From: Raillietiella orientalis
Lineage: Eukaryota
Direction of reading: 5' to 3'
Assembly: GCA_036172245.1 (NCBI GenBank)
Contig: JAYWIR010000037.1
Span: 1,922,001-1,986,000 of the forward strand
Length of the DNA stretch: 64,000 nt
The notes below the pieces were generated by a model. It searched no databases and was not told the origin of the DNA. It worked only from the letters and a program-made list of their open reading frames with translations. The position numbers and the translations under genes were made by a program. How positions within the stretch are numbered: the first letter of the stretch is position 1; each line of letters opens with the position of its first letter. Shown here in pieces: positions 1 to 64,000 of the stretch.

Positions 1-3000
1 CAAATGAAGGAGTCCAGATTTGGATGAGGACCCTTTAGCTTTATTTCGGTATTCCGTGCTGTTTTGCCGAGGCAGCTTTGGTTCTCTCGGAGAAATCTCC
101 CTCAGGGGCTCGAGTTGCTGCTCACGAGAGAGAGAAGGTTGTCTCGGAGCTCTTCTGTCCTGGTCTGGTGAGGTCGCAATGCTTCTCCTGACGACGGCAA
201 ATTTCTTGTCAATGATTTATCGTGCATCGCTCCCACCTTTAAAGTTTTCAATCTGTTCTTCATTCAAGGATTCCTCCGGATTCGACTTTGCCAGGTCGGG
301 AGTCCAGAGAGGCCTCAACGCAATTTCCTTCCGCTTATTCGACGTGGACGCGTGGGAGTCACTAGGATTCTTCGGAAATTCGCTCCTGCTCCCCCATAGA
401 TCTGCAGATGACCTCAAGCACTTCTCCCGTATGCAGGTTGCATTCTTATTCCTATTTTACTTCTGCAAATGCATTTCCTCCGACTGAACGGGGAGACTGC
501 AAGTTTGTCGGCTTCTCGAACCATGGTCACACCAACTCGTTGTGTTGCACTCCCTCACTTACCCTTAACCCACGGCTGCTATACTGAAGTTCTCAAGAAA
601 GACTGACTGTCCTCTTTCTATACACTGCTCTTCTGTGGCAGGGACACCTCCTTTTATCAAAACAAGATGCTGTCTTTTAAAGGAATCCTCGACTCTAAAA
701 TAGCAGTTGAACCAGAAAATTGAAAACGAAAATTGGGACGGTTGGATATTTCTCGAAAGCTTTGATGGCTGCTACCTCAGTTGTTGCAGCGGCTTCTGAT
801 ACTGCAATCGACGTGAGCATGAATGGGAATTCCGAGCATGGAGTCTTAGAAAATCCTCTTAAAATGGAAGTGCAAGTTCCGTTGATCGGTTTCCTGCCTG
901 TGCAGACTTCGATCTTCAAATTTTTGCTGCAGAAGCGACCAGCGTGTTCTTCCTTCAATGGAAAGCAATCATGAGAGAACACAAGACTGCCATTGCTGCT
1001 GCTGAACAGCACTGGCAGTCGCTCGAGAAGCGAGCTCGTATTTCAGTGGGCGGAACCAATTCATAAAAAAGAAATAAATCTGGACAGGAAGTGCAGGTTT
1101 GTTGGTTCGGTCCTTACCTTCCGAATGCACGTGTACGTGCTTCCGCTGCGTCACTTAGAGTACTTTGGTACACGTTGATCTTACCCAAAAAACCGAGAAG
1201 CGATAGAGTACTTTCAGCTGTAATGCGCCGGTCCGCGACTACATATCTTTGCTCTCTCTTTGCAGATAATACCGAGTTCTGTTGATGATTGTATAGGATG
1301 CACACCGTGCACCACATTCGTTGCTGTAAGATAGGTGTTGCTATGTCTTGTTGGTTCAGACTGGAGGCAGATTGCAAGTGCACGAATAACGGAAAAACGC
1401 AGATAGAAAACATGCGGAACTTATCTTTACCATGTCGCGAGCAGCGTCACCACTTGGACGAATCCGATGATCCAAGACGAAGATTGAACAAAAAGCAAAG
1501 AATGAACTTTCCGTCTATGAATGAGATACGTGAGACAATTCAGCACTTTAGCTGTTCCCCTTTCTTTCCAGTAAAGCATGGTTTGTTGAGCGGCACATCC
1601 GCGCTCTTTCGCTGGTGAGAATCTGCGGAGAGAGAATGAAAGCAACGAAAAGCTCACGTATGATCGCAAAAATACATACAATAAGAAGAATTCATGGAGT
1701 AGACTTGAGAGGAATAAGCCGAGTGACCTTGGGCGATTTTCGAGATGATCTGGGTTATCCCGACGTGCAGCAAGAGTCGCCTCACATCAAGACAATTAGC
1801 CACTCCCAAACGGATTTACTAAAGCACCTGCAGTCGTACAGCTGCACACCCCGAAGCATTCTACTGACATGGAAGCAACGATGAGCTTCGGTATGAGTCT
1901 TGACTGTGTCTGTGTGCTTCCAGTCAATTGAATATCCTCACGAAAGCATTACCTCAGTTATCCATGGACACTGAGAGTGTATCCTCTCTTTTAACTCGTG
2001 TAATGCCGTTGAGATCAAATTAAGATACCACTAAGGTGGGAACAGAGTTTCATTTGGCAACGGAAACGTACGTACCAAGATTCCTAGAAGCAATCCTCAG
2101 ATTAGCCAGATTACTTTTGTCCAAATACTCGTAGTGGCGTATCTCCGCCCCGAGTCTTTTCCCGTATTTGTGCTTGTTGTTTTATGTTTTTTTGTTTTCT
2201 CCTTTAAGAAAAACATTGGTACGCCTCTTTCCTCAACTTCTTCATATGCAAAGATATCAATGCTGTTTGGGGAAAATGAATGTGATGCAATCATGAAAAC
2301 AAGGAAAAAATATTGAGAAAATAAGTGAAATGCTTTCAGTGAATCTGTATAGTCCTTTACAGCCAGAGCCCGCTGGAGTGTGCATGAGCATACACTCAGT
2401 ATGTTCCTTTAACAGTGATTTATTTAAGATGATGTACAGTGGGATTGTTCCAGCTATATCGCAATGAATATGAAGAATGTGAATACTGTCCTTGGTCCAG
2501 AAGAGATATCATCATCATTTCTTACAGGAAACATGAGAATATCTGTTTGCATTTCAGAAGCCCTCCTTGTTGAAAAGCCTTTGAACTTTCAAAAGAGATT
2601 ACTTGTTCTCACTTGAGACCTTCTAAATGTACATGAGTTTTTCACTGTTGCTAAATGGCTACAGCAGTCACTGCTTACTTTGTTTGATATTCAAAGGATT
2701 CTGAATAACAGCTTGAAAGGAACTATTTCTAGAAGGTGGACGGGAAAAGACTCCCTGCTGCTTTATCAAGAGAAACACCCACCTCCTCCCAAACAAAAAT
2801 TCTTCAACGGGCACGTCTTGGGTATGTGAGGAAGTTGTCCTTGAAAGAGATTTTACACAAGAGCATTTGAAGAATCGAGGAGGCATTCTTTGCTTTGGAA
2901 TCCAAATACATAACCTCAGGGCAATCATGGGTAGAGTTACAAAGATGCAAATGATTTTCGAAGGCGTTCAAATGCAGGGTGCTGCGGCAAAAAATCCATC

Positions 3001-3400
3001 TCCTTGGCCTTGCCGGATATCTCGGAGGTCGGTTCCAGCTTTAGCTCTCTGAATTCGAAAACACCCTACCTCTCATGGCAGAAGTACCGCTTTTAGAAGA
3101 ACTCAGCATTTAAACCCGACTTATAAGGCTGTATTACCTCCCCTCCTTTCCCCTTTTTTCTCTTCTTCTTCTTGAATTCACGACAAAAGAGACGTCACTT
3201 AATGGTACTTGCAGAGAAAGAGCTACTCTGCTTAGGAGGAGCTGCTGTAAAGAAGCAATTCCTACGGCCTATTAAAGATTAATCTTCGGCCATCAAAATT
3301 TACCTCCAGGAGCCATCTCATTTCTGCATCACGATGGGATAAATGGAAGACTAGCACTCCAGTTCAGATGGGTAATCAAGGGAAGACCATGCACAGAGAT
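1..3400 (-). mobile_element. Highly decayed LINE fragments (zinc-knuckle-like, endonuclease-like and RT-like segments)
   Basis: WCTVCILYNH..KREQRYVV (~1230-1320), YPTVPIFVF (~730), VEEF..LG-like (~2800); very degenerate. Confidence 0.3.
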
Positions 3401-3538
3401 CTATTGACAATTTGAATCAAACTTCTCTGAATCTTAGGGAAAAGGTCGAGATGCTCTTGGACCACTGTGAAGGGCTTTTGATTTAAATCCGTGATGTGAA
3501 ATCGATAGTTCCGTAATCACCTGATTTCTGTGTTCTAG

Positions 3539-3694
3539 ATGACTCAGTCCGCCCTCATCTATGATTCCATAGCCGCCTTGGCACTAGGTCTGCAAGCTTT
3601 GGACAGAAGTTCCGTTTTAAATGTGGCTAACTTGTCCTGCGAAGAGGAGGTACCCTGGAGCCAAGGAAGCAGCTTCCTGAATTACATCCTTTCG
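3539..3694 (+). CDS. Gene A exon: distal amino-terminal domain ([10 protein letters not shown]...[13 protein letters not shown])
   Basis: ttctag acceptor, gtaggg donor, 156 nt phase 0/0; homologous to gene B exon 55912-56055. Confidence 0.9.
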
Positions 3695-6600
3695 GTAGGG
3701 AAAAGCGTGCAAATTAATTGATTCTTGCTTTTCTCTAGTCCGTCTTTCAGTAGAGTAGATTCGTTTCCCCCCCTAACGCTCAAAAACAGTCAAACTTTAA
3801 ACAACAAAAGTGTACGGTCATATTCATGAACACTAACACGTGTTCCGGTATAACTTGTTTTGCTTTTCTCTTTCCGTGTCACTGCCACTGGGCAGAGATT
3901 AGTCTTGCGGTATGTGGGCGTGGGGGGGGGGAGGGAAAGAATGAGAGGAAAGGTGGATAGCTTTCCCCTGGCACCTGCTCCCTGGTCTCTTAGTTTAGAT
4001 GTCACTTGTTCTTTCCACTAGTTGAATCTTTTGTGGCGTATAGTCCAGGCTGGTACCCTGCCTCGTACTCCTCTCTCTCTCTTGAGAAGGCTCATTAGTG
4101 GCGTTTCTGGAGGAAAACTGCACATCCTTTCGAAGCTTTGTCCTCTTGACGAGAATGCTTCTTATGAAGAAGGCCAGCATGGGGTACAGGGGAACGAGCT
4201 CGGAAGAGTCTTCGAGGGATCTCCACTCCGGACTGTCCCTTTAATACCGTTGCCTGCTCTCCGCCTTGCACTCGTTGGGTCAAAAGCCTCTCCTAAGACT
4301 GGAGGTGTAGGTCCTTTTCCAGGCTCCCGCACGCGGGAAACCTCCATCTCCCAGGTTCCCGGTCCGATGTGGGACTGCACAACATCCCTCCATGATAGAG
4401 CACGAATAATCCTTGCTTCGGAATGCCCCTTATGCTTGACGTTACCTGAAAGTCGTCGTTCTTATAAAGCTGAAAAATTCTTCGAAGAGGTTTCAGGTGA
4501 AATGAGTGACGTCAGCACATTAGTGATAACCAAACGGACCGCCCAGAAACGAAGTTTGGTTCATTTGCTCATCCCGCATTTGCTCAGAGCAGCAGCAAAC
4601 AAGATTTGCTTTTGTTTGCTTGCTCTTGTCTGATCGTGTTCTTACGCGAGGATATTCTGCAACTTTCATGAAATGATCTCCCTGTTAAACCGACACAGAC
4701 GTATCAGTGACTGATGCTGCAGTTTATGACACACTAGACAATTTCGTCTTGGTTAGTAAGCTTTTTTCCACGCCGTAGCGTCAAGCATTGTTCTGAGCTG
4801 CAGCATCAGTTTCAAAGTCCTGCCGTCGTGACTTCAGATGCCGAGAATTCTTTTGATTTCTGCATTCTTTTACCATGCATGGTGTCTTCGCCACTTGCGC
4901 TAGAGTTCTTTTTTCTTTTTTTTTGTCCGCTCAAAAACGGCAGGCGAGTGCATTTTCGTTCGTGAGCAAAAGATAGGTTCCCTTCCTTTGTTCATGATGA
5001 AAGCAGAAGATCCGCAACAAGATGTTTCGTCGGGTTCAGAAATACGCGGTCTTCGTACGTCAGGAAGCACATTTATCATAACTCCTTCCAGGGTCAACTG
5101 GGCTGGCCATCCATGCAAACGCCGAGGATAGGAAATGCAAAAATATCTCCTCCGCTCCTCTGTAGGCATTTTCTCTTCGACAGTGGAAAGCAGACAATCA
5201 GCTTCAGCCTGCAGAACCTTCCGTGGGACTTAATGACTGTTTGGTCCCCAAAATTCGTATACATAAATTCTGTCCTTCAACAAGACCGCTTCGGTAGCCT
5301 CTCTGCTACCCAAAACGTTCCTGTTTCAGGTTTCGAAGATTTTCGAAGCTCTGTGCTTAGATTTCCCGTTGTTCTCCTCTGATTGCAACCCCTTCCAAGG
5401 TGGACCACGCTTTTTCTGGGGACAGCCACTGCTCCATGCGGCTAGAGTTAATGCACGGAAAGAATGCGTTGGTTTGAATCAAAGAATGCCGGGGAGCCTT
5501 GCGCTTTTTAAACCACTTTCCCGACTCCAGAATCACACAAATGTGGGGATCGAGCAAAGTTGAGCAAACTTCTAGCGTCAGAACAGCTCATTTACACTCG
5601 TGCGGAAACGAGGAGGACGAGGGGAGGGGGGGAAATTCCTGATCACATATGAGAAAAATGATTAACGAGTGTATTAATCAAAGTGTATTTCGCAGACATC
5701 TCATATTTCTTAACAAAAGAAACATGCGAGAAGGCACCAGATAGAAATAAAGTACTGTAATACGAATCGATGTCTGGGGAATAAATATGCTTACTGATCA
5801 AGCAGAGTGTCGTGAGGCTGTCGTTTGCCGAGCTCGAACAAACATGGGAGGTACGCGGGTTTGAGTACCCAAACTTGAAAAGCAAACTCTCTTGGTTGGT
5901 AAATGGGTCCGAGCAAACAAGCTCTTCGCCATACATAATGCGCTCTGACGTTTTCCGTAGCACCTGTTTGTGTACTTTTTCGCGAGTGCGGAAGTCATCC
6001 ACGTTCGATGTATGCTTGCCGAATGGCTTGCTGGAGTTCGGATCGCTTCTCGGATGGGGACCATCGAAGAGATGGAACCTTCTCTGCGATGTCGGCTGCA
6101 GCATCGTCGTCTTCACTTTTTGCAATCGCATGTGTGTGATATCATCGTGTTTCGGTCTACCGTCAGCACGATTCAGTGCAACAGAATGAAATTTGGCTCA
6201 TCCCAAAAGAGCCGATCGGATGGAACAAAAATGCATTGGTGGTTCTAAACACATCCGTCCATCCCCATGTCATTTTTCTGCGTGGTCACCATTCCTTTCC
6301 AAACACCTTTGACACCGTGGAAAAAGCCTTTTTGAAACCCTTTGAGTAAAATTCCGCCGCCTGGGTGTTAGGTGGGTTCAGAACTGCAACTTTCAACTCC
6401 TCATCACTTTCCTCGAATCGTTGAGCCACTTCTGAAGATGCGAGAAGGAAGAAGTCACTGGGCGGAGCTGTAAAAAGGGTGATCAAAAAGTTCCCATTCG
6501 AATTCCTGAATTGTCTGGAATGTGCTCACGGCATGTGTTTTTGCCAAGGTGCGCGCTGTCGTCAAGGAGAACAACCCGCGTTGTGCTTGACCTTCCTTGG

Positions 6601-9600
6601 AGCTGCAAAACTCGCGTTTCCGTGCTCCTCCTGTGTGACAATGTGTTCCAGGTCGAGTTTGAAGGGTTGACTGGCCACGTCCAGTTCAAAGAGGGGAAGA
6701 GGAGCAACTTCAAGCTGGACCTGATGAGACTGAAGAACAAGAGCTTTGTCAAGATAGGAGAGTGGACGGACAGTGCAGGTCTCTCCGTAGATGACCTGAA
6801 GAAGCTGCACCACCACGACTTCAAAAACGTGACCCTGACGGTCACCACCATAATCGTGAGCAGTCCCATCTCCCTTTCCGGATCCCTTGAGGAGCGCCTC
6901 TTGCCCTACTCAAGGAAGCTCCCTACGTGATGGTCAAGGAGGACGAACGGCTGGTCGGCAACGAAAGATTCGACGGCTTCTGCATCGATCTGCTGAAGGC
7001 GGTCAGCAACCACGTGGGCTTCAACTACCGAATCTACGTCGCCCCCGACGGGAAGTACGGGATCCAGGACCTGGAGACGAAGGAGTGGAACGGGGTCGTG
7101 AAAGAGCTGATAGACAAGGTGGTGAGGGAACGCGGTTCGCCCATGCAACTCCCTCTCCTGCTATCCCTTCCGGGAACGGGGACCTAGGGACGGGGATAAC
7201 GACTCCCCCTCCTTCCTCTATCCCCATCTTCTTCCAGAAGGCGGACCTCGCGGTGGGCTCTATGAGCATCATCCACGCTCGGCAGAACTTCATCGATTTC
7301 ACGAAACCGTTCATGAATCTCGGCATCAGCATCCTCTTCAAGGTAGAGAGAGTGGGGAAGGAAGGGCGTCATTTCCGAATCCTTCCGCCAATACACCCCT
7401 CGGCGTGGCCGTAGGTCTCGGATGAAGAAAAGTCGCGCTTCTTTTCCTACCTGAAGCCCTTTGTCCTCAACATCTGGCTGTACCTGTCCGCGTCCTACGT
7501 CCTCGTGTCCGTCACGCTGTTTGCGGTTGCCAAACTGAGTCCCTACGAGTGGCCGTATGCTTCCCGAGGAGGACCTTCATCCAAGAACCCCCCACGGTGC
7601 CACTTCAACCTGTCGGGAAGCTTCTGGTTCACGATCGGGACTCTGATGCAGCAGGTCAGCGACCTCAACCCCAAGGTGAGACACGAACCCTCTCCCCCCT
7701 TGGCTTGATCCTCCGCCCTGCTTCGGGAGCACGGTCTACCCGTGGCCCCACCGGGCGTGCGAGGAAGCCGAGGTCCATGGAAGGGGACGGGAAGGCAGTG
7801 CAGAGGGGGTAGGGGAGGATGGTGGTGCCTTCGTTTCCCTTCCCCCTCTTCCTCCGCGAGAACTCGAACGCTCCAGGCTCTTCGGACGTACTGCTGTTGC
7901 AGGCGCTGTCCACGCGCATCGTGAGTGGCGTCTGGTGGCTCTTCAGCCTCGTCATCATCTCTTCTTACACGGCCAACCTGGCTGCGTTTCTCACCGTGCA
8001 GCGACTCACGACGCCCATCGAAAGGGTCGAGGACCTGGCGGATCAGAGTGCGATCGAGTACGGGATGCTGAACAGCGGGACCACCATGAGCTTCTTCCGG
8101 GTGGGTTTGCGTCTGTATTCCACCCCCATCCCCACCCCCTTTCCTCCCGCTCTCCCCAGGCGACCACTGCCTCCACCTCCGCGGGGACTCCCCCGAACCT
8201 CCTTGCTGGAAGACGGGGAGCCACCCTCTTCCCCCTTACTCCAGAGATAGGGTTACTGCCGCATACCCCTGGGCGGACTCCTCGGAGGAGGAATCCGTTT
8301 TGGACCCTCACTCCAGAGTCGTCGTCTTCACGCCCAGGTCTTCGTTCCTCCTCCAAGGAGTCCCGGCTGGGGGAAGCTCCTTTACAGGTAGCCGGCGAGG
8401 AGGAGGTCCCGACGGGAGGGTCCGCCATTTCTATAGCATTCTTCCGCTCCCTCCCGCCCTTCCTTTCGCATGGTTCCCGTCCCCCCTTCCTGCCTTCCCG
8501 GTGAGCAGTTGCCATCTCCCGCAGGACTCCAAGATAGACCTCTACCGGAAGATGTGGAGGCAGATGGAGAGCAAGGAGGCGACCGTCTTAGTGCCGACCT
8601 ACGAGGAGGGCATCCGGCGGGTTCTGCAGGGCAACTTCGCCTTTTTCATGGAGTCCAGCATGCTGGAGTATGCCGTGCAGAGGAACTGCAACCTGACCCA
8701 GATCGGAGGCATCCTGGACTCCAAGGAGTACGGGATAGCCACGCCAAAAGGTGATCCCTTTCTCCCCGGGAGTGGTGCGGGGGTGTTGGGTTGTGTCAGT
8801 GAGCGCCGTTGCACAGCTCGCAAGAGCGTGGGAGAGGCCAGGACTCATGCTTCCGTCACCCCCTTCGAGGGATCACGCGCTTCCCCGGGCAACTCGCAGA
8901 AAGTGGAGAGGACCGGTCCAGGGGACCGTAACCCACAAGTGGTCGGACCGGACGAGCTCCCCTTTGGGCGAGGACGCTTTCCCTCCGTTTCTGCCTCTCT
9001 CAGGCAGGGAATTTCCCGAAAGGGGGCTGGACTTCTCTTCCTTCTCCTCCTCCTCCTCCTCTTCCTCTCCCTCTTATTCCTCCTTCTCCGCCGCCACTGC
9101 CGTCACCGTCGTCCGGGATCGTCACTTGCCAATGGAGGTCACCCTGGGGGATCAGATAGCCGGCAGCAGCTCGCCTCAATTAGCGATCGCTAGAGGCCTC
9201 ACTGGATTGCCTTCAAAAAGTTCGGGCCAGGAAGGGGAGAGAAGAGGAAGCGGACTCCTGAAAGAGGGGACGTGTAACCCCTCAGCCTCCGCGAGCTCAT
9301 CCTACAGAGTCGTCGTCTTCACACCCATGTCTCCACTATTCTTCCGAGGAGTCCGGGAAAGAGGGACGCGGGACCCAACCTGGTCTCGGGGAAGCTGCTT
9401 TCCATGTCGCCGGCGGGGAGGTGTTCCCGACGGAAGGGAACACCTCGCCGCTGTTTCCGTGGCATCCGCGCGGGATCCTTGCTCGTGGGGAAGGAAGGGA
9501 GTGGGGATGGGAACCGACGTTCTTTCGGCAGGAAAAGGCAGAAGCCGAAGGGGTGTCGGCAAGGACCCCCTTCCAGGAGAAAGAGAAGAAGGCGTTTCGC

Positions 9601-12600
9601 CTCTTGAGTTTTCCTGGATCTTACGAAGGGCAGGGCAGGGGCGCGTACTGGGCCAAGGGGCTCGGAAGTAACCTACTGCCACCTCCCAGGATCCCCCTGG
9701 AGGGACAAGATCTCTATGGCCATCCTGAACCTGCAGGAGAAGCAGGTGATCCGAATGCTGTACAACAAGTGGTGGAAGAAGAGCAGGCAGTCCTGCAGGC
9801 GAGCGGACAAGAAGGGGTCGAAGGCCCTGGGCATTGAGAGCATCGGTAAGGAGGAAAACGATGGGGAAGGGGGGGTCGGGAGGGGGAACGAACGACTCCA
9901 CCTCCAGTCACCGAGGGTCGCAGCCGCAGCAACCCCTTCGCAGATCACGAGAGGTTTCTGGGAGCGGGAGAGAGAGAAGGGAAGTTGTCCCAGGCTGCAG
10001 GACGAGCTCTCGACCATCGAACGTCGTCCGCAGGGAGGGCGGAAGGAGAGCGGCAAGAGGAGGGGTGGAAGGGTTTCGGCGTCCGGCACTGGATCCCTCC
10101 TTCCCACGATCCGAGGGGCTTCCGGGAACCCTCCGGGTCGACTCCGGCGAGAATCGTGCCGCCGTTCGGCGCAGGGAGGGAACCTTCCTTCCCCTGGCCG
10201 CCTCTCCCATCCCCGACCACCTTCACGAAGAGGGCTTCTTCTTTCCTTTTTCCCATTGATGCCTCCTTTGAGAGCAGCGGAAGTCAGGGAGAGAGGTTCA
10301 GGGAGCATGCGGAGTGGGAGGAATGGTCCGACTGACGAAGTGACGCTTCGGACGTCCACAGGGTCTGCCGAAGTGCCACCACGTCCACAGCTGCTGCTGC
10401 TCCTTCTCATGGGCAAGACGCTGCTGAGCAAGAAAGAGGAAAGGGTGAGAAGGAGGGACAAGGGAGGAGGGGAGGCTCCCTCCCGGACAGGCCTACAGCG
10501 ATCTGCAGTGCGTCAGTGAAGTCCTGGCAACGGGGAGGGAGGCCTACCTGACCGGCGTCCGCGGGCGGAGTCTCCCACACACCCCGCGGCAGCGGCGGAA
10601 AGTTGTGTGGAAAAAAAAAAACGGCATAGCGATAGTCTACCTCCATCCACACCTCACTCGATAGTCCACGGAGCGATTGGCCTCCTACAAACAACTGAGG
10701 TCACGCTGCAGTTTTCTCAGCAGACCGATCCGCTGCCCCGAGAATCCTCGTCACCAAGGAGATGCTTCCCGCATCAGGAGCGCATGCGGACGCAACCCTC
10801 CTTTCCCTCCATCACACTCTCGGTCATTGAGTGGTGCTCTTCGTGAGCACCATCGTCCCCACCACGCCGCGGTCGCTCGCTTCCGGGCTTTTTCCTTAGG
10901 CCCATTCAACGCGATAGGCGCGGGCCTGCGAAAATCCCGCTCGGTGGCGCGCGCGCCTTCTCTCGAAGGATGTGACATTTTCTCCCGTGTGGGACGAACA
11001 CTTTGCGCATCCTCGTTCCAAGATCCGCGGATCGAAGAGGTAGAAACCTTCGAGCTCTCTGTTTTTTCCTGGAAGTCTTTCTGAGCTGACTGGAACGCGC
11101 ACGGTCTCTGACGCCCGAGGCCCTCTCGCGGCGGCTCTCAGAGGGTCGACCTCTGCGCCGAACCCCGCTCCTCCAGCTCGGTCCGTCACTCAGGCAGATG
11201 GACCGAGTTCAGAGTCGTCAGGAATAACCCTGGTACGGTGCTGAGCCCCCCGAGGCCGCCGACTGACCTCTCTGGTCGTCTGCTCGGGACGCATCATGAC
11301 GTTCGCAGAATCATTTACGTCACTGATGCTTTGAGCGCGCGAACCGATCGCTCACGACGCGACGCGTCCTTCATCTGCGGGTTGTCAAGACAACCAGGAG
11401 TCACGAGTAGATTGTGGACACGTGATCTGTATGTAGGACATAGGATTCGCAAAACCAAGCCAGTGATCCGGAACGCTCTGCCCTTCCGCAAGCCTGCTGT
11501 CAGCGGGAATATTCGACCGCAGAGTCCCCGCTTCTCTGCCGGGTGATTCTCCTCTGCACGCGTGTCAGATTGCTGCCAGCGAACGAGGAACCGAAAGATG
11601 TGTCCATCTTGCTTCTTGGAGCTCTCGCGTGCTGCTCGGAACGCGCACGACCGGATCGGACCGGAGTGCCGAGTCCACGAATTCCCCGCTTGGCGGCGCC
11701 ATTTTGTGTGCAGAGAGTGCGCTGTTGCAGGGTCAGTCCGTGGTCAGGTTTTTTCTTTTTTTTCCTATGCATCCGCCCTTGTCCGCAGATGCGTCCCCCG
11801 TGTCCTCGCCCTGAAGCCTTGCAGGTCTGCGATGGTGACTTTCTTCTGAGTTCCCAAGTCAAGCTTCCACGCGGAACGTTTCGAAACTTTCATCTGGACC
11901 AACCTGACGAACCGGCTCCGGAATAGCACGGAGAGCTCGAGGTTGCCGTTGCCAGCTCTGCGCCCTTGAGATTTCAACAGCTTGGGCGTGGCGGACCCCA
12001 AGGATCAACATCCGGAGTGCCGAACGACTGCAAGATTGCGCCATCCTCCTGCTGGAGTCGCACCACAGACATGGAGCATCCGCGGGATCGCCGAATACCT
12101 GTTTTTTTTTTTTAATTTTTTCTTTTCAATCTGCCGTCGTTCGGTGAGCCGGCGGCCAGCGGGAGCAGTGGCGCGCATCGCATAGCAACGAGAGGACAAG
12201 AATCACAGACGCCATCCTTCTGCCCCGCGCTGGTGCTTAGGACCGGCCGAGTTGGGTGGCCGGTCCTAAGGGTGGCCGCCGCCTCACGGCGGGCAGCCAT
12301 CCAATCGCGGGCTAGGAAAAGAGGGTGCGCAACCTTTCCAAGTGGCCTCTGGCAGAGCTCTGTTTTAAAAAGATCGGAGGTGCAAGTTCTCGTCAAGCTC
12401 GGAAGGGCGCCTGGCACATGATGAGAAGGGAGTGACCGGGAGGAAGGTGACCCAGAGCAGTTCCGCATGAAGAAACAGGGAATCAGGTGGAGGGGACGAA
12501 AGAAGAAATCAGCGCGGAAGAGGTCGAAGGGCGGCGGGAGCACCATTGGATGCTTCCTTGAAGCCTGTGTCGTCAGTGAGGTTCATCAAGGGAGGAATGG

Positions 12601-15600
12601 CTTCCTCGGTGTGAAATGCCCTGAAGGACTTTGGCAGTCACGAGTACCAAAAGCACTCCACGAGCGGTACGGACATTTTTTCAAGGGATTCCTCATCACC
12701 TCGGTGAAAGGAGCCAAAGGTCACGCGGGTCAAAGGGACCCACGTTGAGAACTCGCAGCGTTCCTCGAGCGCGACCTGTCGGGCAATCTCCTGTTTCTCA
12801 GTCCTCCCTCCACACGCCCTCACCGAGAAGCAGGGAATTTCCTGGACGCGCACGCACGTGAGCTCGTTTGATTTGTTGCAGATCTTCCCCAGGCGCGAGC
12901 CGCCCCCAGGTTCGCGACGGGGTAGTTTTCCTCCCTCAGAAGGGAAGCAGTCTTGATCGAGAAATGCAAGGATCTGACCCCCGTGTGTGTGCGTGTGCGT
13001 GGGGGGGGAGGAGAACACGGAGTGCTCCGAGGGGAGCACCGACCGCAAGCGGGGTGGCCACAAGGCCATCGAAAGGAGTTGCGGGGAATCCTGGAAGGAC
13101 CCACCTGTTGAATCGCGAAAGGGAATGGCGAGAAGTGAGCGCGAGGACCGGGTGGGGAAGAGCAGGTCCCGCAAGTCCGTCTGCCTGCATCCCGGATTCG
13201 GGAGCCTCCAGCAGAAGATGTCGGAAGAGGGTGCGATTCGAAATCCCCAAAGATCATCAGAAATAAACGCGCGTGCTCATCCCGCACAGATTCATACGCA
13301 GATTTATTTTAATATACATAGTTATTGATATTTATTAACCTGCAACAGTAATATTATTGGAACAGATGTATTTATTGAGATTCAGTGAATGTGACTATAA
13401 GCTCGGACTGATCATATTGTTCAGATACATATTATTGATTATAAGGAAGAAATATATGTGTTTATCATATATATTGATATATATATATGTAAAGATGAAC
13501 ATATATCATGAAGATTATGAAAAAAATATATACACAATCATTATATGTACGGCTATAGATATTTATGCACATAATAAAGATACTCATTTATTTTTTATCA
13601 AAAATTATTTACAGATATCTCTATTATTTATAGATGTTTTTTTATCTATGCATTATAGATTTGAAAAATCTTTAAATGTCTTTATGTTTCATAAATATCT
13701 TTATTTTAAATAAAGACATTTAGATATTATCTTTATTTTATCATAGTTAAATCCTTCTTAAATCTTAAATCTTTATTATTATTAGAATATATCATTATCT
13801 TCATTTTGTTATTTCAAATGAAAGTATTTAGATATTATTAGATTGAGATAAATATCTATATATTACAGATAGAAATAAGTGCAATTCTTACTGTAAACAT
13901 CAAAATTCACAGATTATATACCAAAGTAAGTAAATATAAATATGTACATACATATATGTATAAATGTGTGTATAAATATCTGATGCTTCGTATAATGAGT
14001 ACATATATTTCTTTTTCATAATTTTCATGATATATATTGATCCCTGCATATATATATATATATCAATATATACAATAAGCACATATATTTATTTCTTCTA
14101 ATCGGTAATACATATCTCAACAATATGATCAACGTATAATGTATGTCACTGAATTCAATGAATAGAATTCAATAGAATTATCTGTTCTAATAATATAACT
14201 ATTAATAATACCTAAGTTAATAACTTTGCATAAATATTTATGTTAAAATGAATTTCTACATCAATCTTTGTGGAATAAGCATATTTGTTCATTTTTTTCG
14301 GAGTTGGCGATTCGGGTCGTCGGCGCCGTTTGACAGGGCGGGTAGCGTCGGCGTTGGCGACAGCGTGGCTGCGGCCTTCCGCGAGTGGCACCAACGGTTG
14401 CGGGTTCGAATCCCACCGGGATTAGGAGCGACCCGGAGAAATGGGTGCGTCGTCATGGATTTCGAGTCTCCACGTAGGACGCCGGTTGTCTCCACAGACC
14501 TCGGGTGTGGCACTGACATGATGTTTGTACGCAGTAGAGACTAGGTGACCTCTCTGACTAGGTCCAGAATTGGGAGTACATCTCCCCTCCACCTCCCTCC
14601 AATTCTGCAGACCCAGAAGCGGGTCGGTGAACTTTTGTGGTTCCTTGAAACGTGGATGATGATCATGGAAAACTTCGAGGACGGAATCTCCAATGAAGGG
14701 AGCGATCCGAGATGCTGGAAGACGGAAAGTTCAGTACAAGAAAGGGAGGCCAATCAAAAAATGAAAACTAAAGAAAATTCATAACAGGGGCACGGCCCTA
14801 CTGTACAATAACTTCATCTGCGAATTTGGGTGTGCCAACTGATCGGTGGCTCAGAGCTCACCTCTGTTTCATTCTCTTGAGCCCGAAGACGATAGGAAAG
14901 ATCGCAGAGCGTATCCATGATTACGACAGCCAATTAGCAAAACATGGGAATCATTGAAGATGTCAACATCGTGGCGCAGAGCCTCGGCTACAAAAAACAA
15001 CAAAAAAAACATTAAAGGTTTTGGTGAAGCTCCAGTGGCCGAAGTGGGATCATGTCCAGGTTACGGTTATTCCCAATCCCCTTAAACCAGTCAGATTGCT
15101 GACTTCCTAGTGTAGAAAAAGCAATTAGACTTTTTTGCAGCGCTGCGTTCAAGTCCCGAGAGTGTCCTGCCCTTCCAGGAGCATAGTAGGAAGCCGAAAG
15201 TAAGCATTATCCGCTGATAAGCAATTTATCTTCCTTGGAGGAACACGCTATCTGTAGGACCCCATAAAAGTAAGCGAAGAGCACATACGCTTTCGGGGCG
15301 CTCACCAATAAATTAATTCGGGATGATTAACATCGGCAAGTCCGAATGTTCTCCTCCATTCCCTATTTCCTCATTAACCTCCATCGATAAAAGATAGGTG
15401 CAATTTGCGGACTCCCTGAGCTCATGTGGTAGGCCGCAGGTGGAATGGACGCGTCTCGGAGGGAAAAAAAGGGACAAACCGATGTATTGATTAGTCAGAA
15501 GCATTAGGCAACATTTGGAAGGTTCGAGGTATAAAAACGGGATCCTTCGTCAATGGCACAACGAGCTGCGAAGCCCGGAAAAAAACTTTTGAAATCACAA

Positions 15601-18600
15601 AGTTCGATTCAACCACCCACCTCCTTTCGGCAGCTCCTTGGGATAGCGCTCTTTCGGTTTCGATTTCCTCTTATCCTAGCTCCAAGCAGTTCAGCAATCC
15701 CAGACGAAAGGTTTCCAATGTGCAGTGGCAACACTGGCTGTCAATACATGCATTCATAGAATCGGCACGAACATTATCACAGTTACGTTGAAAATGCTAA
15801 CAGCAGAGGCGGCGGATTGCTGGATAGGAGATAAAGGCATGATCGGAGTCCGAATCACGTGCATCAGAATGCTCCAGAATCTTTCGTGTCCGAAAACTAT
15901 TACCGTGCAATAAAGAAACGCAGTGTTCGTGGGCCAGTGTCCGTCAGCACAACCTTACTTGATCACAAATGATTACCTCCCATCATCTCAGTTACACATT
16001 CTTGGTGCTATAAATCATGGGGCAGGGCACATGCGGGCAGTTTCGGTGCTTCCTTTGAGTAGCCTGTAAGAGCTGAAAGCTGCCTTGAGCGCTCCCGGCC
16101 ACGTGCTTTTCACTGAGTATGCGATTTCTCGAGCCGTGTCGCTTCGACACGCTCGCGTCGGGACGAGGCCACTTCCATCTTCCTGGCCATGTTCCGGTCC
16201 TATCTCGAACCCTCTGGGTCGCCTCCTCTTGCGCACCGTGCGCTTTCCTTTGGGACGTGCCTGTTTCCAATCGAACATGCTGAGAGGGCGTCCCGCAGCG
16301 CTTTCCCTGCCAGACACGGTCCTGCTTCGCGGCGCCCATGTCTTACTGGCGGCAAGACGCGAGGCGAACCAGCAGGGTTTCTGGCTCCACGAGCACCGGA
16401 CCCCTTGCGCGCGTCTCCTCGCATTCCTGTCCTGCTTGTTCCGCTCCCTGAGGAGCGGATTGCGCGTTCCCTCGACCTTCAGGTGCCCGCCTCCTGTTTC
16501 ATCTTCCCTTCTCGTTCTTCAAAAGAACCCTGTGGTTCGCTCGGTCGCTTGAAATTTCTCCCCCGCCTGCTCTCCTCGGGTGCACCGCACGCATCTCCGC
16601 TGGCGCCAAGTCTCCAGCCTTCTTTTGCGCAGGTAAAGGACGCGTGCAGGGCTCCTTGGAGTTGTCAGCTGAGTGTACGATCCCTGTGACGAGGGAGCAG
16701 CCTGAAGCTTCGTCCTCCTTGCTTCAAAGAATGTTCTTCGTGTTCATCTTTGTAGACGGTGAGCGCTTTCGCAACTGAATGTTTAACTTGATGCAATCTT
16801 TGATCCAAGAAACAACCCTGCTGGAACTCGAAATCTCATGAAGATACGCTTTCAAAGCTCTTGCGAAAGAGATTCTCATGGAAAGACGATCCCATCTTAG
16901 TAAACCATTTAGTGACGTAGCTTGTAATCTTTATCCCGGTATTATAATTAGAAAGTGCATATGAAGGATCCAATACAATTTCTGAAACCGTGAGCTCAAG
17001 AAATATCCCTCGCATCCTTTCCTCCTTGATTCCATTCCTCTCATAGTGTATCCAGTCCAAGTTTTTTTTCCAAAAGATCAGTAGCGACCTCATGGGGAGA
17101 TCGTTACTGTTGGCCTAAGGTGATTATCACCCGGTTATGCCAGGGCATTTCTTACGTAAAGTAATAAGAGTGCATTTGTGTAGTAGAACCGTTGGTTCTA
17201 CTATGAGCAATGAACCTGCCGAATACCGATTCGCAGACCGGCGAGGTCCGCTTCGGCAGTGTGGAGGAGGGAAAAAGAAAAACAAAAAATAAGCAGACAA
17301 AATAGGGGAAAGCATTGGGGAGGGAGGAATCGGGGAAGGGGTCACAGTACGCTGCCAGGAGTCCTATGCATCCTGTTCAGGATGCTGACAAGTTCTGCCC
17401 GTATGACGCCCAGGTGGGGCCATCTAGAGGGGGTCTTCAGGGAGATCTGCGCCGAGTAGATGGCGTCCTTGCCATTTCTGTCTCTTCTTCTGGCGTTCCA
17501 GACCTCCACGATTCCGCGGACACGGCTGGCAGCAGAGCACTCGCGAGAAGAGGCGTATGAAAATGTTTCTGGGGCCGCCCACCGTGATACCTAGGATCCT
17601 CGCGAGGCGATCCCCGAAGGGATGGGAGAGCAGCAAATGCGGGAGAGTTTCCTTCTTTCTACACCTGTCGTACTGAGCGTCCACGCTTCCCCGTGTCCAG
17701 TGGTGAAGGCGCGCTTTGCACGGGATTCTCCCCATGCAGCACGACTCCTACCACTTGAGGAGGAGGGTTGCTCTGTTCCAGCACGCTGGGGGCCACTTCA
17801 CTTCTCCAGGGGGACGACGAGCAGCTCTTCCCAGAGTACAAGTCTGTGTGGTGGGACACTTCGCAGCGTCGATCACTTTCTGGGTTGTTCACGTCCCCAA
17901 TACTTTCTTCTTTGCTGCTATGCAGCAAGTCACTTCCCATCTTGCTGGGATTGCTGTTCCTTGCGTCCCTTAGAGACGGAAGTACTAGGGCAAGGGGAGT
18001 AGACAAGTCCCATCGCATATTTTGCGGGTTGCGGACGATCTCCTCCAACGACTTTAGAGTATTGATGCCTCGCTGCAGGCAGTTTTACCCCACCTCGCTC
18101 GCGCCGTGGATCTTTCCCCCATGAGAAGACCGATCTCCTGAAGCCAGTCAGGGCAGTTCGCGGGTCGGCAGGAGATCCAGGTGTTTTCCTCCACCAGGGA
18201 AACCATCTGGAGGAGTTGGCATCTGCAACGCCTCAGCAATCTCTCTCGGGCAACGAGGAGGGATGTGAGTCTCCCTCAGCCGGTTGCGCTCTTCGCGAGG
18301 ACCGTGCTGATGCGCATCAGGGCGTGGTCCATAATCCCCCTGCAAGGGGGAGTCTTCTGAAGTGGAGCTGACGCTCCATCGTCTCCAGCGTAAGGAGGTT
18401 CTGTTCACCATCCTTACGCGGAATACACAAGTCTTTGGGACGGACTCTGGAACTCCCTACAGGGCTTTTCCCAGGAGGTCCTCGGTCTACCTCTTGACGT
18501 CAGATGGGGCGGGACAAACAAAAAGCAGGGGGCGAAGGCGTAGAGCCTCGAACGAGTTTCACACTGCGGCACGTTCTGGCAAAACTTGCCAGGATGACGG

Positions 18601-21600
18601 TAATCCCTTTGGTTCTTTTCTGTTTCGCTTCTTTCCTTCCATCTTTTCTTTTTTTGGTTCGCTAATTACTCAAGCACCGTTCGCCCAGGAGCCACCCGTG
18701 TCAACTCTTCTAGTTATAGGGTGTACCTCGGGAGGGGACCACCCTATGAATCCAGGAAGGTTCCGGAGGAAGGAGTCCGTTCCTCTTACGCTTGGGAGTG
18801 GCGTCGATCTTTTACGGGCATTCGAACCCGCAACGTTTGGTATTTGGTACCACGCGCCGAGACCCGCAGCCACACAGCATCCAACGCAGACATTATTGTT
18901 TCTTTCGATTTTCAAAGAGTCACTTCCTTTATGTGCAACAGAACTTGTCACAGTAAGAAGTAACACTTTGGAAATGACATTTTGAGGGCTGCAAATGATG
19001 CTGAGTATCGATCAAGACCAACAGATTCTCACAATTAATGATTTGTATCCTACCACTCCGATGCATGTCTTCTTTTACACGTACTCTTGTCTGCTTTCAT
19101 CATCATCATTTTGTTTTTGTCCGTCAAATTTCGCAGTGGTTTATGCAGTGCTTCCTATTTTCTGCTTTCTTATCTTCAAAATCCATCACTTGGGATCCCT
19201 TCTGTTTCTTCCTTTGTGTACCAATTTCCTTTGATCTTCCATCCTTTCCTTTCAAGAGAAATCCTGCTTCCACTCTAGTTCACCATTTTAAAATATTCTG
19301 GAGTGTCTCCATTTCATACTTTTTTAGATGGCACAAGTAATCTTGACGTCGTCAAGGATTCTGCATCACAACCGCAGGGGTGCACCACTTATCAGATAGA
19401 AGCAAATGAATGAAACTGTGCAACGAATTGAATCCAATAATAACTAATGCTTTCAGTTCCCCTTCTTGATGCTCCTAAAGAAACACTGCTGGTTCTGAGC
19501 ATTAGATTCTGTCCTGATTATCCCATTCACTTTGAAAACTGCTGACTCGGACAGCAGGGTGTGTGTCCCGAAAGACTACAAAGTCAGTCTTTCGGGACTG
19601 ACTTTGTAGATCTCCTCTACTTGTAGACATATGAGATGCTTACTGTAGATCTTTTCCTTCCTTCTGATGTTCTGCTCATCCTCTACAACTAGGAAGCAAT
19701 GGCTGAGATCAGAAGAATCGAGAGTCGCACGCCTTCGGGAAGCTTGTTGCTTGAGACCTCACATCATCGCTGTTTCTCCAAGATGCGTGCCAATCATTTT
19801 AAAATCTTTCTCTCAGGAGATTTCTGACTTTCTTTTTGCCTGCAGCAAAACACCGCTTTTCGGTTCCATCTCAAAATGGTATGGAAGCTACAAGAATCGT
19901 ACATTTCGCACTGCCAAAGAAGTTTCCCATCACATTTTCAACACATTATTTCGATGAAGAAAGCAGCTCCTCGATGCAGGCTGATTACTGCCATCCTCGA
20001 TTCCCGGATCAGTTTGTAGGCGATCAGTGTTTCCCTTCCACAATGGGAAGCAAAGAATAAGAACATCACGACGCAGGAAGACATGCAAATCCAGCGCACA
20101 GCCTTTCCCTCCCGCCCAAAGCAGAACAAATGATCCCTATGATTTCGCTGAAGCAGTGATGCTGATGTTCTTCCGATAAGGGTCCCTAGATCTAACTTTG
20201 TTGCCTTCAGGAAACACTGAGATTGCGATTTCTTAAGTGCTAAACGTCTGCTTTAGCTAAATTCCTTTTATCTTGAGCATCTTTTCTCTCAATGGAAACC
20301 CTAAGAGTTAGGTTCATTGCCGTTCTCTTAGCAAAGGCGAGGCGCATTTCAAAAGTAAGAGCCGATCGGACATAAAGAAAGAACAAATAATAGAAACAAA
20401 AATGTATCAGTGGTTCGAAACACATCCATCCCCATGTCATTTTTCTGCGCAGCCACCATTCCTTTCCAAACACCTCTGACACCGTGGAAAAAGCCTTTTT
20501 GGAAATTCTGCCTTCTGGGAGTTCAGCCGGACTGCAGTTTTCCACTCTTCTTCACTTTCCTCGAATCGTTGAGCCACTTCTGGAGATGCAAGAAGGAAGA
20601 CGTGGTAGTCACCGGGCAGGACTGTAAGAATGGGTGATATTGAAAAGTCCCCATTTGAATTTCCGAATCCCTCTGGAATGTGCGGATAGCATGTGTTGTT
20701 GCCAAGGCGCGCGTTGTCGTGGAGGAGAACCAACCATTCCTGATCTCAGCATTTTATTCGTCGGTTCTGAATGGCCCGCCGCAGTTTGGAAAGTGCTTCA
20801 CAGCAGACTTGCAAAGTGACGGTTGTTCCATAAAGTCCACCAAAAGCGCACCCTTCTGGTCCCACACACTGCTGTCCGCACTTTCCAGGCAATTCAGAAA
20901 TTCAAATGGCAACTTGTTAATATCCAGGGTGTTGCCCTGCGTGATTTTGACAGAAGTGATAGAATTCGATGGAGGAATTATGCCAACATGCTTAGGCGGT
21001 TTCACTTAAAACATCGAACCAGAGGCTGTTTCCGATGTACACCTGAAAAGAAGCTTTCTCAGCACCTCCAAATTTCCAACCAGATGCCTCAGGTCTCTTG
21101 TTGTCAGTGGCTGCTACATTCCCGAAGAAACCTCCTGCCTTCGTCATCTTTCGTGCATTCTTCGAGACAAGAAAAGTTACGCTAGGATCTGAAATGGGAG
21201 CAGACGATAGGGGATCAGTCGATCCAAGCTGGGACCCTGATGCAAGCTATTGAGCGAAATGAACGCACTTCCCCCTGCAGGCAATGCAGGGCCGTGAGTC
21301 GATTCCAGATAGGTCCAACTATTAAGAGCTCTAGAGAAGCACAAAGCTGTTCACAGCTGCAAAGCATTCCAGTCTTTCCGATGGCGGACGTGAAACGCCA
21401 TAGAATCGACTTCTTCCTATTCCTTTCAGTAGTTCCAGAGATGTCGAAACAACCATGCATGCATTATAAACATCCAGAAGTAATGTTTGCATCATGTGTA
21501 CCGCTAATGTACCTGAAACGACACGCGTTTCCCTCCCACCCCCCCTCTTTTTTTTTTTTTTTTTTCGAGGAGTCAGTTTTTCCAGCTTCCCATTGCGCGC

Positions 21601-22792
21601 TTTTATTTTTCCAAAGGTCATGCCTGCGTGTCCCTCACAAGGGGGCTCTGCGGAAGTATGTTACATGTCCACGTGAACTGAAGTTCACTTGGAGCGCGTT
21701 TCCTGAAGAGGGCTTTCCGTTCCAGCCCGTTCCCCGAGTTCTAATTTTCCTCAACAGGAATCAGTCCGTTCCCAGAAAAATGCGGGAAACGTTTGCGCAG
21801 CTGGGCGGAGCACTTTGGTGAGCTTGCTTCTCTGCAGCCTTCTTCCAGCCGCTGTTCATTTTCAAGAGAATGATGGGTGTCTGCGGCTGCGAATAATCAC
21901 AAGCAGCATTTCTTGTCTTTTGCAGGAGGAGTGTTCATAGTTTTATTCTGTGGCCTTGCGTTTGCCCTGATGGTTGCCATATTGGAGTTCTGCTGGTATC
22001 ACCGGAGGAAAACAAGCACTGTGAGGGCAGTAGCCAGAAAACATTTCTCATCTTGTTGCTTTGCAGTTTCTGATCCTGCATTTCGCCGCTTAGCAAGTTC
22101 CTCGCTGTGAAGCAAGAAATACAGTCGCCTTGTACATGTCTTGATGCGCCCAGCATGTGGTCCCACTGCCTGCCAGTTGCACCAAATGAAATGAGGATAA
22201 TCCGACAGGAGGGCAGCAGAATCTCGCAATGGATGCCTTCAATCAAGGAATTCGAACGCTTAGGGGGACTGGATGAATCGAGAAGTCATGTATTTCAATT
22301 CTCGTCGAGACACAAGTGACGCAATGTAAAGAAAAAAGATGTTTGCTCAGAGGTTGATGCAAACCTGCTACTGCGTCTCCTGGATTGAAGAAATAAATTA
22401 CCTCAGTCGATGTGCTTACTCGATGGGGAAGCACCTGGGACGGTGCCGCTCAGGATTTCGGGATTAGGTTTGAACAGCCGGCATCGTTCATTTTCACCTC
22501 GGGAAGTTTCTGTGATGCCTTCTGAACGCTCGCAGGCTCGTTTATCTGACCGAATGAAAACGGGCATCTGCTTTTCCCTTCGCAGGAAAATCTCGCCTCC
22601 TTCACATCCCCTCTGATGACGGGATTAATTCGCCAAACTTGCGGGCGATTTACACGCAGTAGCTTCAGCTTTCAGTCCCTAGATCAAAGAGACGAAAGGA
22701 GGGATGATGATTCTTGCAGCCAGTTTAGTTTTCCGAATGCAAGCACAACTTGCACAGGAGCAGTTCCAGCTAGTGTCCTCGGCTGCCTGTAG
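3539..22792 (+). CDS. Gene A: kainate-type ionotropic glutamate receptor subunit, 5'-partial; join(3539..3694,6652..6855,6915..7118,7238..7342,7415..7675,7903..8100,8525..8750,9690..9845,21926..22020,22586..22792)
   Basis: Exons splice in frame through GT-AG introns and give ATD end, S1 ([35 protein letters not shown]), M1, M2 ([11 protein letters not shown]), M3 (SYTANLAAF), S2 ([17 protein letters not shown]), [17 protein letters not shown] and M4. From recall the motifs resemble the arthropod Ekar/CG11155-type kainate clade (not verified). Last exon less certain. Confidence 0.95.
5800..6130 (-). mobile_element. Possible highly decayed mariner N-terminal (HTH / WVP) fragment
   Basis: [19 protein letters not shown] and [10 protein letters not shown] loosely resemble TIREIA...SIH and KV.ARWVPK. 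Confidence 0.3.
6197..6578 (-). mobile_element. Mariner transposase 3' relic (arm-A variant)
   Basis: Translations [11 protein letters not shown] (HDNAR-like), [21 protein letters not shown]; nearly identical to 38400-38750. Confidence 0.88.
6652..6855 (+). CDS. Gene A exon: ATD end and linker ([12 protein letters not shown]...[10 protein letters not shown])
   Basis: ttccag / gtgagc boundaries, 204 nt; GLTG.VQF motif. Confidence 0.95.
6915..7118 (+). CDS. Gene A exon: S1 (EAPYVM...GFCIDLL...KYG...[11 protein letters not shown])
   Basis: caag acceptor after a 59-nt intron, gtggtg donor, 204 nt. Confidence 0.95.
7238..7342 (+). CDS. Gene A exon: S1 end ([35 protein letters not shown])
   Basis: ttccag / gtagag boundaries, 105 nt; contains the ligand-binding Arg. 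Confidence 0.96.
7415..7675 (+). CDS. Gene A exon: M1 and M2 pore loop (...[18 protein letters not shown])
   Basis: cgtag / gtgaga boundaries, 261 nt. Confidence 0.95.
7903..8100 (+). CDS. Gene A exon: M3 and S2 start (ALSTRIV...SYTANLAAF...GTTMSFFR)
   Basis: ttgcag / gtgggt boundaries, 198 nt; SYTANLAAF gating motif. Confidence 0.97.
8160..9442 (+). repeat. Diverged direct repeat pair (~8160-8425 and ~9090-9442)
   Basis: Shared blocks cagagtcgtcgtcttcac, ggagtcc, ggggaagct, gccggcg, cccgacgg.aggg. Confidence 0.85.
8525..8750 (+). CDS. Gene A exon: S2 ([11 protein letters not shown]...FMESSMLEY...[11 protein letters not shown])
   Basis: cgcag / gtgatc boundaries, 226 nt, ends phase 1. Confidence 0.96.
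9690..9845 (+). CDS. Gene A exon: S2 end ([18 protein letters not shown]...KWWK...ALGIESIG)
   Basis: cccag / gtaagg boundaries, 156 nt, phase 1/1. Confidence 0.95.
13219..14335. repeat. AT-rich foldback (long imperfect inverted repeat), MITE-like
   Basis: For example tgatcatattgttcagata...atatatcatgaagattatgaaaaa (13409-13527) matches the reverse complement of 14012-14131; abrupt AT richness inside GC-rich flanks; ends approximate. Confidence 0.85.
14345..14515 (+). mobile_element. tRNA-derived SINE-like element, 5' portion
   Basis: B-box GGTTCGAATCC at 14403-14413; head homologous to 18820-18887, 43205-43270 and 57480-57560. Confidence 0.7.
14540..17100 (-). mobile_element. Decayed LINE 5' part (ORF1-like region and APE endonuclease)
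   Basis: Ordered degenerate motifs SIFNV (~15790), ..LET, (G)DLNA (~15150), TDQL (SDH-like, ~14845). Confidence 0.45.
17290..18500 (-). mobile_element. L1/Tx1-like non-LTR retrotransposon, decayed 3' part with zf-RVT
   Basis: [36 protein letters not shown] matches the zf-RVT pattern; GGL-like motif upstream near 18330. Confidence 0.65.
18670..18887 (-). mobile_element. tRNA-derived SINE-like element, internally deleted copy
   Basis: Antisense B-box (attcgaacccg) joined directly to the tail block tatgaatccaggaagg..ggagtccgttcctcttacgcttgggag shared with 43710-43765. Confidence 0.65.
19250..20230 (-). mobile_element. Decayed LINE APE endonuclease
   Basis: CFSEI, GG-rich segment, [12 protein letters not shown] in the expected order. 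Confidence 0.4.
20338..20925 (-). mobile_element. Truncated copy of the self-inverted mariner-derived element, with a TIR-like end (cgaggcgcatttcaaaagtaag)
   Basis: [34 protein letters not shown] motifs; carries the same inversion junction as 38400-39257. Confidence 0.9.
21926..22020 (+). CDS. Gene A exon: M4 ([32 protein letters not shown])
   Basis: tttgcag / gtgagg boundaries; phase matches the previous exon across a 12,080-nt intron. Confidence 0.9.
22586..22792 (+). CDS. Gene A putative terminal exon: cytoplasmic tail ([10 protein letters not shown]...VLGCL*)
   Basis: Strong pyrimidine-rich acceptor cttttcccttcgcag followed by 68 open codons and TAG in phase 0; no conserved motif to confirm. 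Confidence 0.55.
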   Translation, partial: ENLASFTSPLMTGLIRQTCGRFTRSSFSFQSLDQRDERRDDDSCSQFSFPNASTTCTGAVPASVLGCL

Positions 22793-24089
22793 TTTTTAAG
22801 CACATAATTTCTTTTTTTTTTTTTTTTTCTCGCTGTCTGTTTCGTGAATTTTTGTTTCGTCACCTCATGCTTCATTTCGACTGGAAATCAAGAAATTTTC
22901 TGTAATCGATAATGATAATAACTGCAGTAGCAGAAATAATTCAAACGAGCAAAAATTTCAAAAGATGAATAACATGCATACATTTATGGCATGTTCCAGA
23001 AGTTTGCCTGCTCCGAGAACGTGCTGGCACTTCTCGATGTGACCGCGCTGCCGTTAGCGACGAGTTTCCACATTTGAAGGACATAGTCCAGTTGAGCTTT
23101 TCAATCTTTCCTCTCTGTGCAATCTTCAACTTGAGCTGGCTGCAAGCTGTGCTGCTATGCTGGCACCTTGGCAATGCTTCTGGTCGGGTTAGAGGACGTG
23201 TCCGAAGTTGGTTGGTGGTTTGTTATTTTCACGATTCAGTTCAAAAAGATTGCTGACCTCTGCATTGAAAGATACCTGATGGTCCTGAATCTAGAAAAGT
23301 GCTCGGAGGAGCAAGGCCGCAAATTCCATTGAATCTGGACAAGATTCAACGTACAATACAGTTCTACTTTAACTCATCCTGAACTTGTTGGGAAGTTTGC
23401 ATCTCAATTTACTGATCTATTTCAAAACGCAATGAGAACCCACGGAGCCTTTCGTTTGTTTCAGATGGAGCAAAGAGGAGAGAATTCGTGTTTCCTTTGA
23501 GAATGAAAGACGGAAGCTTGATGTCTCCTTTATGTCATTATTTTGTTGGTGCAGAGTGGGATGGTGTATTCGTAGTTGAACTGAAGTAGCGACACTATGT
23601 AATTTGTGTTTGCTTTGCAACGACTTTCCGAGTTGCTGAGCTTAATGTAAATAACCCTGTTTCACCACTTTTATTTCGGGATTTGCAACGAGCAAAAATC
23701 ATACACTCTTCATGTACATCAACTGAATATTCACAATCAACTCAAAAGGAGCTGTTATCTAGATGATATTTCTGACTCATGTCGGTCACTCATGTTGCGT
23801 TAAAGCGATGCAGTGTGAGGTCTTCCATTTCAATATATATATATATTCTAAGATACAAAGGAATTTTTAGGACGCTTTATGTATTGTAATTCGTAACAAG
23901 AAAACATGATGCTGCAGTTTGCACCTTCACCAGCATGTGAATCTAAGCACTTTAGAGTTCATTTGGAGCTCGCACGTGTGAAAAACACCTCTGCAATGCA
24001 CAACGAGGTTGTTTCTCCGATTTCAGAGTTATAAGATATCAAGTCCGCAGATTGCAAAACTACACCTTACACGGGATTCGTCTCCCTAG

Positions 24090-25800
24090 AGGTTAAAGTT
24101 GATGAAGGGCATAATTCAAGAGTGACAAATGCAGGTCAAGCTGCCGAGAGGAAAGTTGATCATCGTCCCCTGGAAACACTTCAGTGTTCACGTTTCCGGT
24201 ACTGGAATAGTACTCTCCGTCTTGAATCTGGGTGTACTCGAAATCAACCTTGCTGGTTAGAATGGTTTGGGTTAGCAAGCGGCTTCCATTGCTAGGGAAA
24301 GGACGTTGAGCAACCAAATTATCGTGCAAAACAGAAAGGGAGTGAGGAAAGAAGTTTTCTTTTTTTCGAGAGTTTTGGTGAGGTAATTTTAAAACTCCAC
24401 GCTTCCGTCTTCCGCACTTAGGATTTTTTTCCTGTAATAGAAATTCTCGACACATCTGTTCCTTTTCTTGCTGTAAGGTTTCAGCAGAAGTGATCACCTC
24501 ACCTCCATCTTGCTTTCCACCACAGCATCCCATCCTTCGACCTTGTTTCAATTATTGGAAAGAAGAGAGATATCTCTCAGAGACCCTGTAGTATTGCGCA
24601 TTGCGGCCAGAATAATTCTTTTTCTTAATAAGTCTCCCTCTCAGAAGCTTCATGGAGTTTTCAGCTGCTTTGGATTAGTGTCATGAATCTGTTATCCGAT
24701 GCCCGCTTTGCGACAACCTCTGCTCTTGTCAGGTTGTGGATTACCGGCCGCTCTCAGTTTTCTGCAACTTTCTATGAGTTCCTAATCATTGGCTAACGAA
24801 GAATTCTCTTCTTGCTTTTATCAGGCCACGTACTGAAGTACTTCCTAAAAGCTTTGTTCTCCCTTGAAGTTCATATGATTTGGAATTGGAAGTTATATTC
24901 CGGTACTGTTTCTATGCAGCTCGTCCAGGTCTCTACACCGATATCACCGAGAAAGGAGATTCGAGTACCAAGAATGTTGACTGAGAAGACAACGGTTTTG
25001 AGGTTCCGAAGCAAAATACCGCGCAGGCTGCACGATTGCTGTCTGCCACGATTCTGTTCCTTTTAGTCCTTGAGCTTTTCAAAGATCAGAGACAGTGGAG
25101 AAAGTCCTCAGGCTCTCTTTTCCCTCCGTTTTCTCGGACGCAAGATCGCATGAGTGGTGAACTGACGACTCCTTGAGCATCAGCAATCCAGCCAGCTCTT
25201 CGTCTCCATGGATGGCCAGGCACAACGGCAGGGGATGGCGTGCGACTTGTTGTCCTGGACCTCTATCCCGATCAATGGGGTCACTTCCTCTACCGGATAC
25301 TTCCCGAAAGCGATCCGCTACACAGGCGCTGTAACCATCACGTGCCTTGCTGTTCCTGAGCAGCAGTCGCCGTTGACTGAGAAAGGGAACTGCAGGCCGC
25401 TGTGCTTCGACAGAGACTTTGGCTCGTACTGCATGTTCCCCATCTTCCAGACATACTGATAGTTCGACGGTTGCATGTCGGGATGCACAGAATTCAGCAC
25501 AGCACGACGATGCACAACAACTCTCTCAAAATACAATGAAATCTCATGATCATTCTTCGCCTCTGTTTGTTTACTCCAGGGACCCATGCCCTTTGAAGAG
25601 TGGAAACTATTTTGAATGACCTGCATCGCCTACATCTTGGCAAGCTCCACGCTTTCCTTGTTCGAAGATACAAAATCAAGGGGATGCTCACCTTTTGCAT
25701 CAGAGTATGTGTGATCCTGTTTTCTCATTCCTCCCGTTGTTGTATGCTGAAATTTACCTCCGGTTTTCATGAGGTTCCTAGGGCTTCTCCAGAAAACCAG
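24090..25800 (-). mobile_element. L1/Tx1-like relics (zf-RVT-like 3' part ~25200-25800; endonuclease-RT linker ~24090-25100)
   Basis: YVWKMG...QFPF...TARHVMV; KQDGGEVITSAETLQQE..FLL; FPGDDDQLS (SPG.DG-like). Confidence 0.45.
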
Positions 25801-27299
25801 AACTCCAATGAATTCAGTGTGTGTAAACATGATGATTGTTCATGAGGGAATGCGTTTTCCGTTTTTCACCAGGAGAACTTTGTAGTTCCGGTAACCTAGG
25901 CAACGGCCTGAAAAGAATTCGCGTTCAATGTGCCAAGTGTTTTTCTTAGTGACCTTCATCCCCGGATCTGGGGTCATCTTGCTAATCAAATGCTTGCCAG
26001 GCTAGCTCAATGAAGATAGAGCACCAGAAACAGAAAACACTTCTTGGAAATGCTATCCTATCCTATACAATGGCATTTGCAAGTTCCAAAATCGCGCTCA
26101 CAGGACGTTGAACCACACGTCTCTAGAGGCAATGAGTGCCTTGCGATCTTGCGTTCTTGGTTCTGGATGACTGTCATCGCCTACACGCTAGATTTCACGC
26201 TAGCTAAACGGAAGGCACTCGCACAATGTCATCATCAAAGACATACTGTTCGGAAAGGGACAGAGTGTTGGCGGAACTCCTTGTGAGCCATAGTCGAATG
26301 CATGAGAAGCTCCCAATACTTGGTCAAAAAGTGAAAGTGCAATTCTCTAGAAGAATCATGCAATGAACCCTCTCTTTGTAGAACAAGAAAGAAAAAAGGA
26401 AGGAACTGAAAGTGAAAACCTAAATACCTCGTTCCAGCCTTTCTCGGAAAGAGCATCGAGTTCACCCCGTAAAAAATGTTCCTGGACAAAACCTCCTTCT
26501 GCAGGAAATTTTTACATCTGCTTTGCAATTTTTTTTTTTACTTGGCATAATAACCGCATTTGAGCCGTGCAGTGCGATAGATAGTTTTTTCGAGTTACCA
26601 GAGAGTCCTCTGGCGAGAGGAACAACAGGACTTGACGGCAGCTTTTGTGTTCTTTGAAGAAGAATCTGCACTTCTGACCTTAGCTCACTGCTTCAATTTA
26701 TCGTGAACGCGTCAACCCCCCCAAACATTATGCACCTCTTATCAAATCTTTCTCTCGAGAATAAATACGAGCAACAGAACGAAGGCATATACAGCACACC
26801 ACGGAGGGCATGAACACTCCTGAAAGCAGCACATTCACATTTTGAGACCTTTCTTAGGCCACTATATGAAAGCTCCTGAGGTGCAGGACACACTCTCTTG
26901 AGATATCATAGCATCTTCACAGGTCAACAACCAAAGTCTGAAGCTTCCTAGAGAATTCCCATGCGTTCATCTACATCAACTTTGTAATGAAGAGAAGAAT
27001 AAAATCGACGAAAATAAATCGTAGATCAGAGGCATCCTAAATATCCACTTCCGAACAGATCAAATGAAGCTAAGAAGTTTTTCCTTTTTTTTTCGCTGAA
27101 TAGCATTGAAATACATTGGAATTTCTAAAAAAGAAAAAACGTGCCTCGAAAAAAAAAAAAACTGGAAGCGCCAAACAGAACACTTCTTTTTTAAAATGTC
27201 TATTACCATCCCATAGTTACTACTTTTCAACCTTTTTCCATTTAAAGTTACTCCAGGCATTCTCCGTCAACTCGGAATTTAGCATTTGGGATGGAATTT

Positions 27300-28067
27300 C
27301 GGCTGGCATGCTCACGGGTCCAGGGAGACAGAATCGTCTTCAGCGCTAGGTGGAAAAACTCGACAAGAATCGACACATTCAGTAAAATGTCTGTTATTTG
27401 AGGAGAAATTTCGAGTGTTTATTTGTAATAAAAATTGCAGCTTATCTCCGAGAGATTACAACATCGCAAAGCACTCGCTTCTGATCGATGCACGCCTTCA
27501 AAGTGATGCCATCAACTCGTTTCTATGAAACGCAGATCGGTCTCATTTTGGAATATGCGATCTGTGAACCACTTCGGGATGGCATCTGTGCTTACTTGAG
27601 ATGCACAAAGAGAGTTCTGCACAAATGGGGACCGCTGCTGCGTTGGCACGCTATCGGAGGCTCGATGCAAATCAATTTATGGGAGTAGAACAACAAATCG
27701 TTCGTTCCCAGTATTGGGAACTTCAGGGTTTTGTCAATGAGCGAGTCAGTCTTTAGCATAAGAATGGAAGATAAGGTATTCTAGTACTCCCCTATTACCC
27801 ACAATGGGAACCAGAATGTGCAGACTTCCTTCAGTTTCTACGACGAAGCGTTTTTAGGCTGGACGCTGGTTCGAACCACAGCAATGCGTTGCATGCCAAA
27901 ATTCCTCAGCCAGTTCGGAGCAGATTGCCTTCTGAAAGATGCTCAACAGTTAGTTTGCAATCATAACAGCTTCTACGTCCACAACCGAGAGTTTGCATTC
28001 CTATGAAATGCTAAAGAACTAATGACTCCACAGATGTCTACCAGAAAAAAAAAAAAAAAAAAAAAAA
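27300..28067 (+). mobile_element. CR1/L2-like LINE 3' fragment followed by a poly(A) run
   Basis: FYETQIGLILEYA (LY...RP.LEYA-like), decayed NRV..WN-like motif near 27985, A-run 28044-28067. Confidence 0.5.
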
Positions 28068-28779
28068 TGAATGTGGCAAAGGTTTCTTTCTTTACGTAAA
28101 GGAAACTTGGTGGGAAGCTGAAGATGCTCTTCAGCTTCCCCTATCGCTTGCTATTTCTCATTCGGAAACAGAATGAATCGCGTGTGATGAAGTGGCAACT
28201 CAATGTGACGATAACGAATCGGATATCCATGGAAACTTATGATGGTTCCAGCCATGTTTACAAGTGCAAACGGTGGTCCAGAAAATGGAAAATTTCAAAT
28301 GAGACACATAATTTCGCAATCATTGCATGGTCCTGTTTCTAAGCAGCTTGATGATTCTTGTCTGCGTCAACCCTGGATTTCAAATGGCAGAGCCCAAGTG
28401 CATTTTTGTTAGAGCTGTCGGCTTGAGTTTGGGACAGTGAAGGTGTGCATGGAAAACTGTAGAGAACCGTATTTGCTCCATCGTTGCAATCAATTGATAA
28501 TCAATCAAAATGATTGTAGCATCGGCTAGATGCGTGAAATTGGCTTCTGCGGCCAACGGGCAGTGCAGAAATGGACTTGCCAGAACATGGTTCAGGAAGC
28601 AGAATAACCGTGGAACCAATAGGAGAGCAATCTAAGATACGTAGTTACCAATTGTATGAAAAGGAAAATGTTCCCGAAAAAACTCCTGAACTGCCTTAAG
28701 GAAATGACATCTCGTACGCAGACTGAAAAGTGAAAAACTCGAATTATCACATGATCATAATAGTCTGAGGACCCTTAAA

Positions 28780-29640
28780 ATGGAATGAAATCAACGACTT
28801 GACCTTTTCTGCTATGAAAAGTACAAAAGCTGCTGTCGCAAGAGAGAGAACCAGTCTTCCACCACTTCGGATGTCGCAGAGAATTACGCTTTAGACTTCC
28901 TAGATCCCCACTGTCAATCATTCCAGCTTCCAGTAGTTTCTTATCCGAGATAGATTTTTCCATGTCCTGAAAGTACTGAAACTCGTTGCACACAGAGGTC
29001 AACCATCCAGAAAACTCATGAGTCTTCTGTTGCTACCGAAATCTGCTTTTGGAACATCATTTCCGAGAATGCTCACGTCAGTGTTTTGGGGTGGGCGGGG
29101 GGCAGAATGATGATTATAGCTGCAAAAGGTGTGTTGTTGCTTAGCAAACTCGAAAAAAAAAATGCTCGAGAATGCTTTCTTCATGATGGTCCATTTATTA
29201 CTCTGAAGACTGTTCCTGCATCAAAGGTGTCGAGTTTTCTATGTTTAGAAATGGAAATGAATTCTCCTGAGTTTGAAGCAGCATGGCTCCATGGATAAAC
29301 ACGGGTGCCCACGAGCTGCACATACGATAGCAGGAGCGGAAAAGAGTGTGATCCCGGCGTTTCAGCTCTGTCAAACCTCCTCTTGCAAACTCCTCTTGCA
29401 ATTTGAGGAGCAATTCCGCCACCCTTGACGAGCGAGGAAGTTTGCATAAGGTTAGCAATTAGGGAGGCTGCTGCGGGAAACATTAGTCGTCCAATTTTCA
29501 GTATCCCTGAAATAGGTTATGTGACTATCATAGGGCTCTCCGAATCGTTGCAGCTTTCCACAATCATTCCAAGCAATCCTCTCTATCAGTATTCCGTCCA
29601 GAACCCTTCAGCCACAATGACGCCTTTCCTTCTTTGCGCA
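28780..29640 (-). mobile_element. Decayed LINE APE endonuclease
   Basis: KGGGIA and VGTRVYPW motifs in order. Confidence 0.45.
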
Positions 29641-30318
29641 TTCGGCCATCACTCTTTAGTTCCATTAGTTTTAGAAAGTCAGCAAGAATCTTGTGAGTGC
29701 AGTTTTGAAGCGAAAACTAAAATAACTAAGCACTTTTTCAAGCAATGCAAATGAAAATGGCGTTCCTACTAAGAAAATCTCGCTTTCAGCTAATAGTGTG
29801 GGGGTATTCCTATTTGTACCAATTTGTTTCTCCTTGCATCAGAAGATTAGTTACATTCTGAAATGTTCCCCGTTCTCACATTCCGGCTTCTGAGATTAAC
29901 AAAAAAAAAAAAAAATTGCAGCATTTCACAGTTTGTTGGCGAATCATCTGTCGTCGTCAAGTGCTTGTTGCTGTGGTCACCCGAGCCAGAAAGCATTTGA
30001 AGTATTTTAGATGCCGGGCGAGTTTTTGACTTATTCCTCTATGAAACCTATTTTCTTCGAGGCGCGGTTAACACGCAAGATATGTCTGGAACCTCATGTG
30101 TTTCATTTATTGGATTCCTTTCAGAACTTTTGGGTTCAAAAAAATGAATTCTGGATGGCTGTGTACTTGAAGAGCTATTCTCCGGAGAACATCCTCACGG
30201 TTTCCAAACGGAATAAACCACACGCTTTACCCATGACCGGAAGACACGAATATTCTTAAGACTATAAGGTACCCAAGCAGCCGCTTCATTCTTTTCTTGA
30301 AAGGAATGCAAGGGTCCC

Positions 30319-30540
30319 TTAAGAACAGAGCTTCTTCCTCTCGTGTTCTCTTGAAAGCAAGAAGTCAACTGATTGCTTCTGAGGTCGCAGACCATACGTT
30401 GCAGCAAAACTGCCGATGTGCCGTGGAAAACGTGAGAGCCTCGACGTGCACATCGCTTCTGGCCGAAGGGAGTCACAAACCTCAGCTTTACGTAAGAAGC
30501 ATTGACACTTCAACGAATCCAACATTTTCGACAACTGCAC
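30319..30540 (-). CDS. Gene B putative terminal exon: cytoplasmic tail ([12 protein letters not shown]...KKLCS*)
   Basis: gctgacttag acceptor 192 nt after the M4 donor, phase 0, 73 open codons then TAA. Confidence 0.65.
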   Translation of the reverse strand: MQLSKMLDSLKCQCFLRKAEVCDSLRPEAMCTSRLSRFPRHIGSFAATYGLRPQKQSVDFLLSREHERKKLCS

Positions 30541-33500
30541 CTAAGTCAGCAAAAGGTGTAATTATTCAAAGCAGGACTTGGCTCCGAAAACTTGCAGTTT
30601 CGACAAGTATCTTAAAAGCTGTAACTATAAGGAATGGGTTTCCGATTTTTCACGCAAGAGTATGTGCCAAATCTGGCTTTAAAATTGAAGCATTTTTTTT
30701 TTTTTTTTTTCAAATAAAAATAAACTCTTTACCTTTTCCTGCTTTTTGGAATGCCAGAAAAATTCACACACAGCAATTATGAAGGCAATCGTCAAGCCAG
30801 CTACAAGAACGATGAAAATTCCTCCTGAAATTACATGCTTTAATTCAAGAGAGCTGGTTTTCAATAGCTGTGATTTCAATACTGTCTGTCCTTTTGTACT
30901 TTGGCTGATTTTTCACGACATTTTTTCCCTGACCAGGAAGAAATTGAAAATGAATGCTGTATGCCTAGCAAAAGGGTGTCAAAAATTGAAAATGCCTTTC
31001 GAGTTATAGGCTAAAGCAAATGGCAAACTCGAATACACGACTGTCCTCGTCACCAAACGAATTCTAGGACAAAATGCAAGCAGTAGGGCTGGGAAAGGCA
31101 CCGTCAGAGTAGGAACAAAGGTTGGTGAGGACACTGGACACTCCTGAAGTCTCAGCTGTTCTTTGAAAGCGCTACAGCACGTCGGGCAACCACTACTGCT
31201 AAACCGGCAAGAAGACGCTGCTAAAAAGGAGAGGAATAATCTATTCCCTGAATCCAATGCACCATTGGATTTTCGTAGATCAGCGTTACACTTGTAAATT
31301 CGAACTGCACATGAAATCATCTGCTCGCTGATTTATTTCCAGAATTGTTTCTTTTGGGGACTCCAGAGCGTCTGTGTGAAAGAAGAAAAGTGGTTAACTG
31401 AGGAAGGAATATGAAGTACGACTCCTTCGAAACGTCAGAAGCATTTCTGAAATGATGCTGAGAATGCAGTGTCACTGATTCTTCGTCGAGAGATTTAAGA
31501 ACTCTACCCCGATCCTACACATAGTGAGTTGCGTAGGAGTCTCTTCTTCGGTCCGGCGTCATTCGATTTTGATGCTCATCGCGAAAGCTTCCGTCTTGGA
31601 AGTTTCAGACCGTCGGATTCATAAAGAATAATTCTTGAGGAATAATTCAGGTAAGGTACAAGAACCAACTTAAACTGTTCAGTTTCCGAACTGAAGATTC
31701 GTTTATTGCCTTCTTGCGTGGGAAAGCTTGAGGGGAATACGAAGCTGCTATTTGGTCTTTCAGTCTGAGGCTATTCCGCTTTTCGCCAGAAAAGAAATAC
31801 GTTGAAAAAAAAAAAAAAAAAAAAAGTCATGGAAATAAACAATCTGATCAAAGGACAGAAGTACTGATATCAATTTCTCTCTGTCTGTCGTTGATATCCA
31901 AGGATACTTGGAGTGGATTTTCAACCGACAGCAGTAGTATCTATAAGTGCAAGTACTTACCAATGTTTTCATTCCCTAAAGCACTGGCGACATGATGCTT
32001 GCTCTTGTCTTCTCGGTGACAAATGCTGCCAGTATTCTTCCACCATTTATTATACAACATCTGTATAACTCCTTTTTCTTGCAATTTCAAGATTGCCAAC
32101 GATATTTTCTCATTCCATGGTGATCCTTCGAAAAATGATAACGAAAACAGGCATTACTTTCTGGTGAAACTTTCAAAACGCCGGCAGAAGCATCTAAATG
32201 CTTTTCGATGGATTCAAATTCGAATCCCGGAAAGTTACAGACTCATCCAGCAACTGGGGAGTGTCAACTGGTGTAGCTGACACTTATCAGCTGATGGAAA
32301 ATTGGTCATGCAATACCGCATCTAAGCAATTTAACATTGCGAAAGCATTAGAGATGTAGGAGACGCAACCCTGGGGATCAGAACAGAAAGACGGACATTG
32401 CATGAATTAGTAATCATTATCGCGGTAGATCGCAATCATTTCCTTCGCCAATTAAGTGTGAAGAATAGTAGCCAATGACAGCGACTTTTTGAACTCATTT
32501 CTTGAGAAGAAATTGCTGCGTCCGGAACGCAATGCAGTAATCTCTAGAGACTTGTGTTCTCTCCTGAACTTCATTTATCCGGAATCGGTTAACGGAAGGC
32601 ATATTTTGAGCATGAGATGAGCTTACCTCAAAATCCGAATCACAAAAATTGCGCCTTGGGGAAGCTGCAACACGGACACAACTCCCTCAAAAGATGAATG
32701 CATTCTCAAGCGGCACTTCAAACTTTCGAATCACGCCAGCATTAGTTAGGCATTTGTCATGATTGCAACTCATCGAATTATGATGGCTGATTGAAATTGT
32801 ATAAGGAACCAGTGGGAAAAATTTCAAAGTCCAGCATGTAAGAGCTTTGGAATGCTGATGTGACGTAATGTCTGCGGTTTGGAATCTTGAGAAGCAGAAT
32901 TCTGGATCCGACTTGCAGCCGGAAAACAAGCAGTAAGGATAATCGGAGTATTCAATGAAGTGGTGAGGTAATTAAAGGTAGCAAAGGTACCTTTAATTCT
33001 CACATCTTTCTATCAATCATATTCCCCTCCCTACACATCCTTTACCTCCCTAACCGTCAAATCAATCTGAACATACGAATATTCAGCCCTACCGCTTTTT
33101 ACAGGGTCGGTGATGTTGGGGAATCTTCATAATTGGAACATCATAAATATTACAAGTTATGTATGCACTTATGATGAGCAGAAGAGTAAAAAAATACCGT
33201 GCAAGAACTCTTCGAACGAATCCGTTTCAAGTGGCACACGAAAATATACGAAACCAATTCAAGACGGCTGAATTTAGCAAAAGGCTGAGTTCTGCCTTCA
33301 TGTCGGTCGGATTCAGATTCAGGGAGGTTGAGAGAGCATGCCGTTGTATACCGTTTTCAATCTGATCTCTACGAGAGAAGAAAAAAAAAAAAAAAAAAAA
33401 AAAAAGGCCATTTTCCGCTCATGCTCAGCTTCTGAAGCATTTCTGTTTTACACCACGGACTTCGTTTCCGTCTTTGTTCATTCCCAAGGTGAAATTTTCT

Positions 33501-36500
33501 GTTTTGTGTGTTCCGTACGCTTGCTGTACTGCAAATTTCCTACCATGAATTGCGCGACCGAAGGCAGGAATGCTCGCCTGTTTCTACGAGGAATTGGCTT
33601 CGAGTTTCGGACACGGAACTGACCGATTATGGATTTGAGGCGCTTGAAGTGCTTCGGATAAGAAATTGTGGCTCCCGGAAGAACTGGGAGCTTCCAGCTT
33701 CACGCGACACAGTGGATGGAGAGGCCGCTTATCGAATTCATTGATTAAGAAAACAAAATAAATAAATCGCATCTCGCACTGCTCAGCAAAGAATGAACAT
33801 CCGAGGGCTAGGAATCCGGTTGCCCGATCCAGAGAACAAGAAAGTTTGGGGAAAGGCGTGGGAGGATCAAGAAAAAAAGAAAAGAAAAGAAAAGTGATTT
33901 GAGCAAAGCCTTGCAGCTGTAGGATGCATGGATGGAAATTAGAATCGTCAACGCAAGAAGATCTGAAGACCGGAACAAGCTTTCCGGAAGTGAAACAGAA
34001 AGAATTTGTTTTGGCCGACATTTTTGCAGATGACTGAATCGGACTGAGAAAGAATTCAGAGGTTTCGAAAGTCAAACTCTGATACTTTCCCATCAGCATC
34101 TTGCTTGAACTTTTCGCTCATCAAAGGAAGCTGTGAATGTATTTGTTTCAGTTCAAAAAAGGAAGAAAGTCTACTTGCCTCTGGGAGTAGCGATCCCATA
34201 TTCTTTGGAATCCAGAAGGCCTCCAATTTGTGTGAGGTTGCAGTTCCTTTGCACAATGTACTCCAACATGGTGTTTTCCATGAAAAAAGCGTAGTTCCCC
34301 TTCAGGACTCTCTGTATCCCTTCTTCGTACGTGGAAACGAAGACCGAAGGTTTCCGATTCTCCATGACGTTCCACATCTTGCTGTAGATCTCGATTTTGG
34401 AGTCCTAAAACGGAATTTGATGCAACGAGTAGCAGCCGTGTCCAGCAGCAGTACTGCTTGCCGCTGGCAAAAAAACAGCACCCGGTTCCCGCATTCAGGA
34501 AGGTGCGCCAGCTGCAAACTTCCCAATGCGTTTTTTCCGAGCAGGAACTCGGGATGCACAGAACGCCTGCTCGGTCACAGAAGAATTGCCGATTTCGGAT
34601 GATTGGAAACGGTTAATGTGCTCTTTAGACGGGAGCGGGAAGATGTTTTTAAAAAGCACGTACGCACACGCAAAAAGTGTTCAATGCGACACACTTGGCA
34701 GCATGCTGATTCCTCTTTGGAGGGATAAGTGGTCAGTTCGGAAAGCCTCATTAGAGCTCTTCACGGGCCTGGGATCTCGAAGTGGAAACTACGTGTTTCT
34801 CGTGTGCCGGCTCCATCGGTTTCATCCTTTCACAGCGCATTGATTGAAAGAGTTGAAATTACCTATCTCGACCGAATCACAAATCAATGAATTCATCTCG
34901 GTTTACTGCTTTGATGATAGTAAGTGCTTTAATAGCTGATAAGTAGTGTTTCAAATACATGCCTGCCAGATATGTCTAGGTTTCATGCAGCATCCAAGCA
35001 GATGTTTACATGATTTTCGGTTTGAAAATATCCATCGATGTATTTAAAGTTTGCATAGGTATTAGTCATAAATGACGTTTTATACGAAGCGACTGCACAG
35101 GAATTGCACAGGAATCGAACAGGTTGTCGTTCCTTTTTCCAAGTACTTTTCATCTTCATTTCATTGCTGTGAAATCCAGTTTCGAATAAGTCAGGGACCG
35201 TGTTTTTAAGAGCGAACACCTCATCCCCCCAGAATAAAGCCTTTTCTTTGATTATACTTGAGATTGTTTATCTTTCATTCCTCAGGCAGCGTTCTACATA
35301 AGGTCATCACTTCATCTGAAAACCGGGTGGTCGATGTTAGGTGAGATGAAATGAAATGCTGTGGTTTAGGAATGATCTGTTCTTTGAGAATTGTTCGCAA
35401 ACACAGCATTGACGGAATCCTGATCGTGCCTTTTCACTGAAGCTGAACACGAAAATTAAGCAAGCTAACAGTCAAAGTGTCGCGCATTTAGATTCGAAGC
35501 TAAGCAGCTTCTAGACCAAGCTAAAAAAAAGTGCTCAGGGAGCAAACACGAGGAAGAAGCTGCTTCAAATTAAATCCGAGATGAAAGCAAGCTGGACTCG
35601 AGAAGACGGAATGATGCTTACAAGTGCACAATTGATTCCTGCTTGATTCATTTCAGAGAAGATCGAAACTGGATGAGATGCCGTTCCTTGCAGAATGAAC
35701 TCTAAATGAAAGGAATTGGGAACTTTTCCTTTCTGATTCTGTCACTGATTTCTCTTAGAGGATATGTCAAAATAGTTAAAACATTCTTTTCAAGAAAGAA
35801 CATTCGTTGCCATCCATAGAGGAGATACAAGAAATCACCATAAAAAGGGTTCCTGCAAGAAACCCACCAAACATCACATGGAGAAGAAAGAATCATTTGA
35901 AGAACGTTGTCTGCTGAGCAAAAACCACAGCAGAAGGCGGAGAAGAACCCCAAATTGATATCGGAGAAAGTGAGAAGCCGAATGAAACAGCTGCTGAGAG
36001 TGCAAAAATCACAAGAGTGACGACGAAGCAGAATTCATAGGACCAACTGAAGGCAGGTTAGAGGAATACTGTGAATATGAAGAATGGAAAGAATACAGGA
36101 TATTTCAAGTGGAAACAGGATCACGACCCGAGGAAATCAAAAAGGTTTGCCACGTTGCATTGTGAATACATGAGCAGCATCATATATCGAAAACATGACA
36201 CTACATCTCATTTTCGACTAGATTATTGTAAGGAGATGGCAATGAAAGAACTGAAGATTCCTGGATTAGCGGGAGCAATTAACCCTCGGGTCTCGTTAGT
36301 TGTGGTTAATCTGATTGGTCATCAGTTGTAGCTGTCTTATGCAGGACTACACACTATGACCAGCCAGACTTATCATGAAGTTCAAACTACTCAATAAGTT
36401 TGAAGTTGCTCAAATTTGTTCATCTACAGCAGTTGGGGGCAGAGTTGGTTGCAGCTGCAACAGTCAAGAGTAGCAGCAGCATTGCAGTGTTTTAGTTTGT

Positions 36501-39500
36501 AAAGCATATCTCTGAAATGGCATGATAAGGAAGATGCTTATCACAGAACATTTGCACGCCAACATGGCGAACAAAGGATAAAAGTAACAGAAGGAAGGAG
36601 TAGGCCAGGAAAATGTTATAAAACCAGCACGTGTGGTTGAGCATAATTGAGGCATGGTCAGTGCTGATCAAGGACATTGACTGCTGGTGTGCTATACAAA
36701 AATGTGCAAAGGGATACAGGAAAACCTTCCTTCTGTTGTTTGTTTGATATCTCTGTGCACCCCGAAATTGTTTTATATCCCCCAATTAGTGGTACAATGA
36801 CGAAAAAAGGTATTGCCATTTTTCGTCTGGACGTTGCAGAGGAATTATTAATGCAAGAGTTCCTTCCTCGTGGACACCCTCCTCATAAAAGACGCACCAA
36901 CTCACTTCCCAAAGCACATTTCACCAACTAGCAGCAAAAGACATCCTGCTAGGAGGTGTCATGTGTGTTATACACATAAGATTGCCATCTAAACCATAAC
37001 CAATATTATCGTTTACTAGCATGTTTTGAGAAAAGTAATCCTTCATTCTTATTTGAATTCTTTCTTTTCTTTTTTCCTTTTTTTCCAATCTCATTATGCT
37101 CTCCAATGCATTAGGATTCTGTGCAATAATTTTTTCCCCAGTTTATTGAATTGCAAACTGAATTACGTTGTTTCCTTTGTGACCTCTATATTGAGATCAG
37201 CAACAAAATCAAACGATTTATTTATGGGAAATAGTTTTTAATTAAATCATGTGCCAAGTGATTAAACGTAGAAATGACTATTTTTCATCCAAAAGGACAC
37301 TTTAGCACAATAATAAGAAACCTGATGTTATAAGGCATCCTTCATTCTTATGACTTTATCTCTCTTTGGAACAGAAGTTTTTGAGACGTGTCTAAGAGAA
37401 GGCGCAAGCCTCGAAATAATGGGGATCGACGTTTCTAATAGGTTCTGGCTCTACAACACTCTCAGTGTGTGTTGAACAGAACCCAGAAATTGGTGATCTT
37501 AACAGCACTCACCCTGAAAAAGCTCATTGTCGATCCAGCCTGCAGTGTACCATATTCGATATCGTTCTGTTCTACCAAATCAGCAGCTCTCTGAATCGGC
37601 GTTGTCATTCTCTCAACCGTCAAGAAAGCAGCCAAATTAGCTGTGTATGAGGAAATGATAATCAATGTGAAGAACCACCAGATGGCGCCGACCATTCGAG
37701 TTGAAGTCGTCTGAAAGCAGAAGGTTTTACTTTCAGTGATGTTTGATTTGAAAACACGAAGGTTTTTCTCGCGAAGCATGAACTCAATTGATGTTGCTCA
37801 TATGATCAGTTTCGAGCTAAGAGTGATGCGCTTAAAGAAGGCTCTTTCTTTGATCAGTTGGACGTTTTCTTAGCCAAACAGCAAAACAGAAAGGTGCAGT
37901 GGGAGTTCCTATTCGAACTGATGGGGGACTTGGTGAATTTAACCGTGATTAGCTTTTCTCTTAGAGAGTTCATACGAAAACCTGTATTAGTAAAGAAAAA
38001 ATAAACACTTCCAACAAAAATATCACGTAAACTACCTTTGAAGATTCAGCAAATCCAAAGGCCAAAGATGAAACAAATGATGCAAAGAAAGATGGGGAAA
38101 GCGAATGAGGACTTAAAGAATATGCAGAAGACCACAAAGTGTGCTCAACATCTCCGTGGTCTTTTGCCAAATTAATGTTCTTATGGAGCCCTTAAGAAAT
38201 ATACAAGATTATAGGATCGCAAATGTACCTTACATTCCTCATCATTCAGGAAAATTCGATGCTGAGTTAATCTTTAAGTAAAGTAAAACTTTGTTCCAAC
38301 GCTGAGAAGCAGTTTTTTTTTAGACAACAGTAAAAACTTGCTGTTTCTTTTAAGGAGTCCTGCTTGTCGGATTTGCAACCATCACTTTTTTACGGAACTC
38401 ATCTCAAATGTAAGAGCCGATCGGATATAAAGAAAGAACAAATAAGAGAAACAAAAACGCATTGGTGGTTCTAAACACATCCGTCCATCCCCATGTCATT
38501 TTTCTGCGTGGTCACCATTCCTTTCCAAACACCTTTGACACCGTGGAAAAAGCCTTTTTGAAACCCTTTGAGTAAAATTCCGCCGCCTGGGTGTCAGGTC
38601 GGTTCAGAACTGCAACACTTTCAACTCCTCATCACTTTCCTCGAATCGTTGAGCCACTCCTGAAGATGCGAGAAGGAAGAAGTCACTGGGCGGAGCTGTA
38701 AAAAGGGTGATCAAAAAGTTCTCATTTGAATTCCTGAATTGCCTGGAAAGTGCGGACAGCAGTGTGTGGGGCCAAAGGGGTGTGCTTCCGGTGGACTTTA
38801 TGGAACAACCGTCACTTTGCAAGTCTGCTGTGAAGCACTTTCCAAACTGCGGCGGGCCATTCAGAACCGACGACGTGGAATGCTGAGGTCAGGAATGGTT
38901 CTCCTCCTCCACGACAACGCGCGCCTTGGCAACAACACATGCTGTCCGCACATTCCAGAGGGATTCGGAAATTCAAATGGGGACTTTTCAATATCACCCA
39001 TTCTTACAGTCCCGCCCGGTGACTACCACGTCTTCCTTCTTGCATCTCCAGAAGTGGCTCAACGACTCGAGGAAAGTGAAGAAGAGTGGAAAACTGCAGT
39101 CCGGCTGAACTCCCAGAAGGCAGAATTTTCAAAAAGGCTTTTTCCACGGTGTCAAAGGTGTTTGGAAAGGAATGGTGGCTGCGCAGAAAAATGACATGGG
39201 GATGGATGGATGTGTTTAGAACCACCAATGCATTTTCGTTTCTCTTATTTGTTCTTTGAGCAGTTCTCTGTTTCAATGGCAATTTCTTTAAGCCCCCAAT
39301 GGGCTTGTTTCTAGAAGGATGTTTGCTGAAAATAAAAAATGTACAAATCCAGAAAAGCACTTAGAGGTGTAGAATATTAAGGGAAGCAATTGGACACGTC
39401 TTGAAGCCTTTGTGCTTGACTGGAAAAAGTGAGCAAAGGAAAAACACGCAAGTGTTAATCAACTCAAAGTGGATGTGTCAAAGTTCTCGTCAAGGCCATT

Positions 39501-42500
39501 GCTATTGTCAGCAGCCATAAGCTATATTTCTCTTTAAGACATACTGATTCTAGAAGAGTTTAAAGAAAAGGTTAGAACTTAAAGAATTTCTGTGTACCTT
39601 GAACACCCGAATTCTTTAAGATAGCGCGAGTTCAGCATGAGCCAACATGTCGCACCATGCAGTATCACGACGAGAACCGCGGTTTCTGAACTCATTTTGC
39701 TACTACTTGTGCCTAAGAAATTCTTTTGCACGTGACCAATTGGGAAACTTGAAATTTTAGTGTTCACTTTTATTTGTTTGGTTACTGCTTGCGCGCTGTT
39801 CTCTCTGTCTCAAAGATCAGGGAGAAAAGTTCTCGAATCCTCCAACTAGCATCTATTGATTTTTGCTATCCAGCCCGTACCGAACTTACAAATTAGCTAA
39901 TTCGCATTTCTTAGCTGTGATCTCCTTCTACGTACCTTTGGATTGAGATCTGAGCCTTGTTGCATTAAAGTTCCTATGGTAAACCAAAAGCTGTTTCCCA
40001 AGTTGAAGTGGTTTTCATCGGCATTCTTGTTCACGGAGCTGTGCCAGTCTTGTAAGCTGATTCTAGCCACAATAAACATGGTAATGGAAACGAGAATGTA
40101 TGCTATAAGTGCGTATATCCAGATTTCCAGTACAAACGGATTCATGAAGGAGAATATCTTGGCTCCCTCTTCAGTTGGACTCTGAAAAAGGCTGCATCAG
40201 TGTCAATGATACGAGAGAGGCATTTTCAAAAATTGCTTAGAAAAGTGCTGTGGAAGGAGTGGTCACTCAAAAATACTGAGACGCTGTTACTTTGCTTCGT
40301 CTTTTGATTGACAGCGCTTTTTCAAAGATGAAAGCAGCAACCCCGAAAGACATCACCACGAAAGTCCGGAGGTAATATTAACGTGATGCATAGCGTGCAA
40401 TAGAGACCGTTTTGAATTTAGACTTCAAGGAATGAAAGAAAAGATCATTTTAGAAAGTAGAAAAGTAAATGGATATCTCCATGCTTATCTGAGAGTATTG
40501 AACAAATCGTAATTCGGAAGATTTGGTACAGTGCCTCGAAGCTTCGCATTTATTGAAAAAACATGAAAAGTGTGGTCTAAACAAATGCCAAGTTTATTTT
40601 GGTGATTTTTGATTCACCTCTTCCAATATGAAACTATGAATAGCAATCTGAAGGAGGAGAACAAAAAAAAAAAAAAAAAAAATCGCATGAAAGCGCCATG
40701 CATAATAAAAAATGTGGACCTTCTCTGCCAGAATAGCGCACTTTCGGTGCCGAATGTGCTAGGTGATATCTTAAGATAGCCTGAATTCAGCATGGGCGAA
40801 AACGCTGCACCATTTCAGTACCACAGTGAGAACCACGGCTTGATGGACTCATTTTGCTAATAGCTCCATCTAAAGAATTCTTTTCTACGTGACCACATGG
40901 GAAATTGAGACCTGACTCTTATGATGACGCATGTGATGGCTGCAATGACCCACCGATAATGAATACCGGCAGTGGAACAAGAGCACGGATGGACAGATGT
41001 GTGCCGCTGGACAGTAGGCAAACATTGCTGTGCAAGAATTGTACGGGCATCACCAGACGAAACGTAAAAATTGACATGCTTAGAGGAATAAACAGGTTTG
41101 ATCCAAAACACCCAGAAACAGAGATATCTTTGTGCTTATGTGCAGTGCTGCCACTGCACTTAAGTGGCGCGAAATGGGCTATGCTTGTTTAATTAACCCG
41201 AAATTACAGAACCACTTCGCGTTCCGAAAGTCGGCTGTTGTTCTGGAAAATGGGAGATTACAAAACCCTAGTAGCGGCAGTGGGGGAATGGGGAGAGGTC
41301 ATCAGTTTAGCACGACATTCTGCCCAGTTAGTTTAGCAATGGGTTATAGATAAGGCGTTTGAGAGCCCTCGATTTACATTCGTTCCTGGGAACAAACCTC
41401 GAAAAAAAAAAAAAAAAATGAGGAACAGCATCACGAGGAGCAGAACCGAATCATCGAACAGATTTCGGCTACGTGCTTCGTCACCAACAGAATGAAATTT
41501 GTAATATCAGTTTGTTGACCTTCAGGAAAATGAAGAGTTCTCATCAGTTTGAAGCACTGTTCGAAACTTACTGAGGCTGAAGAGACTCTCTTGCACGAGG
41601 GAGCCGAAAACAACTCATAAAAACAGCAGAGGTGTAGCCAAGTGGATCGGCTTCATCTCAAAGGATCCCTCGGTGTCCAAATATGGCAGCTGGAGGTATC
41701 TTGGTATACGGGCTAGGTGGATCGCATGGACGCAGCAGCTCAGAAAGAGCATGGGGTTCTAGAAAGCTTTCCGTTCACAAAGCCTCTAGATCCACGGAGA
41801 GGTGCCACACTTGAACGACGAGAAGAGATTTCACGCATTCAGAAACAGCCAGAGACAACCTGAGCGGCTGGAGGAGGAGGCTGAGGTGGAAAGGCAGCAC
41901 CTCCAGAGGACTCAGTACACCGATGTAAATTTCAACGAATCGTTAATGGACGACGAAGGACTTTTCAAAGCAACGAGGAATGAACTTTGTTTAGCTACTT
42001 CGACAGAGCGGATGCTGGTGGAAACGAAAAAAACGGACAACCAGTGCTTCACTCGAGAAGCGCCTGATATCAGAATAATTTGTAAAAGTAATGACAGCCT
42101 GTATTGCATAAGGCCAAAGTCAGCAATAAGACGCCACAGCATCAAGAATTTTCTCGGCACCAAGAGTCAGACTCACGTATTGGATCACTTGAGAATCACT
42201 TCAGCGTAGAGATCCTTGCATGCCATTAGAAAGTCCATTGATTCTCTTACCTACGGAGGCAACTGGAGAGCAAAATCCTGAAGGGATTCTGTGACAAGCA
42301 GCAATGCTATGTGAGCAAACAAATGACTAATGAAGACTGTTTCAGATGGCACTGGGATTCCTCTACAGAGAACAACGGAATTCGAAACCAGACACAAGGA
42401 AACGAAGCTGCAGGTGATCCGGTGTTTCCTACATGCTTCAGAACTCGATGGTAATCTTGTCTCTGCCTCAAAGATCCGGTGGAAGACAAACTGTGTTTTC

Positions 42501-45500
42501 ATTAGATGCTGCTTCCATCCGAGGTGACTCACTTCCAAGGCTTAGGGGGAAAGAAACCAAATCGATTCAGAAACAAAATGAAGGCATTCTGTTTAGAGTT
42601 CTAGTCCCAGTCAGAATAGGGAAAGCATCTGCATGCATATCTCTTTCTTCCCTTGCAGTAAAGTATTTGATGCCCACTTGCAGCTGACCGTTTCAGAAGA
42701 ATCTTTGTCAAACATGCTGTTGCGACCAAATGCCTTCGTTCTCAAATCCAAAGTCCCATTGAGGGAGGAAGAATTCATTGAGGATGGCTGTTCGAAGATG
42801 CACGTTATTGCTCATCTTCAGTTAAAGCAAACAACTAGAGTCAGTGGTCACCAATAAGGTTCGGAAAACTTCATCAGCAAGGCAGATTAGAGGATGAAGA
42901 CAGCACATCAACGGAGATGTCAAGAAGTGTACATTGACATCGTAGTTGCGCCGAAGCACATCAGAGAGACGTAAGTCATGCAAACCAATGATGTAAATCT
43001 CTCACCGCATCAGTTTCGAACCGGATTTACTTCTCAACAGAAATGCAAATCAGTTGGATGCTAATGCACATCTCTTGCAGAAAAAGAGCGTTCAAGACCG
43101 AAGTATTTCGCTTCAGGAATGCCAAATCCTCTTCAGTTTTATATGCCACCTTTGCCGTCGACTAATCACTCGAAACAAAATTCGGGATTTCAAAAGGAAC
43201 AACTCTGTCCACGTTGGCGGTCGTGTGGATACGGTCTCCACGAGTGCCGGCAAACGCTGCTTGTCCGAGCCATACCTGGGGAAGGATCGACTCCGAGAAA
43301 TGAGTGAGTCGTACGTTTCGAGTCCTCCCTCCCCCACAAGATGACGCTGGTTGACCTATTCGGACCCGGCACCGGTGGAAACCGGAAACCGGATGCTCCC
43401 GTTGACTGGACGGGATTGCGAGCTGAATTCCCGGGGTCCTTCCAGGAATGCCTTCTGGATTCGCCTCCAGCTGTGAAAATAAAGCCTCCTACCATGGAGC
43501 TGGTTGATGCCACCCTTAGGGAGGTTGTCTCTCTGAAGGGCGCTGCTCCCTTCGGGGAACGTCCTTCAGAGAAATTCGGAAGCATCTCTTCGGGGTTCCC
43601 TTCAGAGGAGTAACAAGGAGCGGTTCCCTCAGGAGAAGAAATTCCAGGAGTGGATCTTTTCCGGAGGGTCCCTCCGAAAACAGCAATGGAAAGGTTCCCT
43701 TCGGGGCTCCCTCCCAAGCGTAAGAGGAACGGACTCCTTGCTCCGGAGTCTTCCTGGATTCGTAGGAATTATCTCCCATAAGTTGAAGAGTCAACACGCA
43801 CTCTCGGATGACGTAGAACAGTGGTAAAGTGCTTTGCAAGCCCCCTAGGCGAACGTTCCTCGAGTGCTTAGCAAACCAAAAAAAGGCTTGCAAGATTGGG
43901 ACCGCAGGCATAGTCACTGTAAATTTTCTGGATGGACCGAAGGCTTTAGTCGTGGGCCAGGAATCTGAATGCATGTGCAAAATAGAGCTCACTGGAAACA
44001 GCTGATGGAAAAATCAATCATTTGGGCTGAGCTCACGATGTGTATGGAAAAAATCCGCATCATACAACTTTCATCGACTTTCATTTCACCAGAAATCGTC
44101 CTGGGAACCTGCAAGTTCGATTACGGTACCGCGTTTGCTGGATTCAAATGATTTGCATTTCGGTTGAAAGAAGGGAAAATCATTCATCCCAAACGAGCAT
44201 ACAGCATTCGGGAATAATTTTGAGTTTCGTATGATGACGAAGAAAAAGTTCGCTTCTTACACGGAAAAGGATGCTTATTCCTAAGTGCATGAATGGTTTG
44301 GTGAAGTCGATGACCTCGTTCCTGGCGTACAATATGCTCATGGATCCCACCGCTAGATCAGCCTTCTGAAAAGAAAGAATATTACAATGTTCGTCTTGCA
44401 AAATTACCTTCATGATGTACACAAATTTCACGATTGTTTCAAAATTTCTTTTCAAGTCTTTCCTGATGCACACAAGTTTTGCGTGCCTCAGGGTAGGCTG
44501 CAAACACATCATCTTCAGTGAATGCAGACACGCTTCATGGGATGTTATTTGGTATTTGCAGAAATTATTGGGTGTGATAGGCATGGAAATTTCTTTGAAA
44601 TGTTCGCTCAGATCTATTGCGCTGTTTCCAGGCATCACATGGTCGCTGTGAAAATGATGGACACGAGGGGTGCACTGGTTAACACGGTACTCCATGACAT
44701 TCAAGTCATTTTTGAATTATTCTATGTCATGAATGGAGGCGTTTCTTTGGTGATGGAAAAAAGCTTGTTTTTTCTTGAAGACCCACGAAGGAAAACCCGA
44801 CTTGCATTTCGTAAAGTTGGAGGTGAAAGTCAGATTCAAATTCGAGGTCATATCTTTGTATTTCTCATAAACCTTATTTCTCAACAGTCCAGTGCCTCAA
44901 CTTATCAGGGCTATTCCTTCGATTTTTTCTTCCTTTTGGTTCTTCTTCTTAGTTGTCAGGAAATTCCCCCTTATTCATATAAAAATATGAGTTTACAGCT
45001 CTGTGGCTCCAAAAGAAGGAGGGTATTGAGAAGTTATCTATTATCACCCTTGTATCCACAATAAATCATCTCACATGCACATATGAGCATCGTTTTAGCA
45101 TCTTACTGTTGCATTTGTCAGTCACATACATTTATAATGCTTAGAATGGAAATCAACCATCTCACTACTCATTCCTTAGAAATTACTCTTAATTTAAGAA
45201 TCTGTGTCTATTCTCTCTACATTATCTGAAAGAGAATGTAGATATTTCAGAAATAAGTGGCTAGCACTCTACTTATTTCTGAAAGATCTGATCACGGGAA
45301 AAGCTGATGTGCTCATGTAATTATTTTCTTTTCTCATTAACTGTGATTTCCTTATTGACAACTGATTGCCCACAAAAGGTGCGATGATGGCTCTATAATT
45401 TCGAAATTCGCTGAATCCCCTCTTGTTAGAGATGGGGTGAGGGAACGGATTCGGGACTGTTGATCACAAACGCCAGGGTTGGTTTCCTGACTATTCTGTC

Positions 45501-48500
45501 TACTTCCAGGACAAGAAAATTCCTGTCCCCGTGCCATATCGGACTCTTCGTTCTCCTGAATTTCGGGTTGAGCAAGGAATTGCAAGAAGATAAGGGTATT
45601 CACATTCCATAAAATAGAACGACTAGCTCTAAAGACTGTCAGAAGAGCGATGGTTATATCTACAGTCCACATGAAAGCTTGACATTTGTCTACCATCAAA
45701 CCGAAAGTGATCCTTGTTTTGAAAGTGGGATTTTCTCAGATATTGAAATAGCAAACCAGCAAATATTAAATCCACTTCAAATATTACCTCCTGAGACAGC
45801 CTGCAGTTCATCCTTAATGACTGAGGAAAAGAAGGAATTCATTCGATCCTACTGAATGGAGAGGACTCTTATTAAGAGTATCTTATTTCAATATGCATTC
45901 AGACAAGGATAAATTATATGCATTCGGACAGGACAGCGAGGAGCATAATCAGCGTATGTGAAGCGCCACCATTTTGGTACACATCCGTGTGCATCTTCTG
46001 ACATCACTATTCGTGCGTGCATCGCAACCCTTAGAGGATTTCCGTGTCTTCAGAGTAAAGCAAATTTTCCCACTATTGCAATCACGGCTGCTATCCTATG
46101 CATTTGCCCTCTAGAATTTTCAGAATCAGGGCTTCGTGCTCTCTGAATTTGGTCCTCCTCCTCTGTACCGGTTTGCGGAACAACGTAGCGAGCTTTGGTT
46201 CCAAAGTGAAAAATGCACGAACAGTTGGTTAGATCCAGATTGTGCTCATCCATAGATACCTGGATACCCATTCGTTGCATATTATCAGCTGGGAGGGTAT
46301 ATGTCGAAGCACTTTGCATTTTTCCGTGGATGAGCACAGCCTGAAGTACCACCCTGGATCTCAGGAATCGGAAAAATAAGAAAACAATCGGGAAGGAAGA
46401 AATGGAGATTACTGAAAGCGATTCTTTGCAAGATCCGTAAAGTAAGTTGAGCAGAAGGCGCACAGAAAAAAATGGCAGCGTGGTGACAAGGACGAAAAAT
46501 CGATGATGATCTTCTAGCAACGAACACCAATGGGGGGCTTCGAGATTCGTAGCTGCTTCTCATTCTGATATGCGTCCAATTATCCACTTTCCCTTGAGAA
46601 AGAATAGGACGAGCTGACTGGTTGCGATGCAAAGATATTGGAAGAAAAATCTTTTTTTTGATTTAGACATACAGATATATTCCGTGAGAAGAGGTAATTT
46701 GATAACATACTGAGAGGGCGTGGCGGAAATAAGCTAGCGAGTCTGTCATCTTCGTTGAGCGTTTGTTCTGATGATGGAATGTAACCTAGGGAAACAGATC
46801 GGAGGGACGAGTAGAGAGCTGACTCAATTAGCGAGATAAGATGTTCCTATGAAAGGGGTAAACTGAATATGAATCGAGATTTAGATGATGCTAGCATGAG
46901 AAAAAGGGCCAGTCGGTGTCGTCTGCTTCAACAGACACCACAGTGCTGTTTGAGAGATTATGGACCCTGATTTGGATATTCACCTGAGTTGGTATTTTTT
47001 GCACGATTTGGTTACAGCCATTATGTTTTTTTTTTGTTGTTGTTGTTGTTCAGAAGTGGAGACATTTACATGAAAGACCGAATATAGATTTTTTCAACAC
47101 TGAATTTGGAATCAGAACAAAGAACATGACTTTCTTATCTTTCTGTGTTTTTCTCCTTATTGTATATCATTAGCACCACTGCATTTCTTAGTAGGGATCT
47201 GAAAGCTTGCAGACTAATCAGAGGCACCACGGAGATCATTCGTACAGGATTTCTTATGAATTAAAGATAGTGCATGAAGAAGCCCTAAACCAATCATGAT
47301 AGCCTGGCAGCAGTACAATATTAAACCTACAATACATTTCGCAGTTGCTTTTTAATGCTATTCAATAAATGGAATGGAAAATGAGTAATCGATAGGATGT
47401 CCGCGACGATGAAAGAATATAGATCTGTTAGACCTATTGATTTGGTTCCAAAAGATCGAAATCAAAAAGACTTGAAACTGAGAATTCCGTATTTTCTGTG
47501 TAATCTTTTCTTTGAGCACTTAGAAAAAAGGGAAATGCCCATTAAGAGTTGCACGGATGGTTCCAGTATGTGTCCGAAACGCTTTCCAATAGAAGAGGGT
47601 GGCTTGTGGGTTACTTGATAAACCGCATGAAGCTCAAGTACATTTGACTTTTGATAATCGGCGATTGAATGTATTCTCAAAAAAGGCAAGATTGATCGCT
47701 TTCGCAAAAATAGAGGTGCTTTTCGGGATCAATCTCCTCCGTTTATGGCGCAAACTCGTTGCTCTTCATCACATTCTATCGTCCCTTCTTCCTGTCACAT
47801 ACGCTTACCCTTTATTGTGCTTTGCCTGCCTTCTGCTCAAACATCTTCCTCTTCCTGTTTTACATGAATTACGATGGCATAATACCATGACAACAGCTCA
47901 GTGCCATTCACTTCATTTCTTTCCCTGTTCGTTTCCAGGTGCATCTTCTCCATGAAAATAGATCGTCCTTTTTCGGTGGTATCTAATATGTATGATATAA
48001 TCTTAAGCTTGTATTTATCTTTTCTATACCTACTGCATCCACTTTCTGTAGCTACTCTGTTGCTAACCAACAAATGTCCTTCAGCACAATAAGTGCCTAT
48101 TTCACAATCTTTGCAATGACTGCTTTTTAAATGCTGGATTTAGGAACCGAGTGTGATCTCTTTCTCTTTTAGCTTCTCCCCAAAGACTTGTTTTGTAACC
48201 AAATTCGAAAATTCTGGTTCTACTCAAATCAACGGAAGCTGCCAAACTAAGGTTTCTGCTTTCATCATTAATGTGCAGATTCGAAAGTAAGTGCAGGCAG
48301 TAAATGGAGATGCAGCATTTTATGAAAGCAGCATCCACTTATACGTTTATTTATGAATGTGATTAAATAGCTAACAGTCTGACTACTTACCAATGCGTGG
48401 TTATTTCTATGGGATTTAGGTACACGCTTTTTCCAGACTATCGCGGTACTCTTTTTTCAGCGACGCCCGAATAGAAAAAGGCACTTTCAGAATTCAAGGG

Positions 48501-51500
48501 ATTTTTTCCATAGGGAAAAGATGGCTGGTGCCTTTAAATCTCATTGCTGTTGCCTAGCAGCTACCTCGAATTTCGAACTTTACTAGATCGAGCACACGCA
48601 TCCATTATTTGTGACCACGAGTCAGAGAATTCCAAAAGAAATACCTTGTCAATCAGTTCCCTCACAATTCCGTTCCATTCGTTCGTCTTCAAATTGAAAA
48701 TCCCATATTTTTTATCAGGAACAAGATAAATTTCGTAATTGAATCCGACAATATTAGAAATTGCCTTTAGCAAATCAATGCAGAAGCCTTCGTATCCCAC
48801 ATTTTTGGTATCATTTCCGGAAGCGACCTTCATAACGTAGGGGTCTTCCTGAAAGAATAAATAAAAGGGCGAATGCAATTTCACATACATCTCATGTCAT
48901 CACTTTGTTCAACGGATATGAGTGCAAGTTTGGCAGGTAATGGTTTCCATGATTACCTCACCTCTAAAGGATAATTGAACCTTTTCTTATTCAATTTATG
49001 GGAAAACTTTTTTCTACATGTAAGTATTCCTATTCTAAGGTTTATGCGTATAAATTTTGTGAACGAACTAAGCATGGCAAATTGCAAGACTTTCGAGTTA
49101 GGTTGGAGTTTTATTTCTTCCATTCGAGTGGATGAGGACAACTGTCACTGTCCAATCTGTGACCTTCTCTTTCTGGTAGTAGCGGAGCGAGTTTGCAATC
49201 AAAGCGTTCACTAGGAGTCACACAGTTGCATCGGATGCCCTGAGAGGTCACATTACTCAGTGATCGCCTTTCAGTGTTCTCACGCACTCATCGACCGTGC
49301 ATTCGCTAACCACTCGTCAGAGTCCAATGTCTTTCACGAGTTCAAGTGGACTGTCAGTGGAAGTTTCAAGGTAAATACTTTAAAAAGTGATAAAGGACAT
49401 GACGAGAATTCATGTGGTTGATAAATCCTCTTGCCGATCAAGCCAAAGTCGGTTTTCAGCCGGGGCCACAGTATTAATCGTCTTTCACAGAATAAGTCGC
49501 GGTTTTCTCATACTCTTTGATTTCAGACGGAATCCTATCGAATGCAGGCAGCCGGCTATTCCGAACTAGCAGTCCGAGGGGTCATTTGGATCTTGTCTTC
49601 ATTCGATCTTAGATGAGAAAAGGGAGCCTATTTGAAGTTGAGGAACTACCGGAAAAACCGTTCGCTACCTTCCTCTGGTACTCCCATCGTTCAGTAAGAA
49701 TGGGTGCGTTAATTATCCTCGATTAGCTCGTGTACAGTGTAACTAGGAAATGAGCCAGCCGAGAAATCGGGGCACATAAACAGATAATGAAGATGGCAAA
49801 CGTTCCCACATCTCTTGCATTTCTCGTTCGAAGAGTACAAGCATCATGTGTGTATTGTCTCGTCCATATGAGCTTCTTCCACGTCACCGCAGAATCATTT
49901 GATTCAACTTGGACGGCAAACTTCGTGAGAGAAAATGACAGACACCGGTCTGCTCTGATCTGATGTATCACTTTTTTTTAACATCAAAGTTACGCTCCCA
50001 TCCAAGTCCCAGCAAAGGTTATTAATGGTTATTCTTCCTGTTGTACTCTAAGGAGCATTGGTTTGAGCAAACTAAAGTTCTAAATGGAGGAAAGTTCATT
50101 CAGAATCCCTGCGCAAAAGACCCACAGAAGAAAAATAAAAACGATGGATTCAAAAAACAGACAGAAAACAGGAAAACGAAAGCACGATAGCAGCCATCGG
50201 GAGGGACAGAAATTCTGCTCACTAGGAGATTTGAATGATCAAAAAGACGAAGCATAATCTTCCGCTGATACGGCTAATGGTAGAGCTGCAGAAGCTGTTT
50301 CTTCCAGTGCGTCAGAGATACCGGAACCTCAGAAAACGATAAGGAACTGAAGATGGTTATGAAGAATTGGAAAGTCTTGCACGGACAAACTCTGAAAGCG
50401 GAGGAATTTTCTGAATCCTAGAAGGACAGAAAGACTTTTCAATTTCGAAGTGATGCTGTTTTTGTGATTGCTGGCTGACGAATAAAGATGGGTTTGGGAC
50501 GATTCAGCAGAAACGTATCCCCCCTGCTCTTCATGAATGTTTTCTTCCAATACGTAGAATTGTACTCATTCTTCATGGCAGCAATATTTTAGGAGTTTTA
50601 CGAACGGGATGGGAAGAGTGCGTGGTAGGAAGCAGGCTATCCATTGGTCATTGCACCAAGTGATCCACAACGCAACTTATTAAAATGGCTTCACTTCAAG
50701 GCGAAACACTTTCATAAACATCGCCAATGTGTGGATTTTTTCCTACAAAATCCAAAAGCCAGTGAGTGACACTTTTCCAAAGGTAAATCAAATAGGTTCA
50801 CTGACTTCCTGGAGCAGGAGTGCAAGGAGCACCAAGTGCGTTTAGCCACATTGGAATGAAGGTAGCCGGATCCAGTCGAGAAAAATATTTGAAGAAATGC
50901 AAGAATGAAATAGGAGAAATTGCCTGTGAGAAAATTCGGTCATGGCTTCCGGTCAGAAGGAAGAAATCTCGAGACACTGGAAAATTCGCTCGTCTTTCGA
51001 AGTGTTAGGCACCCCACAAGCCATTCGAAGAGGTGAACACGAATAAAGGAAATGTGAATACTCTGAAAGTCTCATCCCTTTCGCTAACTTCCGCTATCGG
51101 AAATTTACATATTTGAATCCGTTGATGGTTGCGCAGATAATTTGTCCTTTCTGCCAGCTTCATGACCAGAACGGCACAGCCTCTTCGACGCTGGAAAAAT
51201 CTGCAAACTTATTCCCTCGCCACTCTCTACCTTCAGTTGACAGCATTCCTCAACAGAATCAGATGTCTTCCCTCCCAAAGTTTCTTCGATGAAACACGCT
51301 GTCGCAGTCTCATTCTTTTTGATCGTTGATGAGACGACAGCAATTCGTCTTGAGATTCTTTCAATCTTCCATTTCATCTATCGCTCCGGCACTTTGGGAG
51401 AGTTAAGATTAAGAAATTCAACTCCTCAAACTCTTAATTGATCCTTTAGATGCTAGGACTCGTGTTGCCTGTTTCCCTGCGGCTAGAAAGAGTCTTCCGA

Positions 51501-54500
51501 GAGCAAAATGCATTTTTACTTTGTCTAAATCCTGCCCAGAGATTCTCCTCCATCTTAAAGAGCACCTGCAGTCTACCGTTGGAGTCAAGTCGATAGATAA
51601 ATGATCATCCAAGAGGAAGGCGAAGTCATGTCTCGCAAAGTACCCCGCAATGACCTTTACAACGCTCTCAAAAACACGGAAGAGGAACTTAAAGCCTTTT
51701 TGACGCGTGATCGAACGATGCTGAGACGCAAGTAGTTTTTCCGATTGAAGGGCTGCATGGAGTGCTGCAAACAGAGCTGCCATGCGATTTATGTCGTTCC
51801 TTGCTGAACCTGCACAAACAGGGGGGCGGAGAAGGAGTAAATCCGTGAAGCCTAGCCCTCTACAGAGAAAGAGAAGAGAGAAAGTAATACAGAGTCGATT
51901 CTGGGCTTGTCGTCGTATATTTATTGTCTTTCCCATCTGTTTCCCGTAATTGGAACTCTGGCAAGTACCTTATTTTGACCGGAGAGAGAAAATGGAAATT
52001 CATTGTAGTTCATGCATCGACAAAGAAGATTGTCAATTCGGCTGTGTTTACTCTTCCGGCAAGACTCGCTTCCCCACTCCACCCCATCAGCTGCGCTGGT
52101 CCAGAGCGACTGATGGCATGCCGAACAAGAAAACCACTGAAAATTCTGTGCGAGACACGCCAACCTGTTATGTGGCGCCAGGAACATCTACTCAAGAGCA
52201 GCAGTCTCGGACTCTTGTTCAGAAAGCACCATGAAGGGTGAATACGCATAAGAGGCTCAAGAAGAAAAGTTTCGGATCATTATTTAGTGGATGGAAGCGG
52301 ATCATCTGAAATATCAACAAAATACCTGCATTCAGAGAATTGTTCCGATTAGGAACCAGGAAGAGAGCCGGTATTGGAGTTTTTCGACAAGAAAGCCCCA
52401 GTACACAGGGATTGAAGGGACATTGGTATGAGAATTCCCGGGAGTGACAACTTTTCAGGTACGGAATACCAGAGAAAAAATAAAATCAAAGAGTACGTTT
52501 GGGGTGCAATGGCACCCTCATGTCAACGTAATATCCTTTCAACTGGGAATATGGCTGTAATGAATGAATACCAGCGCGTATTGATGGTTGCACTTGACTT
52601 TCTTATGGAGTATCTGTAATGGACGGATACAAATGTGAATGCCGTAAATAAAGGGGGAAATGTGTTAAAATCTTTAACCAGCTTTTCATGAAATCAGCAT
52701 CACAGAATCAGCCAGTGGTCTTCACGGCTGCAACGGTTCAAACTCAGCGAAATCATGGGATGATTTTGAATCTCTTTCCCGTAAACAGATTACGATGACG
52801 TAGATTTTGTCTGGACATCGTCCATGCTCGGGAAATCAGAGGGAGTAAGAAGCTAGAGTAGCGTGTCTCTTATCTTTTACGGAATCCTGGATGCTGATTT
52901 CTAGGAGATGGAGTTGCCTATGGATTCGTATAGCAAATGCTTTAGAAAAGTCGGGAGCAGCTACTGAGTTTCATTAACAGTCAGAAGCTACTCTGATAGA
53001 TGGAGAGAATAAGATGGTAATGCCTGAAGTGGTCAAGCAGGAAGAACTCGGGAAGCTGATCGCTTGTCAAAAATGCAGACCTGCCATTTTGCTGGCTCTG
53101 ATCTTTTTTAACAAGCGATTGCAACAGGAAAGGTAAAACGTGAGTCCCTGAAGGTTTCCAAGTGTTTCTTATCTCAGACCCTGAAAACTGAATGGTACAA
53201 AGAATCCGATTCAGAATGTTCTTGGAGATTATGACGAGAGATAAAAAATCAAGAGTTCTCTAAGACTTTGCCTATCAACACGCATAGATTATTCGTAGAG
53301 CCTCCTCGTGAAATTGCATGCAAGAAGCCAGGTGAACGAGAGGCAGTGTTTCAAAGTACTTAAAAATAATGACAGAAGGGATTCAGAAGAGCACATTTCA
53401 CGATAAAGGAGATTGAAAGCACATGTGTACAAATGCTTGGTTCTCCGGAACGATTTTCCGAACGCATTCTTTCGCATAATACGAAGAATACTGTACGAAA
53501 ATCATACCAAAGCTGTAGGAAGCGTTCTCCTAGATTATCGTTTCGGTATATACTTGGCACACGAAGGTGCCAGTCTAACGAAATAAGGTACAGGAACTAA
53601 AAATGATTGACCAGACAGGTCCTATGTAATTTGGCCATTGATGCGGTTGCATTCTGATGTGAGCATGACAAATCGTTTCGTAGACTCATATCAGACCAGA
53701 ACATGCATTCTGGAGGCGCAGGAAAGATCTGCTGTTAGCCAGGAAGACTTTTCACTGGATGCTTTTCATGGAGAATGATCTACTGTCTTCGCTTTTTTCG
53801 AGCTCCCAGAGCACTAGAAATTGTTGGATATGCTGTCAAAAAAAATTTTTTTTTTTTTCTTTCTTTGATGCCATTGAATTTTATGATTAAAGTAGCCTCA
53901 GCCTCTTTGATGCCGGTATTCCTGTGCACCTGAACCGAACTCAAATGAAATCAAGAGGTTCAAGAGGTCTTCGATGGCAGGATGGCAATTGCACTCATCT
54001 CGTCACACATCTTTCATAAACCGCTGTTTTTCACACGCTACTGAGAAATCTTAGTCCTTTTAGGTTTCCTTTTTCCAAAAGTACTCCAAGCATTTTTGAG
54101 TGGTGGTCACTATGCAATTCAAAGTGTTCAAAGCGATATAGCCCCAGCGCGGAGGAGTTTGAAACGAAGGGCGCTTTTATTCAAAACACTCGAATAATAA
54201 GAAAAAGCAAGCAACACAAAAAAAAAGGAGAAGAGCAGGATATAGAGATGTTTGCTACCCGATAAGGACCTTTGTGCTCAGTTTATCTTTTTCAAATCAG
54301 AAATTTGCTTACCAGGAGAGTGGTTATTCTTAATGTCACTCGGCTGTAATTGTACTCATAAAAGGTACTCATGTTCGAAATGTGCAGTCCCTTGGAATCG
54401 TAATGTCCTACTTTCACGAAGGATTTGTTTTGTAGCTTCATCAGATCGAATTTCGAGTTTGATCTTCTGCCTTTCTTGAACTGTATGGGTCCCGTCAGTC

Positions 54501-57500
54501 CTTTGATCACAACCTGAAAACTCGGAATTATGTGAATGAGATTCAGCAGCTGGATCGAGGATCCTTTCAAAAGAAAGCTGATAACACTGGTCAACCAACA
54601 GTCTCCAGTCAGAACGACAAGTGCCTACCCCAAACGTCATTTTCGTTTAGCTTTGAAGAAGCATCAGTTTGAGTCCTGCTGGCACTCGGGACGAAAGCTG
54701 GTCTTTGCAGATAACACGGTCCTTGCATATGCAAGTTACGATGCTCTTTGCACAGGACTGGGTTGATGGATGTCCTCGTGATTGCTTCCTAACTTTGCAA
54801 AGCTCAACTGAAGAGCACCTTTGTCTCGCAAGTAAAGTGAATGACTGTCGATTTCTGCATTTCACGCCGTCACTGCGTGAGCAGCAACTATGAGATTGGT
54901 CCAGGGTTCTTGATGCAGCACACACGGTTCCATTCTGGAACACTCGAAAGCAAGTAGCTCCTCGTTGGCAAACAGGAAAAGCAAATTTTCTTCCAGTTTA
55001 AATTTTCGGCTCAATTTTTATTTTTTTTTTTTTTTCATATTCTCAGAATCCACAATGCCGCCATTGGCTACGAGATGGAGAGCCACCCATGGACAAACAG
55101 ACATACATGCACATGGGAGAAGCATCTTTGGTACGCTTTGCATCTGAGTACTCCTCGTGGCAGAAGTGCTCTTTCGACTTCCTTTTAATCTACGAAACCT
55201 AGCTCAGTGGAATCCCTTCCACACCCTCAGACAAAGGAGTCATCGCTGCGCATGCAAGGAAGATGGAGGTTTGAGCCAGAAGGAACTAGAAGAAGTTTTG
55301 AAGGAGTTCAAAATAATGAAGACCTCAACATACGAAGTTTCAGGGAACATTTCAAAAGGTGCTGAATTTCTTGATTGATGATCGTAATATCCCAGAAAAT
55401 GCACCGACTGAAAACAATAAGTGAAGCATTTTCTGGAGAATCATAAAGCCGAAATTGAGTTTCAAGTTTTTTCTCTGAATTCGCATCCACTTTTCAACGC
55501 GGAGAATTCGATTTAGGTGGCATTCTGGATGGATACTTTGGCTGGAAAGTTTCAATGACCAGCAGCTTCTCAAAGTAGATGAGATCCAGCAGAACGATGA
55601 AATTTTTGCTGCCAAATTCTGGAGAACATAGCAGAATTGAGTGAAGAAGAAAAAAAATAGCAGCAGTCTTTCGGCAAAGACTCTTTAAAAAAATAGATGC
55701 ATGTAGTTCTCCAAAGCCATCGATCCTATCTGTTGCCAATATGCACTTGCATAAAAATGAGATGTTCGCGTTTTAGTCGGCAGAGGCATTTTTTCGTTGA
55801 CCAGTGTTATCAATCAGCTTTACCTATAGTTTTTTTCATTGGAGTGTTTAATAGAAGACATTCGAAAGCAACAAACAAGAATTCAGAGAATAAAACTTTT
55901 GCGAGATGTACCGAGTTCATATAATTGAAGAGACTGGAACCAAATTGCCAAGGAATTTCCTCACCGCAAGACAGATTTCCAGTAAGAAAGAATCCCAGAG
56001 ACCGCAGTCCTTCTGCGAGAACATGAACTGCGTCAAACAGGAGTGCCTCCTCAGTCTAGGAAGGGGGAGGGAATGCATTACTTCATATCATTTGGTGACC
56101 TTCTCTAAAAGCAGGAAGCAAAATATTTTTATACTCACGTTAGATCGCATCATGCATGTTGCACGTGGGAGTTCCTACCATGGAACAGATGAATGCCTTT
56201 TCTTCGAAGAAATGGATTTTTACCTGCTCGTTCATTTTCTCTTTTTCCATTAAGCTGTGTTTGCTTCCGCACAAGCAGATACGAAAATACATAGCAAAAA
56301 CCGTGCTTCAAGGGTTACGATTTGTATCACACTGCCACCAACGTACACGCGCATGTATGTTTGTACACATACGCACGGTATGTGCATCGTTTGTGCTGAA
56401 TGGCAGAAATCTATTGCAATGCGCACGTTTGCAGAAAACTCGTCTCTAATTTCGCCCCTTTGGGATGTGCTTTAATGATTCTATGAAGCAGTGCAATCAT
56501 TTTAACAATCCGTTAGAATGACTCGGCATTTTCTATCTCCAAAGACAGACGGAAATGACACGCAGGGTGTACACTGAGCACAGGTTAGAAACCAGAGGTA
56601 GGTCTATCTTAGTTCCGGAAAAGACGCAAGGTTTTTTTTTTCCTTTTTGTTGGGTTTCCATTTTTTTGATGCGCTAAGTACCTCAAGAGCCGTTCGCGTG
56701 CCTCGCGGCACACGTGGCTCTTTAAACACACTGTTTTGTTTCCACGCCACTCCGCCTGTGGGCATCCCACAAGGGATCGTGTAATTCTTCACTGTAATTC
56801 CCCAGGATAGGGGGCACCCCGGGATGGGGGGCCCGTTCTATGAATCCAGGAAGGGCTACGTTCTTCTCACTTTTGGGGAGGGATCCCCCCGGACGGGGGG
56901 ATCGCACCTCCCACCCTGGTTGTTTCCGAAGGGGAACCCCAAAGGGAATCTCCTTCCTCGTGCTCTCCGGAGGGACACCCTCCGGGATGAGGGATGGTCC
57001 TCTCCATTTCATCTTCTCCGGAGGGAACCCGCAAGAGAACTCTCCTATTCACTCCTCTGAAGAGAGCCCCCAAGGGACGCTTCCGAAATTCAGAAGAGGC
57101 GCTGCAGCTTCCCTCAGGGGGATCGCTCTCGCTTGCTTCCTTGCACTCTTCTGGAGAGGTGGCTACTTGAGGATCCTCCCCGAAATAGGGGGTTCCGCTC
57201 CTTTAAACAACTGGAGAGGTGCCCGTGAGAGCTCCTTGCTCCATGTTGAAACCGGAAGGGTACCCCCGCTAAGGGGGTCCGCTCTCCGTTGTACGACCGG
57301 AGGGGGAAGTCCCCACTCCTTGATTCCTGGAAGGACCCGAAGGTCGACTCCCATTGTTCCGGCCTTCATCAGGGGCCTCCGGCTTAAACGACCACCGATG
57401 CCATTCCCGAATGTCTCGGCCAACCAGCGCCATTGCAGGAGAAACTCGGAACCCAACGACGCAGTGGCGTGAGTTTCTGCCGGAGTATTCGAACCCGCGA

Positions 57501-60500
57501 CTCATGGTGCCACGCGCGGAAGCCTCAACCACAAACCCAGCCTCAACCTCCGACGCCAGCGAATGGTGGTGCACATCCGCTAAAGATGCTTGCGTCCTCT
57601 TCATTTGTGTGCATTTCTACTCCAAAAAGGATACTTTTTTTTAAAGCTTCCGATCATGACTCGCGCTTCCGTGTTCCCCAAAACAGTTCATTTAGCTGTG
57701 ATTGTGAAAATGATTTATGCAGTTGTCATAGATCGTTGCTGAAGTGCGGAGCTTCGTACTGCCCTTTTGACTGATGATAACCGACTCATTTGAATGGCTA
57801 TAGCGTGTCTTATGGCGCCTTAGTTTCTATTAGATTCTATTGCCCACACGTGAAGCGGCAATCATTCAGACTTGTTGCTCCTCTTGAAACAACCAATATA
57901 AGTCAATGTACTCTTGATTGAAAATTCAAGGTGGAGCCGAACCATGTGTTCATCTCAAGAGTCCGACAAATAAGAAAAGTTGGGATGATCACGGATGCTC
58001 GGACCAAAAAGGCTAAGCTCTTATTCATGCAAGAAATGAAGCAGCCGAACAACGATAGAGGAATCAACATAGCTTGAAGTTCCAAAGGTCTGTTCAATGT
58101 AAAGGTCTAAATCAAAACTCTGTAAAATACCATCAAATTGTTATTCATATATTGAATGTAGCTAGCGAGGCACGAAGAAAAGCTGCACTACCGAAATCGT
58201 TGAAATCTTTCAAACTCATATGAGTGATTTGCAGTCAGAGTATATCAAGATGCCAAAGGAGAATCCCAATAAACCTGCACTGTTCACTTTTCTAATCAAT
58301 CATAATATAAGACTTTCCCGACTGTTAATCTTTGAAAATATAAGGCGACTCAAGAAAAGGAGCCATTTCATTTTTTGGTGTCTTCTAAAAAACATGTGGG
58401 GCCTACGAGTAACTTAAAAACCTGTGTAGCTATAACTGGTTTAATCATGGAAGTTAAATTTGGGATAGGGGCTTCTTCCTATCCTTTTGTGTTTTGTAAA
58501 TCCTTTGCAGTAAGGGGTGAGAAATATATAAACAAAATAATTGCTGCTGAACCGCGAAATTCTTGCTCTTTTGAAAACTGACAACTGTGAGATTTCATGT
58601 TACGAAGGTAACAGATGTGAAGCATGTCTGTTCCGAATGGAAGGAGTATTTCATTTGAGGATCTTGTATTTCAGTCTCTAGCTTCTAATCTCTATAAAAC
58701 AGAGTCGAACGAAATTCAGAATCGATTTCTCATTCCATCAGCCAATGCACTAGCTCGAAAGAAAAGTACTTGGCTTTTCAGAATCCATTCCAAATGTGCG
58801 CCAAAACACATCATTAATACATACGCATATGGATGCAAACCTCGCTCATATAAGGTAATACATAAGAGGCAAGTGATCCAGTAAAAGTGCATCACTTGGA
58901 ACATTCAGATTTGCTGCAAATTCCATAAAACATTGGGGGGTATTAAATTCCAATGCCTGAACACTACCTCTACGTCTGATAAACTTTTTCCTGGTCTTCA
59001 GAAAACATTAAGGTCAGTGTAAGTTCCCCCGAAACAGGATCTACTGAACACTGGCTGATGATTAACAGGGATGCTCGCATGCCGAAATTCTCACTCGTAG
59101 GGATTCTCGCATCTCGTGATCACTACGAAGTCTGCACTTTCCAGCACACTAGTCGCATCCGGTTCAAAAAACACATCCTACACACAACCATCCCTATTCG
59201 TGGGCTCCAGGGGAACCGTCGTACAAGTAAAGGAAAGCATAAACCATGTAATTCAGGAACGGAGCAACAGTTGTTCCGTCACCTGCCCTATTCTGGAAGT
59301 AGGGGAGCAGCTCTGAACGTGACCACTCTTTTCAACGCAGGAGTTGCGACGCGGCGGATGTGCCCTAATAAAATAAATTCCTTTCCTCATAAGATCGAAA
59401 TTTCAAGTTGTACAAAGATATATCAGGAATCCAAGCGTTAGTTTTCAGTATGGTCTCAGCAAGCAATTCGCAAACGTCGGTCGTGCACAAACGATGGTGT
59501 ATCACTTTTCTAATTCCAAGAAAGATGTAAACGGGAATGCCTGAAGGCGAAATCACAGTGGAATTACCAACTTCATTAGCTGCCATCTGTAAACTACAGG
59601 GGCTCATTTGCATTCTGGCCTCGGACTTCAGAAGCCCAAAGTTGGTTTTGTCCTTCTACGCTATTCACACGCTGCTCCTGACGGATTTCGCTTTGGCCAT
59701 TTTCGGCTTCCGATCCTCAAGTTCACACTCACCGACTTGTGTTCAGTAAGACGCTGCAGATTCTTCTTTCGCTGTCCTGCTGGCCTATTTGTCAGAAAAT
59801 TGCTCTGCCAATGGGAAACGGAAAAGGGCCGAAGAAGAGGATTGGTCGCTTTCTCGCTGCAAGAGAATTCTTCTTCTCTTTGTGTTCCTCATTTATTTTG
59901 GGATTCCGACGTCGTTTCAGTTTTTTTCGAGAGAGTGCTCCTGGCAGTCTGTCGTGTAATTGTCCAGCGAACTCTCGACACTTGCGTAACAGACTGAGAG
60001 GGAAAACACCAGGAAAGACGACTACCCGTCAAATAACAACTCGAACGTTATTGAGAATGTGAATCTTCTGCTTGAGTTTGGAAAATTTCCATCACAAATG
60101 CAACCATCATCAGCATTTTCGTGTGTAAGCATATGTGGATTTTCTGGATGTAGAATACCGGAGTTCGGGAGTGGAAAAAGTATTTCTTTTTAGACCATCG
60201 TAGAAGCGCTTAAAACTCAATTAAAAATGAAGACTCACGCAATGGATTCCCGAATGATAGAACACATGGATTACGCGCGTGCTACGGCAAGAAGTGACTT
60301 CTCCATCTGAAACAGCTTTATTCCCACACATCCTTTTTCTCTCTCATAACAACCCCATAAACTCGTGTCATCTCAATGAAAGTCACTCATCTGATCTCTT
60401 GTTCGAATGACCATGTCATTCAGCTTCTCTAACAGTTGGTTTTATGGGTTTGGTGAACAACGGATTCACCGCAAAAGGCACCAATCAGATTTCCATATGG

Positions 60501-61461
60501 ACCACCCATCCACGAACTGCGTCGATAAAAAAATTCATGAGAGGAAAGATCTGACTGATACAGGCAGCGAGCGTATCTGCTGCAGAAGCTGCTCATCTGG
60601 GCTCGTGCATGCACGCGCTCCAAACACGCAAAGACATGAGACTTCGATGGGAACCCAGTTCCATGTCCGGGAACAGGAGTCCGTTGTGGAACGCACCGAA
60701 TTCTCGGAACCGAATTCGTATCCGGATTCTTCGAAAGTGCACCGCATGTTCACTTCAAAGTAATCTCTCCCTTCGTAAGGTACAGAGGTATACTGTAAAG
60801 AAGCGTTCGTTGAGCTATTTGCTGAAACGCGAAGTTGCGATCTGCACTAATTCCCTATTTTTTGGAGAGAATCGATACAGACTAAAAGTTGATTCAGCAT
60901 GAAATGAGCTCTTGGTATCCTAGAGAGGATCCCCAGTCACCGGACAAACAACAGCGAAAAGTGTACAGATAAAAGGGAATGAGATGCATTCGGGAACTCG
61001 ATTCTGGCTGGAATCCACGCTTTTGAAGCATTTTTTTTTTTTTTATAATCAAATTATAATTTGCGCTCCAAATGTTCGTCCTGTATCATCTCTTACTTAC
61101 AGTTACAGGAATTTTCAGAAGATCTAACGTCTCTCTTATTTCTGAACTATCCGCGTCTATCATCCTGAAGGCAGTGATGTTGACGAAGTTGTTGCTGAAA
61201 GAAGATGTGTCCACAGAAGTAGCATCCTAGGAATTCAGTGTTTAAATGATTTTCAAGCTGTAATCCGAATCGACTAAGATATGTCCGCATGTCTCTGCGG
61301 AGAAAAAAAAAATGTTTCCTTGGAAGACTTGCGGGTTTGTGAACGTACAAAACTGTCTGTACACGCGGAACAAAACAAGGAAAAGATATTTCTCTCGATT
61401 GACTTACCAAAGAAGTGAAGATAAAATGGTGATTGTAATCATTCATCTGGAGCTCTGTGAT
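30319..61461 (-). CDS. Gene B: kainate-type ionotropic glutamate receptor subunit, 5'-partial; complement(join(30319..30540,30733..30824,31961..32125,34179..34404,37513..37710,39936..40181,44261..44365,48645..48848,54313..54513,55912..56055,61101..61226,61408..61461))
   Basis: Twelve exons splice in frame on the minus strand with ATD, S1, M1-M3 ([15 protein letters not shown]), S2 and M4 motifs; exon boundaries match gene A. Confidence 0.95.
30733..30824 (-). CDS. Gene B exon: M4 ([31 protein letters not shown])
   Basis: tttcag / gtaaag boundaries, 92 nt. Confidence 0.93.
31961..32125 (-). CDS. Gene B exon: S2 end ([19 protein letters not shown]...KWWKN...ALGNENIG)
   Basis: cgaag / gtaagt boundaries, 165 nt, phase 1/1. 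Confidence 0.95.
34179..34404 (-). CDS. Gene B exon: S2 ([11 protein letters not shown]...[11 protein letters not shown]), followed by a GC donor
   Basis: ttttag acceptor; 226 nt like the gene A homolog; donor AG|GCAAGT. Confidence 0.93.
35900..37050 (+). mobile_element. piggyBac transposase relic (PGBD4-like), many stops and frameshifts
   Basis: Collinear motifs: [43 protein letters not shown]...[33 protein letters not shown]. Confidence 0.8.
37513..37710 (-). CDS. Gene B exon: M3 and S2 start (TTSTRMV...SYTANLAAF...GSTMSFFR)
   Basis: tttcag / gtgagt boundaries, 198 nt. Confidence 0.97.
38400..39257. mobile_element. Palindromic mariner-derived element: two transposase 3' ends back to back
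   Basis: 38433-38765 is an imperfect reverse complement of 38935-39257; + strand gives [38 protein letters not shown]. Confidence 0.92.
39615..40909 (+). repeat. Diverged ~140-nt direct repeat pair (39615-39752 and 40770-40909)
   Basis: Shared blocks ttaagatagc, ttcagcatg, gagaacc.cgg, actcattttgcta, aattctttt, acgtgacca..tgggaaa. Confidence 0.88.
39936..40181 (-). CDS. Gene B exon: M1 and M2 (...[18 protein letters not shown])
   Basis: tttcag / gtacgt boundaries, 246 nt. Confidence 0.96.
41600..43050 (+). mobile_element. RTE-like LINE ORF2 relic (linker to RT start)
   Basis: [26 protein letters not shown] (F.D.SKAFD-like). Confidence 0.5.
43205..43830 (+). mobile_element. tRNA-derived SINE-like element, near full length
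   Basis: Decayed head, internally repetitive body and tail homologous to 56740-57560 and 18670-18800. Confidence 0.65.
44261..44365 (-). CDS. Gene B exon: S1 end ([35 protein letters not shown])
   Basis: tttcag / gtaaga boundaries, 105 nt. Confidence 0.96.
47400..47960 (-). mobile_element. Decayed LINE reverse transcriptase fragment
   Basis: NGTELLS (NYRGISLL-like) followed by an FENTFNR (FEKAFDR-like) segment. Confidence 0.35.
48645..48848 (-). CDS. Gene B exon: S1 (EDPYVM...GFCIDLL...[11 protein letters not shown])
   Basis: tttcag / gtattt boundaries, 204 nt. Confidence 0.96.
51100..52200 (-). mobile_element. RTE-like LINE 3' relic
   Basis: [18 protein letters not shown]...LAAGK, KRLCRSG in the order expected for an RTE C-terminus. 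Confidence 0.5.
52300..53250 (+). mobile_element. Decayed LINE RT core
   Basis: G.CVL-like segment ~52655, YDDV (YADD-like) ~52790, IN.QK, EVV...LG. Confidence 0.45.
54313..54513 (-). CDS. Gene B exon: ATD end ([12 protein letters not shown]...VTLRITTLL)
   Basis: tttcag / gtaagc boundaries, 201 nt. Confidence 0.95.
55912..56055 (-). CDS. Gene B exon: distal ATD ([10 protein letters not shown]...[22 protein letters not shown])
   Basis: ttcctag / gtacat boundaries, 144 nt; homolog of gene A 3539-3694. Confidence 0.9.
56740..57560 (-). mobile_element. tRNA-derived SINE-like element, near full length
   Basis: Antisense B-box at ~57487-57497; body with repeated ctccggagggaacc-like units; tail block tatgaatccaggaagg. 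Confidence 0.65.
61101..61226 (-). CDS. Gene B exon: ATD ([24 protein letters not shown]...)
   Basis: ttcctag acceptor, gtaagt donor, 126 nt; NITAFR motif. Confidence 0.88.
61408..61461 (-). CDS. Gene B exon: ATD ([18 protein letters not shown])
   Basis: aatgcag acceptor, gtaagt donor, 54 nt; resembles the LQMNDY..HY.FT ATD segment. Confidence 0.85.
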
Positions 61462-61999
61462 CTGCATTAAAAAGAGAAAAGCAAAAATGAGAATGACCCG
61501 GCAGAATGAGCGACCCTTGGGAAGTCTTAAGAAGCATTCGTAACAGGCTTGGGTCTGAATACAAAGAATACGAATGGTTTGTCGGCTGATGCTCGAGAAG
61601 CACTCTCTCCAGGATGCCTCCAGCACACCGAACTCATGGAAAACATATGTGGTGTTTTCTTTGCAAGAACATCCAAGCCTGTGGTGACAGCTGCTTGAGA
61701 CTTCGAATTCTTCAAATTCAGTTAAGCGTTCTTGAATAACCAGTGACTGTAGAATTTTGGAAACGCTCGCCTATTGTCATTCCCATGGGAATACTGATGA
61801 AGAACAGATCGCGCGAGCAGACGGGCTTATTCGTAGAATACATCGGAGCGTGAAGAGCATCTTACACTTTTTGATACTCGCACGTTAGGGAGTTTCCAAA
61901 GATGAAATCCGTCACGTCTGGTCTCACTTACAACGTTGTTTCGGTTGCTGCAGGTTACTCGGAAATATTGTTTGCTACAAGGTATCTCGAGCAGAGATT

Positions 62000-62400
62000 C
62001 TTTTATGTGGCTTGGACAAAGGAAATTCTTCAAAGTGTCTGAATGGTTTGCTCCCTTCGCTTTCGTCCACCTCCAGTAGCATGGCCCATTCTGATTTCCG
62101 TTATCTGCTAACTTGGGAAGAATGTCGAGTGCAAGCTAATGCCACAATTGCTACCGCACTTCCAGAGATGGTGTACCCACCGCCTTTGAGGACAGTGGGT
62201 TTGTACATGCTGTTCATGCTGAGTTTAGCTCTTTTCCCGAAACACGGCAGCTTCCGCCTAACCCGAATGCTGTCGATACGATTTCATCGCTGTAGTATTT
62301 ATCTCGGAATCGCGCCCACCTTACATCACTTAGTCTTCGCACTTTGGATGAGATTCACGTCTTCTTCAACATTCGGATGGTTAAAGTCGGCTCCTGCTCA
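62000..62400 (-). mobile_element. Tc1-like transposase relic
   Basis: KPTVLKGGGYTISG resembles PTVKHGGGS.MVWG; TLKNFLCPS downstream. Confidence 0.45.
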
Positions 62401-64000
62401 TCATCCTTGCTGCGCTAATCTCGTGACCTCTACTAAAGATTCGTGAGCTTCTTCCTAAATGATCAGATGCTGGAACCATTCTGTTTTCCTGTACAGATCC
62501 GTGGTATTTTTTTTTTTTTCTGCTCTTTGCTAGTTCTGAAAGATGTTCCAAACTTGCAATTTTTGATCTCTATCTCTGTTATTTATGGCGTTTCTATTGC
62601 TGTCTTACTGTCTTGCTGTTCGTATGCTAATATCCTACAGTTGCTGTCATATTACTGTGTTCCTCACCAACTTAGCTGAGAATGCTTCTCGTTGCTATGA
62701 CAGCCGTTTGCCACTACAGTGGTTTCATTCCTTCACTTTTTGTTTTCCATCGTGCTAATGTGAGGGCTCTGAGAACTGCAGACGTTTGAAAAAAATGCCT
62801 GAAGAATTGCAAGAGTGGTGGTTTCCGGTTTTAGAAGCTCTTCATCTTCACGAATTCTGCCAGTTCTTCCTGCTCTGCCCATAGTGCGTTTGTTTTGTTA
62901 GAGCTTCCGATGACAGGGCGATGCAAAGATTGAGGATCACGACCTTTGCATCGCCCTCCCATCGAAGACTTAAATTTAAATTCCAAATTCCCGAAACTTC
63001 TAAGGCGTATTTTTAGGTGCAGTTTTTTCGGGCTAATGGAAAATCCTACCAATGGGTGCAGGGCTGTACTTCCTTCTTCTCTCGAAGAGAACCGTAGTGA
63101 GCCAAAACTGATCATCCCATTCGAATATTGAAATACTTAGGGAGAGTGTTAGAAATATTCTATGGAAAGCATTTTTGGATTGAGATAATGGTGGTAGAAA
63201 TGCGATTGTGTCGGAGTACGATGAAAGATGCATCTCACGGCGGCTGACCATGAGACCGTTCGCAACATCAAGCAGGCAGCTGGTCTTCCGAGCTCGTTTC
63301 CTTCTTGCGTCTCGGCTGACAGATTTCATCCGAAGTCACAATCCGGTCTTGTTTACCACTCGACTTTGTGACTGCCAGCGTGTGCTGGATGACTTGATTT
63401 TACCGTGGAGAGGAAGACGTGCTGCTGGATCACTTTCGTGAAGGATGTTGAAAGAGTTCAGATCTAGGGAACAGCTCTCTTGGAACGTGATGACTATCTT
63501 CTTCAAAATAAGGCACTTGGAAGAAACGGGGCGGATGCGTAGGGGGACGCGTGTGAATCCGGCAGAATGCGGTTTCGGTTTTTGGCGCGCAGGTCGCATC
63601 GGGAAGGAATTTTCTCTTGCGCGCTCTCTCCATCGGAGACGACCGTATCAAGGAGCAAGGTAGGGGAGGGAAAATTGCCATCAGGTGACAAGGAAGAGTT
63701 GTCCCTTTCTCATTCTTTCCCTGACGTTCCCATGAGAACGCTTCCTCTTCCCCATGGAGCTCAAGAGGCTTGTGGCTCCATTCTTCGGCTGGAAAGAATG
63801 AAGAGGCGCGGACAAGCAGAATGCCAACCTAAGTCAATCCAAAATGCTTTCTCACGCCACCGAAAGGGAAGCGAGAACTTTTGACTTCCATATCAAGCTA
63901 GAACCGGGACAGAAAAGCGGGTACGGAGGAGCAGTAAGTGGCAGGAGACTGGTTGGAGGGAAGGAATCGGATCTCATAGAATTGGAGAGCACTCGAAGAG

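Follow-up and report, generated by a model that had tools for sequence, protein, structure and literature searches.

Can an ionotropic glutamate receptor exchange the glycine of its selectivity filter for valine and still be a working, selected channel subunit? The question is raised by a 64,000-nucleotide stretch of Raillietiella orientalis DNA (hereafter the window), which holds two convergent (tail-to-tail) paralogous kainate-type receptor genes, gene A on the forward strand and gene B on the reverse strand. The pore loop reads MQQVSD in gene A and MQQGSD in gene B. The substitution could be a real variant of an intact subunit, the mark of a silent or decaying gene, or an error at a single base, and these alternatives are weighed below where the evidence touches them.

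Structure and placement of the two genes

Nine exons of gene A were placed on the forward strand, as follows.

3539..3694, + strand: amino-terminal domain, C-terminal part; the earliest gene A exon placed in the window
6652..6855, + strand: last stretch of the amino-terminal domain, with linker (PF01094, E 0.0019, 17.7 bits, under the 25.4-bit cut-off)
6915..7118, + strand: first part of S1 (PF10613 Lig_chan-Glu_bd, E 2.9e-23, 82.6 bits)
7238..7342, + strand: second part of S1 with the ligand-binding R203 (PF10613, E 5.3e-12, 46.3 bits)
7415..7675, + strand: pre-M1, M1 and M2 pore loop, 87 codons (PF00060, E 2.9e-12, 47.1 bits)
7903..8100, + strand: M3 and start of S2 (PF00060 Lig_chan, E 1.3e-19, 70.9 bits)
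8525..8750, + strand: S2 with the conserved E419, ending in phase 1
9690..9845, + strand: end of S2 and pre-M4 linker
21926..22110, + strand: M4, about 12 kb past the preceding exon, aligning to residues 954-1002 of the barnacle homolog P0001

The matches of the S1 and M1–M3 exons exceed the Pfam cut-offs (30 bits for PF10613 and 30.8 bits for PF00060). The frame of gene A had been described as intact in the original prediction, and this holds for the part inside the window: the nine exons are open, with 565 codons free of stops up to the terminal one, all eight introns are GT-AG and the phases are consistent. The exon with the pore loop is in phase 0 at both ends, between an AG acceptor and a GT donor. 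The 3′ end of the M4 exon is uncertain: a stop lies near 22110, and the GT that follows ...AGCACT could serve as a donor. Bases 1-3500 yielded none of the approximately 300 N-terminal residues that make up most of the amino-terminal domain, and gene A could be broken in this part, outside the window. The open reading frames of dispersed repeats gave no usable Pfam match.

Gene B runs on the reverse strand from beyond 61.5 kb to approximately 27.8 kb, with an exon pattern as in gene A and one GC-donor intron. Its pieces are given below.

61473-61411 and 61226-61125, − strand: further pieces of the amino-terminal domain
56055-55912, 54513-54313, 48848-48645, 44365-44261 and 40181-39936, − strand: exons
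39936..40181, − strand: the last of these, the M1-M2 exon, with canonical MQQGSD and the Gly codon GGC (PF00060, E 2e-16)
37710-37513, 34404-34179, 32125-31961, 30824 onward (M4) and a C-terminal exon ending near 27848, − strand: the remaining exons

The two genes share 59.9% identity over 526 aligned residues. Gene A is 60.3% identical to the wasp homolog (P0002, Prorops nasuta) and 57.0% identical to the barnacle homolog (P0001, Pollicipes pollicipes) over some 540-560 aligned residues, and gene B is 64.1% identical to the wasp protein. Both homologs carry the NCBI name 'glutamate receptor ionotropic, kainate 2-like' and have the same domain order, exon collinearity and pore context as gene A, but they keep Gly where gene A has Val. 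In a quick maximum-likelihood search of 21 rows, for which a careful search is unfinished, genes A and B were sisters (SH-aLRT 98) in a clade with P0001, P0089, P0002 and P0033 (SH-aLRT 99). On this phylogeny, gene A is placed among the arthropod kainate-type subunits, with gene B as its sister within the sampled relatives. An arthropod-specific expansion of kainate receptors has been described (PMC6307864).

Three of the relatives (P0001, P0006 and P0007) have tandem M1-M2 exons, one of the LRQGSG type and one of the MQQGSD type, whereas genes A and B have one each. A second, Gly-bearing alternative M1-M2 exon for gene A was sought by relaxed tblastn with six relatives, and none was found in the window. 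An editing-type hairpin at the Q/R codon of gene A was considered and rejected, with no arm pairing with 7646-7663 and a fold z-score of -0.37. A-to-I editing is unable to convert GTC to any Gly codon.

The pore-loop codon and its conservation

Both codon strings are present in the assembly as originally read. On the forward strand, positions 7646-7663 are ATG CAG CAG GTC AGC GAC (MQQVSD), in the 3′ end of an exon that reads CTG ATG CAG CAG GTC AGC GAC CTC AAC CCC AAG, with its last base at 7675 and the donor gtgaga next. The Val codon GTC occupies 7655-7657, with T at 7656, and encodes residue 304 (V304) of the in-window model. On the reverse strand, gene B encodes MQQGSD at 39965-39948, in ATG CAA CAA GGC TCA GAT CTC AAT CCA AAG, followed by gtacgt. 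The pattern ATGCARCARGNNWSNGAY has two exact matches in the window, at 7646-7663 (+) and 39948-39965 (−), against 0.00 expected from 100 shuffles. At the level of the assembly, the Val is confirmed.

The M1-M2 exon of gene A was also matched by phmmer to a PDB chain of GluK2 (8gc2_A; E 1.3e-15), where it pairs with 'lmqqgselmpk'; this pairing with MQQGSE sets the Val opposite a Gly, two residues past the Gln of the Q/R site. At neighbouring positions, gene A has Q302 at the Q/R site (Q in 18 and R in one of 19 full-length homologs) and the acidic D306 at +4 (D in 15, E in two, N in one and G in one). Compared with the AMPA/kainate-class filter M-Q-Q/R-G-[S/C]-[D/E], gene A lacks the Gly at +2, which is V304 instead.

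In the MAFFT alignment, the column of the Val is Gly in 19/19 full-length homologs and in gene B. The pore motif was recognisable in 121 of the first 155 proteins that the searches retrieved, and 116 of these 121 had Gly at the position of the Val. In a larger set of 277 proteins, 20 gave no motif match, and the motifs comprised 255 with Gly, six without it and none with Val; the six had E, T, S or, in three cases, what resembles a one-residue deletion. Counts of 'V' returned from these 277 proteins by a loose motif pattern represent M1 segments that were caught, not pore loops. The back-translated Val motif hit no loci in public metagenome contigs, compared with 28 loci for the Gly motif. This agrees with the original assignment of the residue to the counterpart of GluA2 G588 (G592 in GluK2) and with its description as strongly conserved; the conservation is in fact very strong. 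Parsimony places the origin of the Val in the lineage of gene A, by a single G-to-T substitution that turned GGC into GTC.

Natural variation at the filter Gly was also sought in the literature, and the search turned up mutagenesis and disease papers only; the text of PMC12377769 contains neither 'G588' nor 'G609'. No gene A ortholog was present among the matches listed in four protein searches with the M1-M2 or M3 exon. The M1-M2 exon gave five matches among longer proteins (top identity 55%), two among proteins of similar length (identity at most 53%) and 743 at E ≤0.001 in a representative library, the best 150 of the 743 having identities of at most 62%. The M3 exon gave 2715 matches among longer proteins, of which the best 120 reached at most 76% identity and were mostly vertebrate GRIK4/5. 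In the assembly, then, a near-invariant filter Gly has undergone a real and rare substitution in an otherwise functional-looking gene.

Read coverage of the substituted base

One public DNA run (X1, share 0.11; Logan contigs) covered parts of the region 6650-8770 in three pieces, 6818-6968, 6959-7109 and 8126-8158. The first two, which are contigs lying on gene A, are identical to the window over 6818-7109; the third is 33 bases long with three letters differing, and its parent contig then runs unlike the window. No read of this run lies over 7656, and 7147-8069 is bare. Since the reads do not reach the base and the protein searches yielded no gene A ortholog, T7656 could stem from faulty assembly or sequencing, or it could be a rare allele of the sequenced individual and perhaps a deleterious one. 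In either case gene A of the species would normally encode MQQGSD and the locus would be just two ordinary paralogs. It fits this possibility that GTC differs from gene B's GGC by one G-to-T change and that Val occurs in 0/261 pore motifs as well as being absent from the metagenome scan. However, the neighbourhood of 7656 is neither a homopolymer nor a repeat, the two contigs on gene A agree with the assembly without a mismatch, and gene A has changes at six more conserved positions of the channel, too many to be put down to one error. We regard an error or rare allele as improbable.

Constraint on gene A

Relaxed selection had been offered as one account of the Val, and no sign of general relaxation was seen. 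Of the 97 columns in which 18 or all 19 homologs agree, gene A departs from the conserved residue in nine and gene B in seven. Tajima-type counts of unique changes in A and B were 73/58, 60/59, 57/52 and 66/52 with four outgroups, and the relative-rate tests were non-significant (chi2 ≤1.72). The residues expected to matter most were kept: R203 in S1 is Arg in 19/19 homologs, E419 in S2 is Glu in 18/19, and all nine positions of the M3 gate motif SYTANLAAF have the majority residue of the 19 homologs. The S1 Arg and S2 Glu are the contacts of the agonist alpha-carboxylate and alpha-amino groups, respectively. With rates equal, few departures in conserved columns and the key residues kept, gene A is, as far as its coding sequence tells, not a generally degenerating copy.

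Between genes A and B, pN was 0.26, dN 0.32 and pS 0.84, and long-term purifying selection is clear from these values. The synonymous sites are saturated (dS undefined), so that no dN/dS ratio could be given, and for the same reason a recent loss of constraint on gene A is possible. Gene A would then be a duplicate freed of constraint only recently, either an early pseudogene or a gene broken beyond the edge of the window, with the Val among its first damaging changes. The N-terminal residues that were not found in the window would suit such a history, as would the public-run search, in which no RNA run turned up for gene A, and the slight excess of A over B in conserved-column departures (9 vs 7) and in branch length in the quick maximum-likelihood tree (0.58 vs 0.49). 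Nevertheless, 565 open codons with canonical splice sites throughout, the non-significant rate tests, the intactness of every ligand-binding and gate residue checked, and a pN far under pS all speak for continued constraint, and we give this history little credence.

Clustering of changes in the channel

From the start of M1 to the end of the M3 motif, gene A departs from the conserved residue at F235Y, N285C, N291G, G304V, F323L, T325S and I327V. The Val is not isolated: six further conserved channel positions are changed. N285C and N291G lie in the same exon as the Val, and F323L, T325S and I327V lie, together with S370T, in the next exon (7903-8100), where the M3 motif is intact; G291 aligns with N579 of GluK2. 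The channel segment holds seven changes in 38 conserved columns, compared with two in 59 elsewhere (Fisher p = 0.026, a modest value from a post hoc test on nine sites). The corresponding numbers for gene B were 2/38 and 5/59 (p = 0.70). This suggests remodelling of the pore of gene A as a whole, in contrast to a single isolated hit.

Putative pore properties of gene A

An effect of the Val on the pore, as originally proposed, gains plausibility from mutagenesis of the same Gly in two published receptors, each cited here from part of its paper (PMC2217257, PMC6626132). GluA2 G588, C589 and D590 are classically assigned to the selectivity filter, according to a preprint (bioRxiv 10.1101/2020.06.21.162735), and pore-loop changes are described as common in the evolution of ionotropic glutamate receptors and as tuning polyamine block and Ca2+ permeation (PMC12226733). 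In the available passages on the scanning mutagenesis of rat GluR6 (GluK2) by Panchenko, Glasser and Mayer (2001), G592A was among only three of 37 alanine mutants that lost polyamine block completely (Kd(0) > 100 uM), G592W gave outward rectification, N579W strongly reduced polyamine block, and currents could be recorded from G592A, G592W and N579W alike (PMC2217257). In human GluA2, the substitution G609R (mature G588R) of the same Gly nearly abolished the current and was dominant negative, as excerpted from Salpietro et al. 2019; with GluA1, the current fell below the level of GluA1 alone, although protein was at the surface (PMC6626132). The residues tested in the cited passages on this Gly do not include Val, and a beta-branched side chain could be tolerated less well than that of Ala.

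The loss of current in G609R means that substitution of the filter Gly can kill a channel, and gene A could accordingly encode a silent or dominant-negative (modulatory) subunit. Val would collapse or distort the filter, homomers would be non-conducting, heteromers (e.g. with the product of gene B) would be weaker, and the role of the protein would be regulatory or non-ionotropic. Beyond the nearly eliminated current of G609R and its effect on GluA1, the Gly in 19/19 homologs argues for a strict structural need, and retained binding and gate residues under constraint are what would be expected of a subunit that still assembles. On the other hand, the Arg of G609R brings both charge and bulk and Val brings neither, a kainate receptor still gave currents when its Gly was replaced by Ala or even by Trp, in the passages cited (PMC2217257), and the M2 and M3 changes of gene A resemble a remodelled more than a dead pore, as we read them. 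A silent subunit is, in our judgement, unlikely.

Each of the two precedents resembles gene A in part. GRIA2 p.G609R shares the replacement of the same filter Gly at a functionally critical position, according to the passages cited, but it introduces Arg into an AMPA receptor as a de novo pathogenic allele of a neurodevelopmental disorder, whereas gene A has an uncharged Val under long-term constraint. G592A and G592W share with gene A the aligned Gly, a kainate-class pore and an acidic residue at +4; they are engineered and were characterised in a vertebrate homomer, whereas gene A is known from sequence and has a natural Val along with other pore changes. GluK2 is ranked as the nearer precedent because it is a kainate receptor, like gene A, and by analogy G592A and G592W favour an altered over a dead channel.

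The reading that we tentatively prefer is that gene A is a real lineage-specific variant, namely an intact and constrained kainate-type subunit that would conduct and have weak polyamine block. In the gene A lineage, the Gly two residues past the Q/R-site Gln would have mutated to Val. This residue belongs to the extended stretch of the M2 loop, where the narrow filter and the polyamine site are formed, and several other channel-domain changes accompany it, among them the Gly that aligns with GluK2 N579. Because gene A keeps its glutamate-binding residues and the gate motif of M3, the subunit should still bind agonist and gate. By analogy with G592A and G592W, it would conduct and bind cytoplasmic polyamines poorly. 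Even with Gln at the Q/R site, its current-voltage relation would then be close to linear or show outward rectification, and conductance or the permeation of divalent ions may shift too. The substitution in the assembly, its rarity, the gene structure, the retained residues, the rate equal to that of gene B and the clustering in the channel are results of the sequence analysis; we infer the effect on function, as well as expression, fixation in the species and any assembly with gene B subunits.

A bolder extension, which we put forward as speculative but conceivable, is that gene A encodes a genomically hard-wired polyamine-insensitive subunit, in which the Val, a co-adapted N291G at the start of the pore helix and co-adapted F323L, T325S and I327V in lower M3 would together reshape the inner filter, possibly in an A/B heteromer. 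If this were true, channels with gene A subunits would pass current at depolarised potentials despite the Q/R-site Gln, and evolution would have taken a third route to non-rectifying AMPA/kainate-class receptors, in addition to RNA editing of the Q/R site and to the alternative pore exons of the Arg type known from other arthropods. Editing and Arg-type exons share with gene A the predicted outcome, that is, weaker polyamine block and altered permeation, and the location at the tip of the M2 loop. They act at the Q/R site itself, however, whereas gene A is a distinct paralog whose change lies at +2 and is written in the genome. The filter Gly is among the least variable pore residues of AMPA and kainate receptors and the site of a human disease mutation; a receptor that naturally carries Val there and is under constraint would be a ready-made experiment on what the Gly contributes to polyamine block, to Ca2+ permeation and to the geometry of the filter, and it would also show pore diversification inside the arthropod kainate expansion.

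Pore exons in the relatives

The related database proteins P0006, P0007 and P0001 (the last from Pollicipes pollicipes) carry a tandem pair of exons covering M1 and the pore loop (M1-M2 exons). The Q/R site is Arg in the LRQGSG-type exon of the pair; the other exon is of the MQQGSD type. The paired exons look like mutually exclusive exons that gene predictors have read through. By contrast, gene A, the plus-strand kainate-type receptor gene with the pore-loop Val, and gene B, its convergent minus-strand paralog, have only one M1-M2 exon apiece.

Base composition and intron structure

The core of gene A lies within a GC-rich island (window 6600-11500), and its exon GC3 is 0.78, compared with 0.51 in gene B (region 30000-56000). 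The introns of this core are 59-939 bp long with a GC content of 0.59-0.65, whereas those of gene B span 1.1-5.5 kb with a GC content of 0.40-0.45; the observed/expected CpG ratio is ~0.8 in both genes. The Gly-to-Val change of gene A (G to T) runs in the opposite direction to the GC-enriching trend of this gene.

Gene B apparently uses a non-canonical GC donor (G/GCAAGT, the slash marking the exon boundary; 34178-34173, minus strand) for the intron following exon 34404-34179, while the homologous junction of gene A reads G/GTGATC.

Convergent gene ends and dispersed repeat

The last intron of gene A (9846-21925) extends over ~12 kb and contains several repeat-like ORFs, e.g. 18335-18985; the remaining introns of this gene measure 59-2957 bp. 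The last exon of gene B ends at a stop near 27848, and the gap between the two convergent 3′ ends is only ~6 kb (22110-27848). A gene A counterpart of the C-terminal exon of gene B was not found in the window.

Introns of both genes host copies of one dispersed repeat:

6140-6349, plus strand, intronic repeat copy
38414-38575, plus strand, intronic repeat copy
39004-39360, minus strand, intronic repeat copy

A Pfam scan of the copies at 6140-6349 and 39004-39360 returned no match. The two plus-strand copies have in common an open reading piece that includes a stretch of 34 residues, and the minus-strand copy holds a close variant of this piece.
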